The translations under genes were made by a program, and so were the position numbers. A stretch of DNA of 64,000 bases from Nannocystis pusilla (GTDB lineage Bacteria; Myxococcota_A; Polyangia; Nannocystales; Nannocystaceae). The notes beneath the pieces were generated by a model. It was not told where the DNA came from. It ran no database searches and saw nothing but the letters and a program-made list of their open reading frames with translations. Location of the stretch: positions 285,990-349,989 of the forward strand of contig NZ_JAIRAU010000047.1 of the NCBI RefSeq assembly GCF_020073745.1. Reading direction: 5' to 3'. Positions 1 through 64,000 of this stretch are shown here, piece by piece. Positions within the stretch are counted from its first letter, which is position 1. Every line of letters starts with the position of its first letter.

Positions 1-63
1 AGCACGTGAACCGGTAGGGGCCCGCCGAGCGAGGGACCCAAGTCCGCCGCTCCGTGCCCGCCG

Positions 64-828
64 TCACCCAGTTCTTCCGGGCCCCGCGCCTCCGCACGAG
101 CGAAGCTCTCCGGCCCCCGCCCCTCCGCCCGAGCGAAGCTCTCCGGACTCGCCCCCCGCCCCTCCGGACTCGACCCCCGCACTCCCGGACGAGCCAGCCC
201 GCTCGATCGCCCCGTAAAGCAACCGAGCCGCCCGCGCCACCTGCTCCACCACCGTCTCCGGCCCGTGCAGCTCGCCCGTCCAGCCGACCAGGCGGGAGAA
301 CCACACGTCCTGCAGGACCGCCAGCATCTCGAGCTCCGTCGCCGTCACCGGTCCCTCGTCGCGGCCGCGGATCGCCCCCACGATCAGCTCCATCAGCGCG
401 CTGTGGAACCTGTGCAGCCGTTCTGCCAGCGCGTTCTCACCCGTCGCCGCCGAGCGGATCACCGCGCGTCCCAGGTGCGGTCGAGCGCACAGCGTCTCGG
501 TCAGCGCGGCGAAGCACTCGATCAGGCGGTCGAGGCGGGTCGCCCCGGGCAGGGGTGCGTCGCCGAAGCGCTCGCGCAGTGCCACCAGCTCGAGCGACAG
601 CACCCCGACCAGCAGGTCTTCCTTGCTGCGGAAGCGCTTGTAGACCGTGCCCAGGGCCACGCCGGACGCCTGGGCCACGTCGCGCAGGCGCACCGCCGAG
701 AACCCGCCGGACTCGGCGAGTCGGACTGCCGCGTCGAGGATTCGGCGGGCGCGGTCGTCGACGAGGGTGAGCTCGCCTGGGATCGGGGCAGCCGTCATGT
801 CTCCTCGGTGTATGCGGCTCGGGGGCAC
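64..828 (-). CDS. TetR/AcrR family transcriptional regulator
   Basis: ORF 254 aa. N-terminal HTH ('RILDAAVRLAESGGFSAVRLRDVAQASGVALGTVYKRF') is typical of TetR. It lies adjacent and co-directional to the P450 gene. Confidence 0.8.
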   Translation of the reverse strand: MPPSRIHRGDMTAAPIPGELTLVDDRARRILDAAVRLAESGGFSAVRLRDVAQASGVALGTVYKRFRSKEDLLVGVLSLELVALRERFGDAPLPGATRLDRLIECFAALTETLCARPHLGRAVIRSAATGENALAERLHRFHSALMELIVGAIRGRDEGPVTATELEMLAVLQDVWFSRLVGWTGELHGPETVVEQVARAARLLYGAIERAGSSGSAGVESGGAGGESGELRSGGGAGAGELRSCGGAGPGRTG

Positions 829-831
829 GCG

Positions 832-2214
832 TCAACGCTTCGCTTCGACGCGAACGAGGACCCCGTGGCGGGGCCGCATCGTGATCTGGAATTCTTGCGC
901 GATCCGGGCCTGCGGGCTCAGCGACAGGCGGAAGCGCTGGGCGATCATCGCCAGCACCAGCGTCCCTTCGAGCAGCGTGAAATGATTGCCGATGCACATT
1001 CGCGGACCGGCGCTGAACGGGATGTAGGCCAGCTTGTGCCGGCCTTGCGCCTGGCCTGGCAGAAATCGCACGGGTTCGAAGCGCTCGGGTTCGTCCCAGA
1101 AGCGCGGGTCGCGGTGCATCAAGAACGGCAAGTACAGCACGCGATCGCCCGGATGGACCCGGTGGCCCGCGAGTTCGGTCTCCGCCACGATGTCGCGGCC
1201 TCCGCTCCAGGTCGGCGGGTACAGCCGCAGCGACTCTTGCAGCACCGCCTTCGTGTACACCAGCGTCGTCTGCACGTCCTCCGCGGTCGGCACGCGTCCG
1301 CCCAGCGCATCGACCTCCGCGATCACGCGGTCCCACACCTCGGGATGCGTCCCCAGCAGGTAGAACGTCCACGCCAGCGCGATCGCCGTCGTCTCGTGGC
1401 CTGCCAGGAAGAACGTCACGATCTCGTCGCGCACCAGCCGTGGGTCGAGCGGTGCCCCCTGTTCGTCGCGCGCGTTCAGGTACGCCGCCAGCAGGTCGTC
1501 GCCGTGCGTCCCTGCCGCCCGGCGGCGCGAGATGATCTCGAACGTCACCGCGTCGAGCGTCCGCAGCGCCTTGCGCAGGCGCAGGTTGCCCGGCGTCGGC
1601 CAGTGCAACGGCAGCTGCAGCATCTGGTTCCCGCGGCCCGACACCTGCTCGAGCGCCACCGTGAACGCCTCCGCCGACTCGTCCACGCGCGCGCTGAGGT
1701 CGAGGCTGAAGAGCGTCTCGCCGATGATCTCCATCGCCAGCGCCAGCAGCTCCTTGTACACGTCGAACTCGTCGCCGACCTCGTAGCGCTGCGTCCACCT
1801 CGTCAGCGTCCGCTCCGTCAGCCGCGTCATCTTGCCCGCCAGCGCCGCCACACTGCCCTTATTAAAACTCGGCTGGGCGATCCGGCGCTCGCGCCGCCAC
1901 AGCTCGCCCTCGCTGGTCAGGATCCCGTCGCCGACCAGCACGCGGATCGAGTCGTACGTGTCGCGCTTCCCGTACGAGTCCTTGTCCGTCAGCAGGATCT
2001 GCTCGACCGCGTCGGGGTGCAGCGCCACGAACAGCGAGTGCTTGCCGACGCACAGGCGAAAGAAGTCGCCGTGCTTCTGCCGCGCCGCCTCGACCACCGG
2101 CATCAGCCCGTGGCGCGTGAGCATCGGCAGGTGGCCGAACACCGGCCACCGCGACGGCGTGGGGATCGAGTCGATGGGCGGCGGCGAGACGCGGTCGAGC
2201 AGGGCTTGCAGCAC
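832..2214 (-). CDS. cytochrome P450
   Basis: 460 aa. Heme-thiolate signature 'FSAGPRMCIGNHF' (FxxGxRxCxG), an EXXR-like 'ESLRLYPP', and an 'AGHETT' I-helix motif. Confidence 0.9.
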   Translation of the reverse strand: MLQALLDRVSPPPIDSIPTPSRWPVFGHLPMLTRHGLMPVVEAARQKHGDFFRLCVGKHSLFVALHPDAVEQILLTDKDSYGKRDTYDSIRVLVGDGILTSEGELWRRERRIAQPSFNKGSVAALAGKMTRLTERTLTRWTQRYEVGDEFDVYKELLALAMEIIGETLFSLDLSARVDESAEAFTVALEQVSGRGNQMLQLPLHWPTPGNLRLRKALRTLDAVTFEIISRRRAAGTHGDDLLAAYLNARDEQGAPLDPRLVRDEIVTFFLAGHETTAIALAWTFYLLGTHPEVWDRVIAEVDALGGRVPTAEDVQTTLVYTKAVLQESLRLYPPTWSGGRDIVAETELAGHRVHPGDRVLYLPFLMHRDPRFWDEPERFEPVRFLPGQAQGRHKLAYIPFSAGPRMCIGNHFTLLEGTLVLAMIAQRFRLSLSPQARIAQEFQITMRPRHGVLVRVEAKR

Positions 2215-2475
2215 GGAGATTCATCCTCTTTGAAACGTGTTCTACACACCTAGAACGCGTTTCATTTCCAGGCAAGAGGCCTACCTCGCGCGATGCCGAG
2301 CATTCCTGCTCGGACGCCCGTCTCAGCCGCCATCTCGCCCTCTCCGCCGCGGCCGACCGCCGCGATTGTCGCGCGCGAATCCGCCCCGCGCGGGGCCGAC
2401 CAGGCGAACCGGCGTCGGCATGCCCCGGAGGACATGTCCTTCAGGTCACTATCACATGTCCCGAGAGACAGCCCA

Positions 2476-4614
2476 TCACAGGCACGGGTCGCCGGCCGGC
2501 AGCAGCACCCGCAGCGAGCGCGGCGCCATCGCCACCTCCGCGCCCGGCCTCACCTCGAGCGGCTCGCCCGTCAGCGCGTCCACGTACGAGCCTGGCGCGA
2601 AGGACATGTCCTCGAGCGCGATCGCCCCCGCCTGCCCCGCGCGCCACGCCAGCACCAGCGCGCGCTGCCCCTCCGGCGTCGCCCGCTCGAACGCGTACGC
2701 CTCGCCCTCGGCCACCAGCGCCCGCCGTTCGCCGCGCAGCAGCGCCGGCGAGCAGCGGCGCAGCTGCCCGAGCCGGCGCGTCGTCGCCAGCAACCTCGCT
2801 TGCGGCTCCATCAACGCGTCGAGCGCCGGCATCACCCGCCGGCAGTCGGGGTCGTTGCCGCCGGCCAGCCCGACCTCGTCGCCGTAGTAGATCACCGGCA
2901 GCCCCGGCAGCGTCAGCACCAGCCCGAGCGCCAGCGCCTGGCGCTCGTACGGCTCCGCCGCGACCGGCTGCGGCTCCGGGCTGGCCCATGGGTCAGGTGC
3001 CGTCCCGCCGGCGGCCTCCGACAAAAACCGCGTCGTGTCATGGTTGCCGATCATCCGCGCCAGCGTCCCGCCGCTGCCGGCCGTCTTCGCCTCGACCGCG
3101 AGCAGCGACGTCTCGACCGCCTCGAACCCCGCCGACTCGTGAGCCACCGCGTCGCGCAGCGCCCACATCAGCGGGAAGTCGAACACGCTGTCGAGCCCTT
3201 CCGGACCCAGGTAGTAGCGGATCACCTCGATCCCGCCCGCCCCCGGCCCCGTGAACACCTCGCCGACGAAGAAGCTCGCCTCGCGCGGCGCCAGCCGCTC
3301 GCGCACCTCCGCCGCGATCCGGCGCGTCGCCGCCCGCGGCATCATCGGCACCGCGTCGACCCGCATCCCGTCGACGTCGAATTCTTCCATCCACCACACC
3401 GCGTCCTCGTAGGCCCAGCGCAGCGCCTCCGGCCGCTCGAGCCGCAGGTCGGGCAGGTACGGCGTGAACCAGCACGTCTGGATGTAGCGCCCCCAGTCGC
3501 AGCTCCCGAGCCCGCACACACATGTCGGATCGGACCTGTTCCACAGGTCATCCGCCGCGTGCGCCACGTAGCGCTCGTTGGCCTCGTACAAGTGGTTGGG
3601 CACCAGGTCGAGCAGCACCCGGATCCCGCGTGCGTGCGCCGCCGCCACCAGCGAACGCAGCGCCGCCTCGCCGCCGATCCGCGGATCGACCGCGCGCGAC
3701 TCGAGCGGCCAGTAGCCGTGATAGCCCTCGTAGAGGTGCCCGTCGCCGCGGCCCTCGCGGGCCTCGGTCGGGTTCACGTACACCGGCGACAGCCACAGCG
3801 CCGTCGCCCCGAGGGCCGCGATCGACTCGAGCTCCGCCTCGATCCCGTCGAGCGTCCCGCCCGCGCGCCCGCCCGGGCTCGCCGGCGGCGCCAGCGTCGC
3901 CCCGCCCGGCCCGCGGAAGCGATCGATCATCACCTGCACGAGCACGCCCTCCTGCGGCCGGGCCGCCGCCGGCTCGACCCACGCGACCGCCCGCGCCCGC
4001 GCCTCGCGACCGGCGCGATCGAGCGCCACCAGCTCGAGCGAGTGCTTGCCGCGAGGCAGCCCCGCGCGCTCGATCGTGATCGACCCGCTCGCCGGATCGA
4101 TCACCGCCGGCACCACCGTCCCGTCGCTCGCGCGGCCCTCCGCGCGCTGCAGCGGCGAGCCGTCGGCCCCCGCCAGCAGCCGCGCCGACGCCGACCACGT
4201 CCCGGCCGGCGTCGCCTCGACCGCGTCGACCACCAGCTCCGGCTGCGCACAATCGGCGATCCGCAGCAGCGACACCTCGAGGTCGTCCTGCTCGCGCCAG
4301 AACGTCGTTAGCGGGTTGTGCTCGTCGACGCGATCGACCCCGTCCTCGACGATCAGGTAGCCGTATTCGCCGGGCGGCAGCTCGAGCCGCGCCACCTGCC
4401 ACTGCGGGTCCTCGGAGCTGGTCCGCAGCGGCACCCCGGGCACGTACCACGCGTTCCACGAGCCCACGATCTCGAGCGACGCCCCGGTCCGCTGCGGCTG
4501 AGCCCACACCGTCACCGAGCAATCGCGCCGCGGCGGCGCCGCGTCCTCGCAAGCGGCGAGCCCGACCGCGATCGCCGCGGCCATCACTCGGACCTGCCGA
4601 CCTCCCCCGCGCAT
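2476..4614 (-). CDS. GH13 alpha-amylase family glycoside hydrolase (lipoprotein signal)
   Basis: 712 aa. N-terminal signal/lipobox 'AAIAVGLAAC'. GH13 catalytic motifs 'DGMRVDAVPMM' and 'GNHDTTRF', plus a 'YHGYW' motif. Confidence 0.85.
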   Translation of the reverse strand: MRGGGRQVRVMAAAIAVGLAACEDAAPPRRDCSVTVWAQPQRTGASLEIVGSWNAWYVPGVPLRTSSEDPQWQVARLELPPGEYGYLIVEDGVDRVDEHNPLTTFWREQDDLEVSLLRIADCAQPELVVDAVEATPAGTWSASARLLAGADGSPLQRAEGRASDGTVVPAVIDPASGSITIERAGLPRGKHSLELVALDRAGREARARAVAWVEPAAARPQEGVLVQVMIDRFRGPGGATLAPPASPGGRAGGTLDGIEAELESIAALGATALWLSPVYVNPTEAREGRGDGHLYEGYHGYWPLESRAVDPRIGGEAALRSLVAAAHARGIRVLLDLVPNHLYEANERYVAHAADDLWNRSDPTCVCGLGSCDWGRYIQTCWFTPYLPDLRLERPEALRWAYEDAVWWMEEFDVDGMRVDAVPMMPRAATRRIAAEVRERLAPREASFFVGEVFTGPGAGGIEVIRYYLGPEGLDSVFDFPLMWALRDAVAHESAGFEAVETSLLAVEAKTAGSGGTLARMIGNHDTTRFLSEAAGGTAPDPWASPEPQPVAAEPYERQALALGLVLTLPGLPVIYYGDEVGLAGGNDPDCRRVMPALDALMEPQARLLATTRRLGQLRRCSPALLRGERRALVAEGEAYAFERATPEGQRALVLAWRAGQAGAIALEDMSFAPGSYVDALTGEPLEVRPGAEVAMAPRSLRVLLPAGDPCL

Positions 4615-4710
4615 CGGCCTCAGCGTATCACGCCGGGCTCTGCCGCCGGCCGCCGCGTGCAGCCCCGTGCGCGTCTGCCTGGTGGTGCTACGGGTTTCAC
4701 GGAGCCACCC

Positions 4711-5019
4711 ATGCAGTCACAACAGATGATCCAGGCCCTCGCGCAGATCACCTCGGACTTCCGCCGCGGCGACCTCGACGCCGCCTATCAGGGCTATCGC
4801 GACCTGTTCAGCAGCCCCGCCTTCAACCAGGGCAACGCCGACGATCGGCGACATGCCCTGCGGCAACTCGTCTACACCCAGGGCGCCCCGACCCAGTTCA
4901 CCCGGACCATGCGGGTCGCCCACGACGCCGCGCTCGGGCCGATCCAGGCCCTCATCGCCGAGCAGGACGACCCGGCCGACCGCGAGCTGCTGCGCGTCTG
5001 CAAGACTCGCCTGACGTAG
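4711..5019 (+). CDS. hypothetical small protein
   Basis: About 102 aa ORF starting at ATG 4711 (MQSQQMIQALAQ...). No recognisable motif. It sits in the gap between the two divergent amylase-locus genes. Confidence 0.35.
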   Translation: MQSQQMIQALAQITSDFRRGDLDAAYQGYRDLFSSPAFNQGNADDRRHALRQLVYTQGAPTQFTRTMRVAHDAALGPIQALIAEQDDPADRELLRVCKTRLT

Positions 5020-5076
5020 CCCGCGATCCACGCTCGACAACCGTCGTCGCTTCGGAGTACCACTTGCGACGACGCC

Positions 5077-6720
5077 GTGCGCCGCGATCTTCGTCCTGTC
5101 CTGTCCCTCGCCGTCGCGTTCCTCGGCGCCGCCGTCTCACCTGCGGCCGCCGCCCAGAGCCCGCCCGCGCCGCCGACCACCTCGCAACCGACCGCCTCGA
5201 CGCCGCCGGTCACCCCGGAACCGACTGAAGCTGTCCCTGCGGACAGCCCGACCGAGGTCGCCACCGAGCCTGAGCCCGCGCCCGACGGGCCCGACGAGGC
5301 CACCCCGCGCGAGGCCCCGCCGCCCGCGCCCGTGCCCGAGCCGGCCGTCAAGCCGGACAAGAAGCCGGCCGCCAGGGGCCCGCACCCGCACGATCCCAAC
5401 AGCCCCCCGGGCCTCGCCGACGGCTTCCACTTCGGCTCCTACGGCCGCGTCATCGCCGGCGGGGACGCGGCAGGTCGGGCCGGGCGCAACGGCGACATCG
5501 TCGCCCGCGGCTCGCGGCTCGACGAGGCCAACTACGCCGAGCTCGAGCTGCGGCGCGAGGACTACTGGAAGTCGACCGGCGCCTACACGCGGATCGTCGC
5601 CACGACCGCCTTCGCCAACCCGATCTTCCACTACAACGGCCAGTTCGCCGCCGCGCTGGCGATCCGCAACCTCTACCTCGAGGTCCGCAACGCCGGCCTC
5701 AAGGGCCTGTCCTTTTGGGCAGGTGCCCGCATGTACCGCGGCGACGACATCTACCTGCTCGACTTCTGGCCGCTCGACAACCTCAACACCGTCGGCGGCG
5801 GCGTCGGTTACACCTTCAAGACCGGCACCGAGCTCAAGTTCCACGCCGGCCTCAATCAGCCGACCGATCCGTACTATCGCCAGACCATCCTGCGCCCGCC
5901 CACCTACAATCAATTCGGGCAGGCCGAGGTCGCGATCCTCGATCGCCAGAAGCTGGTCAGCAGCGTCAAGCTCAGCCACGTCTGGCCGATCGGCGCCAGC
6001 GGCGGCGTCAAGGGCATCCTCTACGGCGAGCTGCACTACGTGCCCGAGGGCCAGCGCGAGGTCGAGAACAAGGTCTACGAGCAGGTCCCGAAGGACAAGG
6101 GCTTCGTCGGCGGCGCCCAGATCAGCGCCTTCACCGGCAAGCGCAGCACCTACGTCAACCTCACCGCGCGCTTCGCCTCCGGCCTGGCCGCCTACGGCGA
6201 GCTCAACGCGCCCCGGCAGCTGCGGCCCGATCGCCTGACCACCGGCGCCTACGAGATGCTCGTCACCCTCAGCGGCAACTGGGAGCGCGGCCCGTTCGGC
6301 CTGCTCATGGGCTCGTATTATCGCCAGTTCCGCAACGCCAGCCGCACGCTCGACTGGGACGACCTCAACGAGGGCATCGTCATCGTCCGCCCGCAGGTGT
6401 GGTTCGCCAAGATCGCCGGCGTCGCGCTCGAGGCCTCGTATCAGGCCCAGCAGCGCGGCGTCGCCACCGAGGCCGAGCCCGACCTGTTCAAGCCCGTGTT
6501 CGCCCAGATGGGCCGCTTCGGCTTGATCCCCTTCATCACCCCGGGCGGCCCCGGCGCGTTCCAGCGCCCGCACATCCGCCTGATCTACCTCCTCACCGTG
6601 CGCGACGCCGCCGCGCGCTCGTTCTACCCGGCCGACGACAAGTTCGCCCGCCGCGGCGTCGACCATTTCATCGGCGTCGGCGCCGAATGGTGGTTCGGCT
6701 CGACCAGTTATTTCCGCTGA
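5077..6720 (+). CDS. putative secreted/outer-membrane beta-barrel protein (possible maltodextrin porin)
   Basis: 547 aa. Signal peptide 'LSLAVAFLGAAVSPAAAAQ', a Pro-rich linker, then alternating amphipathic beta-strand-like segments with an aromatic-rich C-terminus. It is embedded in the amylase/mal transporter locus. Confidence 0.45.
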   Translation: MRRDLRPVLSLAVAFLGAAVSPAAAAQSPPAPPTTSQPTASTPPVTPEPTEAVPADSPTEVATEPEPAPDGPDEATPREAPPPAPVPEPAVKPDKKPAARGPHPHDPNSPPGLADGFHFGSYGRVIAGGDAAGRAGRNGDIVARGSRLDEANYAELELRREDYWKSTGAYTRIVATTAFANPIFHYNGQFAAALAIRNLYLEVRNAGLKGLSFWAGARMYRGDDIYLLDFWPLDNLNTVGGGVGYTFKTGTELKFHAGLNQPTDPYYRQTILRPPTYNQFGQAEVAILDRQKLVSSVKLSHVWPIGASGGVKGILYGELHYVPEGQREVENKVYEQVPKDKGFVGGAQISAFTGKRSTYVNLTARFASGLAAYGELNAPRQLRPDRLTTGAYEMLVTLSGNWERGPFGLLMGSYYRQFRNASRTLDWDDLNEGIVIVRPQVWFAKIAGVALEASYQAQQRGVATEAEPDLFKPVFAQMGRFGLIPFITPGGPGAFQRPHIRLIYLLTVRDAAARSFYPADDKFARRGVDHFIGVGAEWWFGSTSYFR

Positions 6721-6748
6721 CGCGGACCTTCGCGAACGGAGGCACCCC

Positions 6749-8707
6749 ATGCAATTCCGACTCCTCGCATTCGCCCCCGCGCTCCTCGCCGCCGCCGGCT
6801 GCCTGCACTTCGACACCCTCGAGGAGCCGGTCAAGGTCGCCACCCACGCCAAGGACTGGCGCGAGGCCGTCATCTACCAGGTCCTCATCGACCGCTTCGA
6901 CGACGGCGACGACGGCAACAACTACTTGCTCGACCGCGAGAACATGGCCCGCTACCACGGCGGCGACTGGATCGGGCTCGAGAACCGGCTCGACTACATC
7001 CTGGAGCTCGGCGTCAACACCCTGTGGATCTCGCCGGTCATCAAGAACATCGAGACCGACGCCAACGTCGACGGCTACCACGGCTACTGGGCCGTCGACC
7101 TGACCCAGCCGAACGCCCACTTCGGCAACCTCGACGATCTGCGCAGCCTCGTCCAGGCCGCGCACGAGCGCGACATGCTGGTCGTGATCGACATCGTCGC
7201 CAATCACATGGGTCAGCTGTTCTTCTACGACATGAACCTCAACGGCGTGCCCGACATCTTGCTGCAGGGCACCGGCACCCGCCCGCAGGGCACCCCGGTG
7301 CCGCCCGGCTTCGACCAATCGGGCTTCACCCACATCACCGAGTACGACCCCGACTTCAACCCCGGCGGCGTCCAGGCCTTCACCTCGCTCGGGCCCGCCG
7401 GCCCGGCGCCGATCATCTTCCCCTTCGATCCGAAGAGCGGCCACGTCACCCCGATGCCGGCCATCTTCCAGAACCCCGACGTCTACAACCGCAAGGGCCG
7501 CACCTTCAATTATGACGACCCGCAGCAGCTCCTCACCGGTGATTTCCCCGGCGGCCTGAAGGACGTCAACACCACCCGCTGCGACGTCAAGCAGGCGTTC
7601 GTCGACTCCTACGCGCGGTGGATCGAGCTGACCGACGCCGACGGCTTCCGCATCGACACCGTCAAGCACGTCGAGCGCGAGTTCTGGCGCTACTTCACCC
7701 AGCGCGTGCGCCAGCGGCTGGCGGCCCGGGGCAAGCACAAGTTCTTCATGTTCGGCGAGGCCTTCGACGGCCGCGACGAGTTGGTCGGCTCGTTCACCAA
7801 GAACGACCTCCCGAGCGACGAGGAGCTCGCGCGCGAGAACTCGTGCGACGACGGCCCCGAGCTCACCGGCGACCAGCTCGACAGCGCCTTCTACTTCCCG
7901 CAGCACTACCAGGTGTTCCGCGACGTGTTCCAGGACGCCGCCTCGACCGACCGGATCGCCAATTTGTGGGCCAACAAGACCGTCAATTACGGCACCGTCG
8001 CCCCGGCCGACAGCGCCGGCGTCGCGCCCCACAAGGTCCTCGTCAACTTCATCGACAACCACGACGTCGCCCGCTTCCTCTACTTCGCCCGCGCGCGCGT
8101 CGACGCCGACCCCGCGTTCGCCGGCAAGTCGCTGCGCGACAAGGAGCTGCGCCTGCGCGCCATGCTGCAGAACGCCCTCCTCATGCTCATGACCGCCGAG
8201 GGCATCCCGTGCCTCTATTACGGCACCGAGCTCGAGTACCGCGGCGGCAACGACCCGAGCAACCGCGAGGACATGTGGCGGCCCTACCCCTATTTGGGCG
8301 ACACCGCCGCGCCGCCCGCGTTCGACACCACCGGCCCGACCTTCGTCTTCACCAAGAAGCTGATCGAGATGCGCAAGAAGCTGGCCGCCCTGCGCCGCGG
8401 CGACACCACGGTCGTGTGGTCGACCTCGCGCACCGGCGACGAGTCCGACGCCGGCATCTTCGCGTTCGAGCGGGCCGGCGGCGAGGCCGGCGGCAACTAT
8501 GCGCTCGTCGTGTTCAACACCAACCAGCACCACGACAGCCGCACCGCCTTCGACGGCACCACCATGACCACCTCCGCACCCGCCGGGGCCGTGCTGGTCG
8601 ACGTCCTCGACGGCAACAAGCAGTACACCGTCGGGGCCGGCGGCGCGCTCGACCTCACCCTCCCGCCGGTGTCCGGCATGCTCCTGGTCCCGCAGCAAGA
8701 CGTCTGA
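6749..8707 (+). CDS. GH13 alpha-amylase family protein (lipoprotein)
   Basis: 652 aa. Lipobox 'LLAAAGC'. GH13 motifs 'DGFRIDTVKHV', 'FIDNHDVARF' and 'GYHGYWAVD'. Confidence 0.85.
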   Translation: MQFRLLAFAPALLAAAGCLHFDTLEEPVKVATHAKDWREAVIYQVLIDRFDDGDDGNNYLLDRENMARYHGGDWIGLENRLDYILELGVNTLWISPVIKNIETDANVDGYHGYWAVDLTQPNAHFGNLDDLRSLVQAAHERDMLVVIDIVANHMGQLFFYDMNLNGVPDILLQGTGTRPQGTPVPPGFDQSGFTHITEYDPDFNPGGVQAFTSLGPAGPAPIIFPFDPKSGHVTPMPAIFQNPDVYNRKGRTFNYDDPQQLLTGDFPGGLKDVNTTRCDVKQAFVDSYARWIELTDADGFRIDTVKHVEREFWRYFTQRVRQRLAARGKHKFFMFGEAFDGRDELVGSFTKNDLPSDEELARENSCDDGPELTGDQLDSAFYFPQHYQVFRDVFQDAASTDRIANLWANKTVNYGTVAPADSAGVAPHKVLVNFIDNHDVARFLYFARARVDADPAFAGKSLRDKELRLRAMLQNALLMLMTAEGIPCLYYGTELEYRGGNDPSNREDMWRPYPYLGDTAAPPAFDTTGPTFVFTKKLIEMRKKLAALRRGDTTVVWSTSRTGDESDAGIFAFERAGGEAGGNYALVVFNTNQHHDSRTAFDGTTMTTSAPAGAVLVDVLDGNKQYTVGAGGALDLTLPPVSGMLLVPQQDV

Positions 8708-8713
8708 CGATCC

Positions 8714-9785
<1,072 letters not shown>

Positions 9786-9787
<2 letters not shown>

Positions 9788-9868
9788 GCATGTCCTCGAG
9801 AGCCTGTCGATACGCGCGTGTCCGTCCGGGCATGTCCCCGCGAACAGGCTCCTTCGCACATGTCCTCT
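9786..9868. repeat. six-unit phased palindromic array (14-bp period: ...gagCATGtcc / agCCTGtcg / gcgCGTGtcc / gggCATGtcc / gaaCAGGctc / gcaCATGtcc)
   Basis: CATG/CCTG/CGTG/CAGG cores fall at 9789, 9803, 9817, 9831, 9845 and 9859, exactly 14 bp apart. The array spans the malK stop and the MalE-F start. Confidence 0.85.
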
Positions 9869-12027
9869 GCCTCATCTTCGCCCTGCTCGCCGCCCTCGCC
9901 CCCGCCCGCGCGCGGGCCGACGACCTGCGGCTGTGGCACGCCTACCGCGACGCCGAGGCCGCCGCCCTGGTCGAGGTCGTCGAGCGCTTCAGCGCGGCCA
10001 CCGGCCACCGCGTCGAGCTGCTGGCCGTCGCCCACGAGAGCTTCGCCAGCAAGCTGGTGGCGACCATCCCGCGCGGCCAGGGGCCCGACGTCTTCATCGA
10101 CTCGCACGAGCGCCTCGGCGACTACCGCCAGCGCGCCCTCGTCGGCCCGGCGACCGCGGCGCTCGACGACCCCGCCGTCTACTCCGCGCAGTCGCTGGCC
10201 GCGGTCACCCGGGACGGCGTCGTCTGGGGCGTGCCGCTGAGCGCCAAGTCGGTCGCCCTGTTCGTCAACACCGGTCTCGTCGGACATGTCCCGAAGACCC
10301 TGGAGGAGATCGCCGCGCTGTCGCTGCCCGCCGGCGTCTACCCGCTCGCCTACGAGGCCCAGAGCGCCTACGGTCACATGCCGCTGCTTGCGGCCTTCGG
10401 CGGGCGCATGCTCGCCGAGGACGCCTCCTTCGGGTTCGTCGGACCGGCCGCCGAGCGCTCGCTGGCGTTCGCGCGCGAGCTCGCCGAGCGCGGCGCCGTC
10501 CCGCGCGACGCCGACGGTGCGCTGGTCGCCGACCTGTTCCGCAGCGGTCGGGCCGCGTTCGCGATCAGCGGTCCGTGGCTGGTCGGCGACCTCGCGCAGG
10601 TCCGCTTCGCCTGGCGCGTCATCCCGCTGCCCGTCGTCGCCGAGACCGGCCTGCCGATGCGCCCGCCGCTGACCGTCGAGGCCGCCATGCTGTCGCCGCA
10701 GGGCGCCGCCAAGCCGGCCGCGCTGGCCCTGGCCCGCGCTCTCGGCGGCGCCGACGCGGCCGAGCTGCGCCAGCGCCAGGCCGGCACCCTGTCCGTGAGG
10801 ACAGACGTACCTGTCCCCGAGGACAACCCCGTCCTCGCCGGCTTCCGCGCCCAGGCCGAGCTCGCCGAGCCGATGTCGGCCGACCCGGCGATGCGCTCGA
10901 CCTGGGAGCCGGCCTTCCGCGCGATCCGCAAGGTCCTGCGCGGCCAGGCCGACCCCGCCGAGGCCCTCGCCGAGGCCGCGCACCGCTTCGCCGACGTGCG
11001 CCGCCCCCCGCCGGCCGCCGCCTCGCCGACCCCCGCGCTGTTGCTGCTCGGCCTCGGCCTCCTGCTCGTCGCGTTCCACCTCGTCCGCCGCGCCCGCGAC
11101 CCCGACGCGCGCCAGGCATTGCGCCGCTCGCTGCCCGCCTACCGCTATGTCGCCCACAGCGTCGTCGTCGTCGGCCTGCTGGTGTTCGTCCCGCTGATCG
11201 TCGGCGCCGCCACCTCGCTGTTCGCCGGCCGCCCCGGCGAGGGCTACTACGTCGGCCTCGCCAACTTCGTCGAGATCCTCACCGCCCGCGGCGGCCCCCT
11301 GCTCGCCACCGGCTCGTTCTGGTTCGTCCTCCTCGTCACCTTCCTGTGGACGGCCGTCAACGTCGTCCTCCACCTCGGCATCGGCCTCGCGCTCGGCCTC
11401 GTGCTGTCGCGCCCGACCCTGCGCCTGCGCGCGCTCTACCGCGTGCTGCTGATCATCCCCTGGGCCGTCCCCAGCTACGTCACCGCCCTGGCGTGGAAGG
11501 GCATGTTCCACCAGCAGTACGGCGCCGTCACCGGCCTGATCCACGCCGTCAACGACCTGTTCGGCACCAGCGTCGAGCCGATCGCCTGGTTCTCGCGCTT
11601 CGCCACCGCCTTCGCCGCCAACGTCGCCACCAACGTGTGGCTCGGCTTCCCCTTCATGATGGTCGTCACCCTCGGCGCGCTCACGGCCGTGCCCGCCGAC
11701 GTGCTCGAGGCCGCCGAGGTCGACGGCGCCTCGCGCTGGCAACGCCTCACCCGCGTCACCCTGCCGATGATCCGCCCCGCCCTCGCCCCGGCCGTCACCC
11801 TCGGCGCGATCTGGACCTTCAACATGTTCAACGTCGTGTTCCTCGTCTCGGGCGGCGACCCCGACGGCGCGACCGACATCCTCGTCAGCGAGGCCTACCG
11901 CTGGGCCTTCACCCGCGAGGCCCAGTACGGCTACGCCGCCGCCTACGCCGTCCTGATCTTCCTGCTCCTGCTCGTCACCACCCGCCTGCCGGCCTGGCTG
12001 GCCCGCCGCTCGGAGGCCGCGCGATGA
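9832..12027 (+). CDS. fused maltose/maltodextrin-binding protein (MalE-like) and ABC permease (MalF-like)
   Basis: Single stop-free frame. Signal peptide 'MSPRTGSFAHVLCLIFALLAALAPARARA'. The MalE-like solute-binding domain is followed, without a stop, by a permease with the EAA-type motif 'EAAEVDGASRWQRLTRVTLPMIRPAL'. An alternative start at ATG 9784 overlaps the malK stop. The N-terminus is encoded by a 6-unit palindromic array. Confidence 0.7.
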   Translation: MSPRTGSFAHVLCLIFALLAALAPARARADDLRLWHAYRDAEAAALVEVVERFSAATGHRVELLAVAHESFASKLVATIPRGQGPDVFIDSHERLGDYRQRALVGPATAALDDPAVYSAQSLAAVTRDGVVWGVPLSAKSVALFVNTGLVGHVPKTLEEIAALSLPAGVYPLAYEAQSAYGHMPLLAAFGGRMLAEDASFGFVGPAAERSLAFARELAERGAVPRDADGALVADLFRSGRAAFAISGPWLVGDLAQVRFAWRVIPLPVVAETGLPMRPPLTVEAAMLSPQGAAKPAALALARALGGADAAELRQRQAGTLSVRTDVPVPEDNPVLAGFRAQAELAEPMSADPAMRSTWEPAFRAIRKVLRGQADPAEALAEAAHRFADVRRPPPAAASPTPALLLLGLGLLLVAFHLVRRARDPDARQALRRSLPAYRYVAHSVVVVGLLVFVPLIVGAATSLFAGRPGEGYYVGLANFVEILTARGGPLLATGSFWFVLLVTFLWTAVNVVLHLGIGLALGLVLSRPTLRLRALYRVLLIIPWAVPSYVTALAWKGMFHQQYGAVTGLIHAVNDLFGTSVEPIAWFSRFATAFAANVATNVWLGFPFMMVVTLGALTAVPADVLEAAEVDGASRWQRLTRVTLPMIRPALAPAVTLGAIWTFNMFNVVFLVSGGDPDGATDILVSEAYRWAFTREAQYGYAAAYAVLIFLLLLVTTRLPAWLARRSEAAR

Positions 12028-12074
12028 CCCACCGCCGACGCCCGTCTCGTCGCCCCCCGCCGACGCGTCCCTTC

Positions 12075-12127
12075 GAGCATGCCCCTGCGACCATGTCCTT
12101 CGGGTCATGCCCCTCACGACATGCCCT
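12075..12127. repeat. four-unit phased array of GMCATG(Y)CC units (period 14-15 bp) in the malF-malG intergenic region
   Basis: 'gagcatgcccc tgcga ccatgtcc ttcggg tcatgcccc tcacg acatgccc'. Confidence 0.8.
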
Positions 12128-12163
12128 GACGACCATCCACCCCGCCATCATCGAGGTCGGCCG

Positions 12164-13042
12164 ATGAGCCCGTCCGGCCAGGGCCGCAGGGTCGGCCTCG
12201 TCGAGTCGATCGGCGCCCACCTGCTGCTGATCGTCGCCGTCGCGTTCGCCCTCTACCCTGTCCTTTGGGTCATCTCGCTCGCCTTCTCCGGCGCCGTCGA
12301 GCCGACCGCGCGGGTGATCCCGGTCCCGATCGAGCCGACCCTCGAGCACCTGCGCGGCGTCGCCTTCTCGACCCTCGAGGTGCCCGGCGGCCCCGACCGG
12401 TGGTTGTTCGGCCTGCAGCTCGCCAACTCGATCGTCATCAGCCTGGCGACCGCGCTGGTCGGCGTCGTCATCGCCGTGCCGACCGCCTACGCTCTGGCCC
12501 GCTTCGAGTTCGTCGGCAAGGACTCGGGCGTGCGCGCGCTGCTGGCCACGCAGATGTTCCCTGCGGTCGCCAGCGCGATCCCCCTCTACATCATCCTCGA
12601 CGGCCTCGGTTTGCTCGGCACCCGCTCGGGCCTGGTCCTCTGCTACGCCACCACCGCCGTCCCGTTCGCCATCTTCCAGCTGCGCGGCGCCTTCGAGACC
12701 ATCCCGCGCGACCTCGAGGAGGCCGCCATGGTCGACGGCGCGACCCGCTTCGAGGCCTTCCGCAAGGTCGTCCTGCCCGCCGCGCGCCCCGCCATCGCCG
12801 TCACCGCGCTGTTCGCCTTCATGAGCGCCTACAACGAGTTCGTGCTGGCCCACACCATGCTCGGCCGCGAGGAGATGTACACCGTCCCGGTGGTGCTGCA
12901 GCGCTACATCTCCGAGTTCAGCGCCGACTGGCCCAAGTTCGCCGCCGGCTCGCTGATCGTCTCGATCCCGGTGATGGTCCTCTTCTACATCGCCCAGCGC
13001 CACCTCATCGCCGGCCTCACCGCTGGCGGCGTCAAGGGCTGA
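12164..13042 (+). CDS. malG: ABC transporter permease MalG-like
   Basis: 292 aa. An ABC transmembrane type-1 permease: multiple TM segments and an EAA-type motif ('EEAAMVDGATRFEAFRKVVLPAARPA'). Confidence 0.85.
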   Translation: MSPSGQGRRVGLVESIGAHLLLIVAVAFALYPVLWVISLAFSGAVEPTARVIPVPIEPTLEHLRGVAFSTLEVPGGPDRWLFGLQLANSIVISLATALVGVVIAVPTAYALARFEFVGKDSGVRALLATQMFPAVASAIPLYIILDGLGLLGTRSGLVLCYATTAVPFAIFQLRGAFETIPRDLEEAAMVDGATRFEAFRKVVLPAARPAIAVTALFAFMSAYNEFVLAHTMLGREEMYTVPVVLQRYISEFSADWPKFAAGSLIVSIPVMVLFYIAQRHLIAGLTAGGVKG

Positions 13043-13256
13043 CGGGCGAGCGAGCGCAATGATGGCACTGTGATGTTCGCCCGGAGGCCGCGGCCCCCAC
13101 GAAACACAATGCACATACCGGGCTTCGGCCCCACGAAACGCATCACGCTCGTTTTCGCCCCAGCATGCGTTCGGCAAATTTCACACCAGGCCGTGAATCC
13201 AACCCGCGGTCGCCGCATTCCAAGCCTGGAACTCTCAGCCCACCCTGGAGAATCTC

Positions 13257-15344
13257 ATGCGCCGTCCTCTGCTCCTGACCCTCGGCCTCGTCTTCGCCGG
13301 CTGTAGCGGCCAGCCCGCCGAACCCACCCCGGCCAAGCCCGCCGCCGCCAAGCCCACTCCGGAGGCCGCGCCGCCCGCCGCCGCGCCCGAGCTCATCCCG
13401 CGCGAGGCGCTGTTCGGCAACCCCGAGCGGGCCAACGTGCAGATCAGCCCCGACGGCAAGTACCTCAGCTGGGTCGCGCCGGTCGACGGCGTGCTCAACG
13501 TCCACGTCGCGCCAGCCGACGAGCCCGCCAAGGCGCGCGCCGTCACCAGCGACAAGGCGCGAGGCATCGTCCAGTACTTCTGGGCCTACAAGCCGGACAC
13601 CCTGCTGTACCTGCGCGACACCGGCGGCGACGAGGACTACCACCTCCACGCCGTCGACCTCACCAGCGGCGAGAGCCGCGACCTCTCGCCCTTTCCGAAG
13701 ACACGCGCTCAGGTCGACGGCGTCAGCCACCTCCACCCCGAGTCCGTGCTCGTCGGGATGAACGACCGCGATCGCCAGTGGCACGACGTCTACCGCGTCG
13801 ACCTCGCCACCGGCCAGCGCACGCTGGTCGCCCGCAACGACCACAAGATCGCCGGCTACATCGCCGACGCCGACTTCAAGCTGCGCCTCGCCACGCGCGC
13901 CCGCGAAGACGGCGGCATCGACGTCCTCCAGTCCGACGGCAAGAACGGCTGGAAGGACCTCGAGCAGATCCCGTTCGACGACTCGCTGAGCACCGGCTAC
14001 GGCGGCATCACCGTCGACGGCAAGACCGCCTACCTCCGTGAGTCGCGCGACCGCAACACCGTCGCCCTCTACGCGGTCGACCTCGCCACGCGCGAGCGCA
14101 AGCTCGTGTTCGAAGATCCGCGGGCCGACATCAGCGGCGTGCTCGCCGACCCGCAGACCGGCGAGGTGCAGGCGGTCGCCTCCAACTACCTGCGCGAGGA
14201 GTGGAAGGCCGTCGACTCCGGCATCGAGGCCGACCTCAAGAAGCTGCAGGCGCTCGGTCCCGGCGTGATCGGCGTCGGCGCCCGCACGCTCGACGACAAG
14301 ACCTGGATCGTCACCTACTCGGCCGCCGAGGCGCCCGCGATCTACTACCGCTACGACCGCGGCGGCGAGCCGCAGAAGTTGTTCTCGGCCCGACCCGCGC
14401 TCGACGGCAAGCCGCTGGTGAAGCAGTGGCCGCAGGAGATCCCGTCGCGCGACGGCCTCAAGCTGGTCAGCTACCTCAGCCTGCCGCTCGTGGCCGACCC
14501 CGACCAGGACGGCAAGGCGAACACCGCCGTCCCGCTGGTGCTCTACGTCCACGGCGGCCCGTGGGCGCGCGACACCTACGGCTACGCCGCCTCGCCGCAG
14601 TGGCTGGCCAACCGCGGCTACGCGGTGCTGCAGGTCAACTATCGCGGCTCGACCGGCTTCGGCAAGGACTTCGTCAACAAGTCCAACTACGAGTGGTCGG
14701 GCAAGATGCACGACGACCTGCTCGACGCCGTCAACTGGGCCGTCAAGCAGGGCGTCACCACCGAGGACCAGGTCGCGATCATGGGCGGCAGCTACGGCGG
14801 CTACGCCACCCTGGTCGGCCTGACCTTCACGCCCGACACCTTCAAGTGCGGCGTCGACGTCGTCGGCCCCTCCAACCTCAACACCCTGTTCGCCACCTTC
14901 CCGGCCTACTGGGCCAGCTTCATGAACCAGTGGTACATGCGCGTCGGCGACTCGCGCACCGAGGACGGCAAGAAGCAGCTGCTCGAGCGCTCGCCGATCA
15001 GCCGCGTCGATCGCATCAAGAAGCCGCTGCTGATCGCCCAGGGCGCCAACGACCCGCGCGTCAGCCAGGCCGAGAGCGACCAGATCGTCGCCGCCATGCA
15101 GGCCAAGAAGATCCCGGTCACCTACGTGCTGTTCCCCGACGAGGGCCACGGCTTCGCCCGCGCGGCGAACAGCACCGCCTTCAACGCCGTCGCCGAGGGC
15201 TTCCTCGGCGCCTGCCTCGGCGGTCGCGTCGAGCCGATCGGCAAGGACTTCACCGGCTCGAGCATCACCGTCCCGGCCGGCGCCGACGGCGTGCCCGGCC
15301 TGACCGAGGCCCTGCAGTCGCACACGCAGCAGATCAAGAAGTGA
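13257..15344 (+). CDS. S9 family serine peptidase (prolyl oligopeptidase/dipeptidyl aminopeptidase-like), lipoprotein
   Basis: 695 aa. Lipobox 'LVFAGC'. N-terminal beta-propeller region. C-terminal alpha/beta hydrolase with GxSxGG 'GGSYGGY' and an Asp/His region ('QGANDPRV', 'EGHGF'). Confidence 0.85.
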   Translation: MRRPLLLTLGLVFAGCSGQPAEPTPAKPAAAKPTPEAAPPAAAPELIPREALFGNPERANVQISPDGKYLSWVAPVDGVLNVHVAPADEPAKARAVTSDKARGIVQYFWAYKPDTLLYLRDTGGDEDYHLHAVDLTSGESRDLSPFPKTRAQVDGVSHLHPESVLVGMNDRDRQWHDVYRVDLATGQRTLVARNDHKIAGYIADADFKLRLATRAREDGGIDVLQSDGKNGWKDLEQIPFDDSLSTGYGGITVDGKTAYLRESRDRNTVALYAVDLATRERKLVFEDPRADISGVLADPQTGEVQAVASNYLREEWKAVDSGIEADLKKLQALGPGVIGVGARTLDDKTWIVTYSAAEAPAIYYRYDRGGEPQKLFSARPALDGKPLVKQWPQEIPSRDGLKLVSYLSLPLVADPDQDGKANTAVPLVLYVHGGPWARDTYGYAASPQWLANRGYAVLQVNYRGSTGFGKDFVNKSNYEWSGKMHDDLLDAVNWAVKQGVTTEDQVAIMGGSYGGYATLVGLTFTPDTFKCGVDVVGPSNLNTLFATFPAYWASFMNQWYMRVGDSRTEDGKKQLLERSPISRVDRIKKPLLIAQGANDPRVSQAESDQIVAAMQAKKIPVTYVLFPDEGHGFARAANSTAFNAVAEGFLGACLGGRVEPIGKDFTGSSITVPAGADGVPGLTEALQSHTQQIKK

Positions 15345-15655
15345 GCGCCTGACGCTCGACGCCAGCGACACGACCCGGCCGGGCCCGCCCGGCCTGAGCG
15401 GGTCGCTGTCGCACACGCAGACCGCACGAAGCGAGCGCCTGTCGATCTTGCAACCTCCTCGCGTCTCCCGACCTGTCGAGCCCGCGACGCGGGATCGACC
15501 GGCTCGATCGCAGCGGATCCAGGGCGTTAAGCGACTCCTTGCCGCGGAGCGCCCCGCGGCGAGTCGACCTCGAGCGACCTCTCGCCGCCGCCGCGCGGAT
15601 GCGACCTGCCCGATGAGCCAGGCCCAAGCTCTGCACCTGTCCCAAAGACCAGCCG

Positions 15656-17944
15656 TTGCACCGCTCGCGCACGATTTTGCTATCGTCGTCTGCCGTGCCC
15701 GAGACGGAGCTCTCAGAGGCCGCGCGAGGTTCGCCCCCCGACCCCGCCGCGGCGACAGGCCGTGCGACCTCGACGCGGCCGACCGGCGCGCACCGGATCG
15801 CCAGCGCCGAGGTGACCGGCTTCTTCGACGCGCTGCCGCACGGCACCGTGTTGATGCGGCTGTGGGCCCGCTTCGGCCTGCTCATGGGCCAGCAGCTGGC
15901 CCGGGTCGTGCGCGACGACCACGTGTTCCTGATCGTCATGGCCGCGGTCGTCGGCACCACCAGCGGGATCGCGGCCGGCGCGTTGCTGGCGTGGATCGAC
16001 TACGCCTTCCGCCTGTTCCCGCGGCCCGAGGAGAGCAGCGCGCTGGTCCGCTGGGCCGCGGTCATCGGCGTCCCGGTGCTCGGCGGGCTCGCGGCCGGCG
16101 GCCTGCACTTCGTGCTGCGGCGGCTCATCCGGCAGCCGCTGGTCCAGAGCATCCCCGCCGTCATCGAGGCCATCGCCCGCAAGCAGGGCGCGATCGGCGG
16201 GCGCCAGGCCGTCATCGCCGGCGTCGGCACCGGCATCACGATCGGCAGCGGCGGCTCGTGCGGGCACGAGGGTCCCAGCGTCGCCATCGGCGCCGCCGTC
16301 GGCAGCGTGATGGCCCGCTTCTTCGGCCTGCGCATGCGCTGGCACCTGGCGATGGTCGGGGCCGGCTGCGCCGGCGGCCTCGCGGCGGCCTTCAACGCCC
16401 CGCTGGCCGGCGTCGTGTTCACCGTCGAGATCGTGTTCGGCGGCGCCATCGGCGGCAACATCGGCACCATGTCGGTGTTCGTGCCGCTGATCGTCGCCGC
16501 GGTCGCCGGCACCTTCACCTCGCACGCGATCCGGGGCGAGCACCTGACCTTCACGACAGTCCAGCACGGCGACGCCATGCTCGCCGAGATGGGCCTATTC
16601 GTCGCCCTGGCCGTGCTCGCCGGGGTGCTCGGCACGCTCATGGGCCGGGCCGTCATCGGCATGACGAAGTGGTTCCAGGCGCTGAAGGCCCCCGTCCTGC
16701 TCAAGCCGGCGCTCGGGGCCCTCGGCGTCGGTGTGCTCGCCGCCGTCGTCTCCAACGACGTCCTCGGCGGCGGCCTCCCGACCATCAACGAGGCGCTGCA
16801 GGGCCACCTCGGCTGGCAGCTCGCGCTCGCGCTGCTCGGCCTCAAGATCGTCGCCACCGCGCTGACCGTCGGCAGCGGCGGCTTCGGCGGCGTGTTCACG
16901 CCCTCGCTGTACATCGGCGCCTGCCTCGGCACCGTCGTCGGCGCGCTCGCCAACTTCGCGCTCGGCCCCGCCGCCGAGTCGACCGCCGCCTACGCGCTCG
17001 TCGGCATGGGGGCGATCTTCGCCGCCACGATGCAGGCCCCGCTGACGCCGATCGTGATGATCTTCGAGCTCACCCGCGACTACCAGCTCATCCTCCCGCT
17101 GATGCTCGGCTGCATCCTCGCGGTGTTCGTGGCCCGCCGCATGTCGCCGCGCAGCCTGTTCCAGGAGGTCCTCCACCAGCAGGGCGTGGTGCTCGGGCAC
17201 GAGGCCGAGGTCGAGGTCATGAAGCGCGGCCACGTCGCCGACCTCATGCGCCCGCCGCCGCGTACTCTGTCCGAAGGGACAGGTGCCGCCGAGGTCCGGC
17301 GCGTCGCCCTCGACGAGGGCCGCTCGCCGTTCGTCGTCGACGACACCGGTGCCGTGGTCGGCTTCATCGACGCCGACCTGCTGGCCAAGCGCGTCCTCCA
17401 CGGCGACGTCCCGGCCGACGCCGCCGCGCGCGACCTCATGTCCGACGTCCAGCTCGCCCTCCTCTACCCGACCGACACCCTCGCCGGCGCGATGCTGGCC
17501 TCGGCGCGCGCCGCCGTCGAGGTCCTGCCGGTCGTCGACCACGAGCACCGGCTCGTCGGCGTCATCCGCCGCGGCGACCTGCTCGCCCACTACAGCGACA
17601 AGGTGCTCGGCCAGCAGGAAGAGGCCGTGCACATGCACACCACCGGCGGCGCCGTCCACGGCCACGAGGTCGGCCTCGGCAAGGGCACGATCCTCGACCA
17701 CATCGTCGTCGGCCGCCGCTGGGCCGGCCGCACCCTCGCCGACCTCGCCCTGCGCTCCCAGACCGGCGCCACCGTGGTCGAGTGGCTGCGCGGCGACGCC
17801 CCGCTGGCGCTCGACCCCAACGCCCCGCTGCAGCACAACGACGTCCTGGCGATCGTCGGCACCCGCGAGCAGATCCTCGCCGCCCGGCGCATGGGCCCGA
17901 CCCACCCCGGCGTGCCTGTCACCCCGCCGCCGATGCGCCCTTGA
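15656..17944 (+). CDS. ClC family voltage-gated chloride channel with C-terminal CBS pair and RCK/TrkA-C domain
   Basis: 762 aa. ClC selectivity motifs 'GSGGSCGHEGP' and 'GGFGGVFTPSLYIGA'. C-terminal CBS-like and TrkA-C-like regions. The start is uncertain. Confidence 0.8.
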   Translation: MHRSRTILLSSSAVPETELSEAARGSPPDPAAATGRATSTRPTGAHRIASAEVTGFFDALPHGTVLMRLWARFGLLMGQQLARVVRDDHVFLIVMAAVVGTTSGIAAGALLAWIDYAFRLFPRPEESSALVRWAAVIGVPVLGGLAAGGLHFVLRRLIRQPLVQSIPAVIEAIARKQGAIGGRQAVIAGVGTGITIGSGGSCGHEGPSVAIGAAVGSVMARFFGLRMRWHLAMVGAGCAGGLAAAFNAPLAGVVFTVEIVFGGAIGGNIGTMSVFVPLIVAAVAGTFTSHAIRGEHLTFTTVQHGDAMLAEMGLFVALAVLAGVLGTLMGRAVIGMTKWFQALKAPVLLKPALGALGVGVLAAVVSNDVLGGGLPTINEALQGHLGWQLALALLGLKIVATALTVGSGGFGGVFTPSLYIGACLGTVVGALANFALGPAAESTAAYALVGMGAIFAATMQAPLTPIVMIFELTRDYQLILPLMLGCILAVFVARRMSPRSLFQEVLHQQGVVLGHEAEVEVMKRGHVADLMRPPPRTLSEGTGAAEVRRVALDEGRSPFVVDDTGAVVGFIDADLLAKRVLHGDVPADAAARDLMSDVQLALLYPTDTLAGAMLASARAAVEVLPVVDHEHRLVGVIRRGDLLAHYSDKVLGQQEEAVHMHTTGGAVHGHEVGLGKGTILDHIVVGRRWAGRTLADLALRSQTGATVVEWLRGDAPLALDPNAPLQHNDVLAIVGTREQILAARRMGPTHPGVPVTPPPMRP

Positions 17945-18290
17945 GGACATGCTCTCCAAAACATGTCCTCCAAAACATTATCGTAAGGACATGTCCTCGA
18001 CGGCCTCCTGCTCGCCCCTCCTTCGGCGCCCAGCGCTGCGCCGCCGGGCCCCCACTGCGCGGAGCGCCGCCTCGCTCGCCGCGCCGGGAAGGACTGGTCC
18101 TGCGCACCGACGCCGGCCGTTTGATGTCCACCATCCTCGTCATTCCCCGCCCGGCTCGAGCCACGCTCTCGCCGCTCGTGACGCCCCGCGACGACCTGTC
18201 CCGCCCGGACAGAGCGCCGCTCGCGTCGCTCTCGTGACCCCCGCGGCGCACCTGCTCCCCCGGGTTCGAGTCCCGCTCGCGTCGCCCGTC

Positions 18291-18806
18291 ATGACGCCTC
18301 GCGGCAAGACGCGCTACCCTCCGCCCGTGCCACACGACCCCCAGGGCTGGATCGACGCGCTTCACCTCGTCCCGCACCCCGAGGGCGGGCACTACCGCGA
18401 GACCTACAGGGCCGGGCTCGCCGTCGAGCGCGACGGCCGGCGGCGCAGCGCCTCGACCGCGATCTACTACCTCCTGCGCCACGGCGAGCGCTCGCGGCTG
18501 CACCGGATCCGCAGCGACGAGCTGTGGCACTTCCACGCCGGCGACGGGCTCCAGGTCCACGTGTTCGACGCGCGCGGCCACGCCGTCCTGCGGCTCGGCC
18601 TCGACCTCGCGGCCGGCGAGGCCCCGCAGCAGTGGGTGGCCGCCGGCGCGTGGTTCGGCGCCGAGGTCGAGCGGCCGGGCGGCTGGGCGCTCGTCGGCTG
18701 CACCGTCGCCCCGGGCTTCGAGTTCGCCGACCTCGAATTCGCCGACCGCGACGCGCTCCTCCGCGCCCACCCGGCCCACGCCGACGTCATCGCCCGCCTC
18801 GCCTGA
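18291..18806 (+). CDS. cupin domain protein (DUF985-like)
   Basis: 171 aa starting at ATG 18291 (MTPRGKTRYPP...). 'HPEGGHYRETY' and 'WHFHAGD' resemble the DUF985 cupin family. Confidence 0.55.
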   Translation: MTPRGKTRYPPPVPHDPQGWIDALHLVPHPEGGHYRETYRAGLAVERDGRRRSASTAIYYLLRHGERSRLHRIRSDELWHFHAGDGLQVHVFDARGHAVLRLGLDLAAGEAPQQWVAAGAWFGAEVERPGGWALVGCTVAPGFEFADLEFADRDALLRAHPAHADVIARLA

Positions 18807-18926
18807 AGATCGCGGTCACGCGCCTGCGGCCCTGAATATTCCCCGGGAACCTCGCCGGGGCGGCGCTGTCTGCCGCTCCCGAGCGACGCGCGTGCGGCCG
18901 GTGGCGGCCGACCTGTCCGTCGCGAC

Positions 18927-19487
18927 ATGTCCATTTCGCCAGCTGACTCATCGCTGCCATCGGAGGACCCCGCCGTGCCCACCCGCAAGCCGCCCGAGGA
19001 AGAGACCGTCCAAGCCGACCTCCTGCCCGTCATGAACATCATGTTCTTGCTGATCCCCGCCTTGCTGCTGGCGATGGAGTTCGCCAGCATGGCCCAGATC
19101 TCGGTCGCCGTCCCGCGCACCGTCAGCGACGTGACCGCGCGGCCGAAGGATCCCGGCCAGCCCGAGCTCGGCTTCAAGGTGGCGATCGGCCGCGACGGCT
19201 TCCGCACCCGCTCCGGCGGCGCCGACGCCGGCCCGGGCACGATCCCCCTGAGCGGCGGCGCCTACGACTACGCCGCCCTCGCCGCCGCCGCCCGCGACCT
19301 CAAGCAGCTGTTCCCCACCGAGTCGACCGTCACAATCACCGCCGAGGGCGACGTGCCGATGGACGTCCTCGTCCGCACCATCGACGTCCTCCGCGGCGAC
19401 AGCTGCAAGCTCGGCGGCTGGGCCCGCGGCGAGCAGCCCGGCGACGGCTGCCTGTTCTGGACGCCGGTGATCGAGAGCGTCGGCTGA
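18927..19487 (+). CDS. ExbD/TolR-like biopolymer transport protein (tentative)
   Basis: 186 aa. Single N-terminal TM 'LLPVMNIMFLLIPALLLAM', similar to the ExbD signature, followed by a periplasmic domain. The start ATG lies inside a GACATGTCC palindromic unit. Confidence 0.4.
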   Translation: MSISPADSSLPSEDPAVPTRKPPEEETVQADLLPVMNIMFLLIPALLLAMEFASMAQISVAVPRTVSDVTARPKDPGQPELGFKVAIGRDGFRTRSGGADAGPGTIPLSGGAYDYAALAAAARDLKQLFPTESTVTITAEGDVPMDVLVRTIDVLRGDSCKLGGWARGEQPGDGCLFWTPVIESVG

Positions 19488-19858
19488 GCCCGCGGCTTCG
19501 AGCATCGCCCCCCGCGCCGTTGCCCGGGTGCTTTGGACATGTCTCACAAGACATGTCCATGAGAACATCTCATTGCCGGCCCAAGGTCCGCGCGGCCGCG
19601 TGCCCCGCAGGTCGCCTCACCTTGACGAGCAGTCTCCTGACGCCTCCGGGCCGCTGCAAGGCCGCCCACGCCGCCAGGTCGGGGGGCCCCGCAACGGGCG
19701 CAGCTTCACGCGACCTCACGCGTGCGCGAAGCGCGGCTCGCCCTTCCGCCCAGGCGCGAGGCGACGCTCGCGCTCGCGCGGCGAGCGGCGGCATTCGCCG
19801 CGACGCTGAATGAGGATCGCCGGCGCGCGTTCTCGCGCCCCGCGCGCGCTCGCGCGCC

Positions 19859-20194
19859 TCAGTACTCCTCGACCCACTCCGCCACGGGCGTGCCCTCACC
19901 GGCGTGGCGCTCGAGGATGACCGGCAGCATCTCCTCGGTCACCCCCGGATAGAACCCGCGTCCGCTGACGTCGCGGGGCTCGACGTCCCCGTTCTCGCCG
20001 GGGGCCAGCGGCCGCACGAACACGTTGGGCCCCTCGCTGCAGCGGCCGAAGCAGTTGTAGGCGACCACGTGGCAGCGCGGCTTCAGCCCGGGGTCGGCCG
20101 CGATCCCCGCCTTGAGCAGCGTCACCAGGCGCTCGCTCTCATGGGTGATGCCGCAGCTCGGCCCGTCGCAGACGAGGATCTGAAACCTTCGCAT
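19859..20194 (-). CDS. thioredoxin-like [2Fe-2S] ferredoxin
   Basis: 111 aa. Four Cys in the arrangement 'CDGPSC...C..C' ('LVCDGPSCG', 'YNCFGRCSEGP'), typical of [2Fe-2S] ferredoxins of the NuoE/thioredoxin-like fold. Confidence 0.7.
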   Translation of the reverse strand: MRRFQILVCDGPSCGITHESERLVTLLKAGIAADPGLKPRCHVVAYNCFGRCSEGPNVFVRPLAPGENGDVEPRDVSGRGFYPGVTEEMLPVILERHAGEGTPVAEWVEEY

Positions 20195-20292
20195 GGCGCC
20201 CGGGCCTTGTAGCGAACAACGCCCAGGCCCCGCAAGTCGCCCGTCTGCCGGTTTTTTGGCGGTCCGCGGTCCGGCGAGTAGCGTCTCGCTCC

Positions 20293-22821
20293 ATGATCGG
20301 ATCCCCGGAGCCTGGCGTGCGCAGCGGCTCGCGCCGAACCTCGCAAGCCGGGCCGCGGGCCGGCTGCTCGTGCGAGCTGCTGCTCTCGCTGTGCGCCGCC
20401 GACTCGGTCCAGGGCGTCCTGGCCGCCCACGGCCTCGACGTCGCCCGCCTGCGCGCCGTCGTCGACGAGCTCCACGCCGAGGTCGAGACCGAGCCGGCCG
20501 ACTGGCGCCTGCGGATCACCCAGCGCGGCGGTCGCGCCGCCGACCCCGACCTCGACCTCCTGCTCGCCCTCGTCCGCTCCGCCGACTCGCACGCCTACCA
20601 GCTGCTCGAGCGGGCCGGCGCCGCCTGCGGCGCCCTGCGCAAGCTGCTGATCGACCGCCTGCGCGCGCTCGAGGCCGCCGCGCTCACCGGGACAGGTCCC
20701 TCGCGCCATGTCCCATCCGGCATGTCCTCCGAGACAGCCCTGCCGCGGCGCCCCGTCGTCCAGCGCATGTCGACCATCGGCGCCGCCGGCGAGCGCCCGG
20801 TCCGCCGCTCGCTCGCCGACGCGCGCGCGAGTGACATGTCCCCGCGGACAGGTGCCGGCGACGCCCCGCCCCGCCCCGCCCGCGGCGGCGGCGCCCGCAC
20901 CTGGCCCGAAGGCCAGCCTGCCGCGCGCCCGGCCCGACCGACCGACGTCCGCACCTGGCCCGAAGACCACCCGGCCCGCGCCCGCCTCGACGCCCCCCGC
21001 GCCCGGCCCGAAGACCCGCGCGCGCCGACCCGCGCCCAGCCGCGCCTGCCCGCCCGCCCCGAGCCGGGCCGCGCCTCGGCCCTGGCCCTCAAGCCAGGTC
21101 CAGGCGCCCAGGTCGCGCCGGCCGGCGAGCCCGAGCCGCGCCCGGCCCCCGCGCCCCAGCCCGAGGCCCGCAGCCAGCGCCTGAGCCCGATCGACCCCTC
21201 GGCCCTGCCGCCGCTGCACGGCCGCGAGGGCGAGCTGGCGCGCCTCGCCGACGCCGTCCTGCGCCGCTCGCCGCGCCCGCCGCTGCTCGTCGGCCCGGCC
21301 GGCAGCGGCCGCACGCTGGTCGCCAAGCACCTCGCCGGCCTGCTGCACCAGCCGGTCTTCTACCTGTCCGCGACCCGCTACGAGGACGAGGACGGCCTGC
21401 GCGCCGACCTCGCCGCCGTCGCCAAGCAGGGCGGCGTCGCCATCCTCGACGACCTCGACCGCCTCGGCGGCGACGGCCCGCCGGCGCTGCTCGGCGCCCT
21501 CGCCAAGGCCTGGTCTTCGGGACAGCCGCCGATCGTCGCCGTCGCCTCGCCCGAGGGTCAGGCCCGCCTGTGCGCCTGGGCCCCCGGCCTGGCCGCCGCC
21601 CTCGACCTCGTCACCCTCCAGCCGCTCGAGGGCGACGACCTGCGCGCCGCCGTGGCCGCCGCCGCGCCCGCGGTGCTGGCCCAGCACGGCCTGTCTCTCG
21701 GGTCAGGTAGTCGCCTCGCCGAGCTCGTGCGCCTGTCCGACCGCTTCCTCGCCGGCCTGGCCCAGCCCGGCCGCAGCCTCGACCTGCTCGACCTCGCCTG
21801 CGCCCGCACCGCCCGCGAGGGCCGCGGCGCCGTCCAGCGCGACACCTGGATCGACATCGTCTGCGAGCGCAGCGGCGTCCCGCGCGAGCGCCTCGAGGGC
21901 CAGGGCCACCAGGACATGCTCGAGCTCGAGGCCGAGCTCGCGCGCAAGGTCGTCGGCCACGAGCACGCCCTCGCCGCCGTCGCCCAGCTGATCCGCAGGA
22001 ACCGGGCCGGCTTCGGCTCGCAGCGCCCGATCGCCACCGTCCTCCTGCTCGGGCCCAGCGGCGTCGGCAAGACCGAGATCGCCAAGGCCCTGTGCGGCGC
22101 CCTGTTCGACCGCCCCGACGCGTTCGTCCGCCTCGACATGAGCGAGTACGCCGAGGCCCACGCGGTCGCGCGGATCGTCGGCGCCCCGCCCGGCTACGTC
22201 GGCCACGAGCAGGGCGGCGCGCTGACCGACCCGCTGCTCAAGCAGCCGCACTGCGTCGTCCTCCTCGACGAGATCGAGAAGGCCCACCGCGACGTCCACC
22301 AGCTGCTGCTGCAGGTGTTCGACGAGGGCCGGCTCACCGACGGCCGCGGCCGCACCATCGACTTCCGCCACGCCGCGATCATCATGACCTCGAACCTCGG
22401 CGCCACCTGCCTCGACGCCACCGGCGACGCCCGCCTCGACGAGGCCCGCGTGCTCGAGGCCGCCCGCGCCGCCTTCCCGGTCGAGCTGTGGAACCGCATC
22501 GAGGCCCCGCTGGTGCTCCACCCGCTCGGCGGCGAGCAGCTGGCCCGGATCTGCGCCCGCCTGGTCCGCGCCTCCTCCGACCGCCTGCTGCGCGAGCGCG
22601 GCATCCGCTACCGCCTCACCGAGGCCGCCACCCGCCACGTCGTCTCGCTGTGCGGAAAGGACATGTCCCTTGGGGCACGTCCCTTGCGACATGTCCTTAC
22701 GCGCAGCGTCGAGGCCCTCCTGGCCGACGCGATCCTGCGCGGCCAGATCCGCGCCGGCATGCAGGTCGAGGTCGATCTCGACCACACCGGCGCGCTGTGC
22801 CTGCTGGCCTCGCGCGCCTAG
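20293..22821 (+). CDS. ClpA/ClpB-family AAA+ ATPase with degenerate first nucleotide-binding domain
   Basis: 842 aa. Clp_N-like N-terminus. D1 P-loop is 'GPAGSGRT' (Lys to Arg). D2 is canonical: 'GPSGVGKTE' and 'VVLLDEIEKAH'. A sensor-2 region 'GARPL' is present. A roughly 150-aa Pro/Arg/Ala low-complexity insert lies between the domains. Confidence 0.8.
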   Translation: MIGSPEPGVRSGSRRTSQAGPRAGCSCELLLSLCAADSVQGVLAAHGLDVARLRAVVDELHAEVETEPADWRLRITQRGGRAADPDLDLLLALVRSADSHAYQLLERAGAACGALRKLLIDRLRALEAAALTGTGPSRHVPSGMSSETALPRRPVVQRMSTIGAAGERPVRRSLADARASDMSPRTGAGDAPPRPARGGGARTWPEGQPAARPARPTDVRTWPEDHPARARLDAPRARPEDPRAPTRAQPRLPARPEPGRASALALKPGPGAQVAPAGEPEPRPAPAPQPEARSQRLSPIDPSALPPLHGREGELARLADAVLRRSPRPPLLVGPAGSGRTLVAKHLAGLLHQPVFYLSATRYEDEDGLRADLAAVAKQGGVAILDDLDRLGGDGPPALLGALAKAWSSGQPPIVAVASPEGQARLCAWAPGLAAALDLVTLQPLEGDDLRAAVAAAAPAVLAQHGLSLGSGSRLAELVRLSDRFLAGLAQPGRSLDLLDLACARTAREGRGAVQRDTWIDIVCERSGVPRERLEGQGHQDMLELEAELARKVVGHEHALAAVAQLIRRNRAGFGSQRPIATVLLLGPSGVGKTEIAKALCGALFDRPDAFVRLDMSEYAEAHAVARIVGAPPGYVGHEQGGALTDPLLKQPHCVVLLDEIEKAHRDVHQLLLQVFDEGRLTDGRGRTIDFRHAAIIMTSNLGATCLDATGDARLDEARVLEAARAAFPVELWNRIEAPLVLHPLGGEQLARICARLVRASSDRLLRERGIRYRLTEAATRHVVSLCGKDMSLGARPLRHVLTRSVEALLADAILRGQIRAGMQVEVDLDHTGALCLLASRA

Positions 22822-22855
22822 TCGATCGCTGCGCCGCGTGGTACCGTGCGGCGCG

Positions 22856-23233
22856 GTGGCGTCCGCCCTCATCATCGACGCCGACGCCCGGCTGACGATC
22901 CGCCTGGCGACGATCCTCGCCGCCCGCTCGCTGCCGGCCGCGGTGCTCGTCGATCCCGGCGAGGCCGTCGCGTGGGTGCGGGCCCACGCGCCCGCGCTCG
23001 TGCTGCTGCGCGTCGAGCTGCCGGGCACCTCCGGCTTCGCGGTGTGCAACCGCCTGCGACGCGACGACGACACCCGGGCGATCCCGCTCATCCTGTACGG
23101 CTCCGAGGTCCCACCCGAAGTCTTCGACGGCCACAGCAAGCTGCGCACCCGCGCCACCGCCTACTTGCACGCGCCCTTCGACCCCGCCCGCGTCCACGCC
23201 GCCGTCGCCGCGTGCCTCTCCGTGAGCGCGTGA
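22856..23233 (+). CDS. stand-alone pseudo-receiver (REC-like) domain protein
   Basis: About 125 aa from GTG 22856. REC fold ('ALIIDAD...') but the phospho-acceptor position is 'LVLLRVELPG', with Arg in place of Asp. Paralogous to the N-terminus of the next gene. Confidence 0.55.
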   Translation: MASALIIDADARLTIRLATILAARSLPAAVLVDPGEAVAWVRAHAPALVLLRVELPGTSGFAVCNRLRRDDDTRAIPLILYGSEVPPEVFDGHSKLRTRATAYLHAPFDPARVHAAVAACLSVSA

Positions 23234-23390
23234 AGCCGGCGCGTGTCTCGCGGTGACCGCGCGACGATCGTCGTCGCAAGAGCCTCGTCGCAGGCGGCGG
23301 CGCCGGCCCGTCGAACGTCGTTATGCGGGCCGCCAAGGACCGGCCCGTCGCCCCTGGTGGAAGCGAGCAAGGCCGGATATTTTGGCCCAC

Positions 23391-25169
23391 GTGCACTCAG
23401 CGCTGATCATCGACGCGGACGGCAAGACCCCGGCCACCCTCAAGAACATCCTGGCCCCGTACGGCTTCGAGTTCACGATCACGGAGAACGGGCCTGAAGC
23501 TGTCAACGTCGCGCGCCAGGCCGCGCCGGACATCATCTTCTTGCGCGCCGAGCTGCCGCTGACCTCCGGCTTCTCGGTGTGCAACCGCCTGCGGCGCCAC
23601 GAGGACACCAAGCGGATCCCGCTCATCATGTACTCCTCGAACGTCAGCGAAGACGTGTTCGAGCAGCACCGCAACCTCAAGACCCACGCCGACGACTACC
23701 TGCGCCTGCCGCTCGACGAGAGCCGCCTGATCTCGGCGATCCGCCCCGTCCTGCCGATCGGCGAGGCCAAGGCCGCCCAGGACGCCCCGCCGGGGCCCGC
23801 GCGGCCCGGCGCCGGCGCGAACCCGCCCGCCGCCGCCTCCGCCAGGCCGGCCCGCCCCCTGCGTGCAAAAGAGCGCCTCGAGATCGAGCTGCGCGACCCG
23901 CCCGCGCGCGCCGGCGAGAGCCGCCAGCAGTTCGAGCAGGAGTTCGAGGGTGGCTTCAGCGCCCTGCAGGACGAGCCCTCGAGCGCCCTCCCGCGCGAGG
24001 GCTCCGGCGCCCTCCCGCCGCCCGACTCCGAGATGTCCGACGCCACCATGGCCGCCGGCGGCTTCAAGGCCCAGCGCGAGGTGCTGCAGCTCAGGAGCCA
24101 GCTCAACGCCCGCAGCCGCGAGATCCTGACCCTCAAGGACGAGCTCGAGTCGCGCGAGCGCACCATCCTCGACTCGAAGAAGCTCCAGCGCGAGCTGCAG
24201 GCCCAGATCAGCGAGCTCGAGAACCAGGTGCTCGCCGCCCAGGAGCAGATCCTGTCGTCGCGCGAGGCCGTCGAGGCCTCCGTGCGCGACAAGCAGACCG
24301 CGCTCAAGCGCGAGGAGGGCGTCAAGACCCGCCTCGAGGTGCTGCAGAAGAAGCTCAAGGACACCGAGACCGAGTTCGCCGCCGTCCGCGCCCAGAACGC
24401 CCAGGACCGCGACAAGGCCGCCATCGCCCTCGCCGAGGCCCAGCAGCGCGTCGAGAGCCAGGCCGTGACCATCACCGAGCTCGAGGCCGAGCGCGAGCGC
24501 CTGAGCGCGCAGCTGCTCGAGTCCAGCGGTCAGGTCACCAGCCTCGTCGACGGCTTCGAGGGCGCGCGCAAGAGCGTCGCCGAGCTCGAGGCCCAGCTCG
24601 AGCAGCACCGCCAGGAGATGGAGCGCGTCCTCGCCGACGCGGAGATCGAGCGGGTCGCCGCGCTCGAGTCGCTGGCCCGCCAGCACCAGGCCGAGATCGA
24701 CGACCGCGAGCAGGACCACCGCGCCACCGTCAACCAGCTCCACGGCCAGATCGCGACCCTGCGCGATCAGGCCCAGCAAGAGCGCGAGCGCGTGGCGCAG
24801 ACGATCATGGAGACCGAGGAGAACGCCCGCCTGCAGATCAGCCAGCTGACCCAAACGCTGGCCGCCACCGAGGAGGCGGCGCGGCGGGAGATCCAGCAGC
24901 TGCAGCAGACGCTGGCGCAGACCGAGGAGACCGCGCGCGGCGAGATCGGCGCGCTGCAGGCCGCCCTCGCCGACAGCCGCGCCCAGGCCGAGGACGCGGC
25001 CGCCGACGCCAACCGGCGGATCGCCGGCCTCGAGCATCAGGTCGACGAGCTCGGCGCTCAGCTCGACCGCTCCGAGACCCTGCTGGCCCGCCGCCGCGAC
25101 GCCGCCCAGCGCGCCCAGCAGGCCCTCGCCGTCGGCCTCAAGCTGCTCGAGGACGACGACCTGACCTGA
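23391..25169 (+). CDS. FrzS-like protein: N-terminal pseudo-receiver domain plus long coiled-coil
   Basis: About 592 aa from GTG 23391. REC-like N-terminus 'IIFLRAELPLTSGF' (Asp to Arg), then about 400 aa of heptad-rich E/Q/L/A/R coiled coil. This architecture matches the Myxococcus FrzS social-motility protein. Confidence 0.6.
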   Translation: MHSALIIDADGKTPATLKNILAPYGFEFTITENGPEAVNVARQAAPDIIFLRAELPLTSGFSVCNRLRRHEDTKRIPLIMYSSNVSEDVFEQHRNLKTHADDYLRLPLDESRLISAIRPVLPIGEAKAAQDAPPGPARPGAGANPPAAASARPARPLRAKERLEIELRDPPARAGESRQQFEQEFEGGFSALQDEPSSALPREGSGALPPPDSEMSDATMAAGGFKAQREVLQLRSQLNARSREILTLKDELESRERTILDSKKLQRELQAQISELENQVLAAQEQILSSREAVEASVRDKQTALKREEGVKTRLEVLQKKLKDTETEFAAVRAQNAQDRDKAAIALAEAQQRVESQAVTITELEAERERLSAQLLESSGQVTSLVDGFEGARKSVAELEAQLEQHRQEMERVLADAEIERVAALESLARQHQAEIDDREQDHRATVNQLHGQIATLRDQAQQERERVAQTIMETEENARLQISQLTQTLAATEEAARREIQQLQQTLAQTEETARGEIGALQAALADSRAQAEDAAADANRRIAGLEHQVDELGAQLDRSETLLARRRDAAQRAQQALAVGLKLLEDDDLT

Positions 25170-25203
25170 CCTATCCTGAAGGTCATCTGCGAGGATCGAT
25201 CGC

Positions 25204-26946
25204 TTGAGCGCCGACCGCATCCACGGCGACACCGCCAACCTGAAGAGCAGCCAGTCGCGCGCCCTCCAGCGCCTCGGCGAGCGCCGCGTCCCCGCCGACC
25301 GCGTCATCTCGGCCGCCCTCGCGCGCGACCTGCTCGACCTCTCGCACCAGCTCGGGCGTCAGCTCGGCCTCTTCATCGACCGCCGCGGCCAGGTCGAGCG
25401 CGTCATCCTCGGCGACGCGCACAGCCTCAGCCTGCCGGAGTTCGCCCGCGTCCGCGGCGCCCTCGGCCGCTTGCGCGGCGTCCGCCTGATCGTCACCCAC
25501 CTCGTGCCCGACCCGCTCACGCGCGAGGAGCTGGCCGACCTCGCCAAGCTGCGCCTCGACCTCGTCGCCGGCGTGCACCGCGGCCCCGCCGGCATCCAGC
25601 TCGACCTCGCCAGCCTCACCCCGGCCGCGCCCGGGGCCGCCGAGGTGTTCACGCTGCGGACCTGGCCGAGAGTACCTGTCTCGACGCTCAGCCGCGATCT
25701 GTCGACCCGACCCGACGACGAGACGCCCCCGCCAGCCGACGCGCCCGACCTGCCGATCGACTTCACCGGCTTCATCCGCGAGCTCGAGGCCAAGCTCGTC
25801 GCCGCGACCACCGACGCGCGGGCCGAGGCGCGCGGCACCAAGGCGACCGCGCTGGTGATCCACGGCGGCGGCCCCGAGGTCCCGGCGCGGATCAGCGAGC
25901 TGCGCGAGCTGTGCCGCACCGCCGGCATCCAGCTGATGGACCTCGTGACCCAGCGGCGCCCGCAGCCCGACCCGCGCACCTTCTTCGGCCAGGGCAAGCT
26001 GCGCGAGGTCATCGTCCGCGCGCTCGAGCAGGACTGCGAGCTCCTGATCTGCGACCCCGACCTCACGCCCTCGCAGGCGCACGCGATCGCCGACGAGACC
26101 GAGCTCAAGGTCATCGATCGCACCACGCTGATCCTCGACATCTTCGCCCAGCACGCCCGCAGCGCCGACGGCAAGCTGCAGGTCGAGCTGGCCCAGCTGC
26201 GCTACATGTTGCCGCGCATGGTCGGCAAGGGCACCGCGATGTCGCGGCTCGCCGGCGGGATCGGCGGGCGCGGCCCCGGCGAGACCAAGCTCGAGATCGA
26301 TCGCCGCCGCGCCAAGGAGCGGATAAGCGCCCTGACGCGCCGCCTCGCCGAGCTGCGCCAGCGTCGCGACCAGCGCCGCGCGCTGCGCCGCAGCACCAAC
26401 GTCCCGGTGGTCGCGATCGTCGGCTACACCAACGCCGGCAAGTCGAGCCTGCTCAACACCGTGACCCAGAGCGAGGTCCTGGCCGAGAACAAGCTGTTCG
26501 CCACCCTCGACCCGACCGTCCGCCGGATCCGCTTCCCCGAGGACCGCGAGGTCGTCCTGCTCGACACCGTCGGCTTCATCCGCGACCTCCCGCCGGCCCT
26601 GCTGCAGGCGTTCAGCGCCACCCTCGAGGAGGTCGCCGACGCCGACCTGCTGCTGCTCGTCGTCGACGCCAGCGACCCCGACCGCGACCAGCAGCGCGCC
26701 GCCGTCGAGGCGATCCTCGGCGACCTCGGCGCCGGCAAGGTCCCGCGCCTGCTCGTGTTCAACAAGTGCGACCTGCTCGCGCCGGAGGAGCTGGCCGCCC
26801 GCCGCGAGGACGCCGGCCCCGACACCTTCTTCATCAGCGCGATCGACCGCCGCAGCACCTTCCCGCTCATGCACGCCATCGAGACGCACCTGTGGGAGCG
26901 CGGAATGATCGAGCGCGCGGCCACGTTCACGGGTGACGAGCCCTGA
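25204..26946 (+). CDS. hflX: GTPase HflX
   Basis: 580 aa with a TTG start. HflX N-terminal domain. G1 'GYTNAGKSSL', G3 'DTVGF', G4 'NKCD'. Its stop overlaps the uppP start (ATGA overlap). Confidence 0.85.
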   Translation: MSADRIHGDTANLKSSQSRALQRLGERRVPADRVISAALARDLLDLSHQLGRQLGLFIDRRGQVERVILGDAHSLSLPEFARVRGALGRLRGVRLIVTHLVPDPLTREELADLAKLRLDLVAGVHRGPAGIQLDLASLTPAAPGAAEVFTLRTWPRVPVSTLSRDLSTRPDDETPPPADAPDLPIDFTGFIRELEAKLVAATTDARAEARGTKATALVIHGGGPEVPARISELRELCRTAGIQLMDLVTQRRPQPDPRTFFGQGKLREVIVRALEQDCELLICDPDLTPSQAHAIADETELKVIDRTTLILDIFAQHARSADGKLQVELAQLRYMLPRMVGKGTAMSRLAGGIGGRGPGETKLEIDRRRAKERISALTRRLAELRQRRDQRRALRRSTNVPVVAIVGYTNAGKSSLLNTVTQSEVLAENKLFATLDPTVRRIRFPEDREVVLLDTVGFIRDLPPALLQAFSATLEEVADADLLLLVVDASDPDRDQQRAAVEAILGDLGAGKVPRLLVFNKCDLLAPEELAARREDAGPDTFFISAIDRRSTFPLMHAIETHLWERGMIERAATFTGDEP

Positions 26947-27821
26947 TGTCCGCCCCCGAGCTCGACCTCGGCCTCGCCGCCCTCCTCGGCGCCCTCCAGG
27001 GCGTGGCCGAGTTCCTGCCGATCTCCTCGTCCGGCCACCTCGCCCTGGCCCAGCGCGTCGCCGGCCTCGACGCCGGCGCCGGCGGCCACTCGTTCAACAT
27101 CGTCGTCCACGCCGGCACCCTGCTGGCCGTCCTGTTCCACTACCGCGGCGACCTGCTCGCGCTGGCCCGCGCCGTCTTGCGTCCGGGACATGTCCCCCAG
27201 CACATGCCCGATGCGCCAGGCTCGGAAGGACATGTCCCCTCGGGCAGCTCACCGAGCGACGCGCGAGCGCTGCTGCTCGCGCTCGTCCTCGGCACCTTGC
27301 CGCTGGCCGCCGCCCTCGCCCCGCCGGTCGAGAACCTCGTCATCGCCGCCGAGCACCACCCCCGGGCCATCGGCGCCTGCTTCCTCGTCACCGCGGCGAT
27401 GCTCGGCCTGGCCGAGTGGCTGACCCGCCGGCGCCGGAGCCCGCAGGAGGTCCCGCGGCCGCTGCAGGCGCTGCTCATCGGCCTCGCGCAGCTCGTCGCC
27501 ATCCTGCCCGGCATCTCGCGCAGCGGCTCGACGATCGCCGCCGCCATGGGCCTCGGCCTCGGCCGCCTGCCGGCCGCGCGCTTCTCGTTCCTGCTGGCGA
27601 TCCCCGCCATCCTCGGCGCCGCGCTCAAGGAGGCGCTCGACCTGATGAAGGAGGGCCTGCCCGCCGTCGACCCGCTCGCCTTCGTCGTCGGCTTCTTCGT
27701 CAGCTTCGTCGTCGGCGTCGCCACCCTGCGCGTGCTGCTGGTCCTGCTGGTCCGCGTCGGCGTGGTGCCCTTCGTGCCCTACCTCGTCGTCCTCGGCCTC
27801 GCCGTCCTCGCCCTCGGCTAG
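26946..27821 (+). CDS. uppP: undecaprenyl-diphosphate phosphatase UppP/BacA
   Basis: 291 aa. Conserved 'EFLPISSSGH' and 'PGISRSGSTI' motifs and 8 TM segments. The loop at 27181-27245 is encoded by palindromic units. Confidence 0.85.
   Translation: MSAPELDLGLAALLGALQGVAEFLPISSSGHLALAQRVAGLDAGAGGHSFNIVVHAGTLLAVLFHYRGDLLALARAVLRPGHVPQHMPDAPGSEGHVPSGSSPSDARALLLALVLGTLPLAAALAPPVENLVIAAEHHPRAIGACFLVTAAMLGLAEWLTRRRRSPQEVPRPLQALLIGLAQLVAILPGISRSGSTIAAAMGLGLGRLPAARFSFLLAIPAILGAALKEALDLMKEGLPAVDPLAFVVGFFVSFVVGVATLRVLLVLLVRVGVVPFVPYLVVLGLAVLALG
27185..27240. repeat. three palindromic units (GGGACATGTCCC, CACATGCCCG, GGACATGTCCC; core spacing 14 and 28 bp) inside the uppP coding sequence
   Basis: Direct reading. 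The units encode loop peptide 'RPGHVPQHMPDAPGSEGHVPSG'. Confidence 0.85.
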
Positions 27822-28196
27822 GAGCCTGTCCGGGAAATCGCGGGGCCGGAGGCGCGGGGCCGTGGAGTTCTGGGTGACGGCGGGCACGGAGCGGCGGAGC
27901 GGGTCCCTCGCTTCGGCGGGGCCCTCCCAGGCAACGTGCTCGGCGCCCTCGGGCTTCGATATCGATCTGTCGTTGAGGACAGGTTCGTACGTGCCTCACG
28001 GACGATGGCGCCTGCGCGCGGTTGCCTGCGGCCCCTCCCGCCGGCGTCCCACTCCGCCGCTCCGTGCCCGCCTGCGAAGAGCGTCGCCGGCCCCGCTTGT
28101 CGCCGCGCGGGAGCCTCACGGAGCGGCGGCGAGTGCGGCGCGTCCGGCTTCGTTTCTACCTGTCCTAAAGAACAGGACCGATCCACCATAACCTTG

Positions 28197-28236
28197 TAGA
28201 CATGCCCATCACGACATGCCCGTACGAGCATGCCCT
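28197..28236. repeat. three direct GACATGCCC units at 14-bp spacing, preceded by GTCCT-N7-AGGAC inverted repeat (28160-28178)
   Basis: 'tagacatgcccatcacgacatgcccgtacgagcatgccct', in the convergent uppP/queA intergenic region. Confidence 0.8.
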
Positions 28237-28245
28237 ACCGACGGC

Positions 28246-29277
28246 TCAGCCGCCGGCCCGCGTGAGCAGCATGCAGTCGCCGTACGAGTAGAAGCGGTAG
28301 CCGGCGGCCACCGCCTCGGCGTAGGCCGCCAGCACCCGCTCGCGCCCGCCGAGGCAGCACACCAGCATCAGCAGCGAGCTGCGCGGCAGGTGGAAGTTGG
28401 TGACGATCGCGTCGACCACCTTGAACTCGAAGCCGGGCGCGATCACCAGGTCGGTCGTGCCGGAGAACGGCGCGATCTCGCCGGCGCGGGCGACCGACTC
28501 GAGCGCGCGCGTGGCCGTGGTGCCGACGGCCACGACCGGCCGGCCCTCGGCCTTCGCCGCCGCGATCCGGCTCGCCGCCCCCGCGTCGAGCTCGACCCGC
28601 TCGGCGCCGACCTTGTGCTCGCGGACATCCTCGGCCTCGAGCGGCAGGAACGTGCCCGGACCGACGTGCAGCGTCACCCGCACGACGTCGAGCTGCGCCA
28701 GCACCTCGGGCTCCCAGTGCAGCCCGGCCGTCGGCGCGGCCACCGAGCCCGGCTGGGCCGCGTAGATCGTCTGGTAGCGCGACGCGTCCTCGTCGGTCGG
28801 CCCCGCGGGCCGGCGGATGTACGGCGGCAGCGGCACCTCGCCGCGGCTCGTGAGCGCGCCCATCCACTCGCCGGCCTCGACGCAGAACACCCGCGCCCGC
28901 GGGTCGACGGCGTCGGGCTCGACGTAGCGGGCCACCCACTCGCCGCAGCGCACCACGTCGCCGGCCCGCAGCCGCTTGGCCCCGCGGACCCACGCGCGGA
29001 ACGTCTGCCCCGGCGACAGCCCCGGCCGCGGATCGCAGACCAGCAGCTCCAGCTCGCGCCCGTTGTGCAGCACCCGCAGCCGCGCCGGCACCACCCGCGA
29101 GTCGTTGACCACGACCAGCGCGCGCGGGTCGAGGAAGCGCGGCAGCTCACGCGCATACGCGTGGACCGGCGCCCCCGCGTCGCGCTGCACCAGCATGCGG
29201 GCATCGCCGCGCCGCGCCGCGGGCGTCTGGGCGATCTGCTCGGACGGCAACACGTAGTCGTAGGCTTCGGGACCCAT
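28246..29277 (-). CDS. queA: S-adenosylmethionine:tRNA ribosyltransferase-isomerase QueA
   Basis: 343 aa. N-terminal 'YDYVLPSEQIAQTPAARRGDARMLV' and the QueA core 'TAGLHWEPEVL...TLHVGPGTFLPL'. Confidence 0.85.
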   Translation of the reverse strand: MGPEAYDYVLPSEQIAQTPAARRGDARMLVQRDAGAPVHAYARELPRFLDPRALVVVNDSRVVPARLRVLHNGRELELLVCDPRPGLSPGQTFRAWVRGAKRLRAGDVVRCGEWVARYVEPDAVDPRARVFCVEAGEWMGALTSRGEVPLPPYIRRPAGPTDEDASRYQTIYAAQPGSVAAPTAGLHWEPEVLAQLDVVRVTLHVGPGTFLPLEAEDVREHKVGAERVELDAGAASRIAAAKAEGRPVVAVGTTATRALESVARAGEIAPFSGTTDLVIAPGFEFKVVDAIVTNFHLPRSSLLMLVCCLGGRERVLAAYAEAVAAGYRFYSYGDCMLLTRAGG

Positions 29278-29357
29278 CGCTCGCGCGCGGGTTTTGACAC
29301 ACCCGCGCCGGCGCGCACAAGTGGTCCGCGCCGCGCGACGGTGCCATCCTCGCCGCA

Positions 29358-30722
29358 GTGTCCGCCCGCACGCTCCTCGCCGCCGCCTCCCTCGCCCTGC
29401 TCGCCCTGGCGCCCGCGTCGGTCCGCGGCGGCGAGTCGAGCGCCGAGCGCCTGCACCGCAAGGGCGTGCACTGCATGGAGGAGATCGAGCGCCGCGACTG
29501 CGCGATCGAGCACTTCGAGGAGCTGCTCGACGAGCGCACCGATCGCCGCGAGCTCGTCACCGACGGCCTCCTGCGCCTCGTCAAGCTGTACGAGAAAGAG
29601 GATCGACCCGAGGACCTCAAGGCCGCGCTGCGCCGCTTCTGGGACGCCGGCAAGACCGACACCCGCCGCGGCCACCTGCCCTACACCGCCCGCTTCCTGC
29701 CGAAGGACTTCGACGTCGTCTTCCACGCCCACATGCAGCGCCTCATGGCCGCGCCGCTGGCCAAGCAGCTCGACGAGATCGCCGAGTACGTCATGACCTG
29801 CGACCCGCACGTGCGCGCCCAGCTCGACGACGTCCGGATCCTCCGCAAGGCCCAGCGCAAGGCCCGAGAGACAGGTGTGACTGTCCAAAAGGCCATGTCG
29901 GACGTCGTCGCCGAGGAGCACAAGCGGACCGAGGCGTACAAGAAGCGGCGCGCCCAGGCCGAGGCCGAGGGGCGGCCGCGCCGGCCCGAGCCGGTGTTCG
30001 CCGACGCCACCTGCCAGGTCGCGCGCGCCCTCGGCGACGACACCGCGGCGGTCTGGACCCGCGGCGCGTTCGCCCTCGCGCACGGCGACTTCACCCGCTC
30101 CGCCGCGATCATCGAGATCCCCGACCTCCCCGCCAAGCTCGAGGCCGCGGTCGCCGCCGGCCGCCTGCTCCCGCGCGGCGAACGGGCCTATGCGCTCACG
30201 CCGCTGCGCTACCAGAACGGCGAGGTGCTGCTGCGCGTGCTCGACGGCGGCGAGCTGGTCGTCGCGCCGCCGGGCGTCATGAACGAGATCGCCGCCAACT
30301 ACGCCCGCGGCAAGCGCACGCTGCCCCGCGAGGTCGACCGCCTCGTCGTCGGCGTGCCCGTCGACGCCGGCTTCTTCGCCGTCGCCACCGAGGCCGCCGT
30401 CCGCGAGCTCGGCTTCGGCGGCATGTCGAAGGGCCGCCGCGGCCTGCTCCAGCTGCTGCTGCCGCGCCCCGAGGGCCTGCAGATGGCCGGCGTGGCCCAC
30501 GAGTACTTCGGCTTCTTCCTCCGCATGCCGACCGACACCCCGCTCAAGGCCGGCGCGCTCGTCGAGGTCGTCCAGCGGATGATCGCCAACCAGGCCGAGG
30601 CCGACTCCGAGAGCGCCGACTTCCTGCGCCTGCTCGACGTGACTCAAGCCACGGACAAGCGCGCGCTCCTCCTGTCGTACGTCATGTCGCGCCGGCAGAT
30701 CGAGACGATCGTGCTGCGCTGA
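29358..30722 (+). CDS. hypothetical secreted protein
   Basis: 454 aa. Signal peptide 'LLAAASLALLALAPASVRG'. No catalytic motif recognised. Confidence 0.45.
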   Translation: MSARTLLAAASLALLALAPASVRGGESSAERLHRKGVHCMEEIERRDCAIEHFEELLDERTDRRELVTDGLLRLVKLYEKEDRPEDLKAALRRFWDAGKTDTRRGHLPYTARFLPKDFDVVFHAHMQRLMAAPLAKQLDEIAEYVMTCDPHVRAQLDDVRILRKAQRKARETGVTVQKAMSDVVAEEHKRTEAYKKRRAQAEAEGRPRRPEPVFADATCQVARALGDDTAAVWTRGAFALAHGDFTRSAAIIEIPDLPAKLEAAVAAGRLLPRGERAYALTPLRYQNGEVLLRVLDGGELVVAPPGVMNEIAANYARGKRTLPREVDRLVVGVPVDAGFFAVATEAAVRELGFGGMSKGRRGLLQLLLPRPEGLQMAGVAHEYFGFFLRMPTDTPLKAGALVEVVQRMIANQAEADSESADFLRLLDVTQATDKRALLLSYVMSRRQIETIVLR

Positions 30723-30732
30723 GCGGCGAGGC

Positions 30733-32445
30733 GTGGCAGTCTTGTCCCCCGTGGCGACCCCCCTGTCGGCCCTCTCGCTGATCGCCTGGCTCGCGCTCGC
30801 CGGCGCGGCGCCTGGCGGTCCGCGCATGTCCCTCGGCGCAGGTCCTGACGGCCAGGTGCGTTCGGGCATGTCCGAAAGTCCAGGCCCTCTGCTGGCCCTC
30901 GCGCCGGCCCGCGGCGGCAAGGCCAAGCCCCCCGCGCCCGAGCCCGCGCCGGCCCCCGCGCCGACCTACGGCCCCGAGCAGGCCCGCGCCGACATCGAGC
31001 TCGTGCTGACCGGCCGCGGCCAAGACTACCTGCAGGCCCGCGCGCGGCTCGAGCAGCACCCGACCGTCGCCGCGCCGCTGGTCACCGCGCGCATGACCGC
31101 CACGCCCGCGCCCACCGCGGTCGAGCAGCGCCGCCTGCTCGCTCTGCTCGGCGGCATCGCCCGCCCCGAAGACGTCCCGCTGTTCGCCGACGCCATGCGC
31201 CGCGACGTCGCCGCCGCGGTCAAGCAGTCGCAGGAGCAGGGCATCGAGCTGCCGGCCGCCGAACCGTGGCGCGAGATCTTGCGCGCCCAGGGCCCGGCGG
31301 CCGCGCCCGCGCTCACCGGGCTCGTGGCCGAGAAGTCGTTCAGCGAGGAGCTGCGCGGCCTCTTGCTCGCCGACCTCGTCGCCGTCACGCCGGCCGACAA
31401 GCTGCCCGAGCTCGTCGCGCTGGTCGGCCTCGGCACGCCGAGCCTGCGCGCCGCGCTGCGCCAGGCGATCGCCCGGCGCGCGCACGCGTCCGCCGGCGAG
31501 CGGGCCCAGCTCGTGCAGGTCGTCGACGCCGCGATCGAGGCCGGCGAACCGGCGCGCCTGCCCGGCCTCGTGCTGCTGCGCGCCGCGATCGGCGGCAGCG
31601 ACGACGCTCCGTTCACCCGGCGCGCGGCCGCCCTCGCCGAGGACGCCGCCGCCGAGTTCGCCGCCCGCGTCGCCGCGCTCCGCGTGCTCGTCGCCCGTCG
31701 TAGCGACCCCGCGGCGCAGACGGTGCTCGCGCGCCTCGCCGAGCAGCACCTGCCCGCCGACAAGCGCGTCGAGCTGCGCAGCGAGATCCTCGGCAGCCTC
31801 GCCCTCGCCGGGCTCGAGCCCGGCCCTGCCGCCGCCGTCGTCGACCGCCTGCAGCTCACCGGCGCCGACGCGCCGCGGGTCGCCGTCGCGGCCTTCTCCG
31901 TCGCCACCCTGCCGGCCGACGGCGCCTGGCTCGACGTCAGCCAGCGCCACGCCTGGCCCGAGGTCCGCGCCGCCGCGCTCGCCCGCGTCGACGGCCCGTG
32001 CTCCGCGGGCGTCCTCCGCCGGCTGCGCGACGGCACCAGCACCTCCGGCAACACCTTCGAGGCCGACGCCGCCGTCGCGCGCGAGGTCATCGCCGCGCTC
32101 GGCCGCTGCGGCGGTCCCGACGCCTTCGCCGCGCTGCAGGCCGTGGTCGTCAGCGCCGAGCAAAACGTCGACCGGCGGGCCGAGGCCGCGCGCCAGCTCG
32201 TCGACCGCCACGGCAGCGCCGGCGCCGACGTCGTCGCCGCCGTGCTGCGCAGCACCGACGACCTCGCGGTCGCGCTCCGCCTCGTGCGCGCCCTGCAGCG
32301 CTACGCCGACGACGAGGCGGCCCCCTCCGACGACGTGCGCACGGCCCTGTGCGCCGCGAGCAAGCGCCAGGAGCTGGCCACGATCGCCCAGCGGGCCGTC
32401 CGCGGCCTGTTCCCCGACCTCGACGACCCCTGCGCGGGCAACTGA
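30733..32445 (+). CDS. hypothetical protein, probable HEAT/ARM-like helical repeat protein
   Basis: 570 aa, Ala/Leu/Arg-rich with repeated helical hairpins. The N-terminal 50 aa are encoded by a 5-unit 14-bp phased palindromic array, so the true start may be the internal ATG at about 30866. Confidence 0.4.
   Translation: MAVLSPVATPLSALSLIAWLALAGAAPGGPRMSLGAGPDGQVRSGMSESPGPLLALAPARGGKAKPPAPEPAPAPAPTYGPEQARADIELVLTGRGQDYLQARARLEQHPTVAAPLVTARMTATPAPTAVEQRRLLALLGGIARPEDVPLFADAMRRDVAAAVKQSQEQGIELPAAEPWREILRAQGPAAAPALTGLVAEKSFSEELRGLLLADLVAVTPADKLPELVALVGLGTPSLRAALRQAIARRAHASAGERAQLVQVVDAAIEAGEPARLPGLVLLRAAIGGSDDAPFTRRAAALAEDAAAEFAARVAALRVLVARRSDPAAQTVLARLAEQHLPADKRVELRSEILGSLALAGLEPGPAAAVVDRLQLTGADAPRVAVAAFSVATLPADGAWLDVSQRHAWPEVRAAALARVDGPCSAGVLRRLRDGTSTSGNTFEADAAVAREVIAALGRCGGPDAFAALQAVVVSAEQNVDRRAEAARQLVDRHGSAGADVVAAVLRSTDDLAVALRLVRALQRYADDEAAPSDDVRTALCAASKRQELATIAQRAVRGLFPDLDDPCAGN
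30821..30885. repeat. five-unit 14-bp phased array (CATGTCC / CAGGTCC / CAGGTGC / CATGTCC / CAGGCCC) at the 5' end of the HEAT-like gene
   Basis: Cores at 30824, 30838, 30852, 30866 and 30881. Confidence 0.8.
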
Positions 32446-32447
32446 CG

Positions 32448-33728
32448 ATGGCCACCGACAAGCCCAGGCTCCGCAAGGTCGAGCGCATGGCGCTGCAGCG
32501 CGGCGACGAGGCGCTGATCGTCCTGCGCGACCCGACCGGTCTCAGCGAGCAGGTCGCCTTCCCCCAGGAGGCCTCCGTCATCCTCGACGCGCTCGACGGC
32601 CAGCGCACCGTGCCGCAGCTGCGCCAGTCGCTGGCGATGCGCGGCATCATCGACATCCCGCTCGCCGACCTCGAGGCGCTGGTGCGCGACCTCGAGAGCG
32701 CCGGCTACCTCGACGACGACGCCTTCCGCGCCCGCTGGGAGGCCATCCACCGCGAGTTCCTCGCCAACCCGGTCAGGCGGCCGCGCTGGGCCGGCCTGCT
32801 CTACCCCGACGACCCGGTTGCCCTCGCCGCCGCCCTGGCCGCCGCACTACCTGACCCTTCGGCCAGGCTCGCCGACACCAGCGACACCCTCGGCGTGCTC
32901 CTGCCGCACCAGCCGCTGCCGGGCACCGGCGCCGCCCCGCCCGAGGCCGCCGTCCACGCCGCCGCCGGCCTCGGCGACGAGGTCCTGCGCGGCCTGCCGC
33001 GCGCCCGCGACATCGACCTCGTCGTCGTCCTCGGCACCGACTACCACCCCGGCCTGCAGCCGTTCGTCATCACCGACAAGCGCTACGCCACCCCGCGCGG
33101 CGAGCTGGCCAGCGACCCGGCGCTGGTCCGCGCGCTCGACCGCCGCCTGCCGTGGATCCGGCGCGAGGAGATCCGCCACCGCGAGGCGCTGAGCCTCGAG
33201 CTCGCCGCGGCTGTCCTTCAGCACCTGTACGATGGAGCATGTCCTCCGGTACTCCCGGTGCTGTGCGGGCCCGGCGCGATCGAGCTCGACGACGGCGGCC
33301 CGGTCGAGGGCTTCCTCGCCACCATGGAGCATGTCCTCGAGGACAGGCGCGTGCTCTGGTGGGTGACCGCCGAGCTCGGCCACGAGGGGCCGGCCTACGG
33401 GCGCGCGCCGCTGACGCGGGAGCGGGCCGCCGCCCTCGTGGCCCGCGATCGGGCCTGCCTGGCCGCTCTGGCCGACGCGCGGCCCGAGCAGCTGGAGCGC
33501 TGCTGCAAGGGCGTCCCGGGCCTCGACCCGCCGAGCGGCACCGCGGCCCTCGTCACCGCTGCGCGTCTGTTCCCTGTCGGCTACGGGGCCGACCTCGTCG
33601 CCTACGCCTCCGGCCGCCCGGTCGGTCCCGACGACGGGTGGGTCGGCCTCGGCGGGGTCCGCTTCACGCGGCCCGTCGACCTCGGCGACGACGACGACTT
33701 CAGACCCGCGAGCCTGCGAGCCTCATGA
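32448..33728 (+). CDS. fusion protein: N-terminal PqqD-like RRE domain and MEMO1-family domain
   Basis: 426 aa. N-terminal 'ALIVLRDPTGLSEQVAFPQEASVILDALDGQRTVPQLRQSL...LVRDLESAGYL' fits the PqqD/RiPP-recognition-element pattern. The C-terminal part aligns to MEMO1/AmmeMemoRadiSam-B landmarks ('LLPHQPLPGTG', 'VVLGTDYH', 'YATPRGEL', 'WWVTAELGHEG'). Confidence 0.5.
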   Translation: MATDKPRLRKVERMALQRGDEALIVLRDPTGLSEQVAFPQEASVILDALDGQRTVPQLRQSLAMRGIIDIPLADLEALVRDLESAGYLDDDAFRARWEAIHREFLANPVRRPRWAGLLYPDDPVALAAALAAALPDPSARLADTSDTLGVLLPHQPLPGTGAAPPEAAVHAAAGLGDEVLRGLPRARDIDLVVVLGTDYHPGLQPFVITDKRYATPRGELASDPALVRALDRRLPWIRREEIRHREALSLELAAAVLQHLYDGACPPVLPVLCGPGAIELDDGGPVEGFLATMEHVLEDRRVLWWVTAELGHEGPAYGRAPLTRERAAALVARDRACLAALADARPEQLERCCKGVPGLDPPSGTAALVTAARLFPVGYGADLVAYASGRPVGPDDGWVGLGGVRFTRPVDLGDDDDFRPASLRAS

Positions 33729-34292
33729 TCTGCTCGACGGCCTGCTCGACCGTCAGCGGGATCCGGCCCTGCGGGTCGACCGACGCCTGGGCCGCCAGCC
33801 CGTAGATCACGGCGATGATGCCGCGGGCCACCACCTGCGGGTCCCCGGCCAGCACGCCCTGCTCGACGCCGCGGCGCACGATCTCGGCGTAGGCCGTGCG
33901 CATCTCGGCGAACGTCTTCTCGAGCTTCTCGCGGTACTCCTGGATCTGGCCCGACATCGTCACCAGCAAGTTGCAGAGCTTGGCCTCGTCGCCGTGCTCC
34001 ACGAACAGGCGGAGGTGGTTGCTCGCCACCTGCGCGAGCGCCCGGTCGGCCGGCAGGTCCGGCGGGATGTCCGCCGCCCAGCGCTCTTGCAGGGCCAGGA
34101 GCTGCGCGTCCAGGATGTCGTGGAACAGCGACTCTTTGGCCTTGTAGTGGAAGTAAACCCCGCCCTTGCTGAGGCCGGCGTCGCGGGCGATGTCCAGGAG
34201 CCGCGTCGAGGAGTAGCCGCGGCGCACGAAGCACCGCGTCGCCGCAGCCCTGATCTGCTGCTTGCGCTGGTCGTCGATCTTCTGGCGTGTCA
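33700..34292 (-). CDS. TetR family transcriptional regulator
   Basis: About 197 aa from ATG 34292 (MTRQKIDDQRKQQIRAAATRCFVRRGYSSTRLLDIARDAGLSKGGVYFHYKAKE). Classic TetR HTH. Its 3' end overlaps the convergent upstream gene. Confidence 0.75.
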
Positions 34293-34617
34293 TCGCTGCT
34301 CCCCACCCTCCCGGCGCCTGGCCAGCGCCCCCGGCCTCCACGCTAACGGAGACCCCCACCGGTCTGTAAAGCCGCCTCGCACCCTCACAGACGACGGGTG
34401 ATAATGGCCCTCTCGCCGCGAACGGCCGCGTAGAGGTGGCCAGGCCGCCGGATCGGCCCCGCCGCGGCGCGCGGGCGGTATCGGCCCTCGCACGCGTCGA
34501 TCTCCGTCGCCGTGAGCTCCCTGCTGGCGGGCGATGCCGCCCCGCGCGAGGCTACCCCTTGGCCAGACCCCCTCCTGAATAAGACACTAAGTCGCGCGTC
34601 CTGGACGCCGAGGTTTT

Positions 34618-35178
34618 ATGCGCAAGCTCCTTCCGGTCTTCATGGCCCTCGCCTTCTCGCTGCCCGCCTGCTCCTTCTCGTATTCGTCGTCGAGCCGCTC
34701 CGGAACGGCGCCCGGCACCACCGACGGGACGAAGAGCGGCAAGGGCAAGCCGGCGCGCCAGGCCGCGGTCGACACGTCGAGCACACCTGCTCCGGCGCCC
34801 GCTGCCAAGCCCACCCCCAAGCCCGCCCCCGAGCCCGAGCCCGCCGCCACCACTCCCGAGCCCGCGCCGGAGCCGACCGAAGAGCCCACGCCCGGCCGCG
34901 CCACCGATCCCAAGCCGGGCCGCGCCGAGCCCAAGCCGGGCCGCGCCACCGAGCCCGCGTCGGCCCGCCTCGTCGACCCCGCGACCCAGCCCACCCCGCG
35001 TGACGACCCGCAGCAGGCCGGCCTCAGCCTCACCGCCGGCGAGTCCAAGCCCAAGCCCAAGACCAGCACCATCTCCAACGGCGGCGCGGCGCCGAAGGGC
35101 AAGCCCGGCACCCTGACCGGCACCCCCAAGCCGACCGAGCCGCCCAAGCACGAGGCCAAGCTGGCCGCGCCGCAGTGA
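34618..35178 (+). CDS. Pro/Lys/Thr-rich lipoprotein of unknown function
   Basis: 186 aa. Lipobox 'SLPACS'. Low-complexity PAPEP/KPK repeats. Confidence 0.5.
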   Translation: MRKLLPVFMALAFSLPACSFSYSSSSRSGTAPGTTDGTKSGKGKPARQAAVDTSSTPAPAPAAKPTPKPAPEPEPAATTPEPAPEPTEEPTPGRATDPKPGRAEPKPGRATEPASARLVDPATQPTPRDDPQQAGLSLTAGESKPKPKTSTISNGGAAPKGKPGTLTGTPKPTEPPKHEAKLAAPQ

Positions 35179-35210
35179 GCCGGCGGCCCTTCGTCCGCCC
35201 TCCGTGAACC

Positions 35211-35240
35211 AAGGGCCATGACCGCGAGGTCATGGCCCTT
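35211..35240. terminator. perfect 13-bp-stem hairpin AAGGGCCATGACC-gcga-GGTCATGGCCCTT between convergent genes (candidate bidirectional terminator)
   Basis: Direct reading. It lies between the lipoprotein stop (35178) and the HU-like gene stop (35299). It is followed by imperfect direct repeats 'gggacag...caggagcgcgagccgg' at 35255-35318. Confidence 0.5.
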
Positions 35241-35298
35241 CATTCATGACCTCTGGGACAGGAGCGCGAGCCGGCTGCCATGTCCCGCGGGACAGCTC

Positions 35299-35940
35299 TC
35301 AGGAGCGCGAGCCGGTGCGCGCGTGGGCGCGGCGGCCCGGCACGTCGGCGCGCTGCATCGGCGCCGGCGGCAGCTCGAGCCGCGGGTCGGCGGGCTGGCT
35401 GCGGCGCAGCACGTCGAGCGAGACCTCGTCGAACTCGTCGTCGACGTCGTCCTCCTCGAGGTCCTCGCGCGCGGTGAAGCGGCGGCGGAGGATCAGCGCC
35501 TCGTCGGCCTCGTCGCCGAGCTCCTCCTCGTCGACCTCGTCGAGCTCGGCCGGATCGGCGCACGGCGGCTCGAGCTCGAGCTGGGCCGGGCCGGCGCGCC
35601 GCTTGCGAGCCGCGGGGGCGGACTTGCCGGCCGGGGCGTTGAGGCTCGCACGCAGCTCGACGCCCGGGCGGAAGTCGATCGTGAAGGCCGCGTCGATCGT
35701 CATGGGCTCGAGCGTCCGCGGGTTGACGCCCTTGCGAGCCGAGCGCTTCTTCTTGGTGAAGGTGCCGAAGCCGGGGAACGTGAAGCGCGGGCTCTGGGCC
35801 CGCGTCACCCTCGCCTTGACGAAGTAGGCGGCCATCTCCCCGAACGCGATCTCGAGGATCTGCTGCACGCACTTCTTCGTGATGTCCGGCGGCAGATCAC
35901 GGTTGCGTGCGATTTTTTCGATGAGTTCAGCCTTCGTCAT
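35299..35940 (-). CDS. HU/IHF-family DNA-binding protein with long charged C-terminal extension
   Basis: 213 aa. N-terminal 90 aa match the HU fold ('MTKAELIEKIA', 'GFGTFTKKKRSARKGVNPRT'). The C-terminal 120 aa form an acidic/Ala/Arg-rich tail. Confidence 0.7.
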   Translation of the reverse strand: MTKAELIEKIARNRDLPPDITKKCVQQILEIAFGEMAAYFVKARVTRAQSPRFTFPGFGTFTKKKRSARKGVNPRTLEPMTIDAAFTIDFRPGVELRASLNAPAGKSAPAARKRRAGPAQLELEPPCADPAELDEVDEEELGDEADEALILRRRFTAREDLEEDDVDDEFDEVSLDVLRRSQPADPRLELPPAPMQRADVPGRRAHARTGSRS

Positions 35941-36156
35941 CGCGTCGCCACAGAAACGTGACTGTAGAAGTGGCGACGCGAACCGTCAACTGTACTGCCG
36001 AACAGCATCCGCAGCGGACGTGACGATCATCGCTGAAAACTGGACTACAGAAATTTCACGACGCGGATCGCAAGCGGCGCGCGCGGCCCACTTCTCCACA
36101 GCTCTTCACGCGTGAAAATCCGTCGCGCATCCGGGCATTGCATGTGCATGACGCGA

Positions 36157-37788
36157 TCAACTTCGCAGCACGCGCAGCGCTCGCTCGAGGTCCGACATCA
36201 CCGTGTCGTCGGCCGGATTTCGCTGCCCCGGAGGGAGTTCACCCTCGCGTCGGATCACGTACGACGGATGATACGTGACGTGAAGTGGGATCTGCAGGCC
36301 TGCACCCGGGTCGTCGTAGGTCCAACGACGGTTGCGCATCTGTGCCAACTTCAGATCCTGATCGGTGCCGGTCAGCAACATCCCCGCGTGCCGGCCGAGC
36401 GCCACGATCACCGCGGGACGGATCGCCCGGATCTGGGCGCGCAGGAACGGCGAGCACTTCTCGATCTCGTCGGCGGCCGGTTCGCGGTTGCCGGGCGGCC
36501 GGCACTTCAGCACGTTGGCGATGTAGACCTGCTCGCGCTTCATGCCCAGGCGCTCGATCCACTGCGTCAGCCGCCGGCCGGCAGCGCCGACGAACGGCTC
36601 GCCGCGCCGATCTTCGTCCGCGCCGGGCGCCTCGCCGATGAACATCACCCGCGCGTCGGGGTCGCCGACGCCGAATACAATGTTCGTGCGGGTCTTCGAG
36701 AGCTTGCAGCGGGTGCAGTCGCCGACGTTACGGGCCCGCAAGTACTCGAGCTTCTGCGCCGGCGTCCACGCCTGAGCCTGCGCGCGTAGCGAGGCATCGC
36801 CGGCCGGGCGCGGCGCGCCCTCGGCCGCACGCGGCGGTGCCCCCTGATCCGCCAGCGGCAGGCTGACCGTCCGGGGCCGCGGCGACGGCTCCGCGGGCTG
36901 CTGGTGGACCGTGCGAGCGCGCGGCGGCTCCGCGGGCGCGCGCGAACGCGGTGCATCTTGCGGCGGCGGCTCCCAGTCTGCAGGGCCCCGCTGCGTGCGC
37001 CCTCGCGTCGTCTCCTGCGGCGACGACTCGCGGTCTGCATGGCCCCGCTGCGCGCGCCCTCGCGTCGTCTCCTGCGACGACGCCTCCCGGTCTGCAGGGC
37101 CCGGCTGCGCGCGCCCTCGCGTCGGCTCGTGCGGCGACGGCTCCCGGTGTGCAGGGCCGGGCTGCGCGCGCCCGCGTGTCGTCTCCTGCTGCGACGACTC
37201 CCAGTCTCCGGAGCCCGACTGCGCGCGCCCGCGTGTCGTCTCCTGCGGCGGCCACGGCTCCCAGTCTCCGGGGTCCGGCTGCGCGCGCTCTCGCGTCGTC
37301 TCCTGCGGCGACGGCTCCCAGTCATCCGGGCCCGGCTGCGCTCGACCGCGTGGCGTCTCTTGCGGCAGCGACGGCTCCCAGTCCTCGGGGCCCGGCTGCG
37401 CGCGCCCTCGCGTCGTCTCCTGCGACGGCTCCCAGTCCGCCGGGCCCGGCTGCGCGCGCCCTCGCTTCGTCTCCTGCGGCGGCGGCCCCGAGGCCGCGCC
37501 CGGCTGTGTGCGCGCTCGCGGCTCGGGATCGCGGGCGGATCTGGCCTGGTCTTCGGGCCATGTCGGCGCGCGCGCCCCCGCGGCGGTGCGCTCGGTCGCC
37601 TGTCCGGACGGCCAGGTGCTGTCCGGCGCCGGCGATCGCTCCTCGGGCGCGGAGATCGGCGCGCTCGCGCGACGCGGAGAGGCCGCGGCGGACACGTACG
37701 CCAGACCGCGGAACTCCCGGAGGTGACGCAGGTGGGCGGCGAACTGAACCGCCAGCCGCCGGGTCGCGTCGCGTCGATCGCCTTCCAC
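36157..37788 (-). CDS. family-4 uracil-DNA glycosylase with N-terminal tandem-repeat extension
   Basis: The C-terminal 200 aa carry UDG-4 motifs: '[20 protein letters not shown]', '[13 protein letters not shown]', 'HPSYVIR', and a 4Fe-4S Cys cluster 'CTRCKL'. The N-terminal 330 aa form an in-frame Pro/Arg-rich repeat tract. The start codon is uncertain. Confidence 0.65.
36960..37500. repeat. about 9 tandem copies of a roughly 57-60 bp repeat (19-20 aa unit '[19 protein letters not shown]') inside the UDG N-terminal extension
   Basis: Direct reading: 'ggctcccagtc[tc]...gggcccggctgcgcgcgccctcgcgtcgtctcctgcg' recurs head-to-tail. The peptide repeat is visible in the ORF translation. Confidence 0.8.
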
Positions 37789-37802
37789 CGCGAGATCCTC
37801 CG

Positions 37803-39108
37803 TCAGTTCGTCGCCGCCAGCGCGTCGAGCAGCCAGGCCGCCAGCGCCGCCTTGGCGATCGGCGGGCCCGACGCGCGCACGGCGATCGCGTCGCCGTCGC
37901 GCGCCAGCAACAGGCCGGCGTTGGTCGCCGACGCGAAGCCGACCCCGGGCGCGCCGACGCGGTTGACGAAGATCGCGTCGGCGCCCTTGGCCCGCAGCTT
38001 GGCCGAGCCGAGCCGGATCAGCTCCTGCTGCAACCTGTCCTCGGGGCCATCCTCGACCGTCTGCGCGGCGAACCCGAGGAAGCGCGAGCGCGGGGCGCCC
38101 GGCGCCGCGCCGCGGCCGAAGCGGACCGTGAGCGCGGCGAGGATGTCGGGCGCGGCCCGCCAGGCGAGCGTCGGCAGCGTCGCCAGCAGCTCGGCCTTCT
38201 CGAGCTTGCGCGCGGCGCCGCCGTCGATCTCGAGGTCTTGCACCGCCGCGACCATGGCCACCCAGTCACATGGCCCTTGAGACAGCTCGTTCTCCAGCGC
38301 CGCCTGCATCTCGGCCGCGGTCTCGACGTCGACGCGGCGCACCCCCGCCGGCGTGGCCAGCTCGACCGGTCCGGCCACCAGCGTCACCGCGGCGCCGGCG
38401 CGCTGGGCCGCCTCGGCCAGCGCGAAGCCCATCGCCCCGGTCGACGCGTTGGTGACGAAGCGGACCGGATCGATGTACGTGCGCGTCGGCCCGGCCGACA
38501 CCAGCACGCGCTTGCCCGCCCACGGCCCGCGGCCGACGCCGAGCCGCGCCAGCGCGGCGGCGACGATCAGCGGCGGGTCGATCATGCGGCCCTCGCCGAT
38601 CCACCCGCACGCCAGCTGCCCGCGATCGGGCCCGACGAACTCGGCCCCGCGGGCGCGCAGTGTCGCCAGGTTGTCCTGCGTGGCCGGGTGGCGCCACATG
38701 TTCGTGTTCATCGCCGGCGCCCACAGCACCGGCGCGCGCGTGGCCAGCAGCACCGTCGCGGCGAGGTCGTTCGCCAGGCCGTGGGTCGCGCGCGCCAGCA
38801 GGTCGGCGGTGGCCGGCGCGACGACCACCAGGTCGGGCCAGTCGGCGAGCTCGATGTGGCCGACGTGGCCCTCCTCCTCCGGGTCGAGCAGGCGCGTGCG
38901 CACCGGCCGGGTCGACACCGTCGCCAGCGACAGCGCGCTGACGAACGCCTCCGCCGCCGGCGTCATCACCACCTGGACCTCGCAACCGGCGGCGACGAAC
39001 GCCCGCACCAATTCCGGCGCCTTGTAGGCCGCGATCCCGCCGCTGACGATCAGCAGGACGCGACGGCCCCGCGGACGTGTCCCATGGGACATGTCCGTGG
39101 CACCAGCC

Positions 39109-39116
<8 letters not shown>
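37803..39116 (-). CDS. coaBC: bifunctional phosphopantothenoylcysteine decarboxylase/phosphopantothenate-cysteine ligase CoaBC
   Basis: 437 aa. Flavoprotein N-terminus '[20 protein letters not shown]' and 'PAMNTNMW'. C-terminal CoaB ligase domain. An alternative start at the ATG inside a palindromic unit at about 39092 would remove the overlap with ribBA. Confidence 0.85.
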
Positions 39117-40270
<1,154 letters not shown>

Positions 40271-40273
40271 TCT

Positions 40274-41029
40274 TTAGCTGTTCTTGGAGACAGGTGCTTC
40301 GGGACAGGGCGCTTCGGACCTGTCCCCGGAGTCAGCATTCACGTCGGCCGCGGCGGCGTAGCCGGCCGCGGCGTCGAGGTAGCCGGCGCGGACCAGGGCC
40401 TCGCGCGTGACCGCGGGCGCGGCGGCCCGGCCGGCCTCGGCCCCGGCGCCGAGCAGGCGGGCGACGTAGCGCGCCAGCAGGTCGACCTCGAGGTTGAGCG
40501 CGTCGCCCACCTTCAGGTCGGCCAGGGTCGTGGCCGCGAGCGTGTGCGGGATCAGGCCCACGGCGAACCCACGCGGGTCGACCGCGTTGACCGTGAGGCT
40601 GACGCCGTCGACGCACACGCTGCCCTTGACCGCGATGTAGCGGGCCAGCTCGCCCGGGACGTCGAACCACATCTCGACCGCGTCGCCGCGGGCGACCCGG
40701 CTGCGCACGCGCGCCAGGCCGTCGACATGGCCGGACACGAGGTGGCCGCCGAGCGCGTCGCCGAGCCGTAGCGCCGGCTCGAGGTTGACGCGGCTGCCGG
40801 GCCGCAGCTCGCCGAGGGTGGTGACCGCGAGCGTCTCGAACGCGGCTTCGACGGTGAAGTCGCCGGCGGTCGAGGCGACCACGGTGAGACACACGCCGGA
40901 GATCGCCACGCTGGCGCCGAGGCTGCGATCGCCCTCCGACAGCGCGTAGCGGATCACGAAGGTGCGTCGCTGCGCGCCAGGGATCACGCGCTCGACCGTG
41001 CCGACGCCGCGCACGAGGCCGGTGAACAT
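40274..41029 (-). CDS. ribE: riboflavin synthase alpha subunit with atypical C-terminal tail
   Basis: 251 aa. 'MFTGLVRGVGTV' start and two lumazine-binding repeats. The last 45 aa ('...ADSGDRSEAPCPEAPVSKNS') are encoded by palindromic repeat units. Confidence 0.8.
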   Translation of the reverse strand: MFTGLVRGVGTVERVIPGAQRRTFVIRYALSEGDRSLGASVAISGVCLTVVASTAGDFTVEAAFETLAVTTLGELRPGSRVNLEPALRLGDALGGHLVSGHVDGLARVRSRVARGDAVEMWFDVPGELARYIAVKGSVCVDGVSLTVNAVDPRGFAVGLIPHTLAATTLADLKVGDALNLEVDLLARYVARLLGAGAEAGRAAAPAVTREALVRAGYLDAAAGYAAAADVNADSGDRSEAPCPEAPVSKNS

Positions 41030-41089
41030 GCGGGGGTTATGGCACAGATCACCGGCCGGTGCGACGGCCCGCAGAGCCCGCCGGATGCG

Positions 41090-42325
41090 TCAGATCTCGC
41101 GTCCTTCGGGATCGTCGGCGGCGTCCGCCGGCGGGCCGAGGACGGTCAGGCCGTCGACCCCGACGTCGGTGCGCAGCAGCGGACGAAGCCGCGTGGCGTC
41201 GGCGACCGCCGCGACCTTGAGGCCGGCGGCGGCGGGACGTCCGTCACCCAGCACGATCGGCGCATGGAACCAATAGAACCGCTGCCACGCGGCGGCGGCG
41301 ACGAAGCTGGCGATCATCCGCCCGCCGCCCTCGACCAACAGCGAACGCAGCGGCAGCTTGCCGAGCGCCTGCAACGCGCCGGCGACGTCGACCCGGCCCT
41401 CGGCGTCGCCGTCGAGCTCGATGCGCCGCAGGCCGAGCTCCTCGACCGCCCGCTGCGCCGCGGCGGGAGCGCGGCTGGTGTGCAGCACCACGGTGCCCGG
41501 CCGCAGCAACGTCGGCCGGCGCACCGCCCCGGCCACGCGCAGCCCGCTGTCGAAGATCACCGGCAGCGGGTCGACGCCGGTCACCATGCGCACCGACAGC
41601 GCGGGATCGTCGCGCAGCACCGTGTCGGCGCCCACGGCGATCGCGTGGTGACGGGCCCGCAACCAGTGTCCGAGGCGCCGCGCCGGCGCGCCGGTGATCC
41701 ACTTGCTGTCCCCCGAGCCAGCCGCGATCTGGCCGTCGAGCGACGACGCGATCTTCAGCGTGACGAACGGCAGTCGCGTCCTCTCGTGGTGCAGGTAGTG
41801 CTCGTGCGCAGACGCGCACGCGCCCGCGAGCACGCCCTCACGCACGCGGATGCCGGCCGCGCGCAGCAGTTCGATCCCGCGACCGCCGGCGTGCACCGCC
41901 GGATCGAGGCTGCCGATCACGACCTCGGCCACCCCGGCGGCGATCAGCGACCCGGTGCACGGCGGCGTGCGGCCGAAGTGCGAGCACGGCTCGAGCGTGA
42001 CGTAGACCGTCGCCCCGCGCGCGGCCTCGCCGGCCTGCTGCAGCGCGGCGACCTCGGCGTGCGGGCCTCCCGTGACCGCGCTGCGCCCGGCGCCGACGAC
42101 CTTCTCGCCCTGCACGACGATCGCGCCCACGCACGGGTTCGGGTAGGTCGCGCCGGTGCCCGAGCGAGCCAGCGCCACGGCCGCGCCCATCAGTCGGACG
42201 TCGCGTGCCGCCCGCGACTCGTCCGCCGCCGGCGCGCTCGCCAGCGCCGCCGCGATCGCAGCCGGGCCGTCGTCCGCGGTCCCGCTCGCGCCGCCGAGCA
42301 GGTCAGCGAGCTCCGGGTAAATCAA
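41090..42325 (-). CDS. ribD: bifunctional diaminohydroxyphosphoribosylaminopyrimidine deaminase/5-amino-6-(5-phosphoribosylamino)uracil reductase RibD
   Basis: 411 aa. Deaminase zinc motif 'HAEVAAL...TLEPCSHFGRTPPC' plus a C-terminal reductase domain. Confidence 0.8.
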   Translation of the reverse strand: MIYPELADLLGGASGTADDGPAAIAAALASAPAADESRAARDVRLMGAAVALARSGTGATYPNPCVGAIVVQGEKVVGAGRSAVTGGPHAEVAALQQAGEAARGATVYVTLEPCSHFGRTPPCTGSLIAAGVAEVVIGSLDPAVHAGGRGIELLRAAGIRVREGVLAGACASAHEHYLHHERTRLPFVTLKIASSLDGQIAAGSGDSKWITGAPARRLGHWLRARHHAIAVGADTVLRDDPALSVRMVTGVDPLPVIFDSGLRVAGAVRRPTLLRPGTVVLHTSRAPAAAQRAVEELGLRRIELDGDAEGRVDVAGALQALGKLPLRSLLVEGGGRMIASFVAAAAWQRFYWFHAPIVLGDGRPAAAGLKVAAVADATRLRPLLRTDVGVDGLTVLGPPADAADDPEGREI

Positions 42326-42939
42326 TTCACCTCGCTCTCCGGCGACGCTGCCGGCGCGGACCTGTCCCCAGAGTCAGCCTCGTCCTCGCCCTCGGCGAAG
42401 GCCGGCAGCCGGGTCGGCGCGCTGAGCTGGATCTGCCCGCGGGCGTCGATCTCGAACAGCGTGCGCTGGCCCTCGGGGCTGGTGTGCGCGGCCTTCTCCA
42501 TCTCGTTCAACAGGTGCACGAACTCGTCGACCGCCTGGTACTCGCCGTGGATGGCGACGTAGCGCACGTAGGCGACGGCGTCGAGCGGGCGCAGCAACCG
42601 GAGGATCCGGTCGGCGATCTCCTCGGCGCGGATCTCCTTCTCGCCGCGCGTCGCGGCCCACAGCTCGACCACGCCGAGCAGCGCCTCGATCTGCTCGTCA
42701 TCGACGGGGCGCTTGCGGCAGACCGCCTGCAGCGAGGCGCGGATCTTGTTGCGATCGAACAGCTGCTTGCCTCCGCCGCGCCCCAGCACGATCGGCGGCG
42801 TGGTCTCGATGCGCTCGTAGGTGGTGAAGCGGTGGTTGCAGTCGAGGCACGCACGTCGCCGCCGGATCGCACCGCCGTCCCGACTCTCCCTCGAGTCGAG
42901 GACCTTGATGCTCCCGCTGCGGCAGACCGGGCAGAGCAA
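42322..42939 (-). CDS. nrdR: transcriptional repressor NrdR with extended C-terminal tail
   Basis: 205 aa. Zinc ribbon 'MLCPVCRSGSIKVLDSR...CLDCNHRF' and an ATP-cone. The final 40 aa ('...EDEADSGDRSAPAASPESEVN') include the same 22-bp element found in the ribE tail. Confidence 0.8.
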   Translation of the reverse strand: MLCPVCRSGSIKVLDSRESRDGGAIRRRRACLDCNHRFTTYERIETTPPIVLGRGGGKQLFDRNKIRASLQAVCRKRPVDDEQIEALLGVVELWAATRGEKEIRAEEIADRILRLLRPLDAVAYVRYVAIHGEYQAVDEFVHLLNEMEKAAHTSPEGQRTLFEIDARGQIQLSAPTRLPAFAEGEDEADSGDRSAPAASPESEVN

Positions 42940-42940
42940 C

Positions 42941-43381
42941 CTACCCCCCGGGCTCCAGCTTCTCGACTCGCCGGGCGTGGCGCCCCCCGGCGAAGCGGGC
43001 GTCGAGGAAGGTCCTGAGCAGGACCTTCGCCAGCTCGACGCCGACGACCCGCGCGCCCAGACAGAGCACGTTGGCGTCGTTGTGTTCGCGGGCCATCGCC
43101 GCGCTGAACGGATCCATCACCACGGCGGCGCGGATGCCCGCCTGCTTGTTGGCGGCCATGGCCATCCCCTGACCTGTCCCACAGACCAGGAGGCCGAGCG
43201 AGCCCGGCTCGGCGCGCACGCGCCGGGCGACCTCGACCGCCACGTCGGGGTAGTCGACCGACTCGCTGGCCGCGGCCGGCCCGGACTCGCTGGCGACCTC
43301 GTGGCCGAACGCGGCCACGGCGGCCGCGAGCTCGCGCCGGAGATCGATCGCCGCGTGGTCGCTGCCGAGGTGCACGCGCAT
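42941..43381 (-). CDS. rpiB: ribose-5-phosphate isomerase B
   Basis: 146 aa. 'LLVCGTGQGMAMAANK' RpiB/LacAB signature. Confidence 0.8.
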   Translation of the reverse strand: MRVHLGSDHAAIDLRRELAAAVAAFGHEVASESGPAAASESVDYPDVAVEVARRVRAEPGSLGLLVCGTGQGMAMAANKQAGIRAAVVMDPFSAAMAREHNDANVLCLGARVVGVELAKVLLRTFLDARFAGGRHARRVEKLEPGG

Positions 43382-43384
43382 GGT

Positions 43385-44623
43385 CTAGCCCGCCCGCTTG
43401 AACACGAGGCACGCGTTGGTGCCGCCGAAGCCGAAGCTGTTGGAGAGGGCGACGTCGACCGCGACGCGGCGCGCCTCGTGCGGCACGTAGTCGAGGTCGC
43501 AGTCGGGGTCCGGCTCGTCGAGGTTGATGGTGGGCGGCAGCACGTTGTGGTGCAGCGCGAGGGCGCAGATCGCCGCCTCGAGCCCGCCCGTGGCCCCGAG
43601 CAGGTGGCCGTGCATCGATTTGGTCGACGACACCGCCAGCTTGCGCGCGTGCTCGCCGAACACCGCCTTGATCGCGCCGGTCTCGGTCGCGTCGGCGCTG
43701 GTCGAGGTGCCGTGCGCGTTGATGTAGCCGACCGTCTCGGGGGCGAGCCCCGCGTCGCGCAGCGCGAGCCGCATGCACCGCTGCGCGCCCTCGCCGTCGG
43801 GCGACGGCGCGGTGATATGATGCGCATCGGAAGTGGCCGCGTAGCCGACGATCTCGGCGTAGATCCGGGCTCCGCGGGCCTTCGCGCGCTCCCACTCCTC
43901 GAGGATCACGAGGCCGCAGCCCTCGCTGAGGACGAAGCCGTCGCGGCTGACGGTGAACGGCCGCGACGCCTTGGTCGGCTCGTCGTTGCGGGTCGACAGC
44001 GCGCGCATCGACGCGAAGCCGCCGACGCACAGCGGCGACACCGTGGCCTCGGTGCCGCCGGCGATCATCACGTCGGCGCCGCCGCGGGCGATCAGGTGGA
44101 ACGCCTCGCCGATGCTGTGGGCGCCGGTCGAGCAGGCCGACACGTGGCTCATGTTCGGCCCGCGGTAGTTGTGGCGGATCGAGATCTGCCCGGGCGCGAG
44201 GTTGACGATGATCGCCGGCACGAAGTACGGGCTGATGCCGAGGCGCGGGCCCTTCTCGCGCAGCGAGTCGTGCGTGGCCTCGAGGACCGGCAGACCGCCG
44301 AGGCCGGCGCCGACGTAGACGCCGAAGCGCTCGGGGTCGTCGGGCGCACCGAGCTGCGCGTCCTCGACGGCCATCGCCGCGGCCGCGATCGCGTACTGGA
44401 TGAAGAGGTCCATCTGTCGGACCTCTTTCTTGGCGATCCAGCGGGTCGGATCGAAGTTTCGGACCTCACCCGCGATCCGCGTCGACAAGATGCTGGCGTC
44501 GAACCGCGTGATCGGCCCGATCCCCGACTGCCCCGCGCACAAGCTCCGCCAGTTTTCGTCGTTGCCGACGCCCAGCGGGCTGATGAGCCCCACTCCCGTG
44601 ATCGCGACCCTGCGCCCCGTCAC
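43385..44623 (-). CDS. fabF: 3-oxoacyl-[ACP] synthase II
   Basis: 412 aa. KAS active-site Cys region '[11 protein letters not shown]'. His-His region '[11 protein letters not shown]' and 'GHLLGATG'. Confidence 0.9.
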
Positions 44624-44632
44624 AACGACCTC

Positions 44633-44878
44633 TCAGGCCTTGCGGCGCGCGCGGATGTAGCTCACCGCGTCGCCGACGGTCTTGATGTTCTCGACCTCTT
44701 CGTCGGGGATCTTGATCTCGAAGTGCTCCTCGAACGCGAGGACGAGCTCGACGATCGCCAGCGAGTCGGCGCCGAGGTCGTCGGTGAAGATCTTGTCCAG
44801 CGTGCAGTCCTCGGGCTTCACGTCGAGCTGCTCGCGCACGATTTCGATGACCTGCTTCTCGATGTCGGATGTCGTCAT
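44633..44878 (-). CDS. acpP: acyl carrier protein
   Basis: 81 aa. Phosphopantetheine attachment motif '[18 protein letters not shown]'. Confidence 0.9.
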
Positions 44879-44932
44879 GGTGGTAGTTCCCTCTCAGGAC
44901 GGGTCACAAGCGGCGCACTAAATACGGAGGCT

Positions 44933-45730
44933 TCACATGCGCAGGCCGCCGTTGATCGCGAGGACTTGCCCCGTGATGTAGGCGGCGGCCGGCGCGGCCA
45001 GGTAGGCCACGGCCTCGGCGACCTCTTCGGGTCGACCGATCCGGCCCAGCGGGATCTGCTTGAGCAGCGCCTCGCGGGCCTCGCCCTGGACGCTGGCGGC
45101 CGTCATGTCGGTCTCGAAGAAGCCCGGCGTGACCGCGTTGACGGTGACGCCGCGGCTGGCGAACTCGCGGGCGAGCGAGCGGGTCAGGCCGAGCATGCCG
45201 GCCTTGGCGGCGGCGTACATCGCCTGGCCGGCGTTGCCCTGCTCGCCGATCACGCTGCTGATGTTGATGATGCGGCCGTCGGCCTTGGCCTTGAGCAGTT
45301 GGCGAGCGGCCGCCTTGGCGCAGAAGAACGCGCCCTTGAGGTTCACGTCGAGGACGCGCTGGAAGTCGGCCGCGGAGGCGCGCATCAGCAGGGCGTCGAT
45401 CGAGATCCCGGCGTTGTTGACGAGGATGTGCAGCCCGCCGAGCTCGGCGGCGATGCGCTGCACGCCGGCCTCGACCGCGGCCGCGTCGGCGACGTCGAAC
45501 CCGTACGGCCTGGCCGCGCCGCCCTCGGCGACGATCTCGTCGCACAGCTCGCGGGCGGCGTCCTCGCGGGCGGCGTAGTTGACGGCGACGCTCGCCCCGC
45601 GCTGCGCGAGCAGCTTGGCGATCGCCCGCCCGATCCCTCTCGACGCGCCGGTCACGAGCGCGACGCGCCCGGTGAGCGCGAGCGACGGCGGCAGCGCCCG
45701 GGGCTGGGTATTGGCTTCGTGGCCCGACAC
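44933..45730 (-). CDS. fabG: 3-oxoacyl-[ACP] reductase FabG
   Basis: 265 aa. SDR Rossmann motif '[12 protein letters not shown]', 'NNAG', and a catalytic YxxxK region. An N-terminal 20 aa extension suggests the true start may be internal. Confidence 0.85.
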
Positions 45731-46713
45731 TAGGTGCCGAGCTTTAGCACATCGAGGTCCGCCGGGGAACCGACGGCGGCGAGCGAGAAGCCCTTGTCGA
45801 TGCGTTTAATCAAGTTGCAGAGCACTTTGCCGTGCCCGAGCTCGAGCCCGCGAGAGATATCCATGCGTATCACCGTTCGCACGGACGCCTCCCAGCGGAC
45901 GCGGCCGGTGATCTGACGAACGAGTCGATCGCGGACGTCCTGCGGCCCGCCGCTCGTCGGATACGGCTCGGCATCGACGTTCGCGATCACGGGCGCACGC
46001 GGCGCGGCGATGTCCATCGTCGCCAGCGCCTCGGCCACCCGCTCGGCCGCGGGCCGCATCAGCGCGCAGTGGAACGGCGCCGACACGTTGAGCTTCATCG
46101 CTCGCGCCTTGCTCTCCTTGGCGCGCGCGACCACCCGCTCGACCGCCGCCGCGTGCCCGGCGATCACGATCTGTCCGCCGCCGTTCTCGTTCGCGGGGCT
46201 CACGACCTCGCCCCCGGCGCTCGCTTCTTCGCACCACTGCTCGAGCGCGAGCGGGTCGGCGCCGATCACCGCCGCCATCGCGCCCACGCCCGCGGGCACG
46301 GCCTCTTGCATGGCGAGCCCGCGCAGGCGCACCAGCTTGACCGCGTCGACGAACGCCAGCGCGCCCGCGGCGACCAGCGCCGAGAACTCGCCGAGGCTGT
46401 GACCGAGCAGCGCGGCCGGCTGCAGCCCGAGCTCGCTCGTGACCACCGTCCACGCCGCGATGCTGCAGGTGAGGATCGCCGGCTGGGTGTTGGCGGTCTG
46501 CGCCAGCGCCTCGGCCGGGCCCTCGAAGCACAGCCGCGACAGCGGCTCGCCGAGCGCGTCGTCGGCCTCGGCGAACACGCGCCGCGCGGCCGGGAACGCC
46601 TCGGCCAGCGCCTTGCCCATCCCGGGCTCCTGGCTGCCCTGACCGGGGAACAGGAACGCGAGCGGCCGGGCGACCCCAGCCGAGGAGCTGTCTGAAGAGA
46701 CATGTTCGTTCAT
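45730..46713 (-). CDS. fabD: malonyl CoA-ACP transacylase FabD
   Basis: 327 aa. '[14 protein letters not shown]' and active-site '[14 protein letters not shown]'. The start codon lies in a palindromic unit array. Confidence 0.85.
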
Positions 46714-47771
46714 ACAGGTGAATCCTCGCGCTTGGCGGCCGCGAACAGCTCGCGGTGATCGCCGATCGCGGCGCGCAGCGCCGGCGTGAGGTCGCGCGCC
46801 GCGTAGTCGGCCGCGATCCGGATCCCGCCGGCGAGCGCCTTCGGCCCGGCGCCGCCGTGACAGATGATCGCCACCCCGTCGACGCCGAGCAGCGGCGCGC
46901 CGCCGTAGCTGTCGGGGTCGAGCTGCTCGCCGAGGGCGCGGAAGGCCGGGCGCAGGATCAGCCCGCCGAGGCGGGTGCGCGCGGTCTTCATCACCGCGGC
47001 GCGCAGGAACCCGACGATGCCGCCGGCGGTCCCCTCCATCACCTTGAGCGCGACGTTGCCCGTGAACCCGTCGGTGACGATGACGTCGACCGTGTCCTTA
47101 AAGAAGTCCTTGCCCTCGACGTAGCCGTGGAACGAAAACGCGGGGCTCGGGTGGGCGGACAGCAGGCGGTGGGCCGCGCGCGTGAGATCGGTGCCCTTGC
47201 CCTCCTCGCTGCCGTTCGACAGCACGCCGACGCGCGGCGTGATCCCGTGCACGGTGCGGGAGAAGATCGCCCCCAGCACCGCGAACTGCACGAGGTTGAT
47301 CGGCTTGCAGTCGACGTTCGCGCCCATGTCGATGAGCACGCACGGGCCGCCCTTCGGCCGCGGGAAGCTCGAGACGATCGCCGGGCGGTCGATGCCCTTG
47401 AGCCGGCCGAAGCGGAACAGCCCGCACGCCAGCATCGCCCCGGAGTTGCCGGCCGAGACCACGGCCGCGGCCTGGCCGCGCCGGACCAGGTCGAAGCACA
47501 CCAGCATCGACGCGTCGGGCTTGGAGCGCACCACCTTGGAGGGCGTGTCCTCCATGGTGATCACCTCCGACGCGTGATGGACCGTGATGCCGTCCTCGCC
47601 GTCGTAGCGAGTGACCCCGAGGAGCGCGAGCTGCGGCATGAGCCGTGCCCGATCGCCGACGAGGATCACCTCTTGCCCGGCGCGCGCGGCGAGGACTGCG
47701 GCCTCGACCTCGACGAAGGGACAGTGATCACCGCCGAAGGCGTCGAGCGCGATCTTCCTCGTCGCCGCCAC
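46710..47771 (-). CDS. plsX: phosphate acyltransferase PlsX
   Basis: 353 aa with a PlsX fold. The ORF overlaps the fabD start. Confidence 0.85.
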   Translation of the reverse strand: MAATRKIALDAFGGDHCPFVEVEAAVLAARAGQEVILVGDRARLMPQLALLGVTRYDGEDGITVHHASEVITMEDTPSKVVRSKPDASMLVCFDLVRRGQAAAVVSAGNSGAMLACGLFRFGRLKGIDRPAIVSSFPRPKGGPCVLIDMGANVDCKPINLVQFAVLGAIFSRTVHGITPRVGVLSNGSEEGKGTDLTRAAHRLLSAHPSPAFSFHGYVEGKDFFKDTVDVIVTDGFTGNVALKVMEGTAGGIVGFLRAAVMKTARTRLGGLILRPAFRALGEQLDPDSYGGAPLLGVDGVAIICHGGAGPKALAGGIRIAADYAARDLTPALRAAIGDHRELFAAAKREDSPV

Positions 47772-47778
47772 CTCTTAC

Positions 47779-47964
47779 TTACTCTTGCGCGATCGTGATC
47801 ACCTCACGGCCCTTGTAGTGGCCGCAGGCCGGGCACACGTGGTGGCTACGCACGCGCTCCTGGCAGTTCGGGCAGGCGACGAGGGTCGGCGCCGAGCGCT
47901 TGTCGTGGTGGGCGCGCCGCATGTCGCGGCGGGACTGGGACTTCTTCTTCTTGGGGACAGCCAT
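47779..47964 (-). CDS. rpmF: 50S ribosomal protein L32
   Basis: 61 aa from the internal ATG ([20 protein letters not shown]...). 'CPNC...CPACG' zinc ribbon. Confidence 0.8.
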
Positions 47965-48085
47965 GGCACAAAACCGCCTTGGAAGCGGGGGCGGGAGTCT
48001 AGCGCTTTTCCCGGCGCCACAATCGGCGCAGGGGGCGGTAGGGTGCCCCGGGGACCTGAGATAACTCAAGCCCTCGAGGCGAAGA

Positions 48086-49003
48086 TCACTGCTTCTTCTT
48101 ACTGGGGGGCTTCTTGGAGGACCTGCTCGCCGCGTTGCCGGCGGGCGACTTGCCGGCGGACGACCTGGCCGCCGGCTTGCCCGCGGCGGGCTTGCCCGTC
48201 GGCTTGGCCGCCGATCTCCCGGCCGGCTTGCCCGATCTGGCGGGCGTCGGGTCGGGCTCCGGCTCGAACCCGGGATCGAAATCGTCGACGCCAGGAATAG
48301 GGCCGGCGAACTCCAGGTTGTCGGCCCCGATGTCGTCGTCGCCCTCGCCCACGCCGGAGTCGGCGAGCTGCTTCAGGGCCGCTTGCCACGAGCTCGCGGG
48401 CCTGGCCGGCTCCTCGAGGTCGGCGTCGGCGGCGATCGGCACCTGGGCGTCGACCGCCCCGCACGCCGCGCACGGCCCCGGCGGCTGACCGTTCAGCTCG
48501 GCGCCGCAGCGCATGCACAGGCCGCGGCACGCCTCCCCGTACGCGCACAGCGCCCGGATCGGATACGACAGCAGCACCTGCTCGGTGATCAGCGGCCGCA
48601 GGTCGATGCGCGTGCCGGAGAAGCTGCGCTCGTCGGGCGACTCGGTCTCGGTCTCCTCGTCGTCGGCGTCGCCGACGCGATCGCGGACGAAGTGCACACA
48701 AATCTCGCCGCCGGCGGAGACCGCGGCCGGGGCCAGGCAACGGGCGCAGGGGACGCTGTAACCGCCCTGGATCGAGCCGCGGACCAGGTAGCTGCTCCCC
48801 TCGCCGATCGGCGTGACCTCGAGCTTGGTGGAACCGGCGCTCGTGACCTCCGCGTCGGTGTGCGCCAGCACCGTCGCCATCCACGGCGCCGGAAGCTCCG
48901 CCTGGATGTCGTACGGACCCGGCCCCGAGCGGGCCAGGGCCACGAGATCGAGGTCAAGCTCCGGCGGGAGCTGCGTGCCGTCGTCGCGGGTCGTGGCCTT
49001 CAT
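48086..49003 (-). CDS. yceD: YceD/DUF177 family protein with Lys/Ala/Pro-rich C-terminal tail
   Basis: About 305 aa from ATG 49003 (MKATTRDDG...). Paired CxxC motifs ('CARC...', 'CMRCG...CAACG') are typical of DUF177. It sits in the conserved position upstream of rpmF. Confidence 0.65.
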
Positions 49004-49250
49004 CCGGCCGCATGTAGCGCGTGGCGCCAGGGCTGTCAAACCGCCGCCAGCCCGGATCCATTCCCCGCCAGCCCCGGATCCTTGTGGATCCTTCTGTTGA
49101 CACGGCAAACGTGGATTGGCTATTGCCTCCCGGCCCTTGGTCGCCTCTGAGCCCACTGCGCGCCTCGGAGGCGCCGACGCGAGTCCCGAGCTCGACGCGC
49201 CCGGCGACGTCCGGGTCGACGCGCCGGCGCGTCCGCTCGACGACATCATG

Positions 49251-49313
49251 ATGCGCACGCCCGACGACCTCATGCGCACGCGCGACGACCTCATGCGCAC
49301 GCGGGTCGTCGCG
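49251..49313 (+). repeat. three tandem 21-bp repeats each starting with ATG (ATGCGCACGCSCGACGACCTC), at the 5' end of the giant gene
   Basis: Direct reading: 'atgcgcacgcccgacgacctc atgcgcacgcgcgacgacctc atgcgcacgcgggtcgtc'. A 15-bp duplication 'gcctgcctgatcggc/gcctgtctgatcgga' follows. Confidence 0.85.
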
Positions 49314-52300
49314 GTCTCGGCCTGCCTGATCGGCGCCTGTCTGATCGGACTTGTCCCTCGGGACAGCCACGCCGCGCGCCCGGTCCGGCAGCTCGGCATG
49401 GTCGCCTCGACCGGCGCGCCGACCTGGCCGGCCCTGCACGCCGCGCCCGGGCTGCGCCCCACCGACCTGGTCGCCGGCCTCGGCGCGCCGCTGCTGCTCG
49501 CCCCGCCGCGCACCACCCCGCGGCGCCTGCCCGGCGGCCAGGCCGAGCCGCCCGCCGGCGAGCCGCCCGCCGGCGAGCCGCCCGCGAGCGAGGCGACGCC
49601 GGTCGAGCCTGTCCCCGAGGACATGCCCGATCAGCCAGGGCCTTCGGCACCTGGCCCCACGGGCAGCCCGTTGACGCGGCCGACCCCGAACCTCGCGCCG
49701 CCGCCGAGCGGCGACGATCTCGAGGCCGGCGACGAGGAGGTCGCGCCGGCGCCGGAGCCGACCAACGACAACGCCCCGCCAGTGACGGTGCTGGTGCCCG
49801 AGCCGGAGAAGCCCGACCCGGCCGACGAGGTCCCGCGCTTCCTCAAGGGCAAGAGCGTCCCGCCGTTCTGGATCGACCGCACCTACACGACGCACCGCAC
49901 GCGCGCGCTGACGCTGCCGCCGCTGTTCTTCGACCGCCGCGGCACCGCGACCCACCCGGAGAAGCTGTTCCACTTCAACCTGTCCTTGACGACAGGTTGG
50001 TACAGCCAGCGCACGGCCAAGCGGCGGTGGTTGTCGCCGGCGATCCTGTTCTTCGGCTCGTTCAGCGAGCGCACCAGCGGCTGGGGCGCGGTCGCGCTGC
50101 TGATGGGCTACAAGCGGGTCGGCGAGCAGTTCAGCTTCGGCCAGTTCCCGTTCGTGTGGCGGTGGGGCAACAAGTCGGTCAAGAACCTGATCGTCGTCCC
50201 CTTCCACTACCACCAGAAGACGCCCGACAGCATGCGCGGCTTCTCGGCGCTGCTGTTCTGGTACGGCCACAAGAACACCACCGACAAGGATCCGCTCAAC
50301 GACCTGCGCTACTTCGTCGGCGCGCCGCTGTTCTACCGCGTGACCCGCGGCCCGAGCACCGTCAACGTCGGCGTCCCGCTCTACGTGGGCGGGCAGAACA
50401 AGGCCCGCGGGGTCAAGTGGCACACGGTGCTGCCGTTCGTGCACTGGCAGTCGAGCGAGTACGGCAACCGCAAGGACCTGTGGACGCTGCTGTACGTGCA
50501 GCGCAGCGACAAGGCCCGCAGCCAGCGCACCTGGGCGGTCCCGCCGCTCCTCACGTTCTCGCGCCAGACCCCGACGCGCAAGCTGTTCTCGGCCACGCCG
50601 CTGGTGTGGCGCGCCGAGAACCGCGACCGCGGCAGCGTCGCCTGGTCGGCGTTCCCGTGGGTCAGCTACCGCGACCCGGAGCAGCGCAACCGGGTGCTGT
50701 TCCCGCTGTTCTGGCAGTTCGGCGACGTCAAGGCCGGCGTCACCAGCAGCGTGTTCGTCCCGCTGCTGTACGCGCGCAAGAGCCCGCAGGACACGCGGGT
50801 CTACACCCTGCTCGGAGGCGGTCGCGCCGGCAAGGACGGCCGCTGGGGCTTCGGCATCACCCCGCTGCTGACGTTCGTGCGCAACGAGCCCGGCGGCAAC
50901 AGCTTCCAGGTCGTCACGCCGCTGTTCGGCCACTCGCACGACCCGAGCGCCTACGACGGCAAGGGCTCGCGCACGCTGTCGGCCGGCGTGCTCGGCTTCT
51001 ACCGCCGCCGCGGCGAGCGCTGGGACGCCGGCCTCGCCCCGCTCGCGTTCGTCGGCCGCGACGGCACCCGCTCGTACCAGACCATCACCCCGCTGTTCTG
51101 GCACCGCCGCGACACCGACCCGGCCAAGCCGAGCGACCTGTGGGTGCTCGGCCCGATCTACGCCAAGAAGGTCAAGTCCGGCGGCCACGGCGGCCTCGCC
51201 CCGCTGGTGTTCGCCGGGCGCGACGACAAGTTCCGCTACGGCATCGTCCCGCCCTTGCTCTTCGGACATGTCCACGACGTCGAGGCCCAGCGCGCGCTGA
51301 CGGTGTCGCCGCTGTTCGCCCGCAGCAAGGGCCCCGACCACCGCACGATCGGGGTGCTCAACCTGTTCTGGGACGTGAAGCGCGCCGGCGACGAGCGCCA
51401 CACCGCGCTGTTCCCCCTCTTCTACCGGCGGCAGAAGGACGGCAAGGCGCTCACCCTGACCCCGCTGGGCGGCGCCTATCGCACGCCGGAGCAGCGGACC
51501 TGGTCGGCCGCGGCGCTCCTGTACGGCTTCCGCGGCTACAAGGATCCGGTCCGCCGCGGCTTCGGCCTGATCCCGCTGGTGTTCTACGACCGGCGCAAGG
51601 TCGAGGGCGGCGTCGCCAGCAACCTCGTCGTCGCGCCGCTGTTCGCCCGCCACCGCGCGCCGAGCGAGGACCTCGACATGTGGTCGCCGCTGGTCTGGCG
51701 CACCGCCACGCGCGGCGAGAAGCCGCGCAAGAACCTCGCGGTCGTCCCGTTCTACTTCCGCCAGCGCCAGCCCGAGGGCATCGACGTCGACGCCGGCCTG
51801 CTGCTGCCGTTCTTCTACAGCCGCGACAAGATCCGGCGCACGCACACGCTCATCGCCGGCCCGGCGTTCCACCGCCTCACCCGCACCTCGCTCCACGCCG
51901 GCGTGGTCCCGGTCTACTGGTGGATGGACTCGGCCGAGAAGCGGCGCCTGATCTCGCTGCCGCTCATCTTCCACCAGGCCGACAAGGCGAAGAACGAGCA
52001 CACCACCATCGCCGTGCCGTTCTGGTTCGACCGTCAGCGGGCCAACGGTCGCCGCTCGTGGGTCGCGTTCCCGTTCGTCGTCGGCGTCAAGGGTCAGTTC
52101 AACTTCACGCGCTTCAGCCTGGCCCCGCCGATCTACTTCGACTTCTTCCGCCTGCACAAGAACTACCGCTTCACCGGCGTGGTCCCGTTCGCGTTCCGCT
52201 ACCAGAAGTGCGGCTTCCGCGAGGAGGACGACGATCGTTGCCGCTACACGGTGTGGGGCTCGTGGCCGTTCTTCCTCTACGGCAAGGACGGCAAGGGCCG

Positions 52301-53243
52301 CACCAGCCACGGCGCGCTGATGCTCTACTACTTCGACAAGGACCCGGGCGGCCGCCGGTTCCTCACCTTGCTGGGCGGCGCCAACGTGCGGCCCGGCGAG
52401 CGCCTCACCTGGTACGCGCTCAACTTCGGCCACACGACCACGCGGCAGTTCAAGACCACCGTCTTCTTCCCGCTGTTCTTCCGCAAGGCCTACCGCACCA
52501 AGGATCGCAGCACCACCGTCGTGCTGCCGCCGCTGTTCGTCGGCGCCCGTCGCGAGGACTACCGGTGGTTCCAGGCCGGGCTGATGGTCTGGAACTTCCG
52601 CCGGCCGCACAAGGTGACCACCGTGGTCGCGCCGCCGCTCTTCTACACCGCGCACAGCTACGCCGAGCGGCGCATGACCTGGCTCTTGCCGCTGTTCCTG
52701 CGCGACAACAACTGGGCCAAGGACACCAGCTTCACCAGCGTCTTCCCGGCCCTGGTGTTCCAGCGCCGCCGCGGCCAGGACAACGACTGGGTCCAGTTCC
52801 CGCTGATCTGGCACATCGAGCGCGGCGAGAACTCGGGCACCTTCGGCGCCTTCTTGTGGTGGGACATCCGCCGCAAGGGCCGCGTCACGCAGGTCGTGCC
52901 GGCCATCTGGGCCCGCCAGCGCGGGCGCGGCCGCGAGACCCAGGTCATCGGCCCCGGCCTCGGCTGGTGGTGGCGCACCGAGCAGACGATCAGCGACGCC
53001 AAGGGCGACGGCATCGGCGTCAAGAAGGGCCTCCACTGGCGCGCCCTGTTCGGTCTCATCGGCGGCGGCAACGACGGCGCGCAGCGCTACTTCTCGCTGT
53101 TCGGCGGCCGGATCCCCCTGCGGCCCAAGGCCGTGTGGGAGCCGCGACGCAAGCGCCTCAAGGCCCAGACCCCCGCGGCGCCCAAGGCCCTGCCCCCGGC
53201 CGCGCCGAAGGCCCCGGTCGAGCCCGCGCAGCCCAAGCCCTGA
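49293..53243 (+). CDS. giant (about 1316 aa) aromatic-rich tandem-repeat lipoprotein of unknown function
   Basis: Signal/lipobox 'MRTRVVAVSAC' (duplicated 'ACLIG'). A Pro/Glu-rich linker is followed by about 1100 aa of degenerate 25-40 aa repeats, each beginning 'PLF/PLL...' and rich in W/F/Y/R. The frame also opens at ATG 49116, 49251 and 49272. Confidence 0.6.
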   Translation: MRTRVVAVSACLIGACLIGLVPRDSHAARPVRQLGMVASTGAPTWPALHAAPGLRPTDLVAGLGAPLLLAPPRTTPRRLPGGQAEPPAGEPPAGEPPASEATPVEPVPEDMPDQPGPSAPGPTGSPLTRPTPNLAPPPSGDDLEAGDEEVAPAPEPTNDNAPPVTVLVPEPEKPDPADEVPRFLKGKSVPPFWIDRTYTTHRTRALTLPPLFFDRRGTATHPEKLFHFNLSLTTGWYSQRTAKRRWLSPAILFFGSFSERTSGWGAVALLMGYKRVGEQFSFGQFPFVWRWGNKSVKNLIVVPFHYHQKTPDSMRGFSALLFWYGHKNTTDKDPLNDLRYFVGAPLFYRVTRGPSTVNVGVPLYVGGQNKARGVKWHTVLPFVHWQSSEYGNRKDLWTLLYVQRSDKARSQRTWAVPPLLTFSRQTPTRKLFSATPLVWRAENRDRGSVAWSAFPWVSYRDPEQRNRVLFPLFWQFGDVKAGVTSSVFVPLLYARKSPQDTRVYTLLGGGRAGKDGRWGFGITPLLTFVRNEPGGNSFQVVTPLFGHSHDPSAYDGKGSRTLSAGVLGFYRRRGERWDAGLAPLAFVGRDGTRSYQTITPLFWHRRDTDPAKPSDLWVLGPIYAKKVKSGGHGGLAPLVFAGRDDKFRYGIVPPLLFGHVHDVEAQRALTVSPLFARSKGPDHRTIGVLNLFWDVKRAGDERHTALFPLFYRRQKDGKALTLTPLGGAYRTPEQRTWSAAALLYGFRGYKDPVRRGFGLIPLVFYDRRKVEGGVASNLVVAPLFARHRAPSEDLDMWSPLVWRTATRGEKPRKNLAVVPFYFRQRQPEGIDVDAGLLLPFFYSRDKIRRTHTLIAGPAFHRLTRTSLHAGVVPVYWWMDSAEKRRLISLPLIFHQADKAKNEHTTIAVPFWFDRQRANGRRSWVAFPFVVGVKGQFNFTRFSLAPPIYFDFFRLHKNYRFTGVVPFAFRYQKCGFREEDDDRCRYTVWGSWPFFLYGKDGKGRTSHGALMLYYFDKDPGGRRFLTLLGGANVRPGERLTWYALNFGHTTTRQFKTTVFFPLFFRKAYRTKDRSTTVVLPPLFVGARREDYRWFQAGLMVWNFRRPHKVTTVVAPPLFYTAHSYAERRMTWLLPLFLRDNNWAKDTSFTSVFPALVFQRRRGQDNDWVQFPLIWHIERGENSGTFGAFLWWDIRRKGRVTQVVPAIWARQRGRGRETQVIGPGLGWWWRTEQTISDAKGDGIGVKKGLHWRALFGLIGGGNDGAQRYFSLFGGRIPLRPKAVWEPRRKRLKAQTPAAPKALPPAAPKAPVEPAQPKP

Positions 53244-53405
53244 TCGGCGGCAGTTGTCCTCCTTGCGAATGCAAGGACGATGACGACGCACGGATGACGC
53301 CGATGGGCGCGATGCGGTGCACCCGCGTCGCGCCCACACATCATGCTTGCCTGCGGCCACGAGGGCCCCGGGCGCGGACCCGGAGCCCACGTCGCGCCGT
53401 GGTGA

Positions 53406-55142
<1,737 letters not shown>

Positions 55143-55340
55143 GGTCCTCGGGTCTAAGATTCGCGGGCCGCCCACGCACGCATGGGCGAACCAGCGGAGT
55201 CGACGTAGCGTTTCGGATCGCGAGCGATCGATCAAGCGTGCAAGTCCGCGACGCGCGTCGTCGTGCCAACGAATTTCACCCGCGAAAACACCGACGCGGG
55301 CCGCCCCGGCCGGAGCGACCCGCGCGTCATGCCACATCAC

Positions 55341-57086
55341 TCACATCGGCTGGATGCCGCAATCGTCGACCTCGTTCGGAATGCAACCCTCGCAATCCCA
55401 CCGGAAGTTGTCGAGCAGCGCGACCGTGGTCAGGTATTGATCGGACATGTCGGCCAAGAAGAAGCCGATCGTGATCTCGGCACCCGGCTGCACACCGCCC
55501 TTGGCGGTGAACCAGTCGGTGCAGGCGTGCTGCTCGAAGCCCGTGCCCTGCAGCTGCGGCTCGGCGAAGGTGTAGCCGGGGCCGTCGTAGTACGGGTCGA
55601 GCGCCGTGATCGTCAGCGGCAGGCCGCTGGCCGGATTGTTCGGGTCGGGGATGAAGGTGACGTTGCCGCTGTACGGGTCGACCGGGGGCATCGCGTTCGG
55701 GTTGTCGGGCGTCGGATCGACCTGATAGGCGATCAGCAGGTCGTTGTACGAAGAACCGACCCACGTCGGCCACTCCGCCGAGCAGAACACGAAGTCGAAG
55801 GTGTAGCCGAACGTGCCCGCCGGCACCTTCGTATTGAAGGTGAAGTAGATGCGGTCGTTGGCGTTGCCGTTGGTCATCGCCCACTGGGCCTGGAGCGTGT
55901 CCGAGCAGTCGCGGTCGCCGTTCGGCACGCCGTTGTCGCAGTTCTTGAAGGGCGTGCCGCCGGCGCCGTTGTTGCTGCCGTTCTGGTTGTTGAACGGCGC
56001 CGGCAGGACGCCGCCGTCGGGGTTGAAGTTGTCGTCGTGCGTCTGCGAATTCGCCGGCTCGACGACGACGCCCTGGCCGTTCGGCGGGGTGATCGTGCCC
56101 GTCGACAGCATCAGGAAGGCCGCGCCCTCGCGCGGGCTGTAGAGCAGCTGCGGCGGCGTATTCGCGTCCATGTCGTGGTCGTAGGTGTACGTGCCGAAGC
56201 CCTTCGCCACCTGCCACGAATTGTCGACCGCCTGCGAGAACTGGAAGTTGCTCGTCATGATCGAGTCGGCCGGGGTGCTGTTGCAGATGCCGATCGCCTT
56301 GAGCGCGTTGTTCTTGTCGGCCTTGTTGCTGATCACGTCGGGCGCGTCGTCGCACACGACATAGTTGGCCGGGGCCTGACAGCTGGCCGGGAAGTAGGTG
56401 GTGCAATTGTTGAGGCAGAAGTCGCCGGGGCCGCCGTCGACCGTGTTGCCGTCGTCGCACTCCTCGCCGGCCTCCTTGATGCCGTTGCCGCAATCGGCCG
56501 GCGAGAACGTGCAGTCGGGCTCGCAGCCGTCGCCGGGGACCACGTTGCCGTCGTCACACTGCTCGGGGCGCTCGACCGTGCCGTTGCCGCAGTCCTGCAG
56601 CGGCGTGGCCGTCTGGCAGTCGGCGCTGCACTCGTCGCCGTCCTCGGTGTTGCCGTCGTCACACGCCTCGCCGGCCTCGACGTTGTTGTTGCCGCAAACG
56701 GCCGTGATCGTGCACGTCGGCTCACAGCCGTCGCCCGCGACGTCGTTGCCGTCGTCGCACTCCTCGCTGCCCTCCTGAACGCCGTTCCCGCAGTCCGGCA
56801 CGCCCTCCGTCACGCCCTCCGTCTCGGCCGCCGTGGCCGTCCCCTCCGTCGTGCCCTGCGTGGCGCTGTCGCTCACGCCCGTGGTCGGCGTGCCCGTCGT
56901 CGGCTGCGAGGTCTCGGTCGCCGAGTCGCCGCCCGCGGTCGCGTCGACCGTGGCTTGTGAGGCGGTGTCGCCCTCGGTCTGACCGTCGGACGCGCTCGAA
57001 AGTTTGCCGCCGTCGTCGCCGCACGCGGCGAGCGCCGAGGCGAGAAAGCCGGCCGTAAGGATTCGAAAAGTCGGTCGAGTCATCAT
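55341..57086 (-). CDS. myxobacterial Cys-rich repeat lipoprotein, paralog 2
   Basis: About 581 aa from ATG 57086 (MMTRPTFRILTAGFLASALAACG). Same architecture as paralog 1. Confidence 0.7.
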   Translation of the reverse strand: MMTRPTFRILTAGFLASALAACGDDGGKLSSASDGQTEGDTASQATVDATAGGDSATETSQPTTGTPTTGVSDSATQGTTEGTATAAETEGVTEGVPDCGNGVQEGSEECDDGNDVAGDGCEPTCTITAVCGNNNVEAGEACDDGNTEDGDECSADCQTATPLQDCGNGTVERPEQCDDGNVVPGDGCEPDCTFSPADCGNGIKEAGEECDDGNTVDGGPGDFCLNNCTTYFPASCQAPANYVVCDDAPDVISNKADKNNALKAIGICNSTPADSIMTSNFQFSQAVDNSWQVAKGFGTYTYDHDMDANTPPQLLYSPREGAAFLMLSTGTITPPNGQGVVVEPANSQTHDDNFNPDGGVLPAPFNNQNGSNNGAGGTPFKNCDNGVPNGDRDCSDTLQAQWAMTNGNANDRIYFTFNTKVPAGTFGYTFDFVFCSAEWPTWVGSSYNDLLIAYQVDPTPDNPNAMPPVDPYSGNVTFIPDPNNPASGLPLTITALDPYYDGPGYTFAEPQLQGTGFEQHACTDWFTAKGGVQPGAEITIGFFLADMSDQYLTTVALLDNFRWDCEGCIPNEVDDCGIQPM

Positions 57087-57453
57087 GGTCGTGTCCTGTA
57101 TGCGAAGCATGTGGGCCGTCCTCGAATGCATGGCGGTCCCGCCTTGATTCCTCATGATTCATGAGTGATCAAGGCCGGTGCCTCGCGCAGCGGTCCGCAG
57201 GCCTCATTGGTGAATCTGCAGCCTCGACCGCGCGAGACCGTCGTTCCGGCGCAGGAAGCACGCGATTCGTCGTCGCTGCCGATGGTGATCCACCGCAAGC
57301 TGTCGAGCTCGCTGGAAGACCACGGGTAGACGTCACATTTGTTCGACTCGCGCGATTCGACGCAACATCACACCATCGATTCCGCCCGCTCGAGACGCGA
57401 CGAGGCGCGCACGTCGCCGTGCGCGCCGCGTCACTCGTACCTCGAGCCGTCGA

Positions 57454-59187
<1,734 letters not shown>

Positions 59188-59503
59188 GGCGAAGGTATCC
59201 TTGAACGTGGTGGCGCGCCCTTCCAGGACGGGCACGCCGCTGCCGCAGCGGCGCGCGCGCGGAATGACGTGAATCAACCGGGCCACGATTTCGGACTTCG
59301 CCGCAGGATCAAGCGTCCACCGACCTGGTGCCTTCAAACCATGCCTGACGACGATCGTGGCAAATCTGCGCCCGCAGAGGCGCTGCCGCCGCGCGCCGCT
59401 CGTTCGCTACTCCAGCGACCGCGAACCTTCGATCCGGACAACAGAGGCGCAGACTCCGCCGCAGCTGCAGAGACTGCCATGAATCAACTTCATCGCCTGT
59501 CCT

Positions 59504-60031
59504 TCAGAACCTGTCCGAAGGGACCTGTCCACTTGTTGTCGTCACGCGCCCCCGCTGGCGAACGGCGGTCAGCCGCGCCGGACCGATCCCGCGCACACGC
59601 CTCAAGTCATCGACCGTGGAGTACGGTCTCCCTTCGATGATTCGCCGCGCGAGCTCGGGACCGATCCCGGGCATACTCTCGAGCTCGCTGGCCGACGCTC
59701 GATTGAGGTCGACAGGGACCGCGAGCGCCTCGAGATCGTCTCCTCGCATTCGCCCCCAGCCGAGCTCGCCAGGTCGCGGAGATCCGCCTGCGCACAATGA
59801 TGCACGCACGATCGCGTCGCCGTGGTTCAGCACCCCGCTCGCCGTGGCGTCGCCGCACACGCTCGCGACGTCGCGCGGCGCCTCGTCGTCGCAGCGCAGC
59901 ACGCCGTCGACCTCGACGGCGAATTCGCAGGCGACCCGCACCAGCAGCTCCGGCGCCGCCGGCCTCAGCCATGCCGCCAGCGCCACCGCGAGCGCGGCGA
60001 TCAGCGCGAGCCCTGCCCCGACGCGCATCAC
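59504..60031 (-). CDS. comEA: ComEA-like helix-hairpin-helix DNA-binding protein
   Basis: 175 aa. N-terminal TM 'GAGLALIAALAVALAAWL'. C-terminal tandem HhH 'DLNRASASELESMPGIGPELARRIIEGRPYSTVDDLRRVRGIGPARL'. The last 10 codons are encoded by palindromic units. Confidence 0.7.
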   Translation of the reverse strand: MMRVGAGLALIAALAVALAAWLRPAAPELLVRVACEFAVEVDGVLRCDDEAPRDVASVCGDATASGVLNHGDAIVRASLCAGGSPRPGELGWGRMRGDDLEALAVPVDLNRASASELESMPGIGPELARRIIEGRPYSTVDDLRRVRGIGPARLTAVRQRGRVTTTSGQVPSDRF

Positions 60032-60042
60032 CGCGACCGGCC

Positions 60043-61338
60043 TCAGGCGGCGCTGCTCGCCGGCCCCTCGTGCAGCCCGAACCCGGCGTGCAGCGCCCGC
60101 AGGGCCAGCTCGCCGTAGCGCTCGTGCACGATCACCGAGACCTTGATCTCCGAGGTCGAGACCATCTGGATGTTGATGTTCTCGCGCCCGAGGATCTCGA
60201 ACGCCTTGGACGCCACGCCCGCGTGGGTGCGCATGCCGACGCCGACGATCGAGATCTTGCAGATGTCGGGGTCGCTGAGGATCTCCATCGGCCCGGCGCC
60301 CGGGAGGTCGAGGCTTCGCAGCCCGGCGACCGCCTTCTTGAGGTCGTTCTCCGGCACCGTGAAGGTGACGTCGGTCGACCCGCCGCGGCTCGCGTTCTGG
60401 ATGATCATGTCGACGATGATGTCGGCCCCGGCGAGCACGCCGAAGATCGACGCGATCGTGCCCGGGACGTCCGGCACGTTGGTGAGGGTGACCTTGGCCT
60501 CGTTGCGGTCGAGGGCGACGCCGGTCACGACCGCGGACTCCAGACTCTTCTGCTCAGACACGATCCACGTCCCTTCGCTCTCGTTCAGGCTCGATCGCAC
60601 GTGCACCGGCACGCCGAACTTCATGGCGAACTCGACGCTGCGGATCTGCAGCACCTTGGCGCCGAGGCTCGCCAGCTCGAGCATCTCCTCGTAGGTGATG
60701 CGGTGGATCTTGCGCGCGCGCGGCTCGATGCGCGGGTCGGTGGTGTAGACCCCGTCGACGTCGGTCAAGATCTCGCAGACATCGGCCTTCAGCGCCGCCG
60801 CCAGCGCGACCGCCGACGTGTCGGAGCCGCCGCGGCCGAGCGTGGTGATGTTGCCGGCCGCGTTCAACCCCTGAAAGCCGGCGCACACCACCACGTTGCC
60901 GGCGCTCAGCTCCTGGCGGATGCGCCCGTGGGAAAACCCGAGGATCCGCGCGTTGGTGTAGGTGGCGTCGGTCTGCAGGCCGATCTGGTGGCCGACCAGC
61001 GAGATGGACCGACCCCCCGCGTTCTGGATCGCCATCGCCAGCAGCGCGGCGCTGACGTTCTCGCCGGTGCTGACCAGCTGGTCGAGCTCGCGCTCGTGGG
61101 CCCGGTCGCCGGCCCGCTCGCTCGCCACGTACGGCCCCTTGCTGGTCAGCGTGACGTCGCCCTCGCTGGCGAGCTGGTTGGACAGACCGATCAGGCGATT
61201 GGTCTCGCCCGCCATCGCCGAGACGACGACCACGACGTCCTGACCCGTGCGCTGGGTCGCGAGGACCCGCTGCGCGACGTTGCGGATCCGCTCGAGCGTG
61301 GCGACCGACGAGCCGCCGAATTTCTGCACGATGAGCAT
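60043..61338 (-). CDS. lysC: aspartate kinase
   Basis: About 431 aa from ATG 61338 ([25 protein letters not shown]...). Amino-acid kinase domain and two C-terminal ACT domains. Confidence 0.85.
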
Positions 61339-61402
61339 GGCTTTCGATCGGGACGCGCGGTCCCGTGCGCGCATGCTGTACCTCAATTGCGGTGCAAGGG
61401 CA

Positions 61403-61708
61403 CTAGTCTTTTCGCGACTTGAACAGCGGCAGCTGAAACAGCGCCTCGGGCGCCCCGCCGTCACGCCCGCTGCGGCGGCGCTGCGCCTCTTCCTCGAGGA
61501 TCGTCTTGATCGCCCCGCGACAGCTGCCGCACCCGGTGCCCGCCTCGCAGGCGTCGCCAACATCTTCGACGCTGCGGGCCCCCTGGCGCACGCAGGCGAC
61601 CACCTCGTGCTCGAAGACCGTGTTGCACTGGCACAGCAGCACCCGCACCCCTCCGGGATACCGCAGCGACCGCCGCCCGTCGACGCCCCGCCGCGAGCGC
61701 GGGCGCAC
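61403..61708 (-). CDS. BFD-like [2Fe-2S]-binding domain protein
   Basis: '[47 protein letters not shown]' is a Bfd-type C-x-C...C-x2-C domain. The true start is likely internal, giving a product of about 75 aa. Confidence 0.5.
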
Positions 61709-61766
61709 GCGCGCACCGCCGCGCGCGCCGCAAGCTGACTATTCGGACATGTCTCTCAAGACATGG

Positions 61767-62501
61767 CTATTCGGCCAGCGCGGCGAGGTAGTCGGCGACG
61801 GCCCGCGCGAGCCCGACGAACAGCGCGTGGCTGATGAGCGCGTGGCCGATCGAGGCCTCGTCGAGGTGCGGCAGGCGGCTGAACAGCGGCAGGTTGTCGA
61901 GGTCGAGGTCGTGACCGGCGTTGACGCCGAGCCCGAGCGAGTGCGCCAGCTCGGCCGCGGCGGCGAACTGCGCCAGCGAGGCCGCGCCCGCGCCGGCCGC
62001 GAAGGCCCGCGCGTACGGCTCGGTGTACAGCTCGATGCGCTGCGCGCCGACGTCGGCGGCCCAGCGCACCGCGGCGGGGTCGGCCTCGATGAACAGCGAG
62101 ACCCGCACCCCGAGCTTGTGCAGCCGGGCCACGACCGCCCCGAGCTCGGCGCGCGAGGTGTCGGGCGGCCACCCGGCCTGGCTCGTGATCTCGCCCGGCC
62201 GCACCGGCACGAGGGTGCACTGGTGCGGCCGCAGCTCCTCGACCATCGCCAGCAGGTCGGGCCGCGGGTCGCCCTCGATGTTGAACTCGACGCGATCGCG
62301 CAGCGGCGCCAGCTCGGCCGCGATCGCCCGCGCGTCGGCGGCCCGGATGTGGCGCTCGTCGGCCCGCGGGTGCACGGTGATGCCCGGCGCGCCGGCCGCG
62401 ACGATCGTCCGCACCGCCTCGATCACGCTCGGGACGTCGCCGCCGCGGGCGTTGCGGAGGGTGGCGACCTTGTTGACGTTGACGCTGAGGCGGGCGGCCA
62501 T
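61767..62501 (-). CDS. pdxJ: pyridoxine 5'-phosphate synthase PdxJ
   Basis: About 244 aa from ATG 62501 (MAARLSVNVNKVATLRNARGGDVPSVIEA...). PdxJ TIM-barrel signature ('GITVHPRADERHI', 'NIEGDP'). Confidence 0.85.
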   Translation of the reverse strand: MAARLSVNVNKVATLRNARGGDVPSVIEAVRTIVAAGAPGITVHPRADERHIRAADARAIAAELAPLRDRVEFNIEGDPRPDLLAMVEELRPHQCTLVPVRPGEITSQAGWPPDTSRAELGAVVARLHKLGVRVSLFIEADPAAVRWAADVGAQRIELYTEPYARAFAAGAGAASLAQFAAAAELAHSLGLGVNAGHDLDLDNLPLFSRLPHLDEASIGHALISHALFVGLARAVADYLAALAE

Positions 62502-62747
62502 GCCGCGCGGATAGCATCGGCGCCCGCGCTTGTCACCTGGCGAGTGTCGCGGGCGCGATGTTCGATCTCTCGCCTCGCGCCGGATCCGCCCACCGCCGGG
62601 CGCGAGGCAGGCGCCGGCACACGGAAGGCTCGCCGAACTCGCCGTCCCTGGCTCATGCGGGCCCGACGGGGCGCAAAACGAGGCGACGAGCGCCCGGAAG
62701 TCCGCGCGCCCTGGCCGGACCCGTTGAAGCCGCCGGCGCCGGGCACT

Positions 62748-64000
62748 AGTACAGCCGACCCGAAGTTCTCCATGGGTTCCTGCGAGCTGCTCCGTCCTGG
62801 ATCTAACTGGATCCATCGCGAAGGCGATACAGGCGGCGGAATAGACGAGGCGCGAAAACGATCTCGTCGATGTGTCGGGCCCGCGAGCGCAACGGCTTCG
62901 TGTGGCGCCTTCGGTCCGTGAGGAGTTGAAGGTGCTCGCTCGGAGTGGGCGCGCCGAGGCACGCCTCGTCCTTCGGGCGAAGCTCGTGCTGCTCGCCGCC
63001 GAGGGGCACTCAAACCAGGATATTGCGCGCAGCTTGGGTTGCCACGTGGATACGGTGAGAGTGTGGCGTGGGCGGTTCGCGCGTGATGGGCGGGTCGTGA
63101 CGCTCGAGGATCGCCCTCGAAGTGGGCGACCTGCTCGGATATCGCCGGCGGCACGCTGCGAGCTCATCAAGCTCGCCTGTGACAAGCCTGCCAACCACGG
63201 CCTGCAGACGCGTACGACGTGGACGTACGCGACGTTGGCGAGGCGCCTGCTTCATGAGACAGGTATTGGCCTCAGCGTATCTGAGGTGGGGCGAATCCTC
63301 CGCAACGAGGACTTCCGGCCGCACAAGATGAGGCTCTGGCTACACAGCCCCGATCCCGACTTCTGCCGCAAAGTTCAGCGCATCTGCGACCTCTACCATC
63401 ATCCTCCCGACGGAGCTCACGTGCTCTGCGTGGACGAGAAGACCGGCATGCAGGCGCTCGGACGGAGATTCCCCAGCAAGCTCCCCGCACCCGGTCGCGC
63501 GGGCCGTTTCGAGTTCGAATACGTCCGCCGCGGCACGTCGTCGCTGATCGCAGCCTTCGACGTCCGCACCGGCCGGGTTCTGGGTGAGTGCAAGCCGCAG
63601 CGGCGGGCCGAGGATCTCGTGGGCTTCATGGAAGCCCTCGCCCGCAACTATCCCACCGGCCAGGTCTACATCGTCTGGGACAACCTCAACATCCACTATG
63701 ACGGCTCGGACAACCGTTGGGTCCGCTTCAACCAGCGCCACGGCGACCGCTTCCACTTCGTGTACACGCCGATTCACGCCTCGTGGATCAACCAGATAGA
63801 GATCTGGTTCTCGCTGCTGCAGCGCCGTGTCCTTCGCTGCCGACTTTCCCTGCGCCGGTGCCTTGCCCCGCGCCGTGATGGCCTTCATCCGCCGCTGGAA
63901 CCGCGACGAAGCCCACCCGTTCAACTGGACCTTTCGTGGCCACTTCGTCCAAACTCAGCGGCATCACGCCGCATGAGCCGCCCACGCACCAGCCGCAACA
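62748..64000 (+). mobile_element. IS630-family insertion sequence (left end tentatively at the TA of CTAG 62745-62748; right end at or beyond the window edge)
   Basis: The transposase is as described above. IS630 elements are known to target CTAG/TA. The 'gggcacTAgtacagcc' junction candidate is about 120 bp upstream of the transposase start. Terminal inverted repeats could not be verified. Confidence 0.4.
62869..63975 (+). pseudogene. IS630-family transposase, frameshifted near 63830-63870
   Basis: GTG-initiated frame gives an IS630 HTH ('LVLRAKLVLLAAEGHSNQDIARSLGCHVDTVRVWRGRF') and DDE core ('VLCVDEKTGMQ', 'YIVWDNLNIHY', 'SWINQIEIWFSLLQRRVL'). The expected C-terminus 'MAFIRRWNRDEAHPFNWTFRGHF' lies in a different frame. 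It was not in the ATG-based ORF list. Confidence 0.7.

Follow-up and report, generated by a model that had tools for sequence, protein, structure and literature searches.

The locus and its genes

The window, that is, the whole 64 kb stretch of DNA that was analysed, contains a trio of co-directional genes that is met by a convergent fourth. The third of the trio, a fusion of a RiPP recognition element (RRE) to a MEMO domain, is the subject of this analysis.

29358 to 30722, plus strand: gene A, the first of the co-directional trio, encoding 454 aa with a signal-peptide-like N-terminus and no family match
30733 to 32445, plus strand: gene B, the upstream co-directional neighbour, encoding an all-alpha protein of ~530-570 aa; 2 nt separate its stop from the ATG of the fusion gene
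32448 to 33728, plus strand: the RRE-MEMO fusion gene, a complete ORF of 426 aa plus stop
33700 to 34359, minus strand: a convergent regulator of the TetR family, which overlaps the fusion gene by 29 nt with its own 3' end

The GC content of the fusion ORF at the three codon positions is 0.81/0.51/0.94, which is typical of genes in this window of ~73% GC. The 450 nt immediately 5' of its ATG, read in the same frame (31998-32447), give 0.98/0.80/0.55 and look non-coding. Because this upstream stretch lacks a coding-like pattern, the ATG at 32448 is taken as the start, and the N-termini of homologues are consistent with it. The protein is 97% identical to one from Nannocystis radixulma that is annotated as 'AmmeMemoRadiSam system protein B'. 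Inspection by eye shows no N-terminal signal peptide, and the protein is therefore probably cytoplasmic. The idea that the gene is a pseudogene was rejected, given its strong conservation and its coding-type codon-position GC. The clade to which it belongs is under purifying selection, with 37 invariant columns over the 36 members of the clade alignment; mean pairwise identity is 56% in the RRE and 50% in the MEMO domain.

Domain architecture

The protein has two domains, a PqqD-type RRE at the N-terminus and a domain of the MEMO/LigB fold, which are connected by a linker helix. The full-length AlphaFold2 (AF2) model has a pLDDT of 91.4 and a pTM of 0.87. The parts are as follows, all on the plus strand.

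32463 to 32711, plus strand: PqqD-type RRE, residues ~6-88, from the AF2 models and structural neighbours
32718 to 32765, plus strand: linker helix from RRE to MEMO domain, residues 91-106, in which F93 and R94 never vary within the clade and W97 hardly ever does
32775 to 33668, plus strand: MEMO/LigB-fold domain, residues 110-407, from Pfam, NCBIfam and Foldseek
33669 to 33725, plus strand: acidic C-terminal tail, residues 408-426 (RPVDLGDDDDFRPASLRAS), of low confidence in the model and of differing length across homologues

In the AF2 models the RRE (pLDDT 94) consists of β-strands at residues 12-18, 21-27 and 36-39, followed by helices at 42-48, 55-64 and 72-85, and its nearest structural neighbours are solved RREs. 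The residues D28, P29, A37, L46, D50, G51, Q57, R59, Q60, L62, G86 and L88 are invariant in the clade. The domain also carries an N-terminal segment 'P-x-L-R' and a turn 'DG-x-R-T', which we take to be typical of PqqD.

When the N-terminal profile was compared with the PDB, it matched the N-terminal region of PaaA (E 6.6e-4) and also PqqD (3g2b/5sxy). The Pfam PqqD model (PF05402) gives 13.4 bits on the protein itself, against a gathering score of 23.4, and matches 8 of 20 clade members at E≤10, the best at 5.5e-4. The full-length relatives P0103 (35.1 bits) and P0213 (23.8 bits) exceed the gathering score and match Memo as well, and precomputed annotations place PF05402 together with PF01875 on many relatives. 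A search of a database of 5.8 billion proteins with the N-terminal profile alone returned gene fragments only. The TAL-effector repeats that topped the PDB search with the full-length profile were discarded as an artefact, in which many weak repeats match 'PSGAAAL..LLPV'.

The MEMO domain is recognised by Pfam Memo (PF01875; E=8.8e-11, 41.9 bits against a cutoff of 27, residues 112-351) and by TIGR04336 AmmeMemoSam_B (4.5e-11, 42.5 bits against a cutoff of 26, residues 110-401). Foldseek places it closest to human MEMO1 (3bcz; E 9.2e-13, TM 0.76 normalised to the target), followed by TK2203 and LigB-type dioxygenases. The N-terminal RRE fold and MEMO-fold remainder proposed in the earlier note are thus borne out by the profile matches, the AF2 model and Foldseek.

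It has to be considered whether the N-terminal winged helix binds DNA, in which case the protein would be a one-component regulator with a MEMO-like pocket that senses a ligand. The constant pairing of the gene with a TetR regulator would fit such a role. However, the order of elements in the AF2 model is not the one usual in DNA-binding winged helices, relatives match Pfam PqqD, and the domain is acidic (pI 4.8), so that we regard a DNA-binding function as very unlikely.

The metal site

In human MEMO1 the Fe and Cu ligands are H49, H81 and C244, and the C244S and H49A mutants bind no iron (PMC11081632). The codons at the equivalent positions of the fusion gene are listed here.

32907 to 32909, plus strand: H154, equivalent to the metal ligand H49 of MEMO1; kept here, and H, Y or S across the clade
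33042 to 33044, plus strand: Y199, equivalent to the metal ligand H81; ligand lost, and H, Y, L, R or F across the clade
33372 to 33383, plus strand: E309 to H312, motif AELGH, equivalent to D189 and H192; neither the E nor the H varies in the 36-member clade alignment
33534 to 33539, plus strand: S363-G364, equivalent to the 'CG' motif C244-G245, with Cys changed to Ser, which is nearly invariant across the clade

The canonical RRE-Memo members keep the set H49/H81/D189/H192/C244 (HHDHC) in 226 of 226 sequences, and the clade of the window gene (~76-80 sequences) has the pattern x-x-E-H-S in its place. The fusion protein retains H154 and H312 alone, so that the match to MEMO landmarks suggested earlier holds for the fold and mostly fails at the site: three of the five positions are changed, to Y199, E309 and S363, and the His/Asp/His/His/Cys set is incomplete in the alignment. 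The Ser at the position of C244 is found in 80 of 315 aligned sequences and is invariant in the 36-member clade alignment, as are E309, H312, G364, a number of Arg residues and a large part of the RRE. As judged from these alignments, the 2-His-1-Cys metal triad of MEMO is replaced in the clade, and S363 is a natural equivalent of C244S, with which human MEMO1 loses its iron binding. We found no published report on the state of the metal site in RRE-MEMO fusions.

Three alignments concur on the loss of the site, namely hhalign against MEMO1, a 55-sequence family alignment, and a MAFFT alignment of 313 members plus MEMO1. A further hhalign alignment, made in global mode, is off by a few residues in the C244 region; the family and MAFFT alignments pair CG with SG. 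For the EHS motif of MEMO1 (H131), the family alignment reads A247-L248-S249, and hhalign pairs H131 with H244. An alternative metal site may be formed by E309, H312 and other residues.

The same substitutions allow a different suggestion, that the MEMO domain of the clade has been neofunctionalised as a metal-independent hydrolase or acyl-transferase, with S363, H312 and E309 acting on a peptide presented by the RRE. In ~76-80 sequences that keep H192, S for C244 and E for D189 are jointly fixed, the Gly that follows the Ser (G364) is invariant, and the three equivalent residues of MEMO1 surround the same pocket (PMC11081632). A non-catalytic binding pocket would fit the pattern equally well. 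A Ser-His-acid triad would, to our knowledge, be a first for the LigB/MEMO fold, which also speaks against a Ser-His-Glu catalyst, and on sequence grounds we consider such a catalyst improbable.

Family and clade

The earlier note had described the fusion as unusual, which is overstated. At E<1e-30 its relatives fall into 732 representative clusters, and at least 547 species genomes from many phyla encode one. The family is already catalogued: RRE-Finder carries a 'Memo_RRE' model (RREFam044), and the fusion is mentioned in one sentence by Bregman et al. (mSystems 2025; PMC12710340), who list it without function or substrate. Canonical members such as P0103 and P0213 align with the window protein over its full length at 25-32% identity. 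It belongs to a widespread, catalogued and uncharacterised family, and within it to a derived clade in which every named member is a Nannocystis and whose range beyond that genus is judged from synteny only.

Neighbouring genes and candidate partners

All six clade loci examined share a housekeeping synteny (queA ... TetR, HU, UDG, coaBC, rib genes), and the TetR gene is present at six of six. The convergent TetR reported earlier is confirmed by a TetR_N match (3.4e-13). Gene B lies upstream of the fusion gene in five of the six loci, and in one (L002/L003) minus-strand genes are inserted between the two. Its orthologues begin with a short hydrophobic stretch and share four invariant Cys, and its product is probably exported. 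It had been called HEAT-like, a description that finds weak support in a weak HEAT_2 match in the L002 orthologue but none in the window copy, which has no Pfam match.

In L001 and L007 the minus-strand neighbours are proteins of ~400 aa that are TPR- or PEGA-like and end in a hydrophobic, probably membrane-spanning segment, and in L002 the neighbour is a zinc-ribbon protein with hydrophobic segments. These proteins do not make up a single conserved family of partners.

The name given to the homologues by NCBI and JGI implies that the protein is an ordinary B component of the AmmeMemoRadiSam system, working with AMMECR1 and a radical-SAM activase, and the TIGR04336 score, well above its cutoff, points the same way. 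However, the 64 kb window yielded neither a radical-SAM nor an AMMECR1 gene, whether by Pfam over ~20-41 kb or by a motif scan across all 64 kb, which took candidate genes that pass a codon-position GC filter. Ten Pfam-annotated loci, covered to ±8-10 kb, have no AMMECR1 and no PflA-like radical-SAM partner, the only radical-SAM gene among them being a MiaB/RimO-type methylthiotransferase in L009. In motif scans of 80 loci, three had radical-SAM-like ORFs and one an AMMECR1 motif. The observation that no such partner is nearby, made at first from the window sequence, thus stands (Pfam, motif scan and the six syntenic loci). One locus, L072, does have an RRE-Memo gene directly downstream of an AMMECR1 gene (TIGR04335, 187 bits), which would favour a role in this system; but a separate canonical Memo of 279 aa (with PHAGY/SSDLSH/CG motifs) adjoins the AMMECR1 gene there, and the RRE-Memo is therefore a distinct paralogue. 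Together with the loss of the metal ligands, this makes an AmmeMemoRadiSam role scarcely probable, and the database name is misleading for RRE-MEMO proteins.

An RRE raises the possibility of a genuine RiPP tailoring enzyme, in which the RRE would bind the leader of a precursor encoded elsewhere and the MEMO domain would modify the core peptide. The RRE fold itself suggests this, the closest structural neighbours being RiPP enzymes. Precursors encoded in trans are known from RiPP biology, which would accommodate a distant precursor gene. The authors of RRE-Finder list Memo fusions as candidates for new RiPP chemistry (PMC12710340). As the earlier note had suggested, the surroundings of homologues were searched for short precursor ORFs, and neither a conserved short ORF nor RiPP machinery turned up beside the fusion gene or ~90 relatives. 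The six clade loci, all in the housekeeping synteny, have no protease, transporter, radical-SAM or YcaO gene and no conserved small ORF, and 80 canonical loci have no partner common to different phyla. Since the small ORFs of the GC-rich clade loci clustered into one low-complexity component, the intergenic space was used instead; the gaps that flank the fusion gene in the clade are 2-258 bp. Small ORFs beside relatives in L007 and L010 are mutually unrelated, and the one in L010 resembles, by eye, a small SelW/Rdx-type protein rather than a precursor peptide. The argument that an RRE fusion predicts a peptide substrate keeps the standing of a prediction, and with the metal triad also lost in the clade, a RiPP tailoring role appears unlikely.

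Proposed function

The most likely reading, which we hold with guarded confidence, is that the protein is a cytoplasmic binder of a peptide or of a protein's tail, and that its pocket has been remodelled and would lack a redox metal. The RRE would dock a linear peptide, or the end of a protein, which would add a strand next to β3, and would hold it against the MEMO pocket. In canonical relatives this pocket is probably an Fe/Cu site that acts on a peptide side chain; in the clade of the window gene it would no longer bind a redox metal in the manner of MEMO1, and the protein would therefore work without metal as a binder, reader or adaptor, or possibly use S363/H312/E309 for acid-base catalysis. 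The ligand is expected to be a conserved peptide or protein of the cell whose gene lies elsewhere, rather than a RiPP precursor from the locus itself. A cytoplasmic peptide reader leaves one link unexplained, namely the tight coupling of the gene, in Nannocystis, to two apparently exported proteins.

MEMO1, which is conserved from bacteria to humans, has been implicated in the migration of cancer cells and in the handling of iron and copper. What it primarily does at the molecular level is still described as unknown (PMC11081632). The existence of a large family in bacteria that hard-wires MEMO to a domain for peptide recognition is an argument that peptides are what MEMO pockets act on, and the ligand of the RRE offers an experimental handle on MEMO function. 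What was already known is the fusion, catalogued in 2025, of which the window protein is a degenerate copy. Its clade is a natural experiment, in which the scaffold has been kept under selection after the loss of metal ligands, and which helps to separate the binding functions of the MEMO fold from its redox functions. It is possible, if somewhat unlikely, that the canonical RRE-MEMO proteins reveal what MEMO proteins did ancestrally, namely act on the side chain of a peptide or protein, and that the Nannocystis-lineage clade is a natural 'C244S' derivative, now either a metal-free peptide reader or pseudoenzyme, or a Ser-His-Glu catalyst on the same conserved cellular peptide. If true, this would allow the unsolved function of MEMO1 to be approached through bacteria.

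Comparison with known systems

Human MEMO1 (3bcz, 7kq8, 7l5c, 7m8h) shares its fold with the window protein at an identity of only ~14%, and has no RRE. Its residues H49, H192 and G245 are kept as H154, H312 and G364, and its pocket binds an ErbB2 phosphotyrosine peptide (PMC7694686). The LigB-type extradiol dioxygenases have a 2-His-1-carboxylate Fe(II) site (H12/H61/E242), for which the equivalents here are H154, Y199 and S363, so that this site is absent.

For the N-terminal domain, PqqD and the discrete RREs (5sxy/3g2b, TfuB1 6jx3, TbiB1 5v1u, PbtF 8t19) are stand-alone proteins that occur beside a precursor peptide and a partner enzyme, whereas the RRE described here is part of a MEMO fusion with no precursor in its neighbourhood. 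The JmjC ribosomal oxygenases (MINA53 2xdv, NO66 4diq) and the rickettsial PKMT2 (5doo) also have a winged helix, but it is not N-terminal, and their catalytic folds (cupin and methyltransferase, respectively) are different. The pantocin A enzyme PaaA (5ff5) is the best match in the PDB at the level of sequence (residues 43-95 against 44-95), and like the window protein it has an N-terminal RRE fused to a catalytic domain; that domain is however E1/ThiF-like rather than MEMO, and PaaA lies within a RiPP gene cluster. The architecture that does match is that of Memo_RRE (RREFam044), an N-terminal RRE followed by a PF01875 Memo-like domain; membership in RREFam044 is judged here from architecture, and unlike the canonical Memo_RRE proteins the window protein belongs to a sub-clade in which the metal ligands are replaced.

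The gene and its two domains

The target gene lies within a window of about 73% GC and reads as follows.

32448-33728, plus strand: open reading frame (translated) for an RRE-MEMO fusion protein of 426 amino acids

Its GC content by codon position (0.81/0.51/0.94) resembles that of neighbouring genes, and the in-frame 450 nt on its 5' side (31998-32447; 0.98/0.80/0.55) are not coding. The ATG at 32448 is 2 nt past the stop of the upstream gene B, and agrees with the N-termini of homologues. The closest homologue, from Nannocystis radixulma, is 97% identical and carries the database name 'AmmeMemoRadiSam system protein B'.

The protein has a two-domain architecture, RRE (PqqD-type RiPP recognition element) plus MEMO, as proposed in an earlier note. 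Pfam Memo matches residues 112-351 (8.8e-11; 41.9 bits, cutoff 27) and TIGR04336 residues 110-401 (4.5e-11). The full-length AF2 model, made from an alignment of 36 sequences, is confident (pLDDT 91.4, pTM 0.87), and its top Foldseek match in the PDB is human MEMO1 (3bcz; E 9.2e-13, TM 0.76 normalised to the target), followed by TK2203 from archaea and by extradiol dioxygenases of the LigB type.

Although no library model reached threshold on the N-terminus, the sub-threshold matches converge. Residues 19-95 of PaaA (5ff5) match it with E 0.23 for a single-sequence query, 0.0066 for the full-length profile and 6.6e-4 for the N-terminal profile, which also matches the PqqD structures 3g2b and 5sxy (E ~0.15). 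In 8-10 of 20 members of the target's clade there are also weak matches to each of three Pfam models: PqqD, PaaA-like_N and the PKMT winged helix. In the AF2 model of the N-terminus (pLDDT 94), strands at 12-18, 21-27 and 36-39 precede helices at 42-48, 55-64 and 72-85. Furthermore, two full-length relatives, P0103 and P0213, exceed the gathering score for Pfam PqqD and match Memo at ~120 bits. Together these make the RRE assignment well supported. A DNA-binding regulator is an unlikely rival reading of the protein.

Distribution

The target is a member of a widespread two-domain family, so the fusion is not the unusual one that had been supposed. Searched with a profile, 1.84 billion representative proteins yielded 4792 matches at E≤1e-3, of which 732 reached E≤1e-30; about 140 of the best 150 are ~370-450 residues long and run from profile positions ~2-27 to ~350-400, covering both domains, the rest being fragments. 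Searching with a profile of the canonical clade gave 1678 clusters (90% identity) at E≤1e-10, many with precomputed PF05402 and PF01875, the named members belonging to Kofleriaceae, Methylomirabilia, Chloroflexi and Dehalococcoidia. Among contigs from one genome per species, at least 547 stretches hold a relative. The best 80 all span query residues ~1-420, and most bear one of these labels: Polyangia/Myxococcales, Methylomirabilota/Rokubacteria, Binatia, Chloroflexota, Verrucomicrobiota, Nitrospinota, Tectomicrobia, Poribacteria, Gemmatimonadota, Acidobacteriota, Thermodesulfobacteriota and Sumerlaeota.

Nor is the fusion unreported: Bregman et al. (mSystems 2025; PMC12710340) count 'Memo-like proteins (PF01875)' as one of the RRE fusions that they call 'unprecedented in RiPPs', with an HMM for RREFam044 'Memo_RRE' in their Table S1, and assign it neither function nor substrate. 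The earlier observation stands, and its interpretation is supported in part.

The metal site

In human MEMO1 the ligands for Fe and Cu are H49, H81 and C244, iron binding is absent in the mutants C244S and H49A, and D189 and H192 are close to the metal without being ligands (PMC11081632). The positions were mapped using hhalign, a 55-sequence family alignment and MAFFT (313 members plus MEMO1; reference residues 4-297 identical to the PDB chains). Of the five metal-site residues that the earlier note proposed checking, two are kept and three are replaced.

Metal-site positions in MEMO1 and in the target
MEMO1 H49: target H154, kept
MEMO1 H81: target Y199, replaced
MEMO1 D189: target E309, replaced
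MEMO1 H192: target H312, kept
MEMO1 C244-G245: target S363-G364, Cys replaced

In the MAFFT alignment HHDHC is found in all 226 canonical members. The target's clade (76-80 sequences, at least 33% identical to it, canonical members being at most 32%) has x-x-E-H-S, where position 1 is H, Y or S and position 2 is H, Y, L, R or F. On these alignments, the canonical metal triad is lost in the clade. The canonical 'EHSIE' is 'ALSLE' in the target in the 55-sequence alignment, placing L248 opposite MEMO1 H131; hhalign places H244 there.

Across 36 clade sequences 37 columns are invariant, including R110, W236, R239, E240, R243, R245, E251, C273, R301, E309, H312, D334 and S363-G364, and mean pairwise identity is 56% for the RRE and 50% for the MEMO domain. 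This conservation indicates strong constraint and purifying selection, and the metal-site change therefore looks like remodelling rather than decay. What is new here is the clade in which the target falls: it has no metal site, and every named member is a Nannocystis; the taxonomy of the others was inferred from synteny.

Genomic context of the target and its clade

Genes at ~20-41 kb were checked against Pfam, and three without a family match were added. Their order is ClpB-like AAA ATPase, response regulator, HflX, UppP, QueA (minus strand), gene A, gene B, RRE-MEMO, TetR (minus strand), lipoprotein, HU, UDG, CoaBC, RibBA and RibE. The block from QueA to the rib genes is repeated in L002-L006 and partly in L001, the loci encoding clade members. 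TetR is convergent with RRE-MEMO in all six, as had been noted for the window, where the 3' ends overlap by 29 nt (33700-33728); in L004 and L005, too, the two genes touch or share a few nt.

The window copy of gene B (30733-32445), described earlier as HEAT-like, has no Pfam match. Its orthologues have four invariant cysteines and a short hydrophobic N-terminus, and the product is therefore probably exported. Translated from the GTG listed at 30733, the window copy has a ~45-residue N-terminal extension missing in orthologues, so the true start may be downstream.

The HU-family DNA-binding protein (35299-35940, minus strand, 213 residues) has Bac_DNA_binding at residues 1-101 and then a ~110-residue C-terminal extension, with orthologues of 183-215 residues in all syntenic loci. 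The UDG gene (36157-37788, minus strand; uracil-DNA glycosylase family) has its UDG domain only at residues 372-517, behind a ~370-residue N-terminal extension in which a 57-nt tandem repeat (36959-37486; 9.2 copies, 83% match) encodes repeated ~19-residue units.

As the earlier note stated, no radical-SAM or AMMECR1 partner is near the target; window and clade loci hold no local RiPP or AmmeMemoRadiSam partners beside it. The gaps flanking the RRE-MEMO gene are only 2-258 bp, too short for a precursor gene to be hidden there. What the RRE binds is probably a conserved peptide or protein of the cell whose gene lies elsewhere; a RiPP precursor encoded in trans is a less likely rival.

Genomic context of canonical relatives

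Neighbours of canonical RRE-Memo genes vary by lineage.

Recurrent neighbours of RRE-Memo
Binatia-like (14-16 loci): ApbC/Mrp and DUF59 (FeS_assembly_P) directly upstream; e.g. L033:5577-5954, L077:3750-4874
Rokubacteria (10-12 loci): M20 peptidase upstream, protein with a weak sub-threshold match to DUF1285 downstream; e.g. L047:4754-5989, L016:7164-7691
Polyangia and clade member L001 (3 loci): Kelch protein, Ser/Thr kinase, PEGA- or TPR-like membrane protein; L001:4985-9973, L007:3054-7935, L008:1289-4144

In the first group, which includes 'Deltaproteobacteria' MAGs, the ~99-residue DUF59 protein is ~80 nt upstream in 16 loci and the ApbC/Mrp Fe-S carrier ATPase is upstream in 14 (up to 16 loci in all, including L018, L022, L023, L026, L029, L033, L034, L039, L042, L043, L045 and L046). 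DUF59 is counted among RRE fusion partners in the RRE-Finder paper (PMC12710340), and human MEMO1 has been connected with iron homeostasis. The pairing of these Fe-S genes with RRE-Memo could have a functional basis, or could simply be lineage synteny.

In Rokubacteria/Methylomirabilota the M20-family peptidase gene stops ~10 nt 5' of RRE-Memo (12 loci), and the ~170-residue protein with the weak DUF1285 match is 3' of it (10 loci), overlapping the Memo 3' end in L016 (others include L015, L017, L027, L028, L031, L035, L047). In the third group the membrane protein has ~400 residues, and Kelch is missing in L008. These flanks are shared by canonical L007 and L008 and metal-site-deficient L001, which suggests that the degenerate clade arose at the same locus by vertical descent.

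A motif scan found radical-SAM-like motifs in 3 of 80 loci and an AMMECR1 motif in one. In L009 a MiaB/RimO-type radical-SAM methylthiotransferase (6439-7734, minus strand) is divergent from RRE-Memo, a single instance on a ~6.7-Mb metagenome-assembled contig. The database name of the closest homologue would make the target a true B component of the AmmeMemoRadiSam system. However, at L072:4414-7260, the sole locus of the 80 tying RRE-Memo to such components, a canonical 279-residue Memo (PHAGY/SSDLSH/CG), AMMECR1 (TIGR04335, 187 bits) and RRE-Memo are three consecutive plus-strand genes. RRE-Memo is there a distinct paralogue, not the B component.

Possible function

The RRE would dock a linear peptide or protein terminus through strand addition, and would present it to the putative MEMO pocket. 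Canonical members probably act on a peptide side chain by metal-dependent chemistry. In the target's clade the protein would have turned into a binder or adaptor that needs no metal, or possibly into a catalyst of the Ser-His-Glu type; a rival reading is a MEMO domain neofunctionalised as a hydrolase. For comparison, MEMO1, whose primary function is still called unknown (PMC11081632), binds a phosphotyrosine peptide in its pocket (PMC7694686).

Follow-up and report, generated by a model that had tools for sequence, protein, structure and literature searches.

Family-4 uracil-DNA glycosylases (UDGs) that have been characterised are compact enzymes of 190-205 aa that start a few residues before a CxxC motif. 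The udg gene of Nannocystis pusilla (36157..37788, minus strand), which lies in the 64-kb stretch of DNA analysed here (the window), raises the question of how a gene of this family should be read when 357 residues precede that motif in one open frame and a tandem repeat occupies part of them. Read at full length, it consists of a GTG start and 543 codons plus stop, as supported by the ORF list, Pfam, NCBIfam and orthologous ORFs that are likewise full-length in three related loci (L081, L082 and L083). The initial annotation described a family-4 enzyme with an unusually long N-terminal extension made of about 330 aa of recent, nearly identical repeats, which might be either a 5' leader or a disordered domain. 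Public gene models for N. pusilla, N. radixulma and Nannocystis sp. SCPEA4 measure 174, 194, 371, 415, 450 and 478 aa, and that of N. bainbridge 357 aa.

The assignment to family 4 stands. The udg protein scored 190.4 bits against TIGR00758 (UDG_fam4, NCBIfam; cut-off 125.3) and 126.6 bits, E 1e-36, over aa 372-517 against PF03167 (UDG, Pfam; cut-off 24.3). UdgX proteins are known for covalent uracil-DNA binding; their model (TIGR03914) was not reached, with 132.6 bits against a cut-off of 189.95, nor was the archaeal type-4 UDG equivalog NF040953 (194 bits against 250). Among PDB matches, too, UdgX was weaker (E 1e-23) than UDG4 (E 1e-37 to 1e-41). The catalytic domain (aa 335-543; 36160..36786, minus strand), delimited by Pfam, NCBIfam, alignment, AF2 and Foldseek, has two lead-in helices (330-352) and carries both family-4 motifs, GE[AG]PG as GEAPG (385-389) and HP[SA] within HPSY (507-510). 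Residues G385, E386, A387, P388, G389, H507 and P508 are invariant across 21 aligned sequences. Invariant in the alignment as well are C358, C361, C429 and C445, which line up with the cysteines of TM0511 and S. tokodaii UDG and which we take, following the crystal-structure papers, to be the ligands of a [4Fe-4S] cluster. AF2 gives the domain a confident UDG alpha/beta fold (pLDDT ~80-96), and Foldseek returned target-normalised TM scores of 0.89 to T. maritima UDG (1L9G/1VK2; E ~1e-17) and 0.80-0.86 to 4ZBX/4ZBY/1UI0/1UI1. The compact enzymes (TM0511, 1L9G/1VK2; T. thermophilus UDGA, 1UI0; S. tokodaii, 4ZBX) thus have the same catalytic domain, with 38% identity, TM 0.80-0.89, both motifs and all four aligned cysteines. 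The udg product is a predicted family-4 UDG with a canonical [4Fe-4S]-type domain.

Where does its translation begin? Ahead of udg in the operon-like cluster lies, as the initial annotation had it, coaBC in the same orientation (37803..39116, minus strand; Pfam Flavoprotein+DFP), which stops at 37803, 14 nt before the udg start. A Shine-Dalgarno sequence, GGAGGA (37796..37801, minus strand), directly follows the coaBC TGA (37803-37805) and stands 7 nt ahead of the GTG. The same GGAGGA-N7-GTG arrangement is found in L081, L082 and L083, while the start of udg and the stop of coaBC share 4 nt in four further loci (L084, L085, L087 and L088); the gene order ribD-ribE-ribBA-coaBC-udg-HU is kept throughout L081-L088. 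The earlier suggestion of several initiation positions was overstated, since in-frame ATG, GTG or TTG codons up to codon 360 occur only at codons 1, 32 and 350, and no Shine-Dalgarno sequence was found ahead of codon 32 or codon 350. The TTG at codon 350 (36739..36741, minus strand), where the 194-aa RefSeq model of N. pusilla starts, lies within a conserved helix. Because the invariant residues W341, K346, L347 and Y349 of the alignment sit upstream of it, a start at this codon would remove conserved helices. Judged by these features, the supported start is the full-length one immediately downstream of the coaBC stop, and the 174- and 194-aa models of N. pusilla appear truncated.

The extension that follows from this start, ~334 residues, is rich in Pro (17%) and Arg (14%), as had been noted, and equally in Ala (14%); with 9% Glu and a net charge of 0 over its whole length it is Pro/Ala/Arg-rich yet polyampholyte. 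It opens with a clade-specific module, a basic amphipathic helix within aa 1-40 (37669..37788, minus strand), recognised from homolog alignments, dN/dS and AF2. Of the 120 best homologs, nearly all have its motif (74/120 by a loose pattern, 87/120 by a second one). For the module, dN/dS against SCPEA4 is 0.13; against N. bainbridge it is 0.05, at a dS of 0.64. AF2 predicts a helix at aa 2-25 (pLDDT 81-85). A profile of the module found only 11 cluster representatives among 1.84 billion, and the matches listed are mostly from the UDG clade of udg or fragments thereof. Residues 29-317 fall below pLDDT 50, in line with the proposal of an intrinsically disordered N-terminal region, here a predicted one. 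They include a non-repetitive Pro/Ala-rich linker (aa 41-104; 37477..37668, minus strand) with pLDDT <50 throughout and a dN/dS of 0.41. After the repeats comes a second linker (36787..36903, minus strand), in which the alignment reveals a short conserved island, SLPLAD (36847-36864); the pattern [PV][RSH]LP[VLI]A is present in 45/120 homologs. The island looks similar to Hda-type clamp-binding hexapeptides; we do not claim it as one, since it lacks a Q at position 1 and varies at position 2. Compactness at about 200 aa holds for the characterised enzymes, but a long extension is not peculiar to this gene, as the best 120 homologs have 102-264 residues ahead of CxxC in 120/120 cases. On the sequences compared, what appears specific to the window gene is no more than its tandem array and the record length of the extension.

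The array itself had been described as about nine in-frame repeats of 19-20 aa, and parsing confirmed nine head-to-tail units (aa 105-276; 36961..37476, minus strand) of 18/20/19/20/19/19/19/19/19 aa in order, that is 54, 57 or 60 nt each within the ORF, as expected of a coding minisatellite. A degenerate tenth unit follows (aa 277-295; 36904..36960, minus strand). TRF reported a 57-bp period with 9.2 copies and 83% matches (36959-37486). With a score of 659 it exceeds every other array in the window by a wide margin, the next being 294, and a 29-mer taken from the unit had 8 matches against 0.00 expected. The repeats account for ~172-190 residues of the extension, about half, rather than for the whole of it. 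Near-identity of the units was not borne out, their mean pairwise identity being 84.5%. Nor is the array very recent: it is common to three species-level genomes, and orthologous units are ~95% identical between strains (14 differences/303 nt), so that it predates the strain split. AF2 predicts disorder across the array, and Pfam has no family matching the tract. When the tract alone served as query, no protein matched at E <= 0.01, not even the known homologs in which it occurs; composition filtering probably explains the empty result, which is no sign of uniqueness. A metagenome scan with a 27-mer of the unit gave 0 matches. Folding three units as ssDNA gave no stability beyond that of shuffled sequences (z -0.46), and hairpin-driven expansion of the array was dropped on this account.

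Copy number does differ among strains, a comparison that the initial annotation had recommended. Against nine units here, Nannocystis sp. SCPEA4 and N. radixulma have ~5.5; the array is an insertion relative to two close relatives (P0002 and P0003), both of which are devoid of it, and in N. bainbridge the corresponding position is taken by a 15-aa repeat of unrelated sequence, in four copies. This sister species expanded the tether independently. Between the window and SCPEA4/N. radixulma there are five indels, of 84, 129, 3, 3 and 12 nt, all multiples of 3, and two of the five are not multiples of the 57-bp unit. Substitutions in the tract favour third codon positions: over aa 41-334, the differences at the three codon positions number 13, 4 and 23 in one comparison and 15, 6 and 25 in the other (dN/dS 0.35-0.40). 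Within the repeats the inter-strain dN/dS is 0.32-0.35, estimates that rest on 14-17 substitutions, and in the catalytic domain it is 0.19-0.22. Among units, dN/dS is 0.49 in frame against 1.0-1.08 in shifted frames. GC3 in the three frames of the repeat (0.85, 0.80 and 0.70) does not discriminate the frame, the antisense values being equal, and the repeat is free of stop codons in five of its six frames, as expected at 80% GC. Given the Shine-Dalgarno sequence at the coaBC stop, the conserved N-terminal motif upstream, the frame-keeping indels and the third-position bias, the repeat tract reads as coding.

A different DNA repeat is also found in the first linker. The palindrome CCTGTCC-N4-GGACAGG, with <=2 mismatches, occurs 22 times in the window, where 0.35 +/- 0.58 copies are expected. 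The count with <=1 mismatch is 9 for the window and 14 for Nannocystis-type loci totalling 48.7 kb, and it is 0 for the negative control, 607 kb of UDG4-gene loci from other phyla. It is 18-20 bp long, is often tandemly reiterated, occurs at ~1 per 3 kb, in arrays inside ORFs and in copies 3' of genes, and a perfect copy folds with z -4.2. One copy in udg (CCTGTCCGGACGGCCAGG on the plus strand; 37599..37616) is read in frame as TWPSGQ (aa 58-63), using the rare codon GGA; a degenerate copy (37545..37562), whose position is conserved in most close homologs, gives TWPEDQ (aa 76-81), with the rare codons ACA and GAA. The palindrome is read in all three frames, as T[W/C]PxGQV, PVPxDRS and LSxGTG, and in the instances read GGA (2.5% of Gly codons) stands at every motif G. 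Conservation is therefore at the nucleotide and not the peptide level. Its three frames yield peptides such as TWPSGQV, the one in the UDG linker, PVPEDRS and LSEGTG. We found it in the UDG and in a Clp-like ATPase, and probably it is also present in a CLC channel. A LexA-type CTGT-N8-ACAG box or a CRP/FNR-type site was rejected as the main reading because of the density, the tandem arrays in ORFs and the placement 3' of genes. There is good support for a dispersed, lineage-specific palindrome that is read in frame. Kinship with the 57-bp unit is not claimed: the unit (GAC TGG GAG CCG TCG CCG CAG) and the palindrome (ACC TGG CCG TCC GGA CAG) share ~14/21 matches by eye with one codon removed, which is too weak.

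Taken together, the locus most likely encodes a single 543-residue protein composed of an anchor helix, a disordered tether with a translated minisatellite, and a UDG domain, an architecture drawn from sequence comparison and structure models. Translation would begin at the GTG at 37788, coupled to the end of coaBC. The first part would be the strongly conserved 40-residue basic amphipathic N-terminal helix, confined to Nannocystaceae-type UDGs; the second, a disordered Pro/Ala/Arg-rich tether of ~290-300 residues; and the third, the canonical [4Fe-4S] glycosylase domain. The 57-bp array would be a translated minisatellite within the tether, gaining and losing units through slippage or unequal recombination. 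As a unit is 19 codons, such changes would never break the frame; they would alter only the length of the tether, which a disordered segment tolerates, and the repeat sequence itself is under weak constraint only. By analogy with the disordered tails of UNG and TDG in eukaryotes, and with archaeal UDG4 enzymes, which are known to have N- or C-terminal tails that bind the clamp (PCNA), the helix may serve as a docking or recruitment module, with the tether setting its reach.

Could the units themselves be functional? Each would then display DWEPS, a short motif centred on Trp and akin to the TWPSGQ islands, and the array would form a multivalent platform for protein or DNA, copy number tuning the avidity or localisation of the glycosylase. 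This would refine rather than exclude the tether model, and we consider it unlikely. The dN/dS values of the repeats, all below 1, would agree with it, as would the Trp retained in 6/9 units and the T-W-P-x-G-Q islands that recur 68 times in 39/120 homologs. However, the Trp has changed to Arg in three units, the sister genomes lack 3.5 units, partial ones included, without other change, and no Pfam family matches the tract. Moreover, the array is absent from P0002/P0003, the N. bainbridge repeat is unrelated, and the TWPSGQ islands are explained at the DNA level by a palindrome that keeps its rare codons.

The other readings each have a far smaller probability. If the tract were a non-coding 5' leader or an intergenic minisatellite, a compact enzyme of ~194 aa would be made from the TTG at codon 350, as RefSeq annotates it: WP_263430064.1 (194 aa) and MBZ5714364.1 (174 aa) match the window protein over its C-terminal part at 100% identity, characterised UDG4 enzymes measure about 190-205 aa, and open frames are common at 80% GC. 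We regard this as very improbable, given a TTG with no Shine-Dalgarno sequence that would cost the enzyme its conserved helices, strong purifying selection, at the protein level, on the N-terminal motif that precedes the tract, and inter-strain indels that preserve the frame in every case; the consensus Shine-Dalgarno sequence at the GTG, or in relatives the overlap of the start with the coaBC stop, contradicts it as well. A promoter/terminator scan found no site inside the tract, its sole promoter-like match lying upstream of the HU gene. Equally slight is the chance that the tract regulates expression through a structure, in mRNA or in DNA, lying between coaBC and the catalytic region, with translation incidental. 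Two copies of a hairpin-forming palindrome do lie in the linker, and the tract has a lower GC3 (0.80-0.92) than its neighbouring genes (0.94-0.96), but the copies in udg are degraded (z -0.8 and -1.6), the units fold no better than shuffles, no Rfam family reached its gathering threshold in the window, and the coding signatures of the tract stand. Hardly credible at all is the view that the array was misassembled or that the gene is a decaying pseudogene. Assemblies are prone to error at repeats, and the public gene models disagree; against this, units differing by ~15% can be placed individually, their order and the flanks of the array are common to two independent genomes, the frame of 543 codons is unbroken, and dN/dS in the catalytic domain is 0.19-0.22.

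How does the proposed protein compare with known systems? The helix and the repeat-bearing disordered tether distinguish it from the compact UDGs. In eukaryotes, UNG2 and TDG carry disordered non-catalytic tails, while bacterial glycosylases are usually without them (PMC9266487). UNG2/TDG, archaeal UDG4 and, as proposed here, the udg protein all join a brief interaction module to a disordered tail and a catalytic core, but the udg tail has no sequence similarity to the others and contains a tandem minisatellite; a PIP or beta-clamp motif was not demonstrated in it. Apart from the annotation correction, this is a lineage-specific variant of a known enzyme. The full-length start settles the annotation conflict over the length of the gene, and a bacterial DNA glycosylase with a eukaryote-style layout offers a tractable system in which to ask what such tails do. 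As for the array, it resembles bacterial in-frame VNTRs in its unit length (a multiple of 3), strain-variable copy number, degenerate edges and position in a disordered segment. Bacterial coding minisatellites are mostly reported from surface or secreted proteins, whereas the host here is a cytoplasmic DNA-repair enzyme, which would mean that a housekeeping enzyme of the cytoplasm, too, can harbour a coding minisatellite of polymorphic length.

A broader suggestion is more tentative, and we hold it to be possible rather than likely: disordered inter-domain linkers in Nannocystis may have been built and lengthened by in-ORF DNA repeats, namely the palindrome and frame-neutral minisatellites like the 57-bp array, and the Trp peptides may be exapted, multivalent docking motifs. 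Intragenic repeats of this kind are known as Rickettsia palindromic elements (RPEs) and as intragenic REP, ERIC and MITE copies (PMC10969869). Like RPEs, CCTGTCC-N4-GGACAGG is dispersed, lies in frame inside ORFs and contributes peptide segments; RPEs are ~100-150 bp, in contrast to the 18-20 bp of the Nannocystis palindrome, which is often tandem and uses all three frames. If the suggestion is true, the palindrome would be a free-living, high-GC counterpart of the RPEs, and its in-frame reading in several proteins bears on the origin of disordered regions.

The open reading frame at 36157-37788 (minus strand; 543 codons, with GTG as start) encodes a family-4 uracil-DNA glycosylase (UDG4) and is referred to here as udg. 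Its UDG-superfamily domain spans residues 372-517 (Pfam, E 1e-36), and the product scores 190 bits against TIGR00758 (UDG family 4, NCBIfam), for which the cut-off is 125. The UdgX and archaeal equivalog identities were rejected, as each NCBIfam model scores under its cut-off. When aligned with solved UDG4 enzymes, the GEAPG and HPSY motifs and four cysteines are invariant. An AlphaFold2 model built from a 21-sequence alignment contains a confident helix at residues 2-25 (pLDDT 81-85), a stretch without structure at residues 29-317 (pLDDT <50), and a confident UDG fold from about residue 330; it superposes on the family-4 UDGs of T. maritima, S. tokodaii and T. thermophilus with a target-normalised TM of 0.80-0.89. 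The closest homologs are Nannocystis and Nannocystaceae proteins, and udg is a lineage-specific variant within a known enzyme family. The initial annotation of a family-4 UDG with a repeat-bearing N-terminal extension was confirmed with Pfam, TIGR00758 and Tandem Repeats Finder, although corrections were needed.

The latter program places the array at 36959-37486 with a period of 57 bp, 9.2 copies and 83% matches, and its score of 659 makes it the strongest in the whole window, where all other arrays reach at most 294. A 29-mer taken from the unit was matched 8 times, where 0.00 matches would be expected. Parsing gives nine units of 18-20 residues (residues 105-276; 36961-37476) followed by a degenerate tenth, in agreement with the roughly nine tandem repeats of 19-20 residues first described. 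That the copies were "nearly identical" was an overstatement, since mean pairwise identity between units is 84.5%. Nor is the extension made of repeats throughout: the array covers only about half of its 334 residues, the remainder being a 40-residue N-terminal module and non-repetitive Pro/Ala/Arg-rich sequence. The net charge of the whole extension is 0.

It had been suggested that the repeat tract could be a 5' leader. Six independent lines, drawn from sequence and the structural model, instead indicate that the tract is translated. A GGAGGA lies 7 nt ahead of GTG 37788, immediately past the coaBC TGA, and this layout is repeated in three Nannocystis genomes, while four metagenomic relatives have a 4-nt overlap between the udg start and the coaBC stop. 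Within the first 360 codons, ATG, GTG or TTG is found only at codons 1, 32 and 350, and no Shine-Dalgarno sequence precedes codon 32 or codon 350. The N-terminal module, upstream of the tract, is conserved family-wide, with a dN/dS of 0.13 against Nannocystis sp. SCPEA4 and 0.05 against N. bainbridge (dS 0.64); such conservation as protein would be impossible upstream of a non-coding leader. Comparison with SCPEA4 and N. radixulma reveals five indels (84, 129, 3, 3 and 12 nt), all divisible by 3, two of which do not correspond to a whole number of 57-bp units. Differences in residues 41-334 fall by codon position as 13, 4, 23 and 15, 6, 25 (dN/dS 0.35-0.40), and between units dN/dS rises from 0.49 in frame to 1.0-1.08 in shifted frames, these tract figures being based on few substitutions; GC3 within the repeat does not discriminate between frames. 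Finally, a start at TTG-350 would remove two predicted helices holding the invariant W341, K346, L347 and Y349. The leader reading is thus rejected on start context, conserved module, frame-keeping indels and substitution pattern.

All of the best 120 homologs have 102-264 residues before the CxxC, and the long tail is therefore a clade trait, of which the window protein, with 357, is the most extreme case. Searching with a profile of the N-terminal module gave no more than 11 cluster representatives out of 1.84 billion, and most of the matches listed belong to this UDG clade or its fragments, which marks the module as unannotated and specific to the clade. Alignment with the close relatives P0002 and P0003 identifies the array as an insertion. 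The comparison of copy number among strains initially proposed gives nine units here vs about 5.5, partial units among them, in the shorter array of SCPEA4 and N. radixulma. Orthologous units are ~95% identical between strains and paralogous units ~84%, so the array is older than these lineages. At the matching position, N. bainbridge carries four copies of an unrelated 15-residue repeat, ADRSREPQRPASPPP, an expansion of this linker that arose independently. Separately, SLPLAD (residues 309-314; 36847-36864) belongs to an island, [PV][RSH]LP[VLI]A, found about 25 residues ahead of the catalytic domain in 45/120 homologs; we take it to bear a faint likeness to clamp-binding hexapeptides.

Public gene models of udg orthologs conflict. 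The two N. pusilla records (RefSeq/GenBank) run to 174 and 194 aa and match the C-terminal portion of the window protein with 100% identity, so the window probably comes from N. pusilla or a strain almost identical to it; the models are 371 aa for N. radixulma, 357 aa for N. bainbridge, and 415, 450 and 478 aa for SCPEA4. The conserved start after coaBC is adopted in a single model, the 478-aa one from GenBank. The N. bainbridge frame (L083:4581-6074) is open from the coaBC stop, and its true length appears to be about 497 aa rather than the annotated 357.

The udg product combines a canonical UDG4 catalytic domain with a disordered, length-variable tether and a conserved basic amphipathic helix, and the tether holds a frame-neutral minisatellite. 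This array may have arisen and changed through slippage or unequal recombination, and would be tolerated because its sole effect is to alter tether length. A multivalent role for functional units would fit their dN/dS below 1, but is disfavoured by a W-to-R change in three units, the loss of units from sister genomes, and the existence of close relatives with no array. The N-terminal helix could serve as a docking or recruitment module. Archaeal UDG4 enzymes, with their clamp-binding tails, offer a secondary analogy for these proposals. The principal one is with eukaryotic UNG and TDG, whose non-catalytic tails a review sets against compact bacterial enzymes (PMC9266487). In practice, the finding is of use for correcting annotations and as a bacterial model in which to study glycosylase tails.

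The udg linker also contains T-W-P-S/E-G/D-Q islands (residues 58-63 and 76-81), which occur 68 times in 39/120 homologs and are encoded by an imperfect palindrome. Its perfect form, CCTGTCC-N4-GGACAGG, is present in the homologs P0021 and P0025 and reads T/A-C-P-E-G-Q (ACC TGT CCT GAA GGA CAG GTC), the Trp form having TGG for TGT. Codons rare in the window (GGA, 2.5% of Gly; CCT, 4.1% of Pro; GAA, 7.1% of Glu) are kept in every instance read while loop positions vary, which indicates conservation at the nucleotide level. At up to 2 mismatches the window has 22 copies vs 0.35 +/- 0.58 in shuffles, each of 18 bp, at 5230, 5706, 9831, 10788, 10810, 17266, 18912, 20835, 21690, 27966, 28159, 32850, 33330, 35245, 35279, 37599, 39076, 43173, 49350, 49608, 49979 and 59510, with further copies at 20900 and 37545. 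With up to 1 mismatch allowed, the window contains 9 copies and the Nannocystis-type loci, 48.7 kb together, contain 14; none occurs in the udg loci of other phyla (607 kb, of which 147 kb at >=66% GC). Intergenic copies lie mostly just 3' of genes; genic copies use all three frames and are biased towards the first 28% of ORFs. Two high-GC metagenome contigs have giant ORFs bearing tandem palindrome arrays (L183:1976-2165, L183:4011-4365, L105:4432-4720 and L105:6801), translated as AVPEDRS (27-nt period), GLSEGTG or ELSAGTG (21-nt period) and ACPEGQV. Descent of the 57-bp udg unit from the palindrome could not be demonstrated.

No Rfam family matches the palindrome, and a literature search on Nannocystis palindromic sequences found nothing relevant. 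The nearest precedent is provided by Rickettsia palindromic elements that sit in frame, together with REP/ERIC/MITE copies inside genes (PMC10969869); the element described here is far shorter. The in-frame dispersed palindrome is a more unusual item than the udg variant and merits study on its own.

Several copies fall in other genes. A Clp-like AAA+ ATPase (20293-22821, plus strand; AAA_2 and ClpB_D2-small) carries it at 20835, 20900 and 20953, in an N-terminal linker upstream of the first AAA region, where a 54-bp x 2.4 tandem repeat (20835-21016) encodes RTWPEGQ / RTWPEDH; the third copy reads DMSPRTG. In a CLC channel the copy at 17266 lies near residue 550, by ORF fraction, between the CLC and CBS domains assigned by Pfam. 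Between crude gene calls (17944, 18807), a 56-bp x 2.5 tandem repeat (18146-18305) has a consensus that includes CCTGTCC-CGCCC-GGACAG, an apparent N5-loop variant.

As first noted, udg lies directly downstream of coaBC (Flavoprotein and DFP domains); the two genes share a strand and are 14 nt apart. The order nrdR-ribD-ribE-ribBA-coaBC-udg-HU is conserved in relatives. In E. coli, coaBC (dfp) shares a transcript with dut, which likewise serves uracil avoidance; this parallel to coaBC-udg may be taken as suggestive only. ribBA and coaBC overlap, and the coaBC start is ambiguous (39076-39116, minus strand): TTG 39116 is listed vs an ATG at 39092-39090 that falls in an arm of the palindrome copy GACATGTCCCATGGGACACG. 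In the metagenomic loci L084 and L085 the same palindrome lies 24-33 nt inside coaBC.

An HU-type gene (35299-35940, minus strand) follows udg in every related locus reaching beyond it; its product has Bac_DNA_binding at residues 1-101 and a C-terminal tail of ~110 residues, strongly acidic in its distal part. Convergent with it is a Pro/Thr/Lys-rich ORF of 186 residues, possibly a lipoprotein (34618-35178, plus strand), with internal tandem repeats of 21/24 bp (34882-34956; EPKPGRA), and the 120-bp gap separating the two holds two palindrome copies. GC falls to 0.57-0.66 across 35850-36450, and GC3 of the last ~90 udg codons is 0.70-0.84 vs 0.94-0.96 in neighbouring genes. Elsewhere, adjacent paralogous genes (53406-55340 and 55341-57158) both match DUF4215, which we take to be a Cys-rich repeat, and each contains a 105-bp x 3.2 tandem repeat (54504-54826 and 56445-56775, minus strand).

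Follow-up and report, generated by a model that had tools for sequence, protein, structure and literature searches.

A 22-bp element at the 3' ends of both ribE and nrdR in Nannocystis belongs to a dispersed family of phased palindromic repeats

In the nrdR-rib operon of Nannocystis pusilla, riboflavin synthase (RibE, 251 aa) and NrdR (205 aa) carry the same ADSGDRS peptide shortly before their C-termini, and the question is how two separate genes came to share an ending encoded by nearly the same DNA. The window, i.e., the whole stretch of 64,000 nucleotides (64 kb) that was analysed, contains two matches to CGGACCTGTCCCCRGAGTCAGC, at 40315-40336 and 42357-42378, which are identical to each other at 21 of 22 positions. 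The earlier note was thus right in placing a near-identical 22-bp element at two sites, with coordinates off by 1-2 nt. No third match is present in the 64 kb window with up to 3 mismatches allowed, and the chance expectation from 100 dinucleotide shuffles is 0.00. Both copies read on the minus strand as GCT GAC TCY GGG GAC AGG TCC, and translation of the two proteins bears out the ADSGDRS reading near both ends, with 13 codons left before the stop in RibE and 11 in NrdR. The genes and elements concerned are the following.

39109..40269, minus strand: ribBA; real start ATG at 40269-40267 (MSETTNYEHV), 4 nt past the ribE stop
40274..41029, minus strand: ribE (riboflavin synthase, 251 aa); profile end at aa 193-197, tail aa 194-251 (about 40277-40450)
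40274..40336, minus strand: phased array at the ribE-ribBA junction; units at 40316-25, 40302-11, 40288-97 and 40274-83
40315..40336, minus strand: 22-mer copy 1, sense GCTGACTCCGGGGACAGGTCCG, coding for ADSGDRS in RibE
41090..42325, minus strand: ribD, between the two 22-mer copies; start overlapping the nrdR stop
42322..42939, minus strand: nrdR (205 aa); profile end at aa 146, tail aa 147-205 (42325-42501)
42357..42378, minus strand: 22-mer copy 2, sense GCTGACTCTGGGGACAGGTCCG, coding for ADSGDRS in NrdR

Measured from the ends of the NCBIfam riboflavin-synthase and NrdR profiles, the tails comprise about 54-58 aa in RibE and 59 aa in NrdR. The proteins are indeed longer than their families, as had been claimed, and by slightly more than the proposed 45-50 aa. 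The palindromic units from which the tails were said to be made account for no more than the final 20 residues of RibE (40277-40336) and 7 residues of NrdR (42358-42378), and not for most of each tail. The non-unit part of both is ordinary lineage-specific coding sequence; the RibE stretch VTREALVRAGYL is common to many Nannocystaceae/Myxococcales RibE proteins, and the NrdR stretch EMEKA..PEGQRTLFEIDARGQI to many myxobacterial NrdR proteins. Tryptic peptides predicted from the tail sequences are SEAPCPEAPVSK (RibE) and SAPAASPESEVN (NrdR).

The 22-mer common to both genes forms the upstream edge of a short array and comprises a degenerate half-unit and a full unit of a dispersed family. In copy 1 a spacer separates the half-unit GCTGACTC from full unit 1, GGACAGGTCC (40316-40325), and the array that this copy opens reads, in the sense direction, GGACAGGTCC gaag CGCCCTGTCC cgaa GCACCTGTCT ccaa GAACAGCTAA. 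This array is translated as ADSGDRSEAPCPEAPVSKNS, followed by a TAA stop, and its 14-nt period moves the frame by +2 per unit, from DRS to PCP to PVS. Copy 2 has one full unit only (42358-42367), and the ribD start is 33-54 nt downstream. The nrdR stop and ribD start overlap as TTGA in the window and as GTGA in other species, while the ribE stop and the ribBA ATG are separated by 4-9 nt in Nannocystis and overlap as ATGA in loci L031, L032 and L040-L042.

The family unit is a 10-bp palindrome with the consensus GGACATGTCC and the common variants GGACAGGTCC and GACATGCCC. It is near-symmetric, with a slightly better conserved 3' half. Each unit is followed by 4 variable bases, hence a strict 14-bp register, and runs comprise 1-6 units. 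The consensus is stop-free in all six frames, so that arrays can occupy coding DNA. In the 64 kb window perfect GGACATGTCC is found 9 times against 0.06 expected (about 150-fold excess), 27 times against 2.0 with up to 1 mismatch, and 81 times against 26.9 with up to 2. Spacings of 14, 28 and 42 bp predominate among unit pairs (n = 15, 6 and 4, respectively; shuffle means at most 0.01 each). The census covered the window and about 200 kb of related loci; about 20 arrays were found in the 64 kb, and every other Nannocystis locus examined has arrays too, which confirms that the 22-mer is part of a dispersed palindromic-unit family. Literature searches (Nannocystis/Myxococcales repeats, palindromes, REPIN, RAYT, and the decamer itself) returned no description of this family, which is very abundant in Nannocystis and apparently undescribed.

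Array density is highest at gene junctions, and in-frame arrays occur within genes as well. In four Nannocystis loci, unit density is 3.7x higher in non-coding DNA, and 33 of 51 units with up to 1 mismatch lie inside called CDSs. The copies in ribE, nrdR, UppP and the Clp-like gene are all translated; translation likewise confirms that the ribE and nrdR ORFs read through the units, which provide the last residues of the tails. The arrays show an apparent plus-strand excess that is inseparable from the strand bias of genes in the window. Other members in the window include:

9786..9865, plus strand: six-unit phased array at an intergenic junction
12075..12136, plus strand: array of 4-5 units of the GACATGCCC type
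20690..20739, plus strand: GGACAGGTCC ctcg CGCCATGTCC catc CGGCATGTCC tcc GAGACAGCC in a Clp-like AAA+ gene, within the linker
22659..22696, plus strand: three units in the ClpB_D2-small domain, coding for DMSLGARPLRHVL via rare A/T-ending codons
27186..27250, plus strand: in-frame array in a UppP loop (GHVPQHMPDAPGSEGHVPSGS), of different length between species
28156..28235, plus strand: six-unit array between convergent genes
30822..30887, plus strand: five-unit intergenic array; unit cores conserved and spacers variable across four species
39073..39096, no strand assigned: ribBA-coaBC junction, with two units (GGACGTGTCC catg GGACATGTCC); conserved in 7/7 Nannocystis genomes

In the last of these, the ATG within a unit is probably the coaBC start codon. 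Units in the 20690-20739 array follow the order of those in the ribE array. Loci other than the rib junctions support a dynamic family: the UppP loop array in five Nannocystis genomes ranges between 147 and 354 nt (including about 70 nt of flanking conserved codons) and is missing from the 275-aa Enhygromyxa and Pseudenhygromyxa proteins, and unit number at orthologous intergenic arrays differs between species. Against this family background the ribE/nrdR pair, with 21/23 identities, is at the top of the pairwise distribution, and six pairs reach 20/23, five of them at unrelated loci; the likeness of the two copies is therefore family resemblance and not an outlier.

Both copies are found at orthologous positions in six other Nannocystis species, with ADSGDRS-type tails and a 19-nt core, CTGACTCYGGGGACAGGTC, at both junctions; L004 and L005 each have point changes in one of the copies. 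Recognisable arrays occupy both junctions in relatives with 68-84% NrdR identity. Homologues as distant as about 65% identity for NrdR have DR[SF]/DMS tail motifs, and those as distant as about 70% for RibE have a DRS/DMS - xCP - PVS pattern. Given orthologous positions across the genus and decayed versions in outgroups, this is not a recent insertion. Among the findings that the earlier note would count against its reading is conservation of the tails in distant orthologues, and this holds in part: the tails are retained throughout the genus and decay outside it.

Within one genome, the two copies share 17-20 of 22 positions in seven Nannocystis genomes and 10-14 of 22 in five outgroup lineages. 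Compared with the window, the outgroup nrdR copy has 15-18/22 identities in four of the five lineages and the ribE copy just 12-15/22. These values, drawn from 12 genomes or contigs and not mapped on a resolved tree, suggest that the nrdR version is ancestral, hence that short-tract gene conversion in the ancestor of the genus would have run from nrdR into ribE. Convergent selection at a shared functional site would yield an identical pattern of homogenisation. Ongoing conversion was considered and rejected, since the TCY codon does not co-vary between the copies and, like the flanking bases, varies independently in the two across species. Of the proposal that a mobile or recombining module fused to the gene 3' ends, recombination between the copies apparently stands, homogenisation being confined to Nannocystis; recent fusion does not, as the copies are orthologous in six other species.

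The reading that we prefer, at a probability of roughly two in three, is that the 22-mer is the edge of a phased array from a family specific to Nannocystis and its close relatives, that the near-identity of its two copies stems from ancestral nrdR-to-ribE conversion, and that the tails are secondary. Arrays at the nrdR-ribD and ribE-ribBA junctions predate the divergence of the genus. The upstream ORFs end at the first in-frame stop past the arrays, overlapping the ribD start or 4-9 nt before the ribBA start, and because stop codons occur only beyond the arrays, the units are translated as the final tail residues. A conversion tract of about 20 nt from nrdR, 2 kb away, would then have replaced the edge of the ribE array. 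The identical RibE and NrdR tails are most likely a by-product and functionally incidental. The family itself may persist via local duplication or conversion, via sequence-specific constraint on the palindromic cores, or via both.

Such constraint is central to a broader reading, possible but held only tentatively, in which the GGACATGTCC arrays, far from being junk, are a Nannocystaceae-specific genome-wide cis-signal, selected strongly enough to override codon usage in the conserved Clp ATPase domain, and double as a generator of variable protein loops and tails. In line with coding dictated by the DNA, which also speaks for the preferred reading, 59 of 74 core columns at two orthologous arrays are invariant against 16 of 36 spacer columns (39 of 54 for cores without the anchoring units), and the element-encoded RibE tail undergoes non-synonymous changes between species while its unit cores stay constant. 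Across these species 68-69% of codons with an invariant amino acid are also invariant as codons, and genus-wide conservation alone is therefore no strong evidence of constraint. The near-symmetry of the unit suggests, by analogy with tandem met-boxes, recognition by a dimeric DNA-binding protein. If this genome-wide signal exists, the rib 19-mer would be one specialised pair of its sites.

A more local version, in which the 19-mer is a cis-regulatory site (protein or small-RNA binding, or RNase processing) lying 30-70 nt ahead of the ribD and ribBA starts and the two copies are kept alike by selection, is unlikely. Both copies do lie shortly upstream of the next cistron start, the core is invariant in nearly all 14 copies of the seven genomes, homogenisation is limited to one clade, and unit cores are conserved above spacers. 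A scan of the whole window against Rfam gave no family match and no FMN riboswitch, and regulation of the rib genes is thus left unexplained, which would leave room for such a site. The motif is, however, built of generic units that recur inside genes and at numerous unrelated junctions. Scans of 38900-43500 for sigma-70 promoters and intrinsic terminators gave nothing at either copy, and to our knowledge the 22-mer resembles neither the NrdR-box consensus nor any other known operator. At the ribE junction a stem between units 1 and 3 is conserved in 8 sequences (z-score -0.95), but it has no compensatory pairs, only one-sided (G.U) changes, and the nrdR copy, which lacks a partner unit, has no conserved RNA structure (z-score -0.18).

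Adjacent units in general could pair as 10-bp stems with 4-nt loops; 2 of 34 pairs are perfect, with a mean of about 7/10 Watson-Crick pairs. Selection on such hairpins in sense-strand RNA is unsupported, with 18 G.U pairs in the sense and 22 in the antisense direction. A metagenome scan with the 19-mer gave 8 matches, six of which are chance matches in low-GC contigs. The relevant ones are a ribE/ribBA orthologue (L029) and a copy downstream of kdsC on a high-GC contig (L027), and the latter, being unrelated to the rib genes, also speaks against a site specific to them. Viral contigs, scanned twice for arrays of units, gave isolated, irrelevant matches only.

Still less probable is that ADSGDRS is a selected peptide motif of RibE and NrdR, for example a degron or docking motif, with DNA identity as its consequence. 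The two copies share a reading frame and their sole recurrent change is a synonymous Ser wobble (TCC/TCT), as peptide-level selection would also give; the peptide is retained in 7/7 species, where most of its variation is synonymous, and a D-R-[SF] core extends to NrdR homologues of about 65% identity. Its codons, on the other hand, are rare ones (GCT, 9% of Ala; GGG, 15%; AGG, 2.2% of Arg; TCC, 14%), which fits a DNA template and not an optimised peptide, and non-conservative replacements are among the changes seen (A to P or T, S to P, G to R). The corresponding DNA unit is read in outgroups as DMS, DML, DMY or QVS, so the palindrome persists in the DNA and the peptide does not, and elsewhere the other two frames of the units give unrelated peptides, e.g., GHVP and TCP.

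Scarcely credible is the earlier note's own reading, a recent mobile element of MITE- or REPIN-like kind that entered the ribE and nrdR 3' ends in separate insertions, which the dispersal of the family and the differences in array length between species at some loci would favour, but which is contradicted by the orthology of both copies in seven Nannocystis genomes with decayed versions in outgroups, by the lack of any target-site duplication or empty site seen, and by the lack of array gain or loss across a 12.6-kb orthologous region in seven genomes.

Taken as a whole, the earlier interpretation is partly supported. Array origin with ancestral conversion would explain the identical protein tails without any new function of RibE or NrdR, and would provide a case of short-tract gene conversion between dispersed repeats. 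The family leaves its mark on the ends, linkers and loops of genes in the Nannocystis genomes, which are large (12-13 Mb), and annotation artefacts, e.g., ORFs called too long and start codons put in the wrong place, are a likely result. If the palindromic cores are selected, as core-versus-spacer conservation and rare codons suggest, a sequence-specific factor awaits finding.

Several known repeat systems bear comparison. REP, BIME and REPIN elements of Enterobacteria and Pseudomonas are, like the Nannocystis family, short, abundant, palindromic, lineage-specific and concentrated at junctions within and between operons, and both are vertically inherited, long-lived, and single or clustered; REP-like high copy number and dispersal are evident in the window and the loci examined. 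REPs are, however, imperfect hairpins of 20-40 nt in alternating orientation, whereas the Nannocystis unit has a 10-bp perfect-palindrome consensus in a direct 14-bp register, and a conserved GTAG-like head as in REP is not seen in Nannocystis units. REPs are extragenic, whereas about two thirds of good Nannocystis units in the sampled loci lie within called genes. REPINs go with a cognate RAYT (Y1 transposase) gene flanked by the repeats; a transposase gene was not noticed in any of the Nannocystis loci examined.

Rickettsia palindromic elements (RPE) and ERIC/YPAL-type repeats are found in frame in genes, where they add loop or terminus segments and leave the protein intact. Nannocystis units likewise add in-frame peptide segments that are absent from the orthologues of relatives, as in the UppP insert. 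RPE is a single insertion of 100-150 bp, whereas the Nannocystis module is 14 bp and arrayed, and since 14 is no multiple of three, successive units are read in different frames. Unlike RPE, the Nannocystis repeat also extends, by way of codon choice, over a conserved catalytic-domain motif.

Mycobacterial interspersed repetitive units (MIRUs) are tandem repeats at cistron junctions of operons in a high-GC bacterium; their frames meet or overlap the flanking stop and start codons, and their copy number varies between strains. The Nannocystis junction repeats, with the overlap of nrdR stop and ribD start and the ribE stop next to the ribBA ATG, resemble them. MIRUs are, however, 46-100 bp, non-palindromic and form separate small ORFs, whereas the Nannocystis arrays have a 14-bp period and a palindromic core and extend the upstream gene.

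HIP1 of cyanobacteria is an 8-bp perfect palindrome in about 100-fold or greater excess, present in coding and non-coding DNA and kept against codon preference; a link of HIP1 to a methyltransferase has been proposed. The Nannocystis palindrome is similarly over-represented in CDSs and intergenic DNA, and rare codons keep its units in the D2-small domain. HIP1 is without phased tandem arrays or strong concentration at junctions, whereas the Nannocystis units are phased in arrays.

The genes around the shared element form the following minus-strand series:

42941-43381, minus strand, rpiB
42322-42939, minus strand, nrdR (205 aa)
41090-42325, minus strand, ribD
40274-41029, minus strand, ribE (251 aa)
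39109-40269, minus strand, ribBA

The pattern CGGACCTGTCCCCRGAGTCAGC has two matches only in the window, 40315-40336 and 42357-42378, even with 3 mismatches tolerated, and zero 22-mer matches are expected from shuffles. The coding-strand sequence of each copy is GCT GAC TCY GGG GAC AGG TCC (ADSGDRS), 13 codons from the stop in RibE and 11 in NrdR. The near-identical pair and its ADSGDRS coding near both stops, reported in the earlier note at positions off by 1-2 nt, are thus confirmed. In all seven Nannocystis genomes nrdR and ribD overlap, the stop of the one with the start (GTG or TTG) of the other, and the ribBA ATG lies 4-9 nt past the ribE stop. At the 5' end of ribBA (~40190-40262), at least 70 nt from the start codon are DNA-identical in the 5-7 Nannocystis sequences covering them, synonymous sites included, with one change at codon 2 (GAGC/GAGT) as sole exception; this is far above the genus mean codon invariance (~68%). 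In N. pusilla Na p29 only, ribE is in two frames (178-aa and 248-aa ORFs; L004, 7845-8644), which reflects a genuine frameshift or else a fault in the assembly.

The 22-mer is the edge of an array belonging to a palindromic repeat family. The 10-bp palindrome GGACATGTCC abounds in the window, with GGACAGGTCC, CGCCATGTCC and GACATGCCC as frequent variants. Perfect decamers number 9 (0.06 expected), those with at most one mismatch 27 (2.0 expected) and those with at most two 81 (26.9 expected). Exact spacings of 14, 28 and 42 bp between matches occur 15, 6 and 4 times, each with a shuffle mean of ≤0.01. Arrays of 2-6 units each, phased every 14 bp, include the following, with others elsewhere:

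9786-9865, array
12075-12136, array
17945-17996, array
20690-20739, array
22659-22696, array
27186-27250, array
28156-28235, array
30822-30887, array
39073-39096, array

The ribE tail, GGACAGGTCC gaag CGCCCTGTCC cgaa GCACCTGTCT ccaa GAACAGCTAA on the sense strand, consists of four in-register units in the same order as at 20690-20739. A degenerate right half-unit, GCTGACTC, lies 14 nt before unit 1, so that the 22-mer covers the 5' margin of the array, 1.5 units in all. Since 14 is 3x4+2, the frame shifts from each unit to the next (DRS, PCP, PVS). The decamer consensus itself has zero stop codons in any frame and, being palindromic, is stop-free on the other strand too. Among all unit-anchored 23-mers of the window, the ribE/nrdR pair matches at 21/23, and six pairs, five of them at unrelated loci, reach 20/23; the pair therefore stands at the top of the family distribution and is no outlier. 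Unit density is 3.7x higher in non-coding DNA, but called genes hold 33 of the 51 good units in four Nannocystis loci.

The protein tails owe less to the units than had been claimed. The NCBIfam profiles extend to residues 193-197 of RibE and residue 146 of NrdR, which gives tails of ~54-59 aa. Palindromic units account for only the last 20 aa of RibE and 7 aa of NrdR; the remainder is lineage-specific, ordinary coding sequence. The motif LLARYVARLL-linker-(G)VTRExLxRAGYL is common to RibE homologues across Nannocystaceae and Myxococcales, and EMEKAxxVxPEGQRTLFE to myxobacterial NrdR proteins. Element-encoded residues use rare codons (GCT, 9% of Ala; GGG, 15% of Gly; AGG, 2.2% of Arg; TCC, 14% of Ser; also GAA, TGT, GCA and CCT) and undergo non-conservative replacements between species, yet the unit cores are constant. 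The peptide thus follows from the DNA and not the other way round: the tails arise by read-through of junction arrays of long standing, and the ADSGDRS identity of RibE and NrdR is most likely incidental.

An NrdR scan identified six other Nannocystis species (N. radixulma at 98% identity, the others at 84-87%). All six carry the same tails, ending ...EDEADSGDRS... in NrdR and ...(A/P/T)DSGDRSEAPCPEAPVS... in RibE, and DNA alignments of the seven genomes place CTGACTCYGGGGACAGGTC at both junctions; two of the other Nannocystis loci (L004 and L005) each have point changes in a single copy. This conservation rules out recent insertion. The earlier note's interpretation, a mobile or recombining module fused to gene 3' ends, is partly supported; what stands of it includes the repeat family and, as argued below, probable conversion between copies. 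Metagenomic relatives with the same operon include L043, L041, L040 and L042 (NrdR 76-84% identical to the window), L031 (74%), L032 (68%) and L033 (63%), and every one fetched except L033 has arrays or remnants at both junctions. Among relatives the unit alternates between GACAGGTCC (DRS or DRF) and GACATGTCC (DMS, DML or DMY), so conservation lies in the palindrome rather than in the peptide.

The nrdR and ribE copies inside one genome agree at 17-20/22 in each of the seven Nannocystis genomes, whereas agreement is only 10-14/22 in five outgroup lineages. Of the two, it is the nrdR copy that has stayed stable, matching the window at 15-18/22 in four of the five outgroups (e.g., GCTGACTCTTCAGACAGGTCC in L042); the ribE edge is divergent there (AGATGTCCAGGGGGACAGGTCT in L040, AGATGTTTCAAGTGACATGTCC in L041). 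The simplest reading of these alignments is that one short-tract gene conversion, from the nrdR copy to the ribE copy 2 kb away, homogenised the pair along the stem leading to the genus. The same pattern would be expected from convergent selection on a shared site. Conversion is not ongoing: between the two copies, variation at the TCY codon and in the flanks is independent.

The 19-bp core of the 22-mer has no further copy in the window, and the fetched loci contain it only as the expected nrdR and ribE copies. A metagenome scan with it gave two relevant matches: a ribE/ribBA orthologue (L029), and intergenic DNA downstream of kdsC on a 74%-GC contig (L027, 1-21), cut by the contig end. The latter is a third, rib-unrelated context.

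Arrays also occur inside genes. In UppP (uppP, 26946-27821, plus strand) the array 27186-27250 lies in frame within a loop (GHVP...HMP...GHVP), with counterparts in other species (L034-L037, ~10193-10546). Lengths of the loop region are 147 nt for the window, 171 nt for N. exedens, 267 nt for N. punicea, 279 nt for N. pusilla and 354 nt for strain ILAH1. Within this region, modules of ~51 nt such as gaccgacccggccGGACATGTCCctgcGGACAGC (TDPAGHVPADS...) are duplicated; the 275-aa proteins of Enhygromyxa and Pseudenhygromyxa lack the array. Unit number likewise varies between species at orthologous intergenic arrays. In a Clp-like AAA+ gene (20149-22821, plus strand) the three-unit array 22659-22696, GGACATGTCC cttg GGGCACGTCC cttg CGACATGTCC, lies within the ClpB_D2-small domain, encodes DMSLGARPLRHVL and is kept in five species. 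DMSLGARPLRHVL has rare A/T-ending codons, six of them, against a gene GC3 of 0.94, and a non-coding constraint appears superimposed on the conserved motif. In two orthologous arrays, invariant columns are 59/74 in cores and 16/36 in spacers, core invariance being 39/54 once alignment-anchor units are left out.

Other repeats also occur in the window. The UDG-family gene (36157-37788, minus strand) contains nine tandem 57-nt repeats (36879-37486), that is, a 19-aa protein repeat in the N-terminal half of the uracil-DNA-glycosylase-family protein, and called orthologues in Nannocystis genomes are 217 to 533 aa long. Low-complexity '...RTWPEDQ/RTWPEGQ...' linkers in the Clp-like and UDG-family proteins (20892-21075 and 37500-37700) appear to consist of another variant of the unit, CCTGGCC/GGCCAGG (e.g., gcacctggcccgaaggccagcc), which points to repeat arrays as a general origin of disordered linkers in this genome. 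At 53406-59406, three minus-strand paralogues of ~1.9-2.1 kb each stand in tandem and have internal ~100-nt repeats (repeat-finder families D2-D5).

The functional readings put to the test gained no support. Hairpins of adjacent units are mostly imperfect (~7/10 pairs; perfect in 2 of 34) and show no sense-strand excess of G.U pairs. At ribE a unit1:unit3 stem is conserved, with zero compensatory changes and a non-significant z-score, and the nrdR copy has no partner unit for a stem. An Rfam scan of the window gave zero matches, and no promoter-like or terminator-like sites were found at the ribE and nrdR copies. The almost symmetric unit fits an RNA signal less well than it does a symmetric factor recognising double-stranded DNA, or a generating process that is itself symmetric. 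The family may persist via selection (a putative binder) or molecular drive (duplication and conversion). The ribE/nrdR match is largely explained, and of greater interest is the repeat family that underlies it.

The sequence GGCCATGACC gcga GGTCATGGCC (35214-35237), downstream of the HU gene, forms a perfect hairpin whose arms co-vary relative to the family consensus. It recurs in four other species (L034-L037, ~17977-19341), where another hairpin and additional units come after it, with a T-run in L035 and L036, and is likely a true terminator made of family-like units. The probable coaBC start ATG lies inside a GGACATGTCC unit (39087-39096) and would be sequestered in a two-unit stem with 39073-39082.

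Literature searches found no published description of the Nannocystis family, and it departs from the REP/BIME/REPIN, RPE, MIRU and HIP1 systems, from each in one or more defining features. Each offers a partial likeness. REP/BIME/REPIN elements are abundant, junction-located and vertically persistent, and the Nannocystis family resembles them in all three respects. Rickettsia RPEs are palindromic repeats translated within genes, as are the Nannocystis units. Mycobacterial MIRUs are tandem operon-junction repeats of variable copy number abutting stops and starts, features that recur here. Cyanobacterial HIP1 is a hyper-abundant palindrome held against codon bias, and the Nannocystis palindrome is similarly hyper-abundant and kept against codon bias.

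Follow-up and report, generated by a model that had tools for sequence, protein, structure and literature searches.

In-frame tandem duplications in the spacer of an unusually long predicted signal peptide of Nannocystis, with a probable TTG start upstream of the repeats

We analysed a 64,000-nt stretch of Nannocystis DNA (the window), in which short repeats near the 5' end of a large gene had been proposed in an initial annotation to constitute a slippage-prone, phase-variable start. The gene is oriented divergently to yceD-rpmF-plsX-fabD and its ORF ends with a stop codon at 53241-53243; the product is 1331 aa if read from ATG 49248 and 1368 aa if read from TTG 49137. The features discussed below are collected in Table 1. 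The sequence strings quoted in the initial annotation are all found in the sequence.

Table 1. Features of the 5' region of the gene, in window coordinates
Feature	Position	Strand	Basis
TTGACA, putative -35 element	49097..49102	+	Conserved in 22 loci, 40 nt (39 once) before the start
Coding sequence as revised, 1368 aa, TTG start	49137..53243	+	Orthologue start position, reading frame, RBIL2 annotation, codon GC
Conserved N-terminal peptide MVASEPTARLGGADASP	49137..49187	+	Near-invariant in seven core Nannocystis genomes
Hypervariable n-region spacer, aa 18-56, basic patch MRTR at its end	49188..49304	+	Whole n-region of 19-78 aa among orthologues
24-bp tandem repeat, 2.4 copies (LDAPGDVR / VDAPARP)	49190..49242	+	Tandem Repeats Finder; single DAPGDV copy in other species
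21-bp tandem repeat, one diverged plus near-perfect copies	49229..49303	+	Missing from 18 of 18 other N-termini
Hydrophobic core VVAVSACLIGACLIGLV, aa 57-73	49305..49355	+	Hydropathy; homologous cores in all orthologues
15-bp duplication (ACLIG twice) within the hydrophobic core	49320..49348	+	Tandem Repeats Finder; two diverged copies in relatives
c-region PRDSHA, putative signal peptidase I cleavage after Ala79 (SHA|A)	49356..49373	+	Small residues at -3 and -1

The repeats form a nest that extends from ~49190 to 49303, which is broader than initially described. Tandem Repeats Finder reports a 21-bp unit in 2.5 copies at 49251-49303 (96% matches, score 99), and a gap-free repeat search adds a diverged copy that begins at 49229, with a spacing of 24 nt; the peptide encoded by the array from 49229 is RPLDDIM-M-RTPDDLM-RTRDDLM-RTR. 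The repeat had been credited with three in-frame Met codons; the repeat is present, but there are four in-frame ATGs, at 49248, 49251, 49272 and 49293. The 24-bp unit (84% matches) was absent from the initial list of repeats. The 15-bp unit (1.9 copies, 92% matches) corresponds to the duplication GCCTGCCTGATCGGC / GCCTGTCTGATCGG[A], which is translated as ACLIG-ACLIG. All units (21, 24 and 15 nt) are divisible by 3, and they are present in 1.9-3.1 copies with 84-96% matches. The tandem, head-to-tail copies exceed chance, based both on the score of 99 and on the two matches to the 21-bp unit found in the window at ≤3 mismatches, compared to 0.02 expected from shuffled sequences. No further copy of this unit occurs elsewhere in the 64-kb window with ≤3 mismatches allowed, and the reading of the unit as a dispersed element was rejected on this basis.

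Two other features of this region were considered. A perfect 10-bp inverted repeat (49281-49290 and 49304-49313) places ATG 49293 within its loop. The palindrome GTCCC-TC-GGGAC, which had been singled out initially, is present at 49353-49364, just outside the range 49248-49345 given for it, but palindromes of the same form (5-nt arms, 2-nt loop) number 174 in the 64-kb window, or one per 367 nt; its occurrence is at chance level and uninformative. Short tandem arrays are likewise numerous, with ~35 across the 64-kb window (~1 per 2 kb), and the period of most is a multiple of 3. Short in-frame duplications often give rise to length variation in this genome of 72% G+C.

The position of the translation start was assessed by comparison of 19 distinct orthologous N-termini; orthologues were drawn from seven aligned Nannocystis genomes, 11 additional loci from a metagenome pattern scan and two loci from contig look-ups. 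Among the seven Nannocystis genomes, a near-invariant block extends from TTGACA via TTG 49137 to ~49187; downstream of this point both sequence and length are divergent, and conservation returns at the hydrophobic core. TTGACA is found in all 22 orthologous loci that have the block, and in all 19 N-termini it is followed at 40 nt (39 in one lineage) by either TTG (core clade) or GTG (all others). The codons after this start encode M-[V/D]-A-[S/F]-E-P-x-x-R across orthologues, a form in which the N-terminal peptide is still recognisable in the distant clade. The distance from the start to the hydrophobic core ranges from 19 to 78 codons in 11 distinct lengths, and the frame is kept in every case; if the region were untranslated, we estimate the chance of such frame retention as ~(1/3)^10, treating the length classes as independent. 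Moreover, 8 of the 19 N-termini have no alternative in-frame ATG, GTG or TTG ahead of the hydrophobic core, and the window is alone among the 19 in having ATG codons in the n-region stretch. The NCBI annotation of the Nannocystis sp. RBIL2 orthologue (P0001 'MVASEPTARLGG') starts at the codon that corresponds to TTG 49137. Similarly, GC content by codon position across 49137-49247 is coding-like (86/57/86%), while that of intergenic DNA is 70/73/57%.

Based on the conserved position, the kept frame and the 8 of 19 N-termini without an alternative start, we place the start of translation most likely at TTG 49137, 111 nt upstream of the first ATG. The repeats had been described as lying at the N-terminus of the gene, a placement that the orthologues contradict. 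The Met codons of the repeats are probably internal, specific to this strain and by-products of duplication. For annotation, we recommend TTG 49137 as the start of the gene and advise against reading the Met-rich repeat as a start codon region or a device for phase variation. Shine-Dalgarno strength was tried as a means to pick among starts and is uninformative: there is no Shine-Dalgarno match at any candidate start, including TTG 49137 and the ATGs, and all candidates fall below the window median.

We infer from position and conservation alone that TTGACA is the -35 element of the promoter of this gene. A consensus scan found neither a complete sigma-70 promoter nor an acceptable -10 hexamer, and the promoter assignment therefore stays putative. 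TTG 49137 lies ~11 nt past the expected -10 position and thus a very short leader is likely. A sigma-54 promoter of the form TGG-N8-TTGC (49112-49126) fits the window, but was rejected, as neither half is conserved in the clade of loci L006, L007 and L012.

The first part of the protein conforms to the layout of a Sec signal peptide by inspection and hydropathy, with MRTR followed by VVAVSACLIGACLIGLV and PRDSHA|A, and the same layout is found in all orthologues. The hydrophobic core has a Kyte-Doolittle maximum of 2.5 over 15 residues. The spacer sequences that precede it cannot be aligned between lineages, whereas identity over the remainder of the protein is 87-97% in the core clade. The whole n-region is net acidic (8 K+R versus 12 D+E), an uncommon property among Sec signal peptides. 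The c-regions of orthologues read DSHA|A, DSQA|R, DSLA, VASA|S and ALA|A, with conservation of an Ala-x-Ala-type site, and we infer that signal peptidase I cleaves after Ala79 (49371-49373) to leave a mature N-terminus of ARPVRQLG....

The ACLIG-ACLIG duplication had been assigned to a signal-peptide/lipobox region, and it does lie within the hydrophobic core, but a lipobox role finds no support, as neither the Cys residues nor the lipobox-like strings are conserved across the family. Two sequences in the window, VSAC and IGAC, loosely fit the lipobox pattern [LVI][ASTVI][GAS]C. The first Cys of ACLIG-ACLIG is replaced by Gly in RBIL2 and N. pusilla, and distant orthologues are without a lipobox-type Cys; in loci L006, L007 and L012, the sole Cys sits directly after Arg. 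Since the small residues of the c-region are conserved and the lipobox Cys is not, processing by signal peptidase I appears to be a better reading than a lipoprotein.

The closest genome to the window is that of N. radixulma NCELM, with 97.4-97.9% nucleotide identity over aligned flanks of ~7 kb on both sides, which marks the source of the window as a very close relative of this strain. The genome scan identified orthologous loci in N. radixulma (97% protein identity), N. pusilla, RBIL2, N. exedens, N. bainbridge, N. punicea and several metagenome bins. The best identity in the protein database is ≤87%, and only one genome in the genome scan has 97% protein identity. The orthologue in N. pusilla Na p29 has a frameshift, which is possibly a sequencing error.

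Relative to N. radixulma, the window has a 63-nt in-frame insertion at the repeats, placed at ~49219-49281 by alignment, although this placement is ambiguous owing to the repeats. In N. radixulma there is a single DAPGDV unit and a single diverged 21-bp unit (…AVIHTR) with no ATG, compared to two and three units, respectively, in the window. Thus, the copy number of both the 21-bp and the 24-bp arrays differs between the two with the frame kept, and the n-region is 56 aa in the window compared to ~35 aa in N. radixulma, in agreement with the original suggestion that copy-number change would alter the length of the n-region without a frameshift. The gene has two other length differences from N. 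radixulma, one of 18 nt in a C-terminal 24-bp repeat (53153-53214) and one of a single codon just past a PAGEP repeat. The 21-bp expansion is seen in the window only, and since outgroups and more distant species are also without the 21-bp and 24-bp repeats, the expansion is derived in the lineage of the window. The copy number of the 21-bp array is evolutionarily labile between strains. The retained repeat copy differs from that of N. radixulma at 11 of 35 positions, compared to ~2% in the flanks. Simple slippage is no explanation for this divergence, which could stem from a small patch of recombination or from a quasi-palindrome that underwent templated correction.

The prediction that repeat copy number would vary among related strains holds for the 21-bp unit (one diverged copy versus three), but fails for the 15-bp unit, which has a copy number of two in each of the nine closest genomes examined. 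Two diverged ACLIG-type copies are found in N. radixulma, N. pusilla, RBIL2, N. exedens, N. bainbridge, N. punicea and a 78%-identical locus (L013). That the two copies are already diverged in all of these relatives argues that the 15-bp duplication is old and its copy number stable. Two metagenome scans yielded no further strains with the 21-bp unit: a core-clade 33-mer had 0 matches, and a degenerate promoter pattern recovered 11 loci, every one of them in the more distant clade. Within the first 300 nt of the gene, other lineages have unrelated tandem arrays of their own, including 21-bp units in L019 (2.2 copies, within a 78-aa n-region), L023 (2.5 copies) and L021 (2.0 copies), and a 9-bp unit in 3.3 copies in both L008 and L015.

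We consider it likely that these observations reflect ordinary in-frame coding tandem-repeat polymorphism inside a long signal peptide that starts at TTG 49137. Recent in-frame tandem duplications, presumably generated by replication slippage or unequal exchange, would have occurred in a translated, weakly constrained spacer of an unusually long Sec-type signal peptide, in which the spacer joins a conserved N-terminal peptide of 17 residues to the basic patch and hydrophobic core. The duplications would have stretched the n-region from ~35 aa to 56 aa, with the side effect that an ATG-containing unit was copied three times. The signal peptide would probably be removed at SHA|A, in which case copy number would have no effect on the mature protein and at most might modulate targeting efficiency; change in copy number would then be nearly neutral. 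The repeats bear the signature of ordinary slippage-type duplication in weakly constrained, low-complexity coding DNA.

This arrangement resembles in-frame coding VNTRs or minisatellites of bacterial genes, which also have head-to-tail units of >10 nt that are divisible by 3, lie in a low-complexity, weakly constrained segment, and vary in copy number from one close relative to another. The mechanism accepted for in-frame coding tandem repeats is slippage or unequal exchange (PMC3899988). The arrangement in the window differs from such VNTRs in that the array is in the pre-cleavage n-region rather than in a mature surface-exposed domain, such that the mature protein would be unaltered. A search of the literature turned up no close precedent for in-frame repeats within the n-region of a signal peptide.

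We weighed the alternative that translation in this strain truly begins at one or more of the repeated ATGs, and that slippage of the 21-bp and 15-bp repeats varies the length of the n-region, the choice of start or the lipobox, such that export or expression varies in a heritable and reversible manner. As a start codon ATG is stronger than TTG, initiation at ATG 49293 would yield a canonical signal peptide, this ATG is in the loop of the perfect inverted repeat, and copy number is unequal between the window and N. radixulma. However, ATG codons are absent from this stretch in every orthologue and 8 of 19 N-termini are without any other in-frame start, no ATG has a Shine-Dalgarno match, the 15-bp copy number is invariant in the nine closest genomes examined, and the Cys is not conserved across the wider family. 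Units that are multiples of three and remain in frame preclude an ON/OFF switch, and we find no support for a phase-variable start. How unstable a repeat is depends above all on its copy number and purity (PMC3899988), and high-frequency switching is therefore not expected of 2-3 imperfect copies (2.5-3 for the array that carries the ATGs). We regard this alternative as unlikely.

The CTCTT repeats of Neisseria opa genes, a classical case of phase variation, are similar in that the tract lies in the signal-peptide-encoding part of the gene (PMC3960869, PMC3899988). The opa unit is 5 nt and is present in many copies, and frame shifts switch expression at ~1e-3 per generation (PMC3960869); here, by contrast, the units are 21, 24 and 15 nt, in 2-3 imperfect copies, and always in frame. 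The window repeats also do not have the 1-9 nt unit and long pure tract of a simple-sequence contingency locus. Nor do they have the expression switch of such a locus, through frameshift or promoter spacing, since the units are in frame and downstream of the inferred start.

A related possibility, which we think quite unlikely, is that two precursors are made: a long one from TTG 49137 with the N-terminal peptide, and a short one from ATG 49293 with a canonical signal peptide, in a ratio that shifts with copy number. Internal initiation at ATG 49293 may occur in this strain, and would produce a textbook signal peptide (MRTR, hydrophobic core and SHA|A), while the long precursor would contain the peptides VASEPTAR and LGGADASPELDAPGDVR. 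If two precursors are made, tandem duplication would have created a new start site inside an ancestral long signal peptide, and the short precursor would dispense with an N-terminal peptide that is specific to the family and has a targeting or regulatory role.

We also considered that the block at 49097-49187 might be an untranslated promoter or leader element that acts at the DNA or RNA level, with lineage-specific starts downstream, here the repeated ATGs. The block is near-invariant at the nucleotide level in seven species, is predicted to form a 9-bp hairpin (GCCTCTGAG/CTCGGAGGC), and in its first 13 conserved codons synonymous changes do not clearly outnumber non-synonymous ones; the constraint on these codons could be partly at the nucleotide level. 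However, the frame is kept through 11 of 11 n-region length classes and the first codon is TTG or GTG without exception, both of which argue for translation. Furthermore, an excess of nucleotide conservation in the first 16 codons is not significant (P ~0.04 or weaker): the gene as a whole shows little synonymous variation (18% of invariant-residue columns), and 16 invariant codons are therefore unexceptional. The 3' arm of the hairpin is replaced without compensation in the clade of loci L006, L007 and L008. A 5' leader RNA element or riboswitch based on this hairpin was rejected, given the absence of an Rfam match, a fold z-score of -1.7 and a 3' arm that is not conserved in distant orthologues. 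Overall, an untranslated block seems improbable. That the extra copies are an artefact of mis-assembly of a short repeat is most improbable: the possible sequencing-error frameshift in the N. pusilla Na p29 orthologue shows that such errors occur, but the array of ~75 nt is much shorter than any read, point changes distinguish the copies and the reading frame is intact.

With the start at TTG 49137, the long signal peptide has some loose similarity to those of type V proteins (autotransporters and two-partner-secretion proteins) with an ESPR (N1-H1-N2-H2-C), in that a conserved N-terminal extension precedes the basic patch, hydrophobic core and cleavage region of a very large secreted beta-rich protein (PMC2805444). 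It differs from these in that the extension is acidic, there is no hydrophobic H1 segment, the spacer is highly variable in length, and the relatives with named taxa are Nannocystaceae or unclassified Myxococcota/Deltaproteobacteria bins. Neither the N-terminal 269 aa nor the whole protein matched Pfam ESPR or any type V domain (E≤1). The length-tolerant spacer between the N-terminal peptide and the signal-peptide core could be used to study the role of long n-regions.

The product had been called a surface protein, which is an assumption, as the protein body has no family assignment. There are no Pfam or NCBIfam matches (Pfam at E≤1, for both the N-terminal 269 aa and the whole protein), no relative was found in a PDB sequence search, and the protein body has no sequence-profile match to MORN or OspA-like single-layer beta-hairpin repeat families. 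We found 94 full-length relatives, and those with named taxa are restricted to Nannocystaceae or unclassified Myxococcota/Deltaproteobacteria bins (Nannocystis, Enhygromyxa, Paraliomyxa and metagenome bins). The gene thus appears to belong to a Nannocystaceae-specific family of ~1200-1480-aa beta-hairpin-repeat proteins with an N-terminal peptide at a fixed distance from TTGACA. Structural similarity detected by Foldseek is only local, to teneurin YD shells, the ApoB100 beta-belt and OspA (TM-scores ≤0.10). An AlphaFold2 model of residues 230-1368 has ~110 short beta-strands (mean pLDDT 79.5, pTM 0.32), and the sequence has a motif, h-h-P-[LPF]-[FLY]-[FWY], that recurs with a spacing of mostly 16-20 residues.

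In the gene family, the TTG or GTG codon that opens the conserved N-terminal peptide lies a constant 40 nt past the TTGACA element (coordinates are given in the table). The conservation of this stretch may act at either the protein or the nucleotide level. We looked for a Shine-Dalgarno match at the TTG/GTG start of the family and found none, which suggests that the mRNA leader of the gene would be very short.

The conserved TTGACA is abutted on its upstream side by the array of 22-bp repeats that bear GGATCC palindromes. The unit is present in two copies in most Nannocystis and in three copies in N. pusilla, while the window and N. radixulma each have two copies plus an additional 10-bp unit, GGATCCTT(G/C)T. 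These repeats are candidate operator sites, the number of which differs among species. As read from the sequence, the divergent yceD gene has its own TTGACA-N17-TACATG-N7-ATG arrangement, in which the start codon would fall roughly at the expected transcription start, and this suggests that the yceD mRNA is possibly leaderless.

The 63-nt in-frame insertion that distinguishes the window from N. radixulma (locus L001) is adjoined by a cluster of 11 substitutions within 35 nt, in genomes that are ∼2% divergent elsewhere. In the window, the stretch with these substitutions forms a perfect 10-bp inverted repeat. The same gene also differs from that of N. radixulma at its C-terminal 24-bp repeat, by 18 nt (6 amino acids).

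Coordinates of features in and around the gene
Feature	Window	Other loci
57-bp tandem array	36959-37486	
yceD TTGACA-to-ATG arrangement (minus strand)	49001-49039	
22-bp tandem repeat, unit CCCGGATCCTTTCGCCGCCAGC, with GGATCC palindromes	49044-49096	L009 (N. pusilla Na p29) 2783-2848
Conserved N-terminal peptide M-[V/D]-A-S-E-P-x-x-R-(LGG) with upstream TTGACA	49097-49187	L001-L025 (orthologous loci)
10-bp inverted repeat	49281-49290 / 49304-49313	
Substitution cluster	49282-49316	L001 2993-3027
Protein body	49824-53240	
C-terminal 24-bp repeat (PAAPKAL...)	53153-53214	
Downstream paralogous segments	53260-57972	
ORF without Pfam match	53341-54852	
105-bp internal repeats, 3.2-3.3 copies	54504-54826; 56445-56775	
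ORF with DUF4215 match (minus strand)	55341-57155	

The body of the protein is a repeat protein of ∼1100 residues, with short beta-hairpins as its building units and a motif of the type P-[LPF]-[FLY]-[FWY], most commonly spaced 16-20 residues apart. The family appears to be restricted to Nannocystaceae, and we found no sequence relatives of it in Pfam, NCBIfam or the PDB; in its fold, the body resembles MORN, OspA and YD-shell sheets only locally. In N. pusilla Na p29, the reading frame of the orthologue is broken at codon ∼500; either the gene has become a pseudogene or the assembly of this strain contains a sequencing error.

Directly 3′ of the gene, the window holds paralogous segments of up to ∼2 kb each, which have 83-94% identity to one N. 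radixulma segment and within which lie the 105-bp internal repeats. A Pfam search gave no match for one ORF in this region and a DUF4215 match for another. The largest tandem array of the window lies elsewhere, with 9.2 copies of a 57-bp unit and 83% matches.

Follow-up and report, generated by a model that had tools for sequence, protein, structure and literature searches.

Phased palindromic repeats of a Nannocystis-specific family at gene 3' ends, including that of a ComEA-like gene

The repeat array at the end of a ComEA-like gene in the window, the 64-kb stretch of DNA (64,000 nucleotides) analysed here, belongs to a family of phased palindromic repeats that is specific to Nannocystis. 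The arrays of this family characteristically lie at 3' ends, both of genes and of operons, and the word from which they are built is maintained at the nucleotide level. In the reading that explains these properties best, to which we assign a probability of about 0.5, the arrays are Nannocystis-specific, REP/BIME-like hairpin elements of 3' ends that consist of a HIP1/DUS-type recognised word and whose presence at comEA is incidental.

Unit, phase and taxonomic range of the repeat

The family unit comprises a 10-bp palindrome, GGACATGTCC, and a 4-nt spacer of free sequence, and the units follow each other at distances of exactly 14n in arrays of one to six. At one mismatch or fewer, GGACATGTCC has 27 matches in the window, nine exact and 18 with one mismatch, against 1.73 ± 1.29 in shuffled sequences. 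This corresponds to 0.42 matches per kb, or to ~0.7 units per kb when phased degenerate units are added, while exact copies occur about once per 7 kb. The figure of ~1 per kb in the original prediction was thus a mild overestimate. Distances between matches are 14 (44 cases), 28 (24), 42 (28) and 56 (9), with none at 11–13 or 15–17, and conservation peaks at the central CATG and declines outward. If this picture of the family is right, so rigid a 14-bp phase would imply that a specific molecule reads the units.

A search of the genomes of 185,579 species found the perfect doublet in 103 stretches. Among the 80 of these 103 loci that were listed, all belong to Nannocystis, Nannocystaceae or Myxococcales but two, a gammaproteobacterial MAG and Diplocloster, and among the doublet matches listed the family is essentially confined to Nannocystis/Nannocystaceae. 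Spacer sequences differ from array to array, whereas neighbouring spacers resemble each other more than randomly paired ones do (1.43 against 1.05 identities, p=3e-4); judged from these sequences, arrays probably grow by local 14-bp tandem duplication. Neither a conserved flank nor a GTAG head nor a target-site motif was identified beside the arrays, where only decaying extra units are seen, and scans of the window with Rfam (gathering threshold) and for tRNAs returned nothing. Literature searches on the motif retrieved only eukaryotic papers, chiefly on p53 response elements, and those on myxobacterial REP-like repeats nothing relevant; the family is apparently undescribed so far.

Location of the arrays at 3' ends and inside genes

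Gene calls were heuristic, GC3-based and made in this analysis over ~918 kb, and most of the loci sampled were ascertained through a perfect doublet. Between −45 and +60 nt from the stop codon, arrays were observed at 5 of the 44 window genes and at 9 of the 76 genes in unbiased loci, which represents ~12% of 3' ends. Non-ascertained arrays reach 1.72 per kb in convergent regions, compared with 0.37 in tandem regions, 0.33 in divergent regions and 0.056 inside genes, a difference in array density of ~30-fold between convergent intergenic DNA and gene interiors. Convergent regions constitute 3.4% of the DNA yet hold 53% of the perfect doublets. The array start lies at a median of ~16 nt past the stop codon; in co-directional regions 48 of 66 arrays are located no more than 60 nt from the upstream stop, and the next start is a median of ~250 nt away. 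Besides the array at comEA, the window contains the following copies, none of which is assigned to a strand:

9785..9882, six-unit array between ABC ATPase and solute-binding/permease genes
12074..12143, array of the CATGCCC variant between two permease genes
17958..18013, array right after the stop of a CLC-channel gene
18908..18949, array between cupin and ExbD genes
19534..19575, convergent intergenic array with a perfect 10-bp hairpin (61-nt RNA, MFE -25.6 kcal/mol, z -3.9)
22658..22713, three-unit array within a ClpB-like ORF, encoding KDMSLGARPLRHVL of the D2-small domain
27185..27254, array within the UppP/BacA ORF, loop PGHVPQHMPDAPGSEGHVP, a Nannocystis-specific insertion of variable length
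28155..28252, convergent-region array directly past the queA stop
39072..39113, array at the ribBA/coaBC junction, with the coaBC ATG (39092) inside a unit
40285..40326, array that overlaps the riboflavin-synthase gene at its 3' end
51264..51273, lone exact motif in a 1368-aa ORF, with the synonymous rare codons GGA CAT (GGC CAC in N. exedens)
61728..61769, array at the pdxJ/Fer2_BFD junction, kept in N. radixulma, N. exedens and N. pusilla

Arrays are kept at orthologous sites across the genus Nannocystis. Intergenic units identical between species number 74 against 36 expected from their flanks, a comparison that is partly ascertainment-biased and whose unbiased sample is small. Past the gene for a 1350-aa protein, an array is found in N. 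exedens and N. pusilla and an unrelated hairpin in the window and N. radixulma. Some arrays are internal to apparent operons, at the ribE/ribBA/coaBC junctions, and therefore not all of them are efficient terminators. A general role for the ATG of the motif as start codon or SD context was rejected, as it applies to a few tight junctions only (coaBC, Fer2_BFD) and the arrays track upstream stops.

The occurrence of units inside genes, which had been predicted, is confirmed: 17 of the 27 window matches fall within called genes, and Pfam-supported arrays are present in the UppP and ClpB-like ORFs, while single units occur in many ORFs. Overall, called genes hold 56–63% of matches, compared with ~80% of the DNA that is called coding. 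In ORF interiors the exact word was counted 26 times, where codon shuffling gives 0.2, and its rare-codon form GGA-CAT-GTC occurs 12 times in ORFs, where 0.017 are expected. In UppP the array has expanded in frame, resulting in proteins of 291–374 aa compared with ~270–275 in relatives, and the unit copy number at this loop site varies between species. The lone coding motif of the 1368-aa ORF arose through point substitutions with no indel. Coding sites turn over between species and are no better conserved than their flanks (39 identical, 40 expected).

The ComEA-like gene and the array at its end

The features of this locus are:

59504..60031, minus strand, ComEA-like CDS of 175 aa: TM anchor, then a middle part with Cys residues, then (HhH)2 at the C-terminus
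59558..59722, minus strand, HhH DNA-binding domain, aa 104-158 (Pfam HHH_3 E=4.4e-15; 2DUY E=6.6e-17)
59493..59530, no strand assigned, three-unit array of 14-bp period that includes the stop (59504-59506) of the ComEA-like gene and its final 9 codons
59448..59463, minus strand, weak, partly conserved terminator-like hairpin (GGCGG..TCTGCG) ~40 nt downstream of the ComEA-like stop

The presence of a membrane-anchored HhH ComEA homolog is supported by the HHH_3 match, by the hydrophobic anchor MMRVGAGLALIAALAVALAAWL at the N-terminus and by the best solved-chain match, the Thermus ComEA-related HhH protein 2DUY (E=6.6e-17). Orthologues have their start annotated as the ATG at 60028. The protein has the membrane anchor and the C-terminal (HhH)2 in common with ComEA, but scores far under the cut-off of the TIGR01259 comEA model (42 bits against 152, the match comprising the HhH part only) and carries a lineage-specific middle domain in which three Cys are invariant in the orthologue alignment and a fourth is nearly so. 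Its gene also differs from comEA in being placed in a housekeeping block, away from comEC or pil genes. Among the window ORFs scanned, no pilin gene was identified and, apart from the ComEA-like gene itself, none for competence.

The three units of the array are GGACCTGTCC (59521-59530), GAACCTGTCC (59507-59516) and TCGCCTGTCC (59493-59502), and on the plus strand CCTGTCC recurs at 59496, 59510 and 59524, in exact 14-bp steps. The final codons GGA CAG GTC CCT TCG GAC AGG TTC TGA (GQVPSDRF*) overlap these phased units, so the statement that the last codons of the gene are repeat units was correct. The units are imperfect palindromes, GGACAGGTCC being self-complementary at 8 of 10 positions and the other two at fewer; only GGACAGG halves are retained, and for the window sequence the predicted fold of the array is weak (z -1.2). 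Position and phase are kept in 8 of the 9 aligned sequences (the window and 7 orthologous loci, to 59% protein identity), and the rare GGA codon is kept in the six comEA loci that have an aligned first unit. The stop codon falls in different array spacers in different species, which indicates that the GQVPSDRF tail is a by-product and the link to ComEA incidental.

The specific connection between ComEA and the repeat that had been proposed is not supported. With arrays near the stops of 5 of 44 and 9 of 76 genes (~12% of gene ends), one at comEA is unremarkable, and it is indeed expected there, since the gene closes a conserved pdxJ-Fer2_BFD-aspartokinase-comEA block, the place for a 3'-end element. 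In addition, comEA orthologues (~50% identity) still adjoin the Fer2_BFD and aspartokinase genes in relatives with near-background motif density (0.05–0.15 per kb, compared with 0.42–0.58); a metagenome scan for further orthologues yielded 2 loci only. ComEA is not known to show sequence preference in its binding of DNA. In Neisseria, it is the minor pilin ComP to which the preference for the DUS sequence is ascribed (PMC8897410), and this further weakens the role of motif receptor assigned to ComEA. Thus the array closes the conserved block and its link to ComEA is incidental; adjacency alone offers no ground for annotating or pursuing ComEA as a motif-specific receptor.

Possible functions and comparison with known systems

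In the preferred reading, adjacent self-complementary units would fold on either strand into hairpins with a 10-bp stem and a 4-nt loop, and the arrays would act as orientation-independent, REP/BIME-like 3'-end elements. Candidate roles are partial termination, the blocking of 3' exonucleases and intercistronic attenuation, and a sequence-specific reader presumably maintains the word. Predicted RNA folds of -25.6 to -47.9 kcal/mol (z -3.5 to -5.2) were obtained for four of the eight regions folded, those of the other four not being significant, and 3' regions with repeats display more stable folds despite a lower GC content. On the sense strand, wobble-compatible variants number 49 against 33 incompatible ones (p=0.10), and the comparison of sense and antisense MFE (41 against 34) is not significant. 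Symmetric spacers show no excess of complementarity, spacers no preference for GNRA/UNCG tetraloops, and the sequence downstream of the arrays no U-tract (T fraction 0.06–0.2 from position 4, up to 0.45 at positions 1–3). The conserved sequence, the exact 4-nt spacer and the rare-codon single units in ORFs are features that plain hairpin function leaves unexplained.

The exact 14n spacing with free spacer sequence, the peak of conservation at the central CATG and the absence of strand asymmetry, which fits duplex recognition, would also be accommodated if the arrays were phased sites for a sequence-specific dsDNA-binding protein, their hairpin potential being a side-effect of dyad symmetry; we consider this conceivable but rather unlikely. 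The reader could be nucleoid-associated, could act at gene ends as a roadblock or termination factor, or could belong to a HIP1-like system in which an orphan methyltransferase acts on the CATG core, and sites would accumulate past stops because binding there hinders neither promoters nor elongation. Such a protein would also suit the maintenance of single sites in ORFs by rare codons and an intergenic identity about twice the flank prediction (74 against 36, partly ascertainment-biased). Precedents are HIP1, a selected palindrome thought to have a role in chromosome structure (PMC5861425), and Myxococcus xanthus CdbA, which binds a direct repeat with 4 bp between its halves at >500 sites (PMC7156744). 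However, a candidate protein was not found, a period of 14 bp does not match the helical repeat (four turns, however, come to 42 bp), the strong preference for positions past an upstream stop fits a transcript-end role more directly, and coding sites are not conserved above their flanks (39 against 40 expected). CdbA itself was rejected as the reader, its motif being a direct repeat ~one helical turn apart, and serves as a lead only.

An uptake or transformation signal, DUS/USS- or HIP1-like and read by a pilin or another receptor with no requirement for ComEA, appears improbable. Molecular drive would then spread the word, and the gene-end arrays would be a tolerated hairpin form, like inverted DUS pairs. 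DUS and USS are non-palindromic, mostly exact, present at ~1 per kb and not known to be phased in tandem. The parallel with them that had been drawn stands as far as the genus-specific, over-represented word behaves as a recognised one and arises in ORFs where synonymous substitutions introduce rare codons. It breaks down at the strict, phased 14-bp tandem arrays of up to 6 units, which uptake does not predict and which to our knowledge have not been described for USS/DUS, at the degeneracy of the copies (9 exact against 18 with one mismatch) and at the density of exact copies, which at ~1 per 7 kb are ~6-fold sparser than ~1 per kb. The ComEA-like gene is the sole competence gene among the window ORFs scanned and its adjacency is without weight; we know of no report of competence or uptake bias in Nannocystis. 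On the other hand, the 56–63% of matches in called genes is near the share of USS in coding DNA of Pasteurellaceae (47–70%; PMC2346458), coding sites turn over between species as drive predicts, inverted-repeat intergenic uptake sequences have been proposed as terminators (PMC2346458), and methylated HIP1 palindromes are reported to raise cyanobacterial natural transformation (bioRxiv 10.1101/2024.09.10.611283). It is just as doubtful that GGACATGTCC serves the whole genus as a 'self' word, recognised on duplex DNA by a dedicated protein, and represents a third independent lineage of uptake/recombination specificity (DUS/USS/HIP1-like); its palindromy would allow amplification into phased arrays doubling as gene-end hairpins, and its reader need not be a ComEA-like protein.

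We give equally little credence to a selfish miniature repeat (REP/RAYT-, MITE- or RPE-like) that inserts itself and expands with no host function and is tolerated mainly after stops and in permissive protein loops. Lineage restriction (among the doublet matches listed), local tandem duplication, the presence/absence variation at the convergent site past the 1350-aa gene and unit numbers that differ by species at the same site, as in the UppP loop (291–374 aa against ~270–275), are what it would predict. Against it, spacers are unrelated between arrays and neither a conserved flank nor a GTAG head is present, and therefore whole arrays were not copied and pasted; the lone coding motif came from point substitutions, arrays are retained at orthologous sites genus-wide, and among 684 ORFs of array-bearing loci no transposase-like neighbour recurs. 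No recurrent mobile-element gene was found near the arrays, the largest ORF clusters resembling Ser/Thr and PAS-type kinases on sequence inspection. CRISPR, iterons, parS and MrpC/FNR-type operators were rejected because of unit size, genome-wide spread and post-stop location.

If the family is what it seems to be, an 11–13 Mb Nannocystis genome would hold a few thousand copies of the palindrome, as extrapolated from the window density. The identity of the reader would show how a GC-rich myxobacterium ends transcription units at arrays that lack a U-tract, would account for lineage-specific insertions of peptides (GHVP[AS]DS), as well as for C-terminal tails, in conserved proteins, and would provide a sequence tag for the engineering of natural-product producers (terminators, transformation, genome annotation).

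The arrays resemble intrinsic terminators in placing a stable hairpin a few to tens of nt past the stop, bidirectional in convergent regions, but differ in having no U-tract, a conserved stem sequence and a location also within operons and ORFs; canonical hairpin+T7 terminators do occur elsewhere in Nannocystis. With the DUS of Neisseria and the USS of Pasteurellaceae they share a lineage-specific word in coding and non-coding DNA, a similar coding share and hairpin-forming intergenic copies near gene ends. Cyanobacterial HIP1 (GCGATCGC), for which roles in chromosome structure, methylation and recently transformation have been proposed (PMC5861425; bioRxiv 10.1101/2024.09.10.611283), is likewise a short palindrome very strongly over-represented in and between genes independently of codon usage. 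HIP1, however, does not form phased tandem arrays at gene ends, in some genomes numbers more than one site per gene (PMC5861425), compared with 0.42 matches per kb here, and has conserved ORF sites, whereas the Nannocystis coding sites turn over. The REP/BIME elements of enterobacteria and pseudomonads are also short palindromic units in arrays, with fixed short linkers and lineage-specific sequence, located past stops and between convergent genes and able to form hairpins on either strand. In contrast, the Nannocystis unit has only 10 bp, so that two units are needed per hairpin, its spacer is invariant in length and free in sequence, the GTAG head is missing next to the arrays, no transposase-like ORF recurs in array-bearing loci, and the motif also enters ORFs via rare codons, which REPs do not do. 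If it is what it seems to be, the Nannocystis family would combine REP/BIME-like gene-end arrays with HIP1/DUS-like maintenance of a nucleotide word within genes, traits that are otherwise separate.

Phased palindromic arrays at gene 3' ends

The 10-bp palindrome GGACATGTCC is found 27 times in the window when up to one mismatch is allowed (9 of the 27 copies are exact), against 1.73 ± 1.29 in dinucleotide shuffles. Copies form arrays of 2-6 units in a strict 14-bp register, each palindrome alternating with a 4-nt spacer. Across all collected Nannocystis DNA, inter-match distances of 14 (44 cases), 28 (24), 42 (28) and 56 bp (9) were observed, and distances of 11-13 or 15-17 bp never occur, also after removal of the ascertainment doublets. 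Spacer tetranucleotides are diverse, no preferred tetraloop was found among them, and the array flanks consist just of further, decaying units, with no T-tract or GTAG-like head. Neighbouring spacers are more alike than random pairs (p = 3e-4), which suggests that arrays grow by local duplication of 14 bp. A scan for the perfect doublet, GGACATGTCC-N4-GGACATGTCC, in one genome per species from 185,579 species revealed 103 stretches; among the 80 matches listed, all but two are from Nannocystis, Nannocystaceae or Myxococcales. Literature matches to the motif were eukaryotic, chiefly p53 response elements, and no relevant bacterial literature was found.

Array location was analysed in ~918 kb of Nannocystis DNA, using our own heuristic, GC3-based gene calls; most of these loci were ascertained by the perfect doublet.

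Non-ascertained multi-unit arrays per kb, by location
Convergent intergenic: 1.72
Co-directional intergenic: 0.37
Divergent intergenic: 0.33
Inside genes: 0.056

Convergent regions account for 3.4% of the sequence and for 53% of the ascertained perfect doublets. Of the 66 arrays in co-directional regions, 48 start no more than 60 nt past the preceding stop codon (median ~16 nt), and the median gap to the next start is ~250 nt. Arrays are thus gene-3'-end elements, concentrated in convergent regions and just past upstream stops. The window genes that bear arrays have ordinary housekeeping roles (ABC transporter, CLC channel, queA, rib operon, coaBC, pdxJ).

Features of the window
18146-18305, 20892-21016, 24811-24959 and 49234-49303: unrelated tandem repeats (56, 54, 54 and 21 bp) in or near ORFs
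22658-22713: three-unit array within a ClpB-like ATPase ORF
27185-27254: arrays within the UppP/BacA gene
35213-35268: family array just 3' of the stop of the following ORF
35299-35868, minus strand: HU/IHF-type (Bac_DNA_binding) ORF of 189 aa; the domain match covers ~50 residues, the rest being an unannotated extension
36157-37788, minus strand: 543-aa ORF with a C-terminal uracil-DNA-glycosylase-superfamily domain
36959-37486: 57-bp tandem repeat (9.2 copies, 83% matches) in the N-terminal half of that ORF
39087-39096: tight operon junction ribBA/coaBC
53406-59067: three tandem DUF4215 lipoprotein-like paralogues
59445-59465: short element GGCGGAGTCTGCGC, ~40 nt 3' of the comEA-like stop, partly conserved across Nannocystis species and scoring as a weak terminator-like hairpin
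59504-60031, minus strand: ComEA-like gene
61745-61768: tight operon junction pdxJ/Fer2_BFD

At such tight junctions (also 8259-8282 of the N. exedens locus L001) the downstream start codon, the ATG of GGACATGTCC, lies within or beside a unit, so that unit-unit pairing could occlude translation starts there.

The palindrome inside genes

Codon shuffling predicts 0.2 exact copies of the word in ORF interiors, and 26 are present; with up to one mismatch allowed, there are 103 where 19.4 are expected. The matches are distributed along the genes. The peptide Gly-His-Val followed by a codon starting with C is written GGA-CAT-GTC in 12 of 19 occurrences (0.017 expected); GGA represents 2.3% of Gly codons and CAT 6.5% of His codons. 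At position 51264 the window reads TTC GGA CAT GTC CAC and N. exedens, in an ungapped alignment of 90% identity, reads TTC GGC CAC GTC CAC for the same amino acids; the site thus differs by point substitutions only, with no insertion. The original prediction had likened this occurrence inside genes to the uptake sequences (DUS/USS) of competent bacteria, and this part of the analogy holds. Of the matches, 56-63% fall in called genes, where ~80% of the DNA is called coding, and Pasteurellaceae USS lie in genes at 47-70% against 84-89% coding (PMC2346458). Inside genes the motif therefore appears to be a DNA word under selection or drive. Between species the coding sites show turnover, with 39 identical where flank identity predicts 40, whereas intergenic units are kept at about twice the flank prediction (74 versus 36), in a comparison that is partly ascertainment-biased.

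In the ClpB-like ATPase the three-unit array encodes KDMSLGARPLRHVL, part of the conserved D2-small segment, and protein and repeat constraints thus share the same bases. UppP/BacA possesses a Nannocystis-specific loop insertion of variable length made of arrays (also at 1501-2583 of the Nannocystis locus L116; protein alignment A4), giving lengths of 291-374 aa compared with ~270-275 in other Nannocystaceae and Enhygromyxa; its repeated GHVP[AS]DS peptides are two-unit arrays read in frame.

The ComEA-like protein and its 3'-end array

The ComEA-like protein (175 aa) comprises a hydrophobic N-terminal segment, MMRVGAGLALIAALAVALAAWL, and a C-terminal (HhH)2 domain (Pfam HHH_3, E = 4.4e-15, residues 104-158). 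Its top solved-structure match is the Thermus 'ComEA-related protein' (2DUY; E = 6.6e-17). Its score with the full-length comEA model TIGR01259 is 42 bits, below the cut-off of 152, so that 'ComEA-like HhH protein' is the cautious designation. The nearest database proteins, annotated as ComEA-family, are from Nannocystis radixulma (96%) and Nannocystis sp. SCPEA4 (95%), followed by those of N. pusilla, N. punicea and N. exedens (~78%). By these matches the window, with a GC content of 72%, belongs to a Nannocystis genome. Between the membrane anchor and the HhH domain, the protein alignment displays C35, C47, C59 and C80, three invariant and C59 in at least 90% of sequences, together with a DG.LRC motif; this conservation suggests a periplasmic module with disulfide bonds that is particular to this clade of myxobacterial ComEA-like proteins.

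The final codons, GGA CAG GTC CCT TCG GAC AGG TTC TGA, were correctly described as repeat units: CCTGTCC lies on the plus strand at 59496, 59510 and 59524, exactly 14 bp apart, in the array at 59493-59530, all three units being imperfect versions of the consensus. N. radixulma, N. exedens, N. pusilla and N. punicea all keep the block pdxJ-Fer2_BFD-aspartokinase-comEA-like with DUF4215 paralogues after it, and two metagenomic relatives largely keep it. The DUF4215 paralogues number three in N. exedens and four in N. radixulma and N. pusilla (L001, L003 and L004, with the window), and in each of them a near-motif, CGACATGTCC (encoding ADMS), is conserved ~110 nt ahead of the stop. Array position and phase are kept in the window and in seven of eight aligned orthologous loci, down to 59% protein identity, while the DNA that follows shows comparatively poor conservation. 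The gene ends with a TAG in spacer 1 in N. exedens, N. pusilla and N. punicea, but runs on to a TGA in spacer 2 in the window and N. radixulma. All six loci with an alignable first unit keep the rare GGA as the Gly codon of unit 1. The 'SDRF' tail is thus a by-product of the stop sliding within a nucleotide-level element.

The proposed connection between ComEA and the motif found no support. Of 44 window genes, 5 have an array at -45 to +60 nt of the stop, as do 9 of the 76 genes examined in unbiased loci, and the comEA-like gene closes an operon-like block, so an array there is unremarkable. Distant orthologues (50-51% identity) still adjoin the Fer2_BFD and aspartokinase genes, in genomes where the motif is near background (0.05-0.15 per kb versus 0.42-0.58). 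ComEA is not known to prefer particular sequences when it binds DNA. In Neisseria it is the minor pilin ComP that is credited with DUS preference (PMC8897410). We conclude with high confidence that the adjacency is incidental.

Hairpins, alternative readings and known systems

Two neighbouring units could pair, on either strand, into a 10-bp stem closed by a 4-nt loop. Predicted RNA folds of four of eight regions reach -25.6 to -47.9 kcal/mol (z -3.5 to -5.2), those of the other four being non-significant, and repeat-bearing 3' regions, although lower in GC, give more stable folds than repeat-free ones. An array follows the 1350-aa gene in N. exedens and N. pusilla, and an unrelated small hairpin, CCTTGCATTCGCAAGG, takes its place in the window (53243-53406) and N. 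radixulma. Together with the post-stop location, the folds and this replacement favour a REP/BIME-like 3'-end hairpin element, to which we assign a probability of about 0.5. Such arrays might act in partial or bidirectional termination, 3' stabilisation or intercistronic attenuation. The tests aimed at RNA-level selection, namely wobble asymmetry (49 versus 33, p = 0.10), sense versus antisense stability (41 versus 34) and spacer complementarity, were all non-significant.

Hairpins by themselves account neither for the conserved sequence, nor for the constant spacer length, nor for the copies written with rare codons in ORFs; these features point to a sequence-specific reader of duplex DNA or to drive. 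Arrays of sites for a duplex-binding protein, which these features would suit, are nevertheless the less probable reading, and we hold it tentatively. An uptake or transformation signal shares the enrichment within genes, and is improbable. Equally doubtful is a purely selfish repeat, local duplication notwithstanding; no recurrent transposase-like gene was found near arrays.

The Nannocystis family is apparently undescribed so far, and every known system compared has one or more defining features that it lacks. With REP/BIME it shares location and array habit, but it has no GTAG head or recurring neighbouring RAYT gene and is present in ORFs. Codon-independent enrichment within genes is common to HIP1 (PMC5861425) and DUS/USS; the family differs from HIP1 by its phased tandem arrays and from DUS/USS in that copies are neither mostly exact nor ~1 per kb. 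Intrinsic terminators share the post-stop hairpin, whereas arrays have no U-tract. In N. exedens a canonical GC hairpin plus T7 follows the last DUF4215 gene (~16770-16810 of L001), and classical intrinsic terminators therefore coexist with the arrays.
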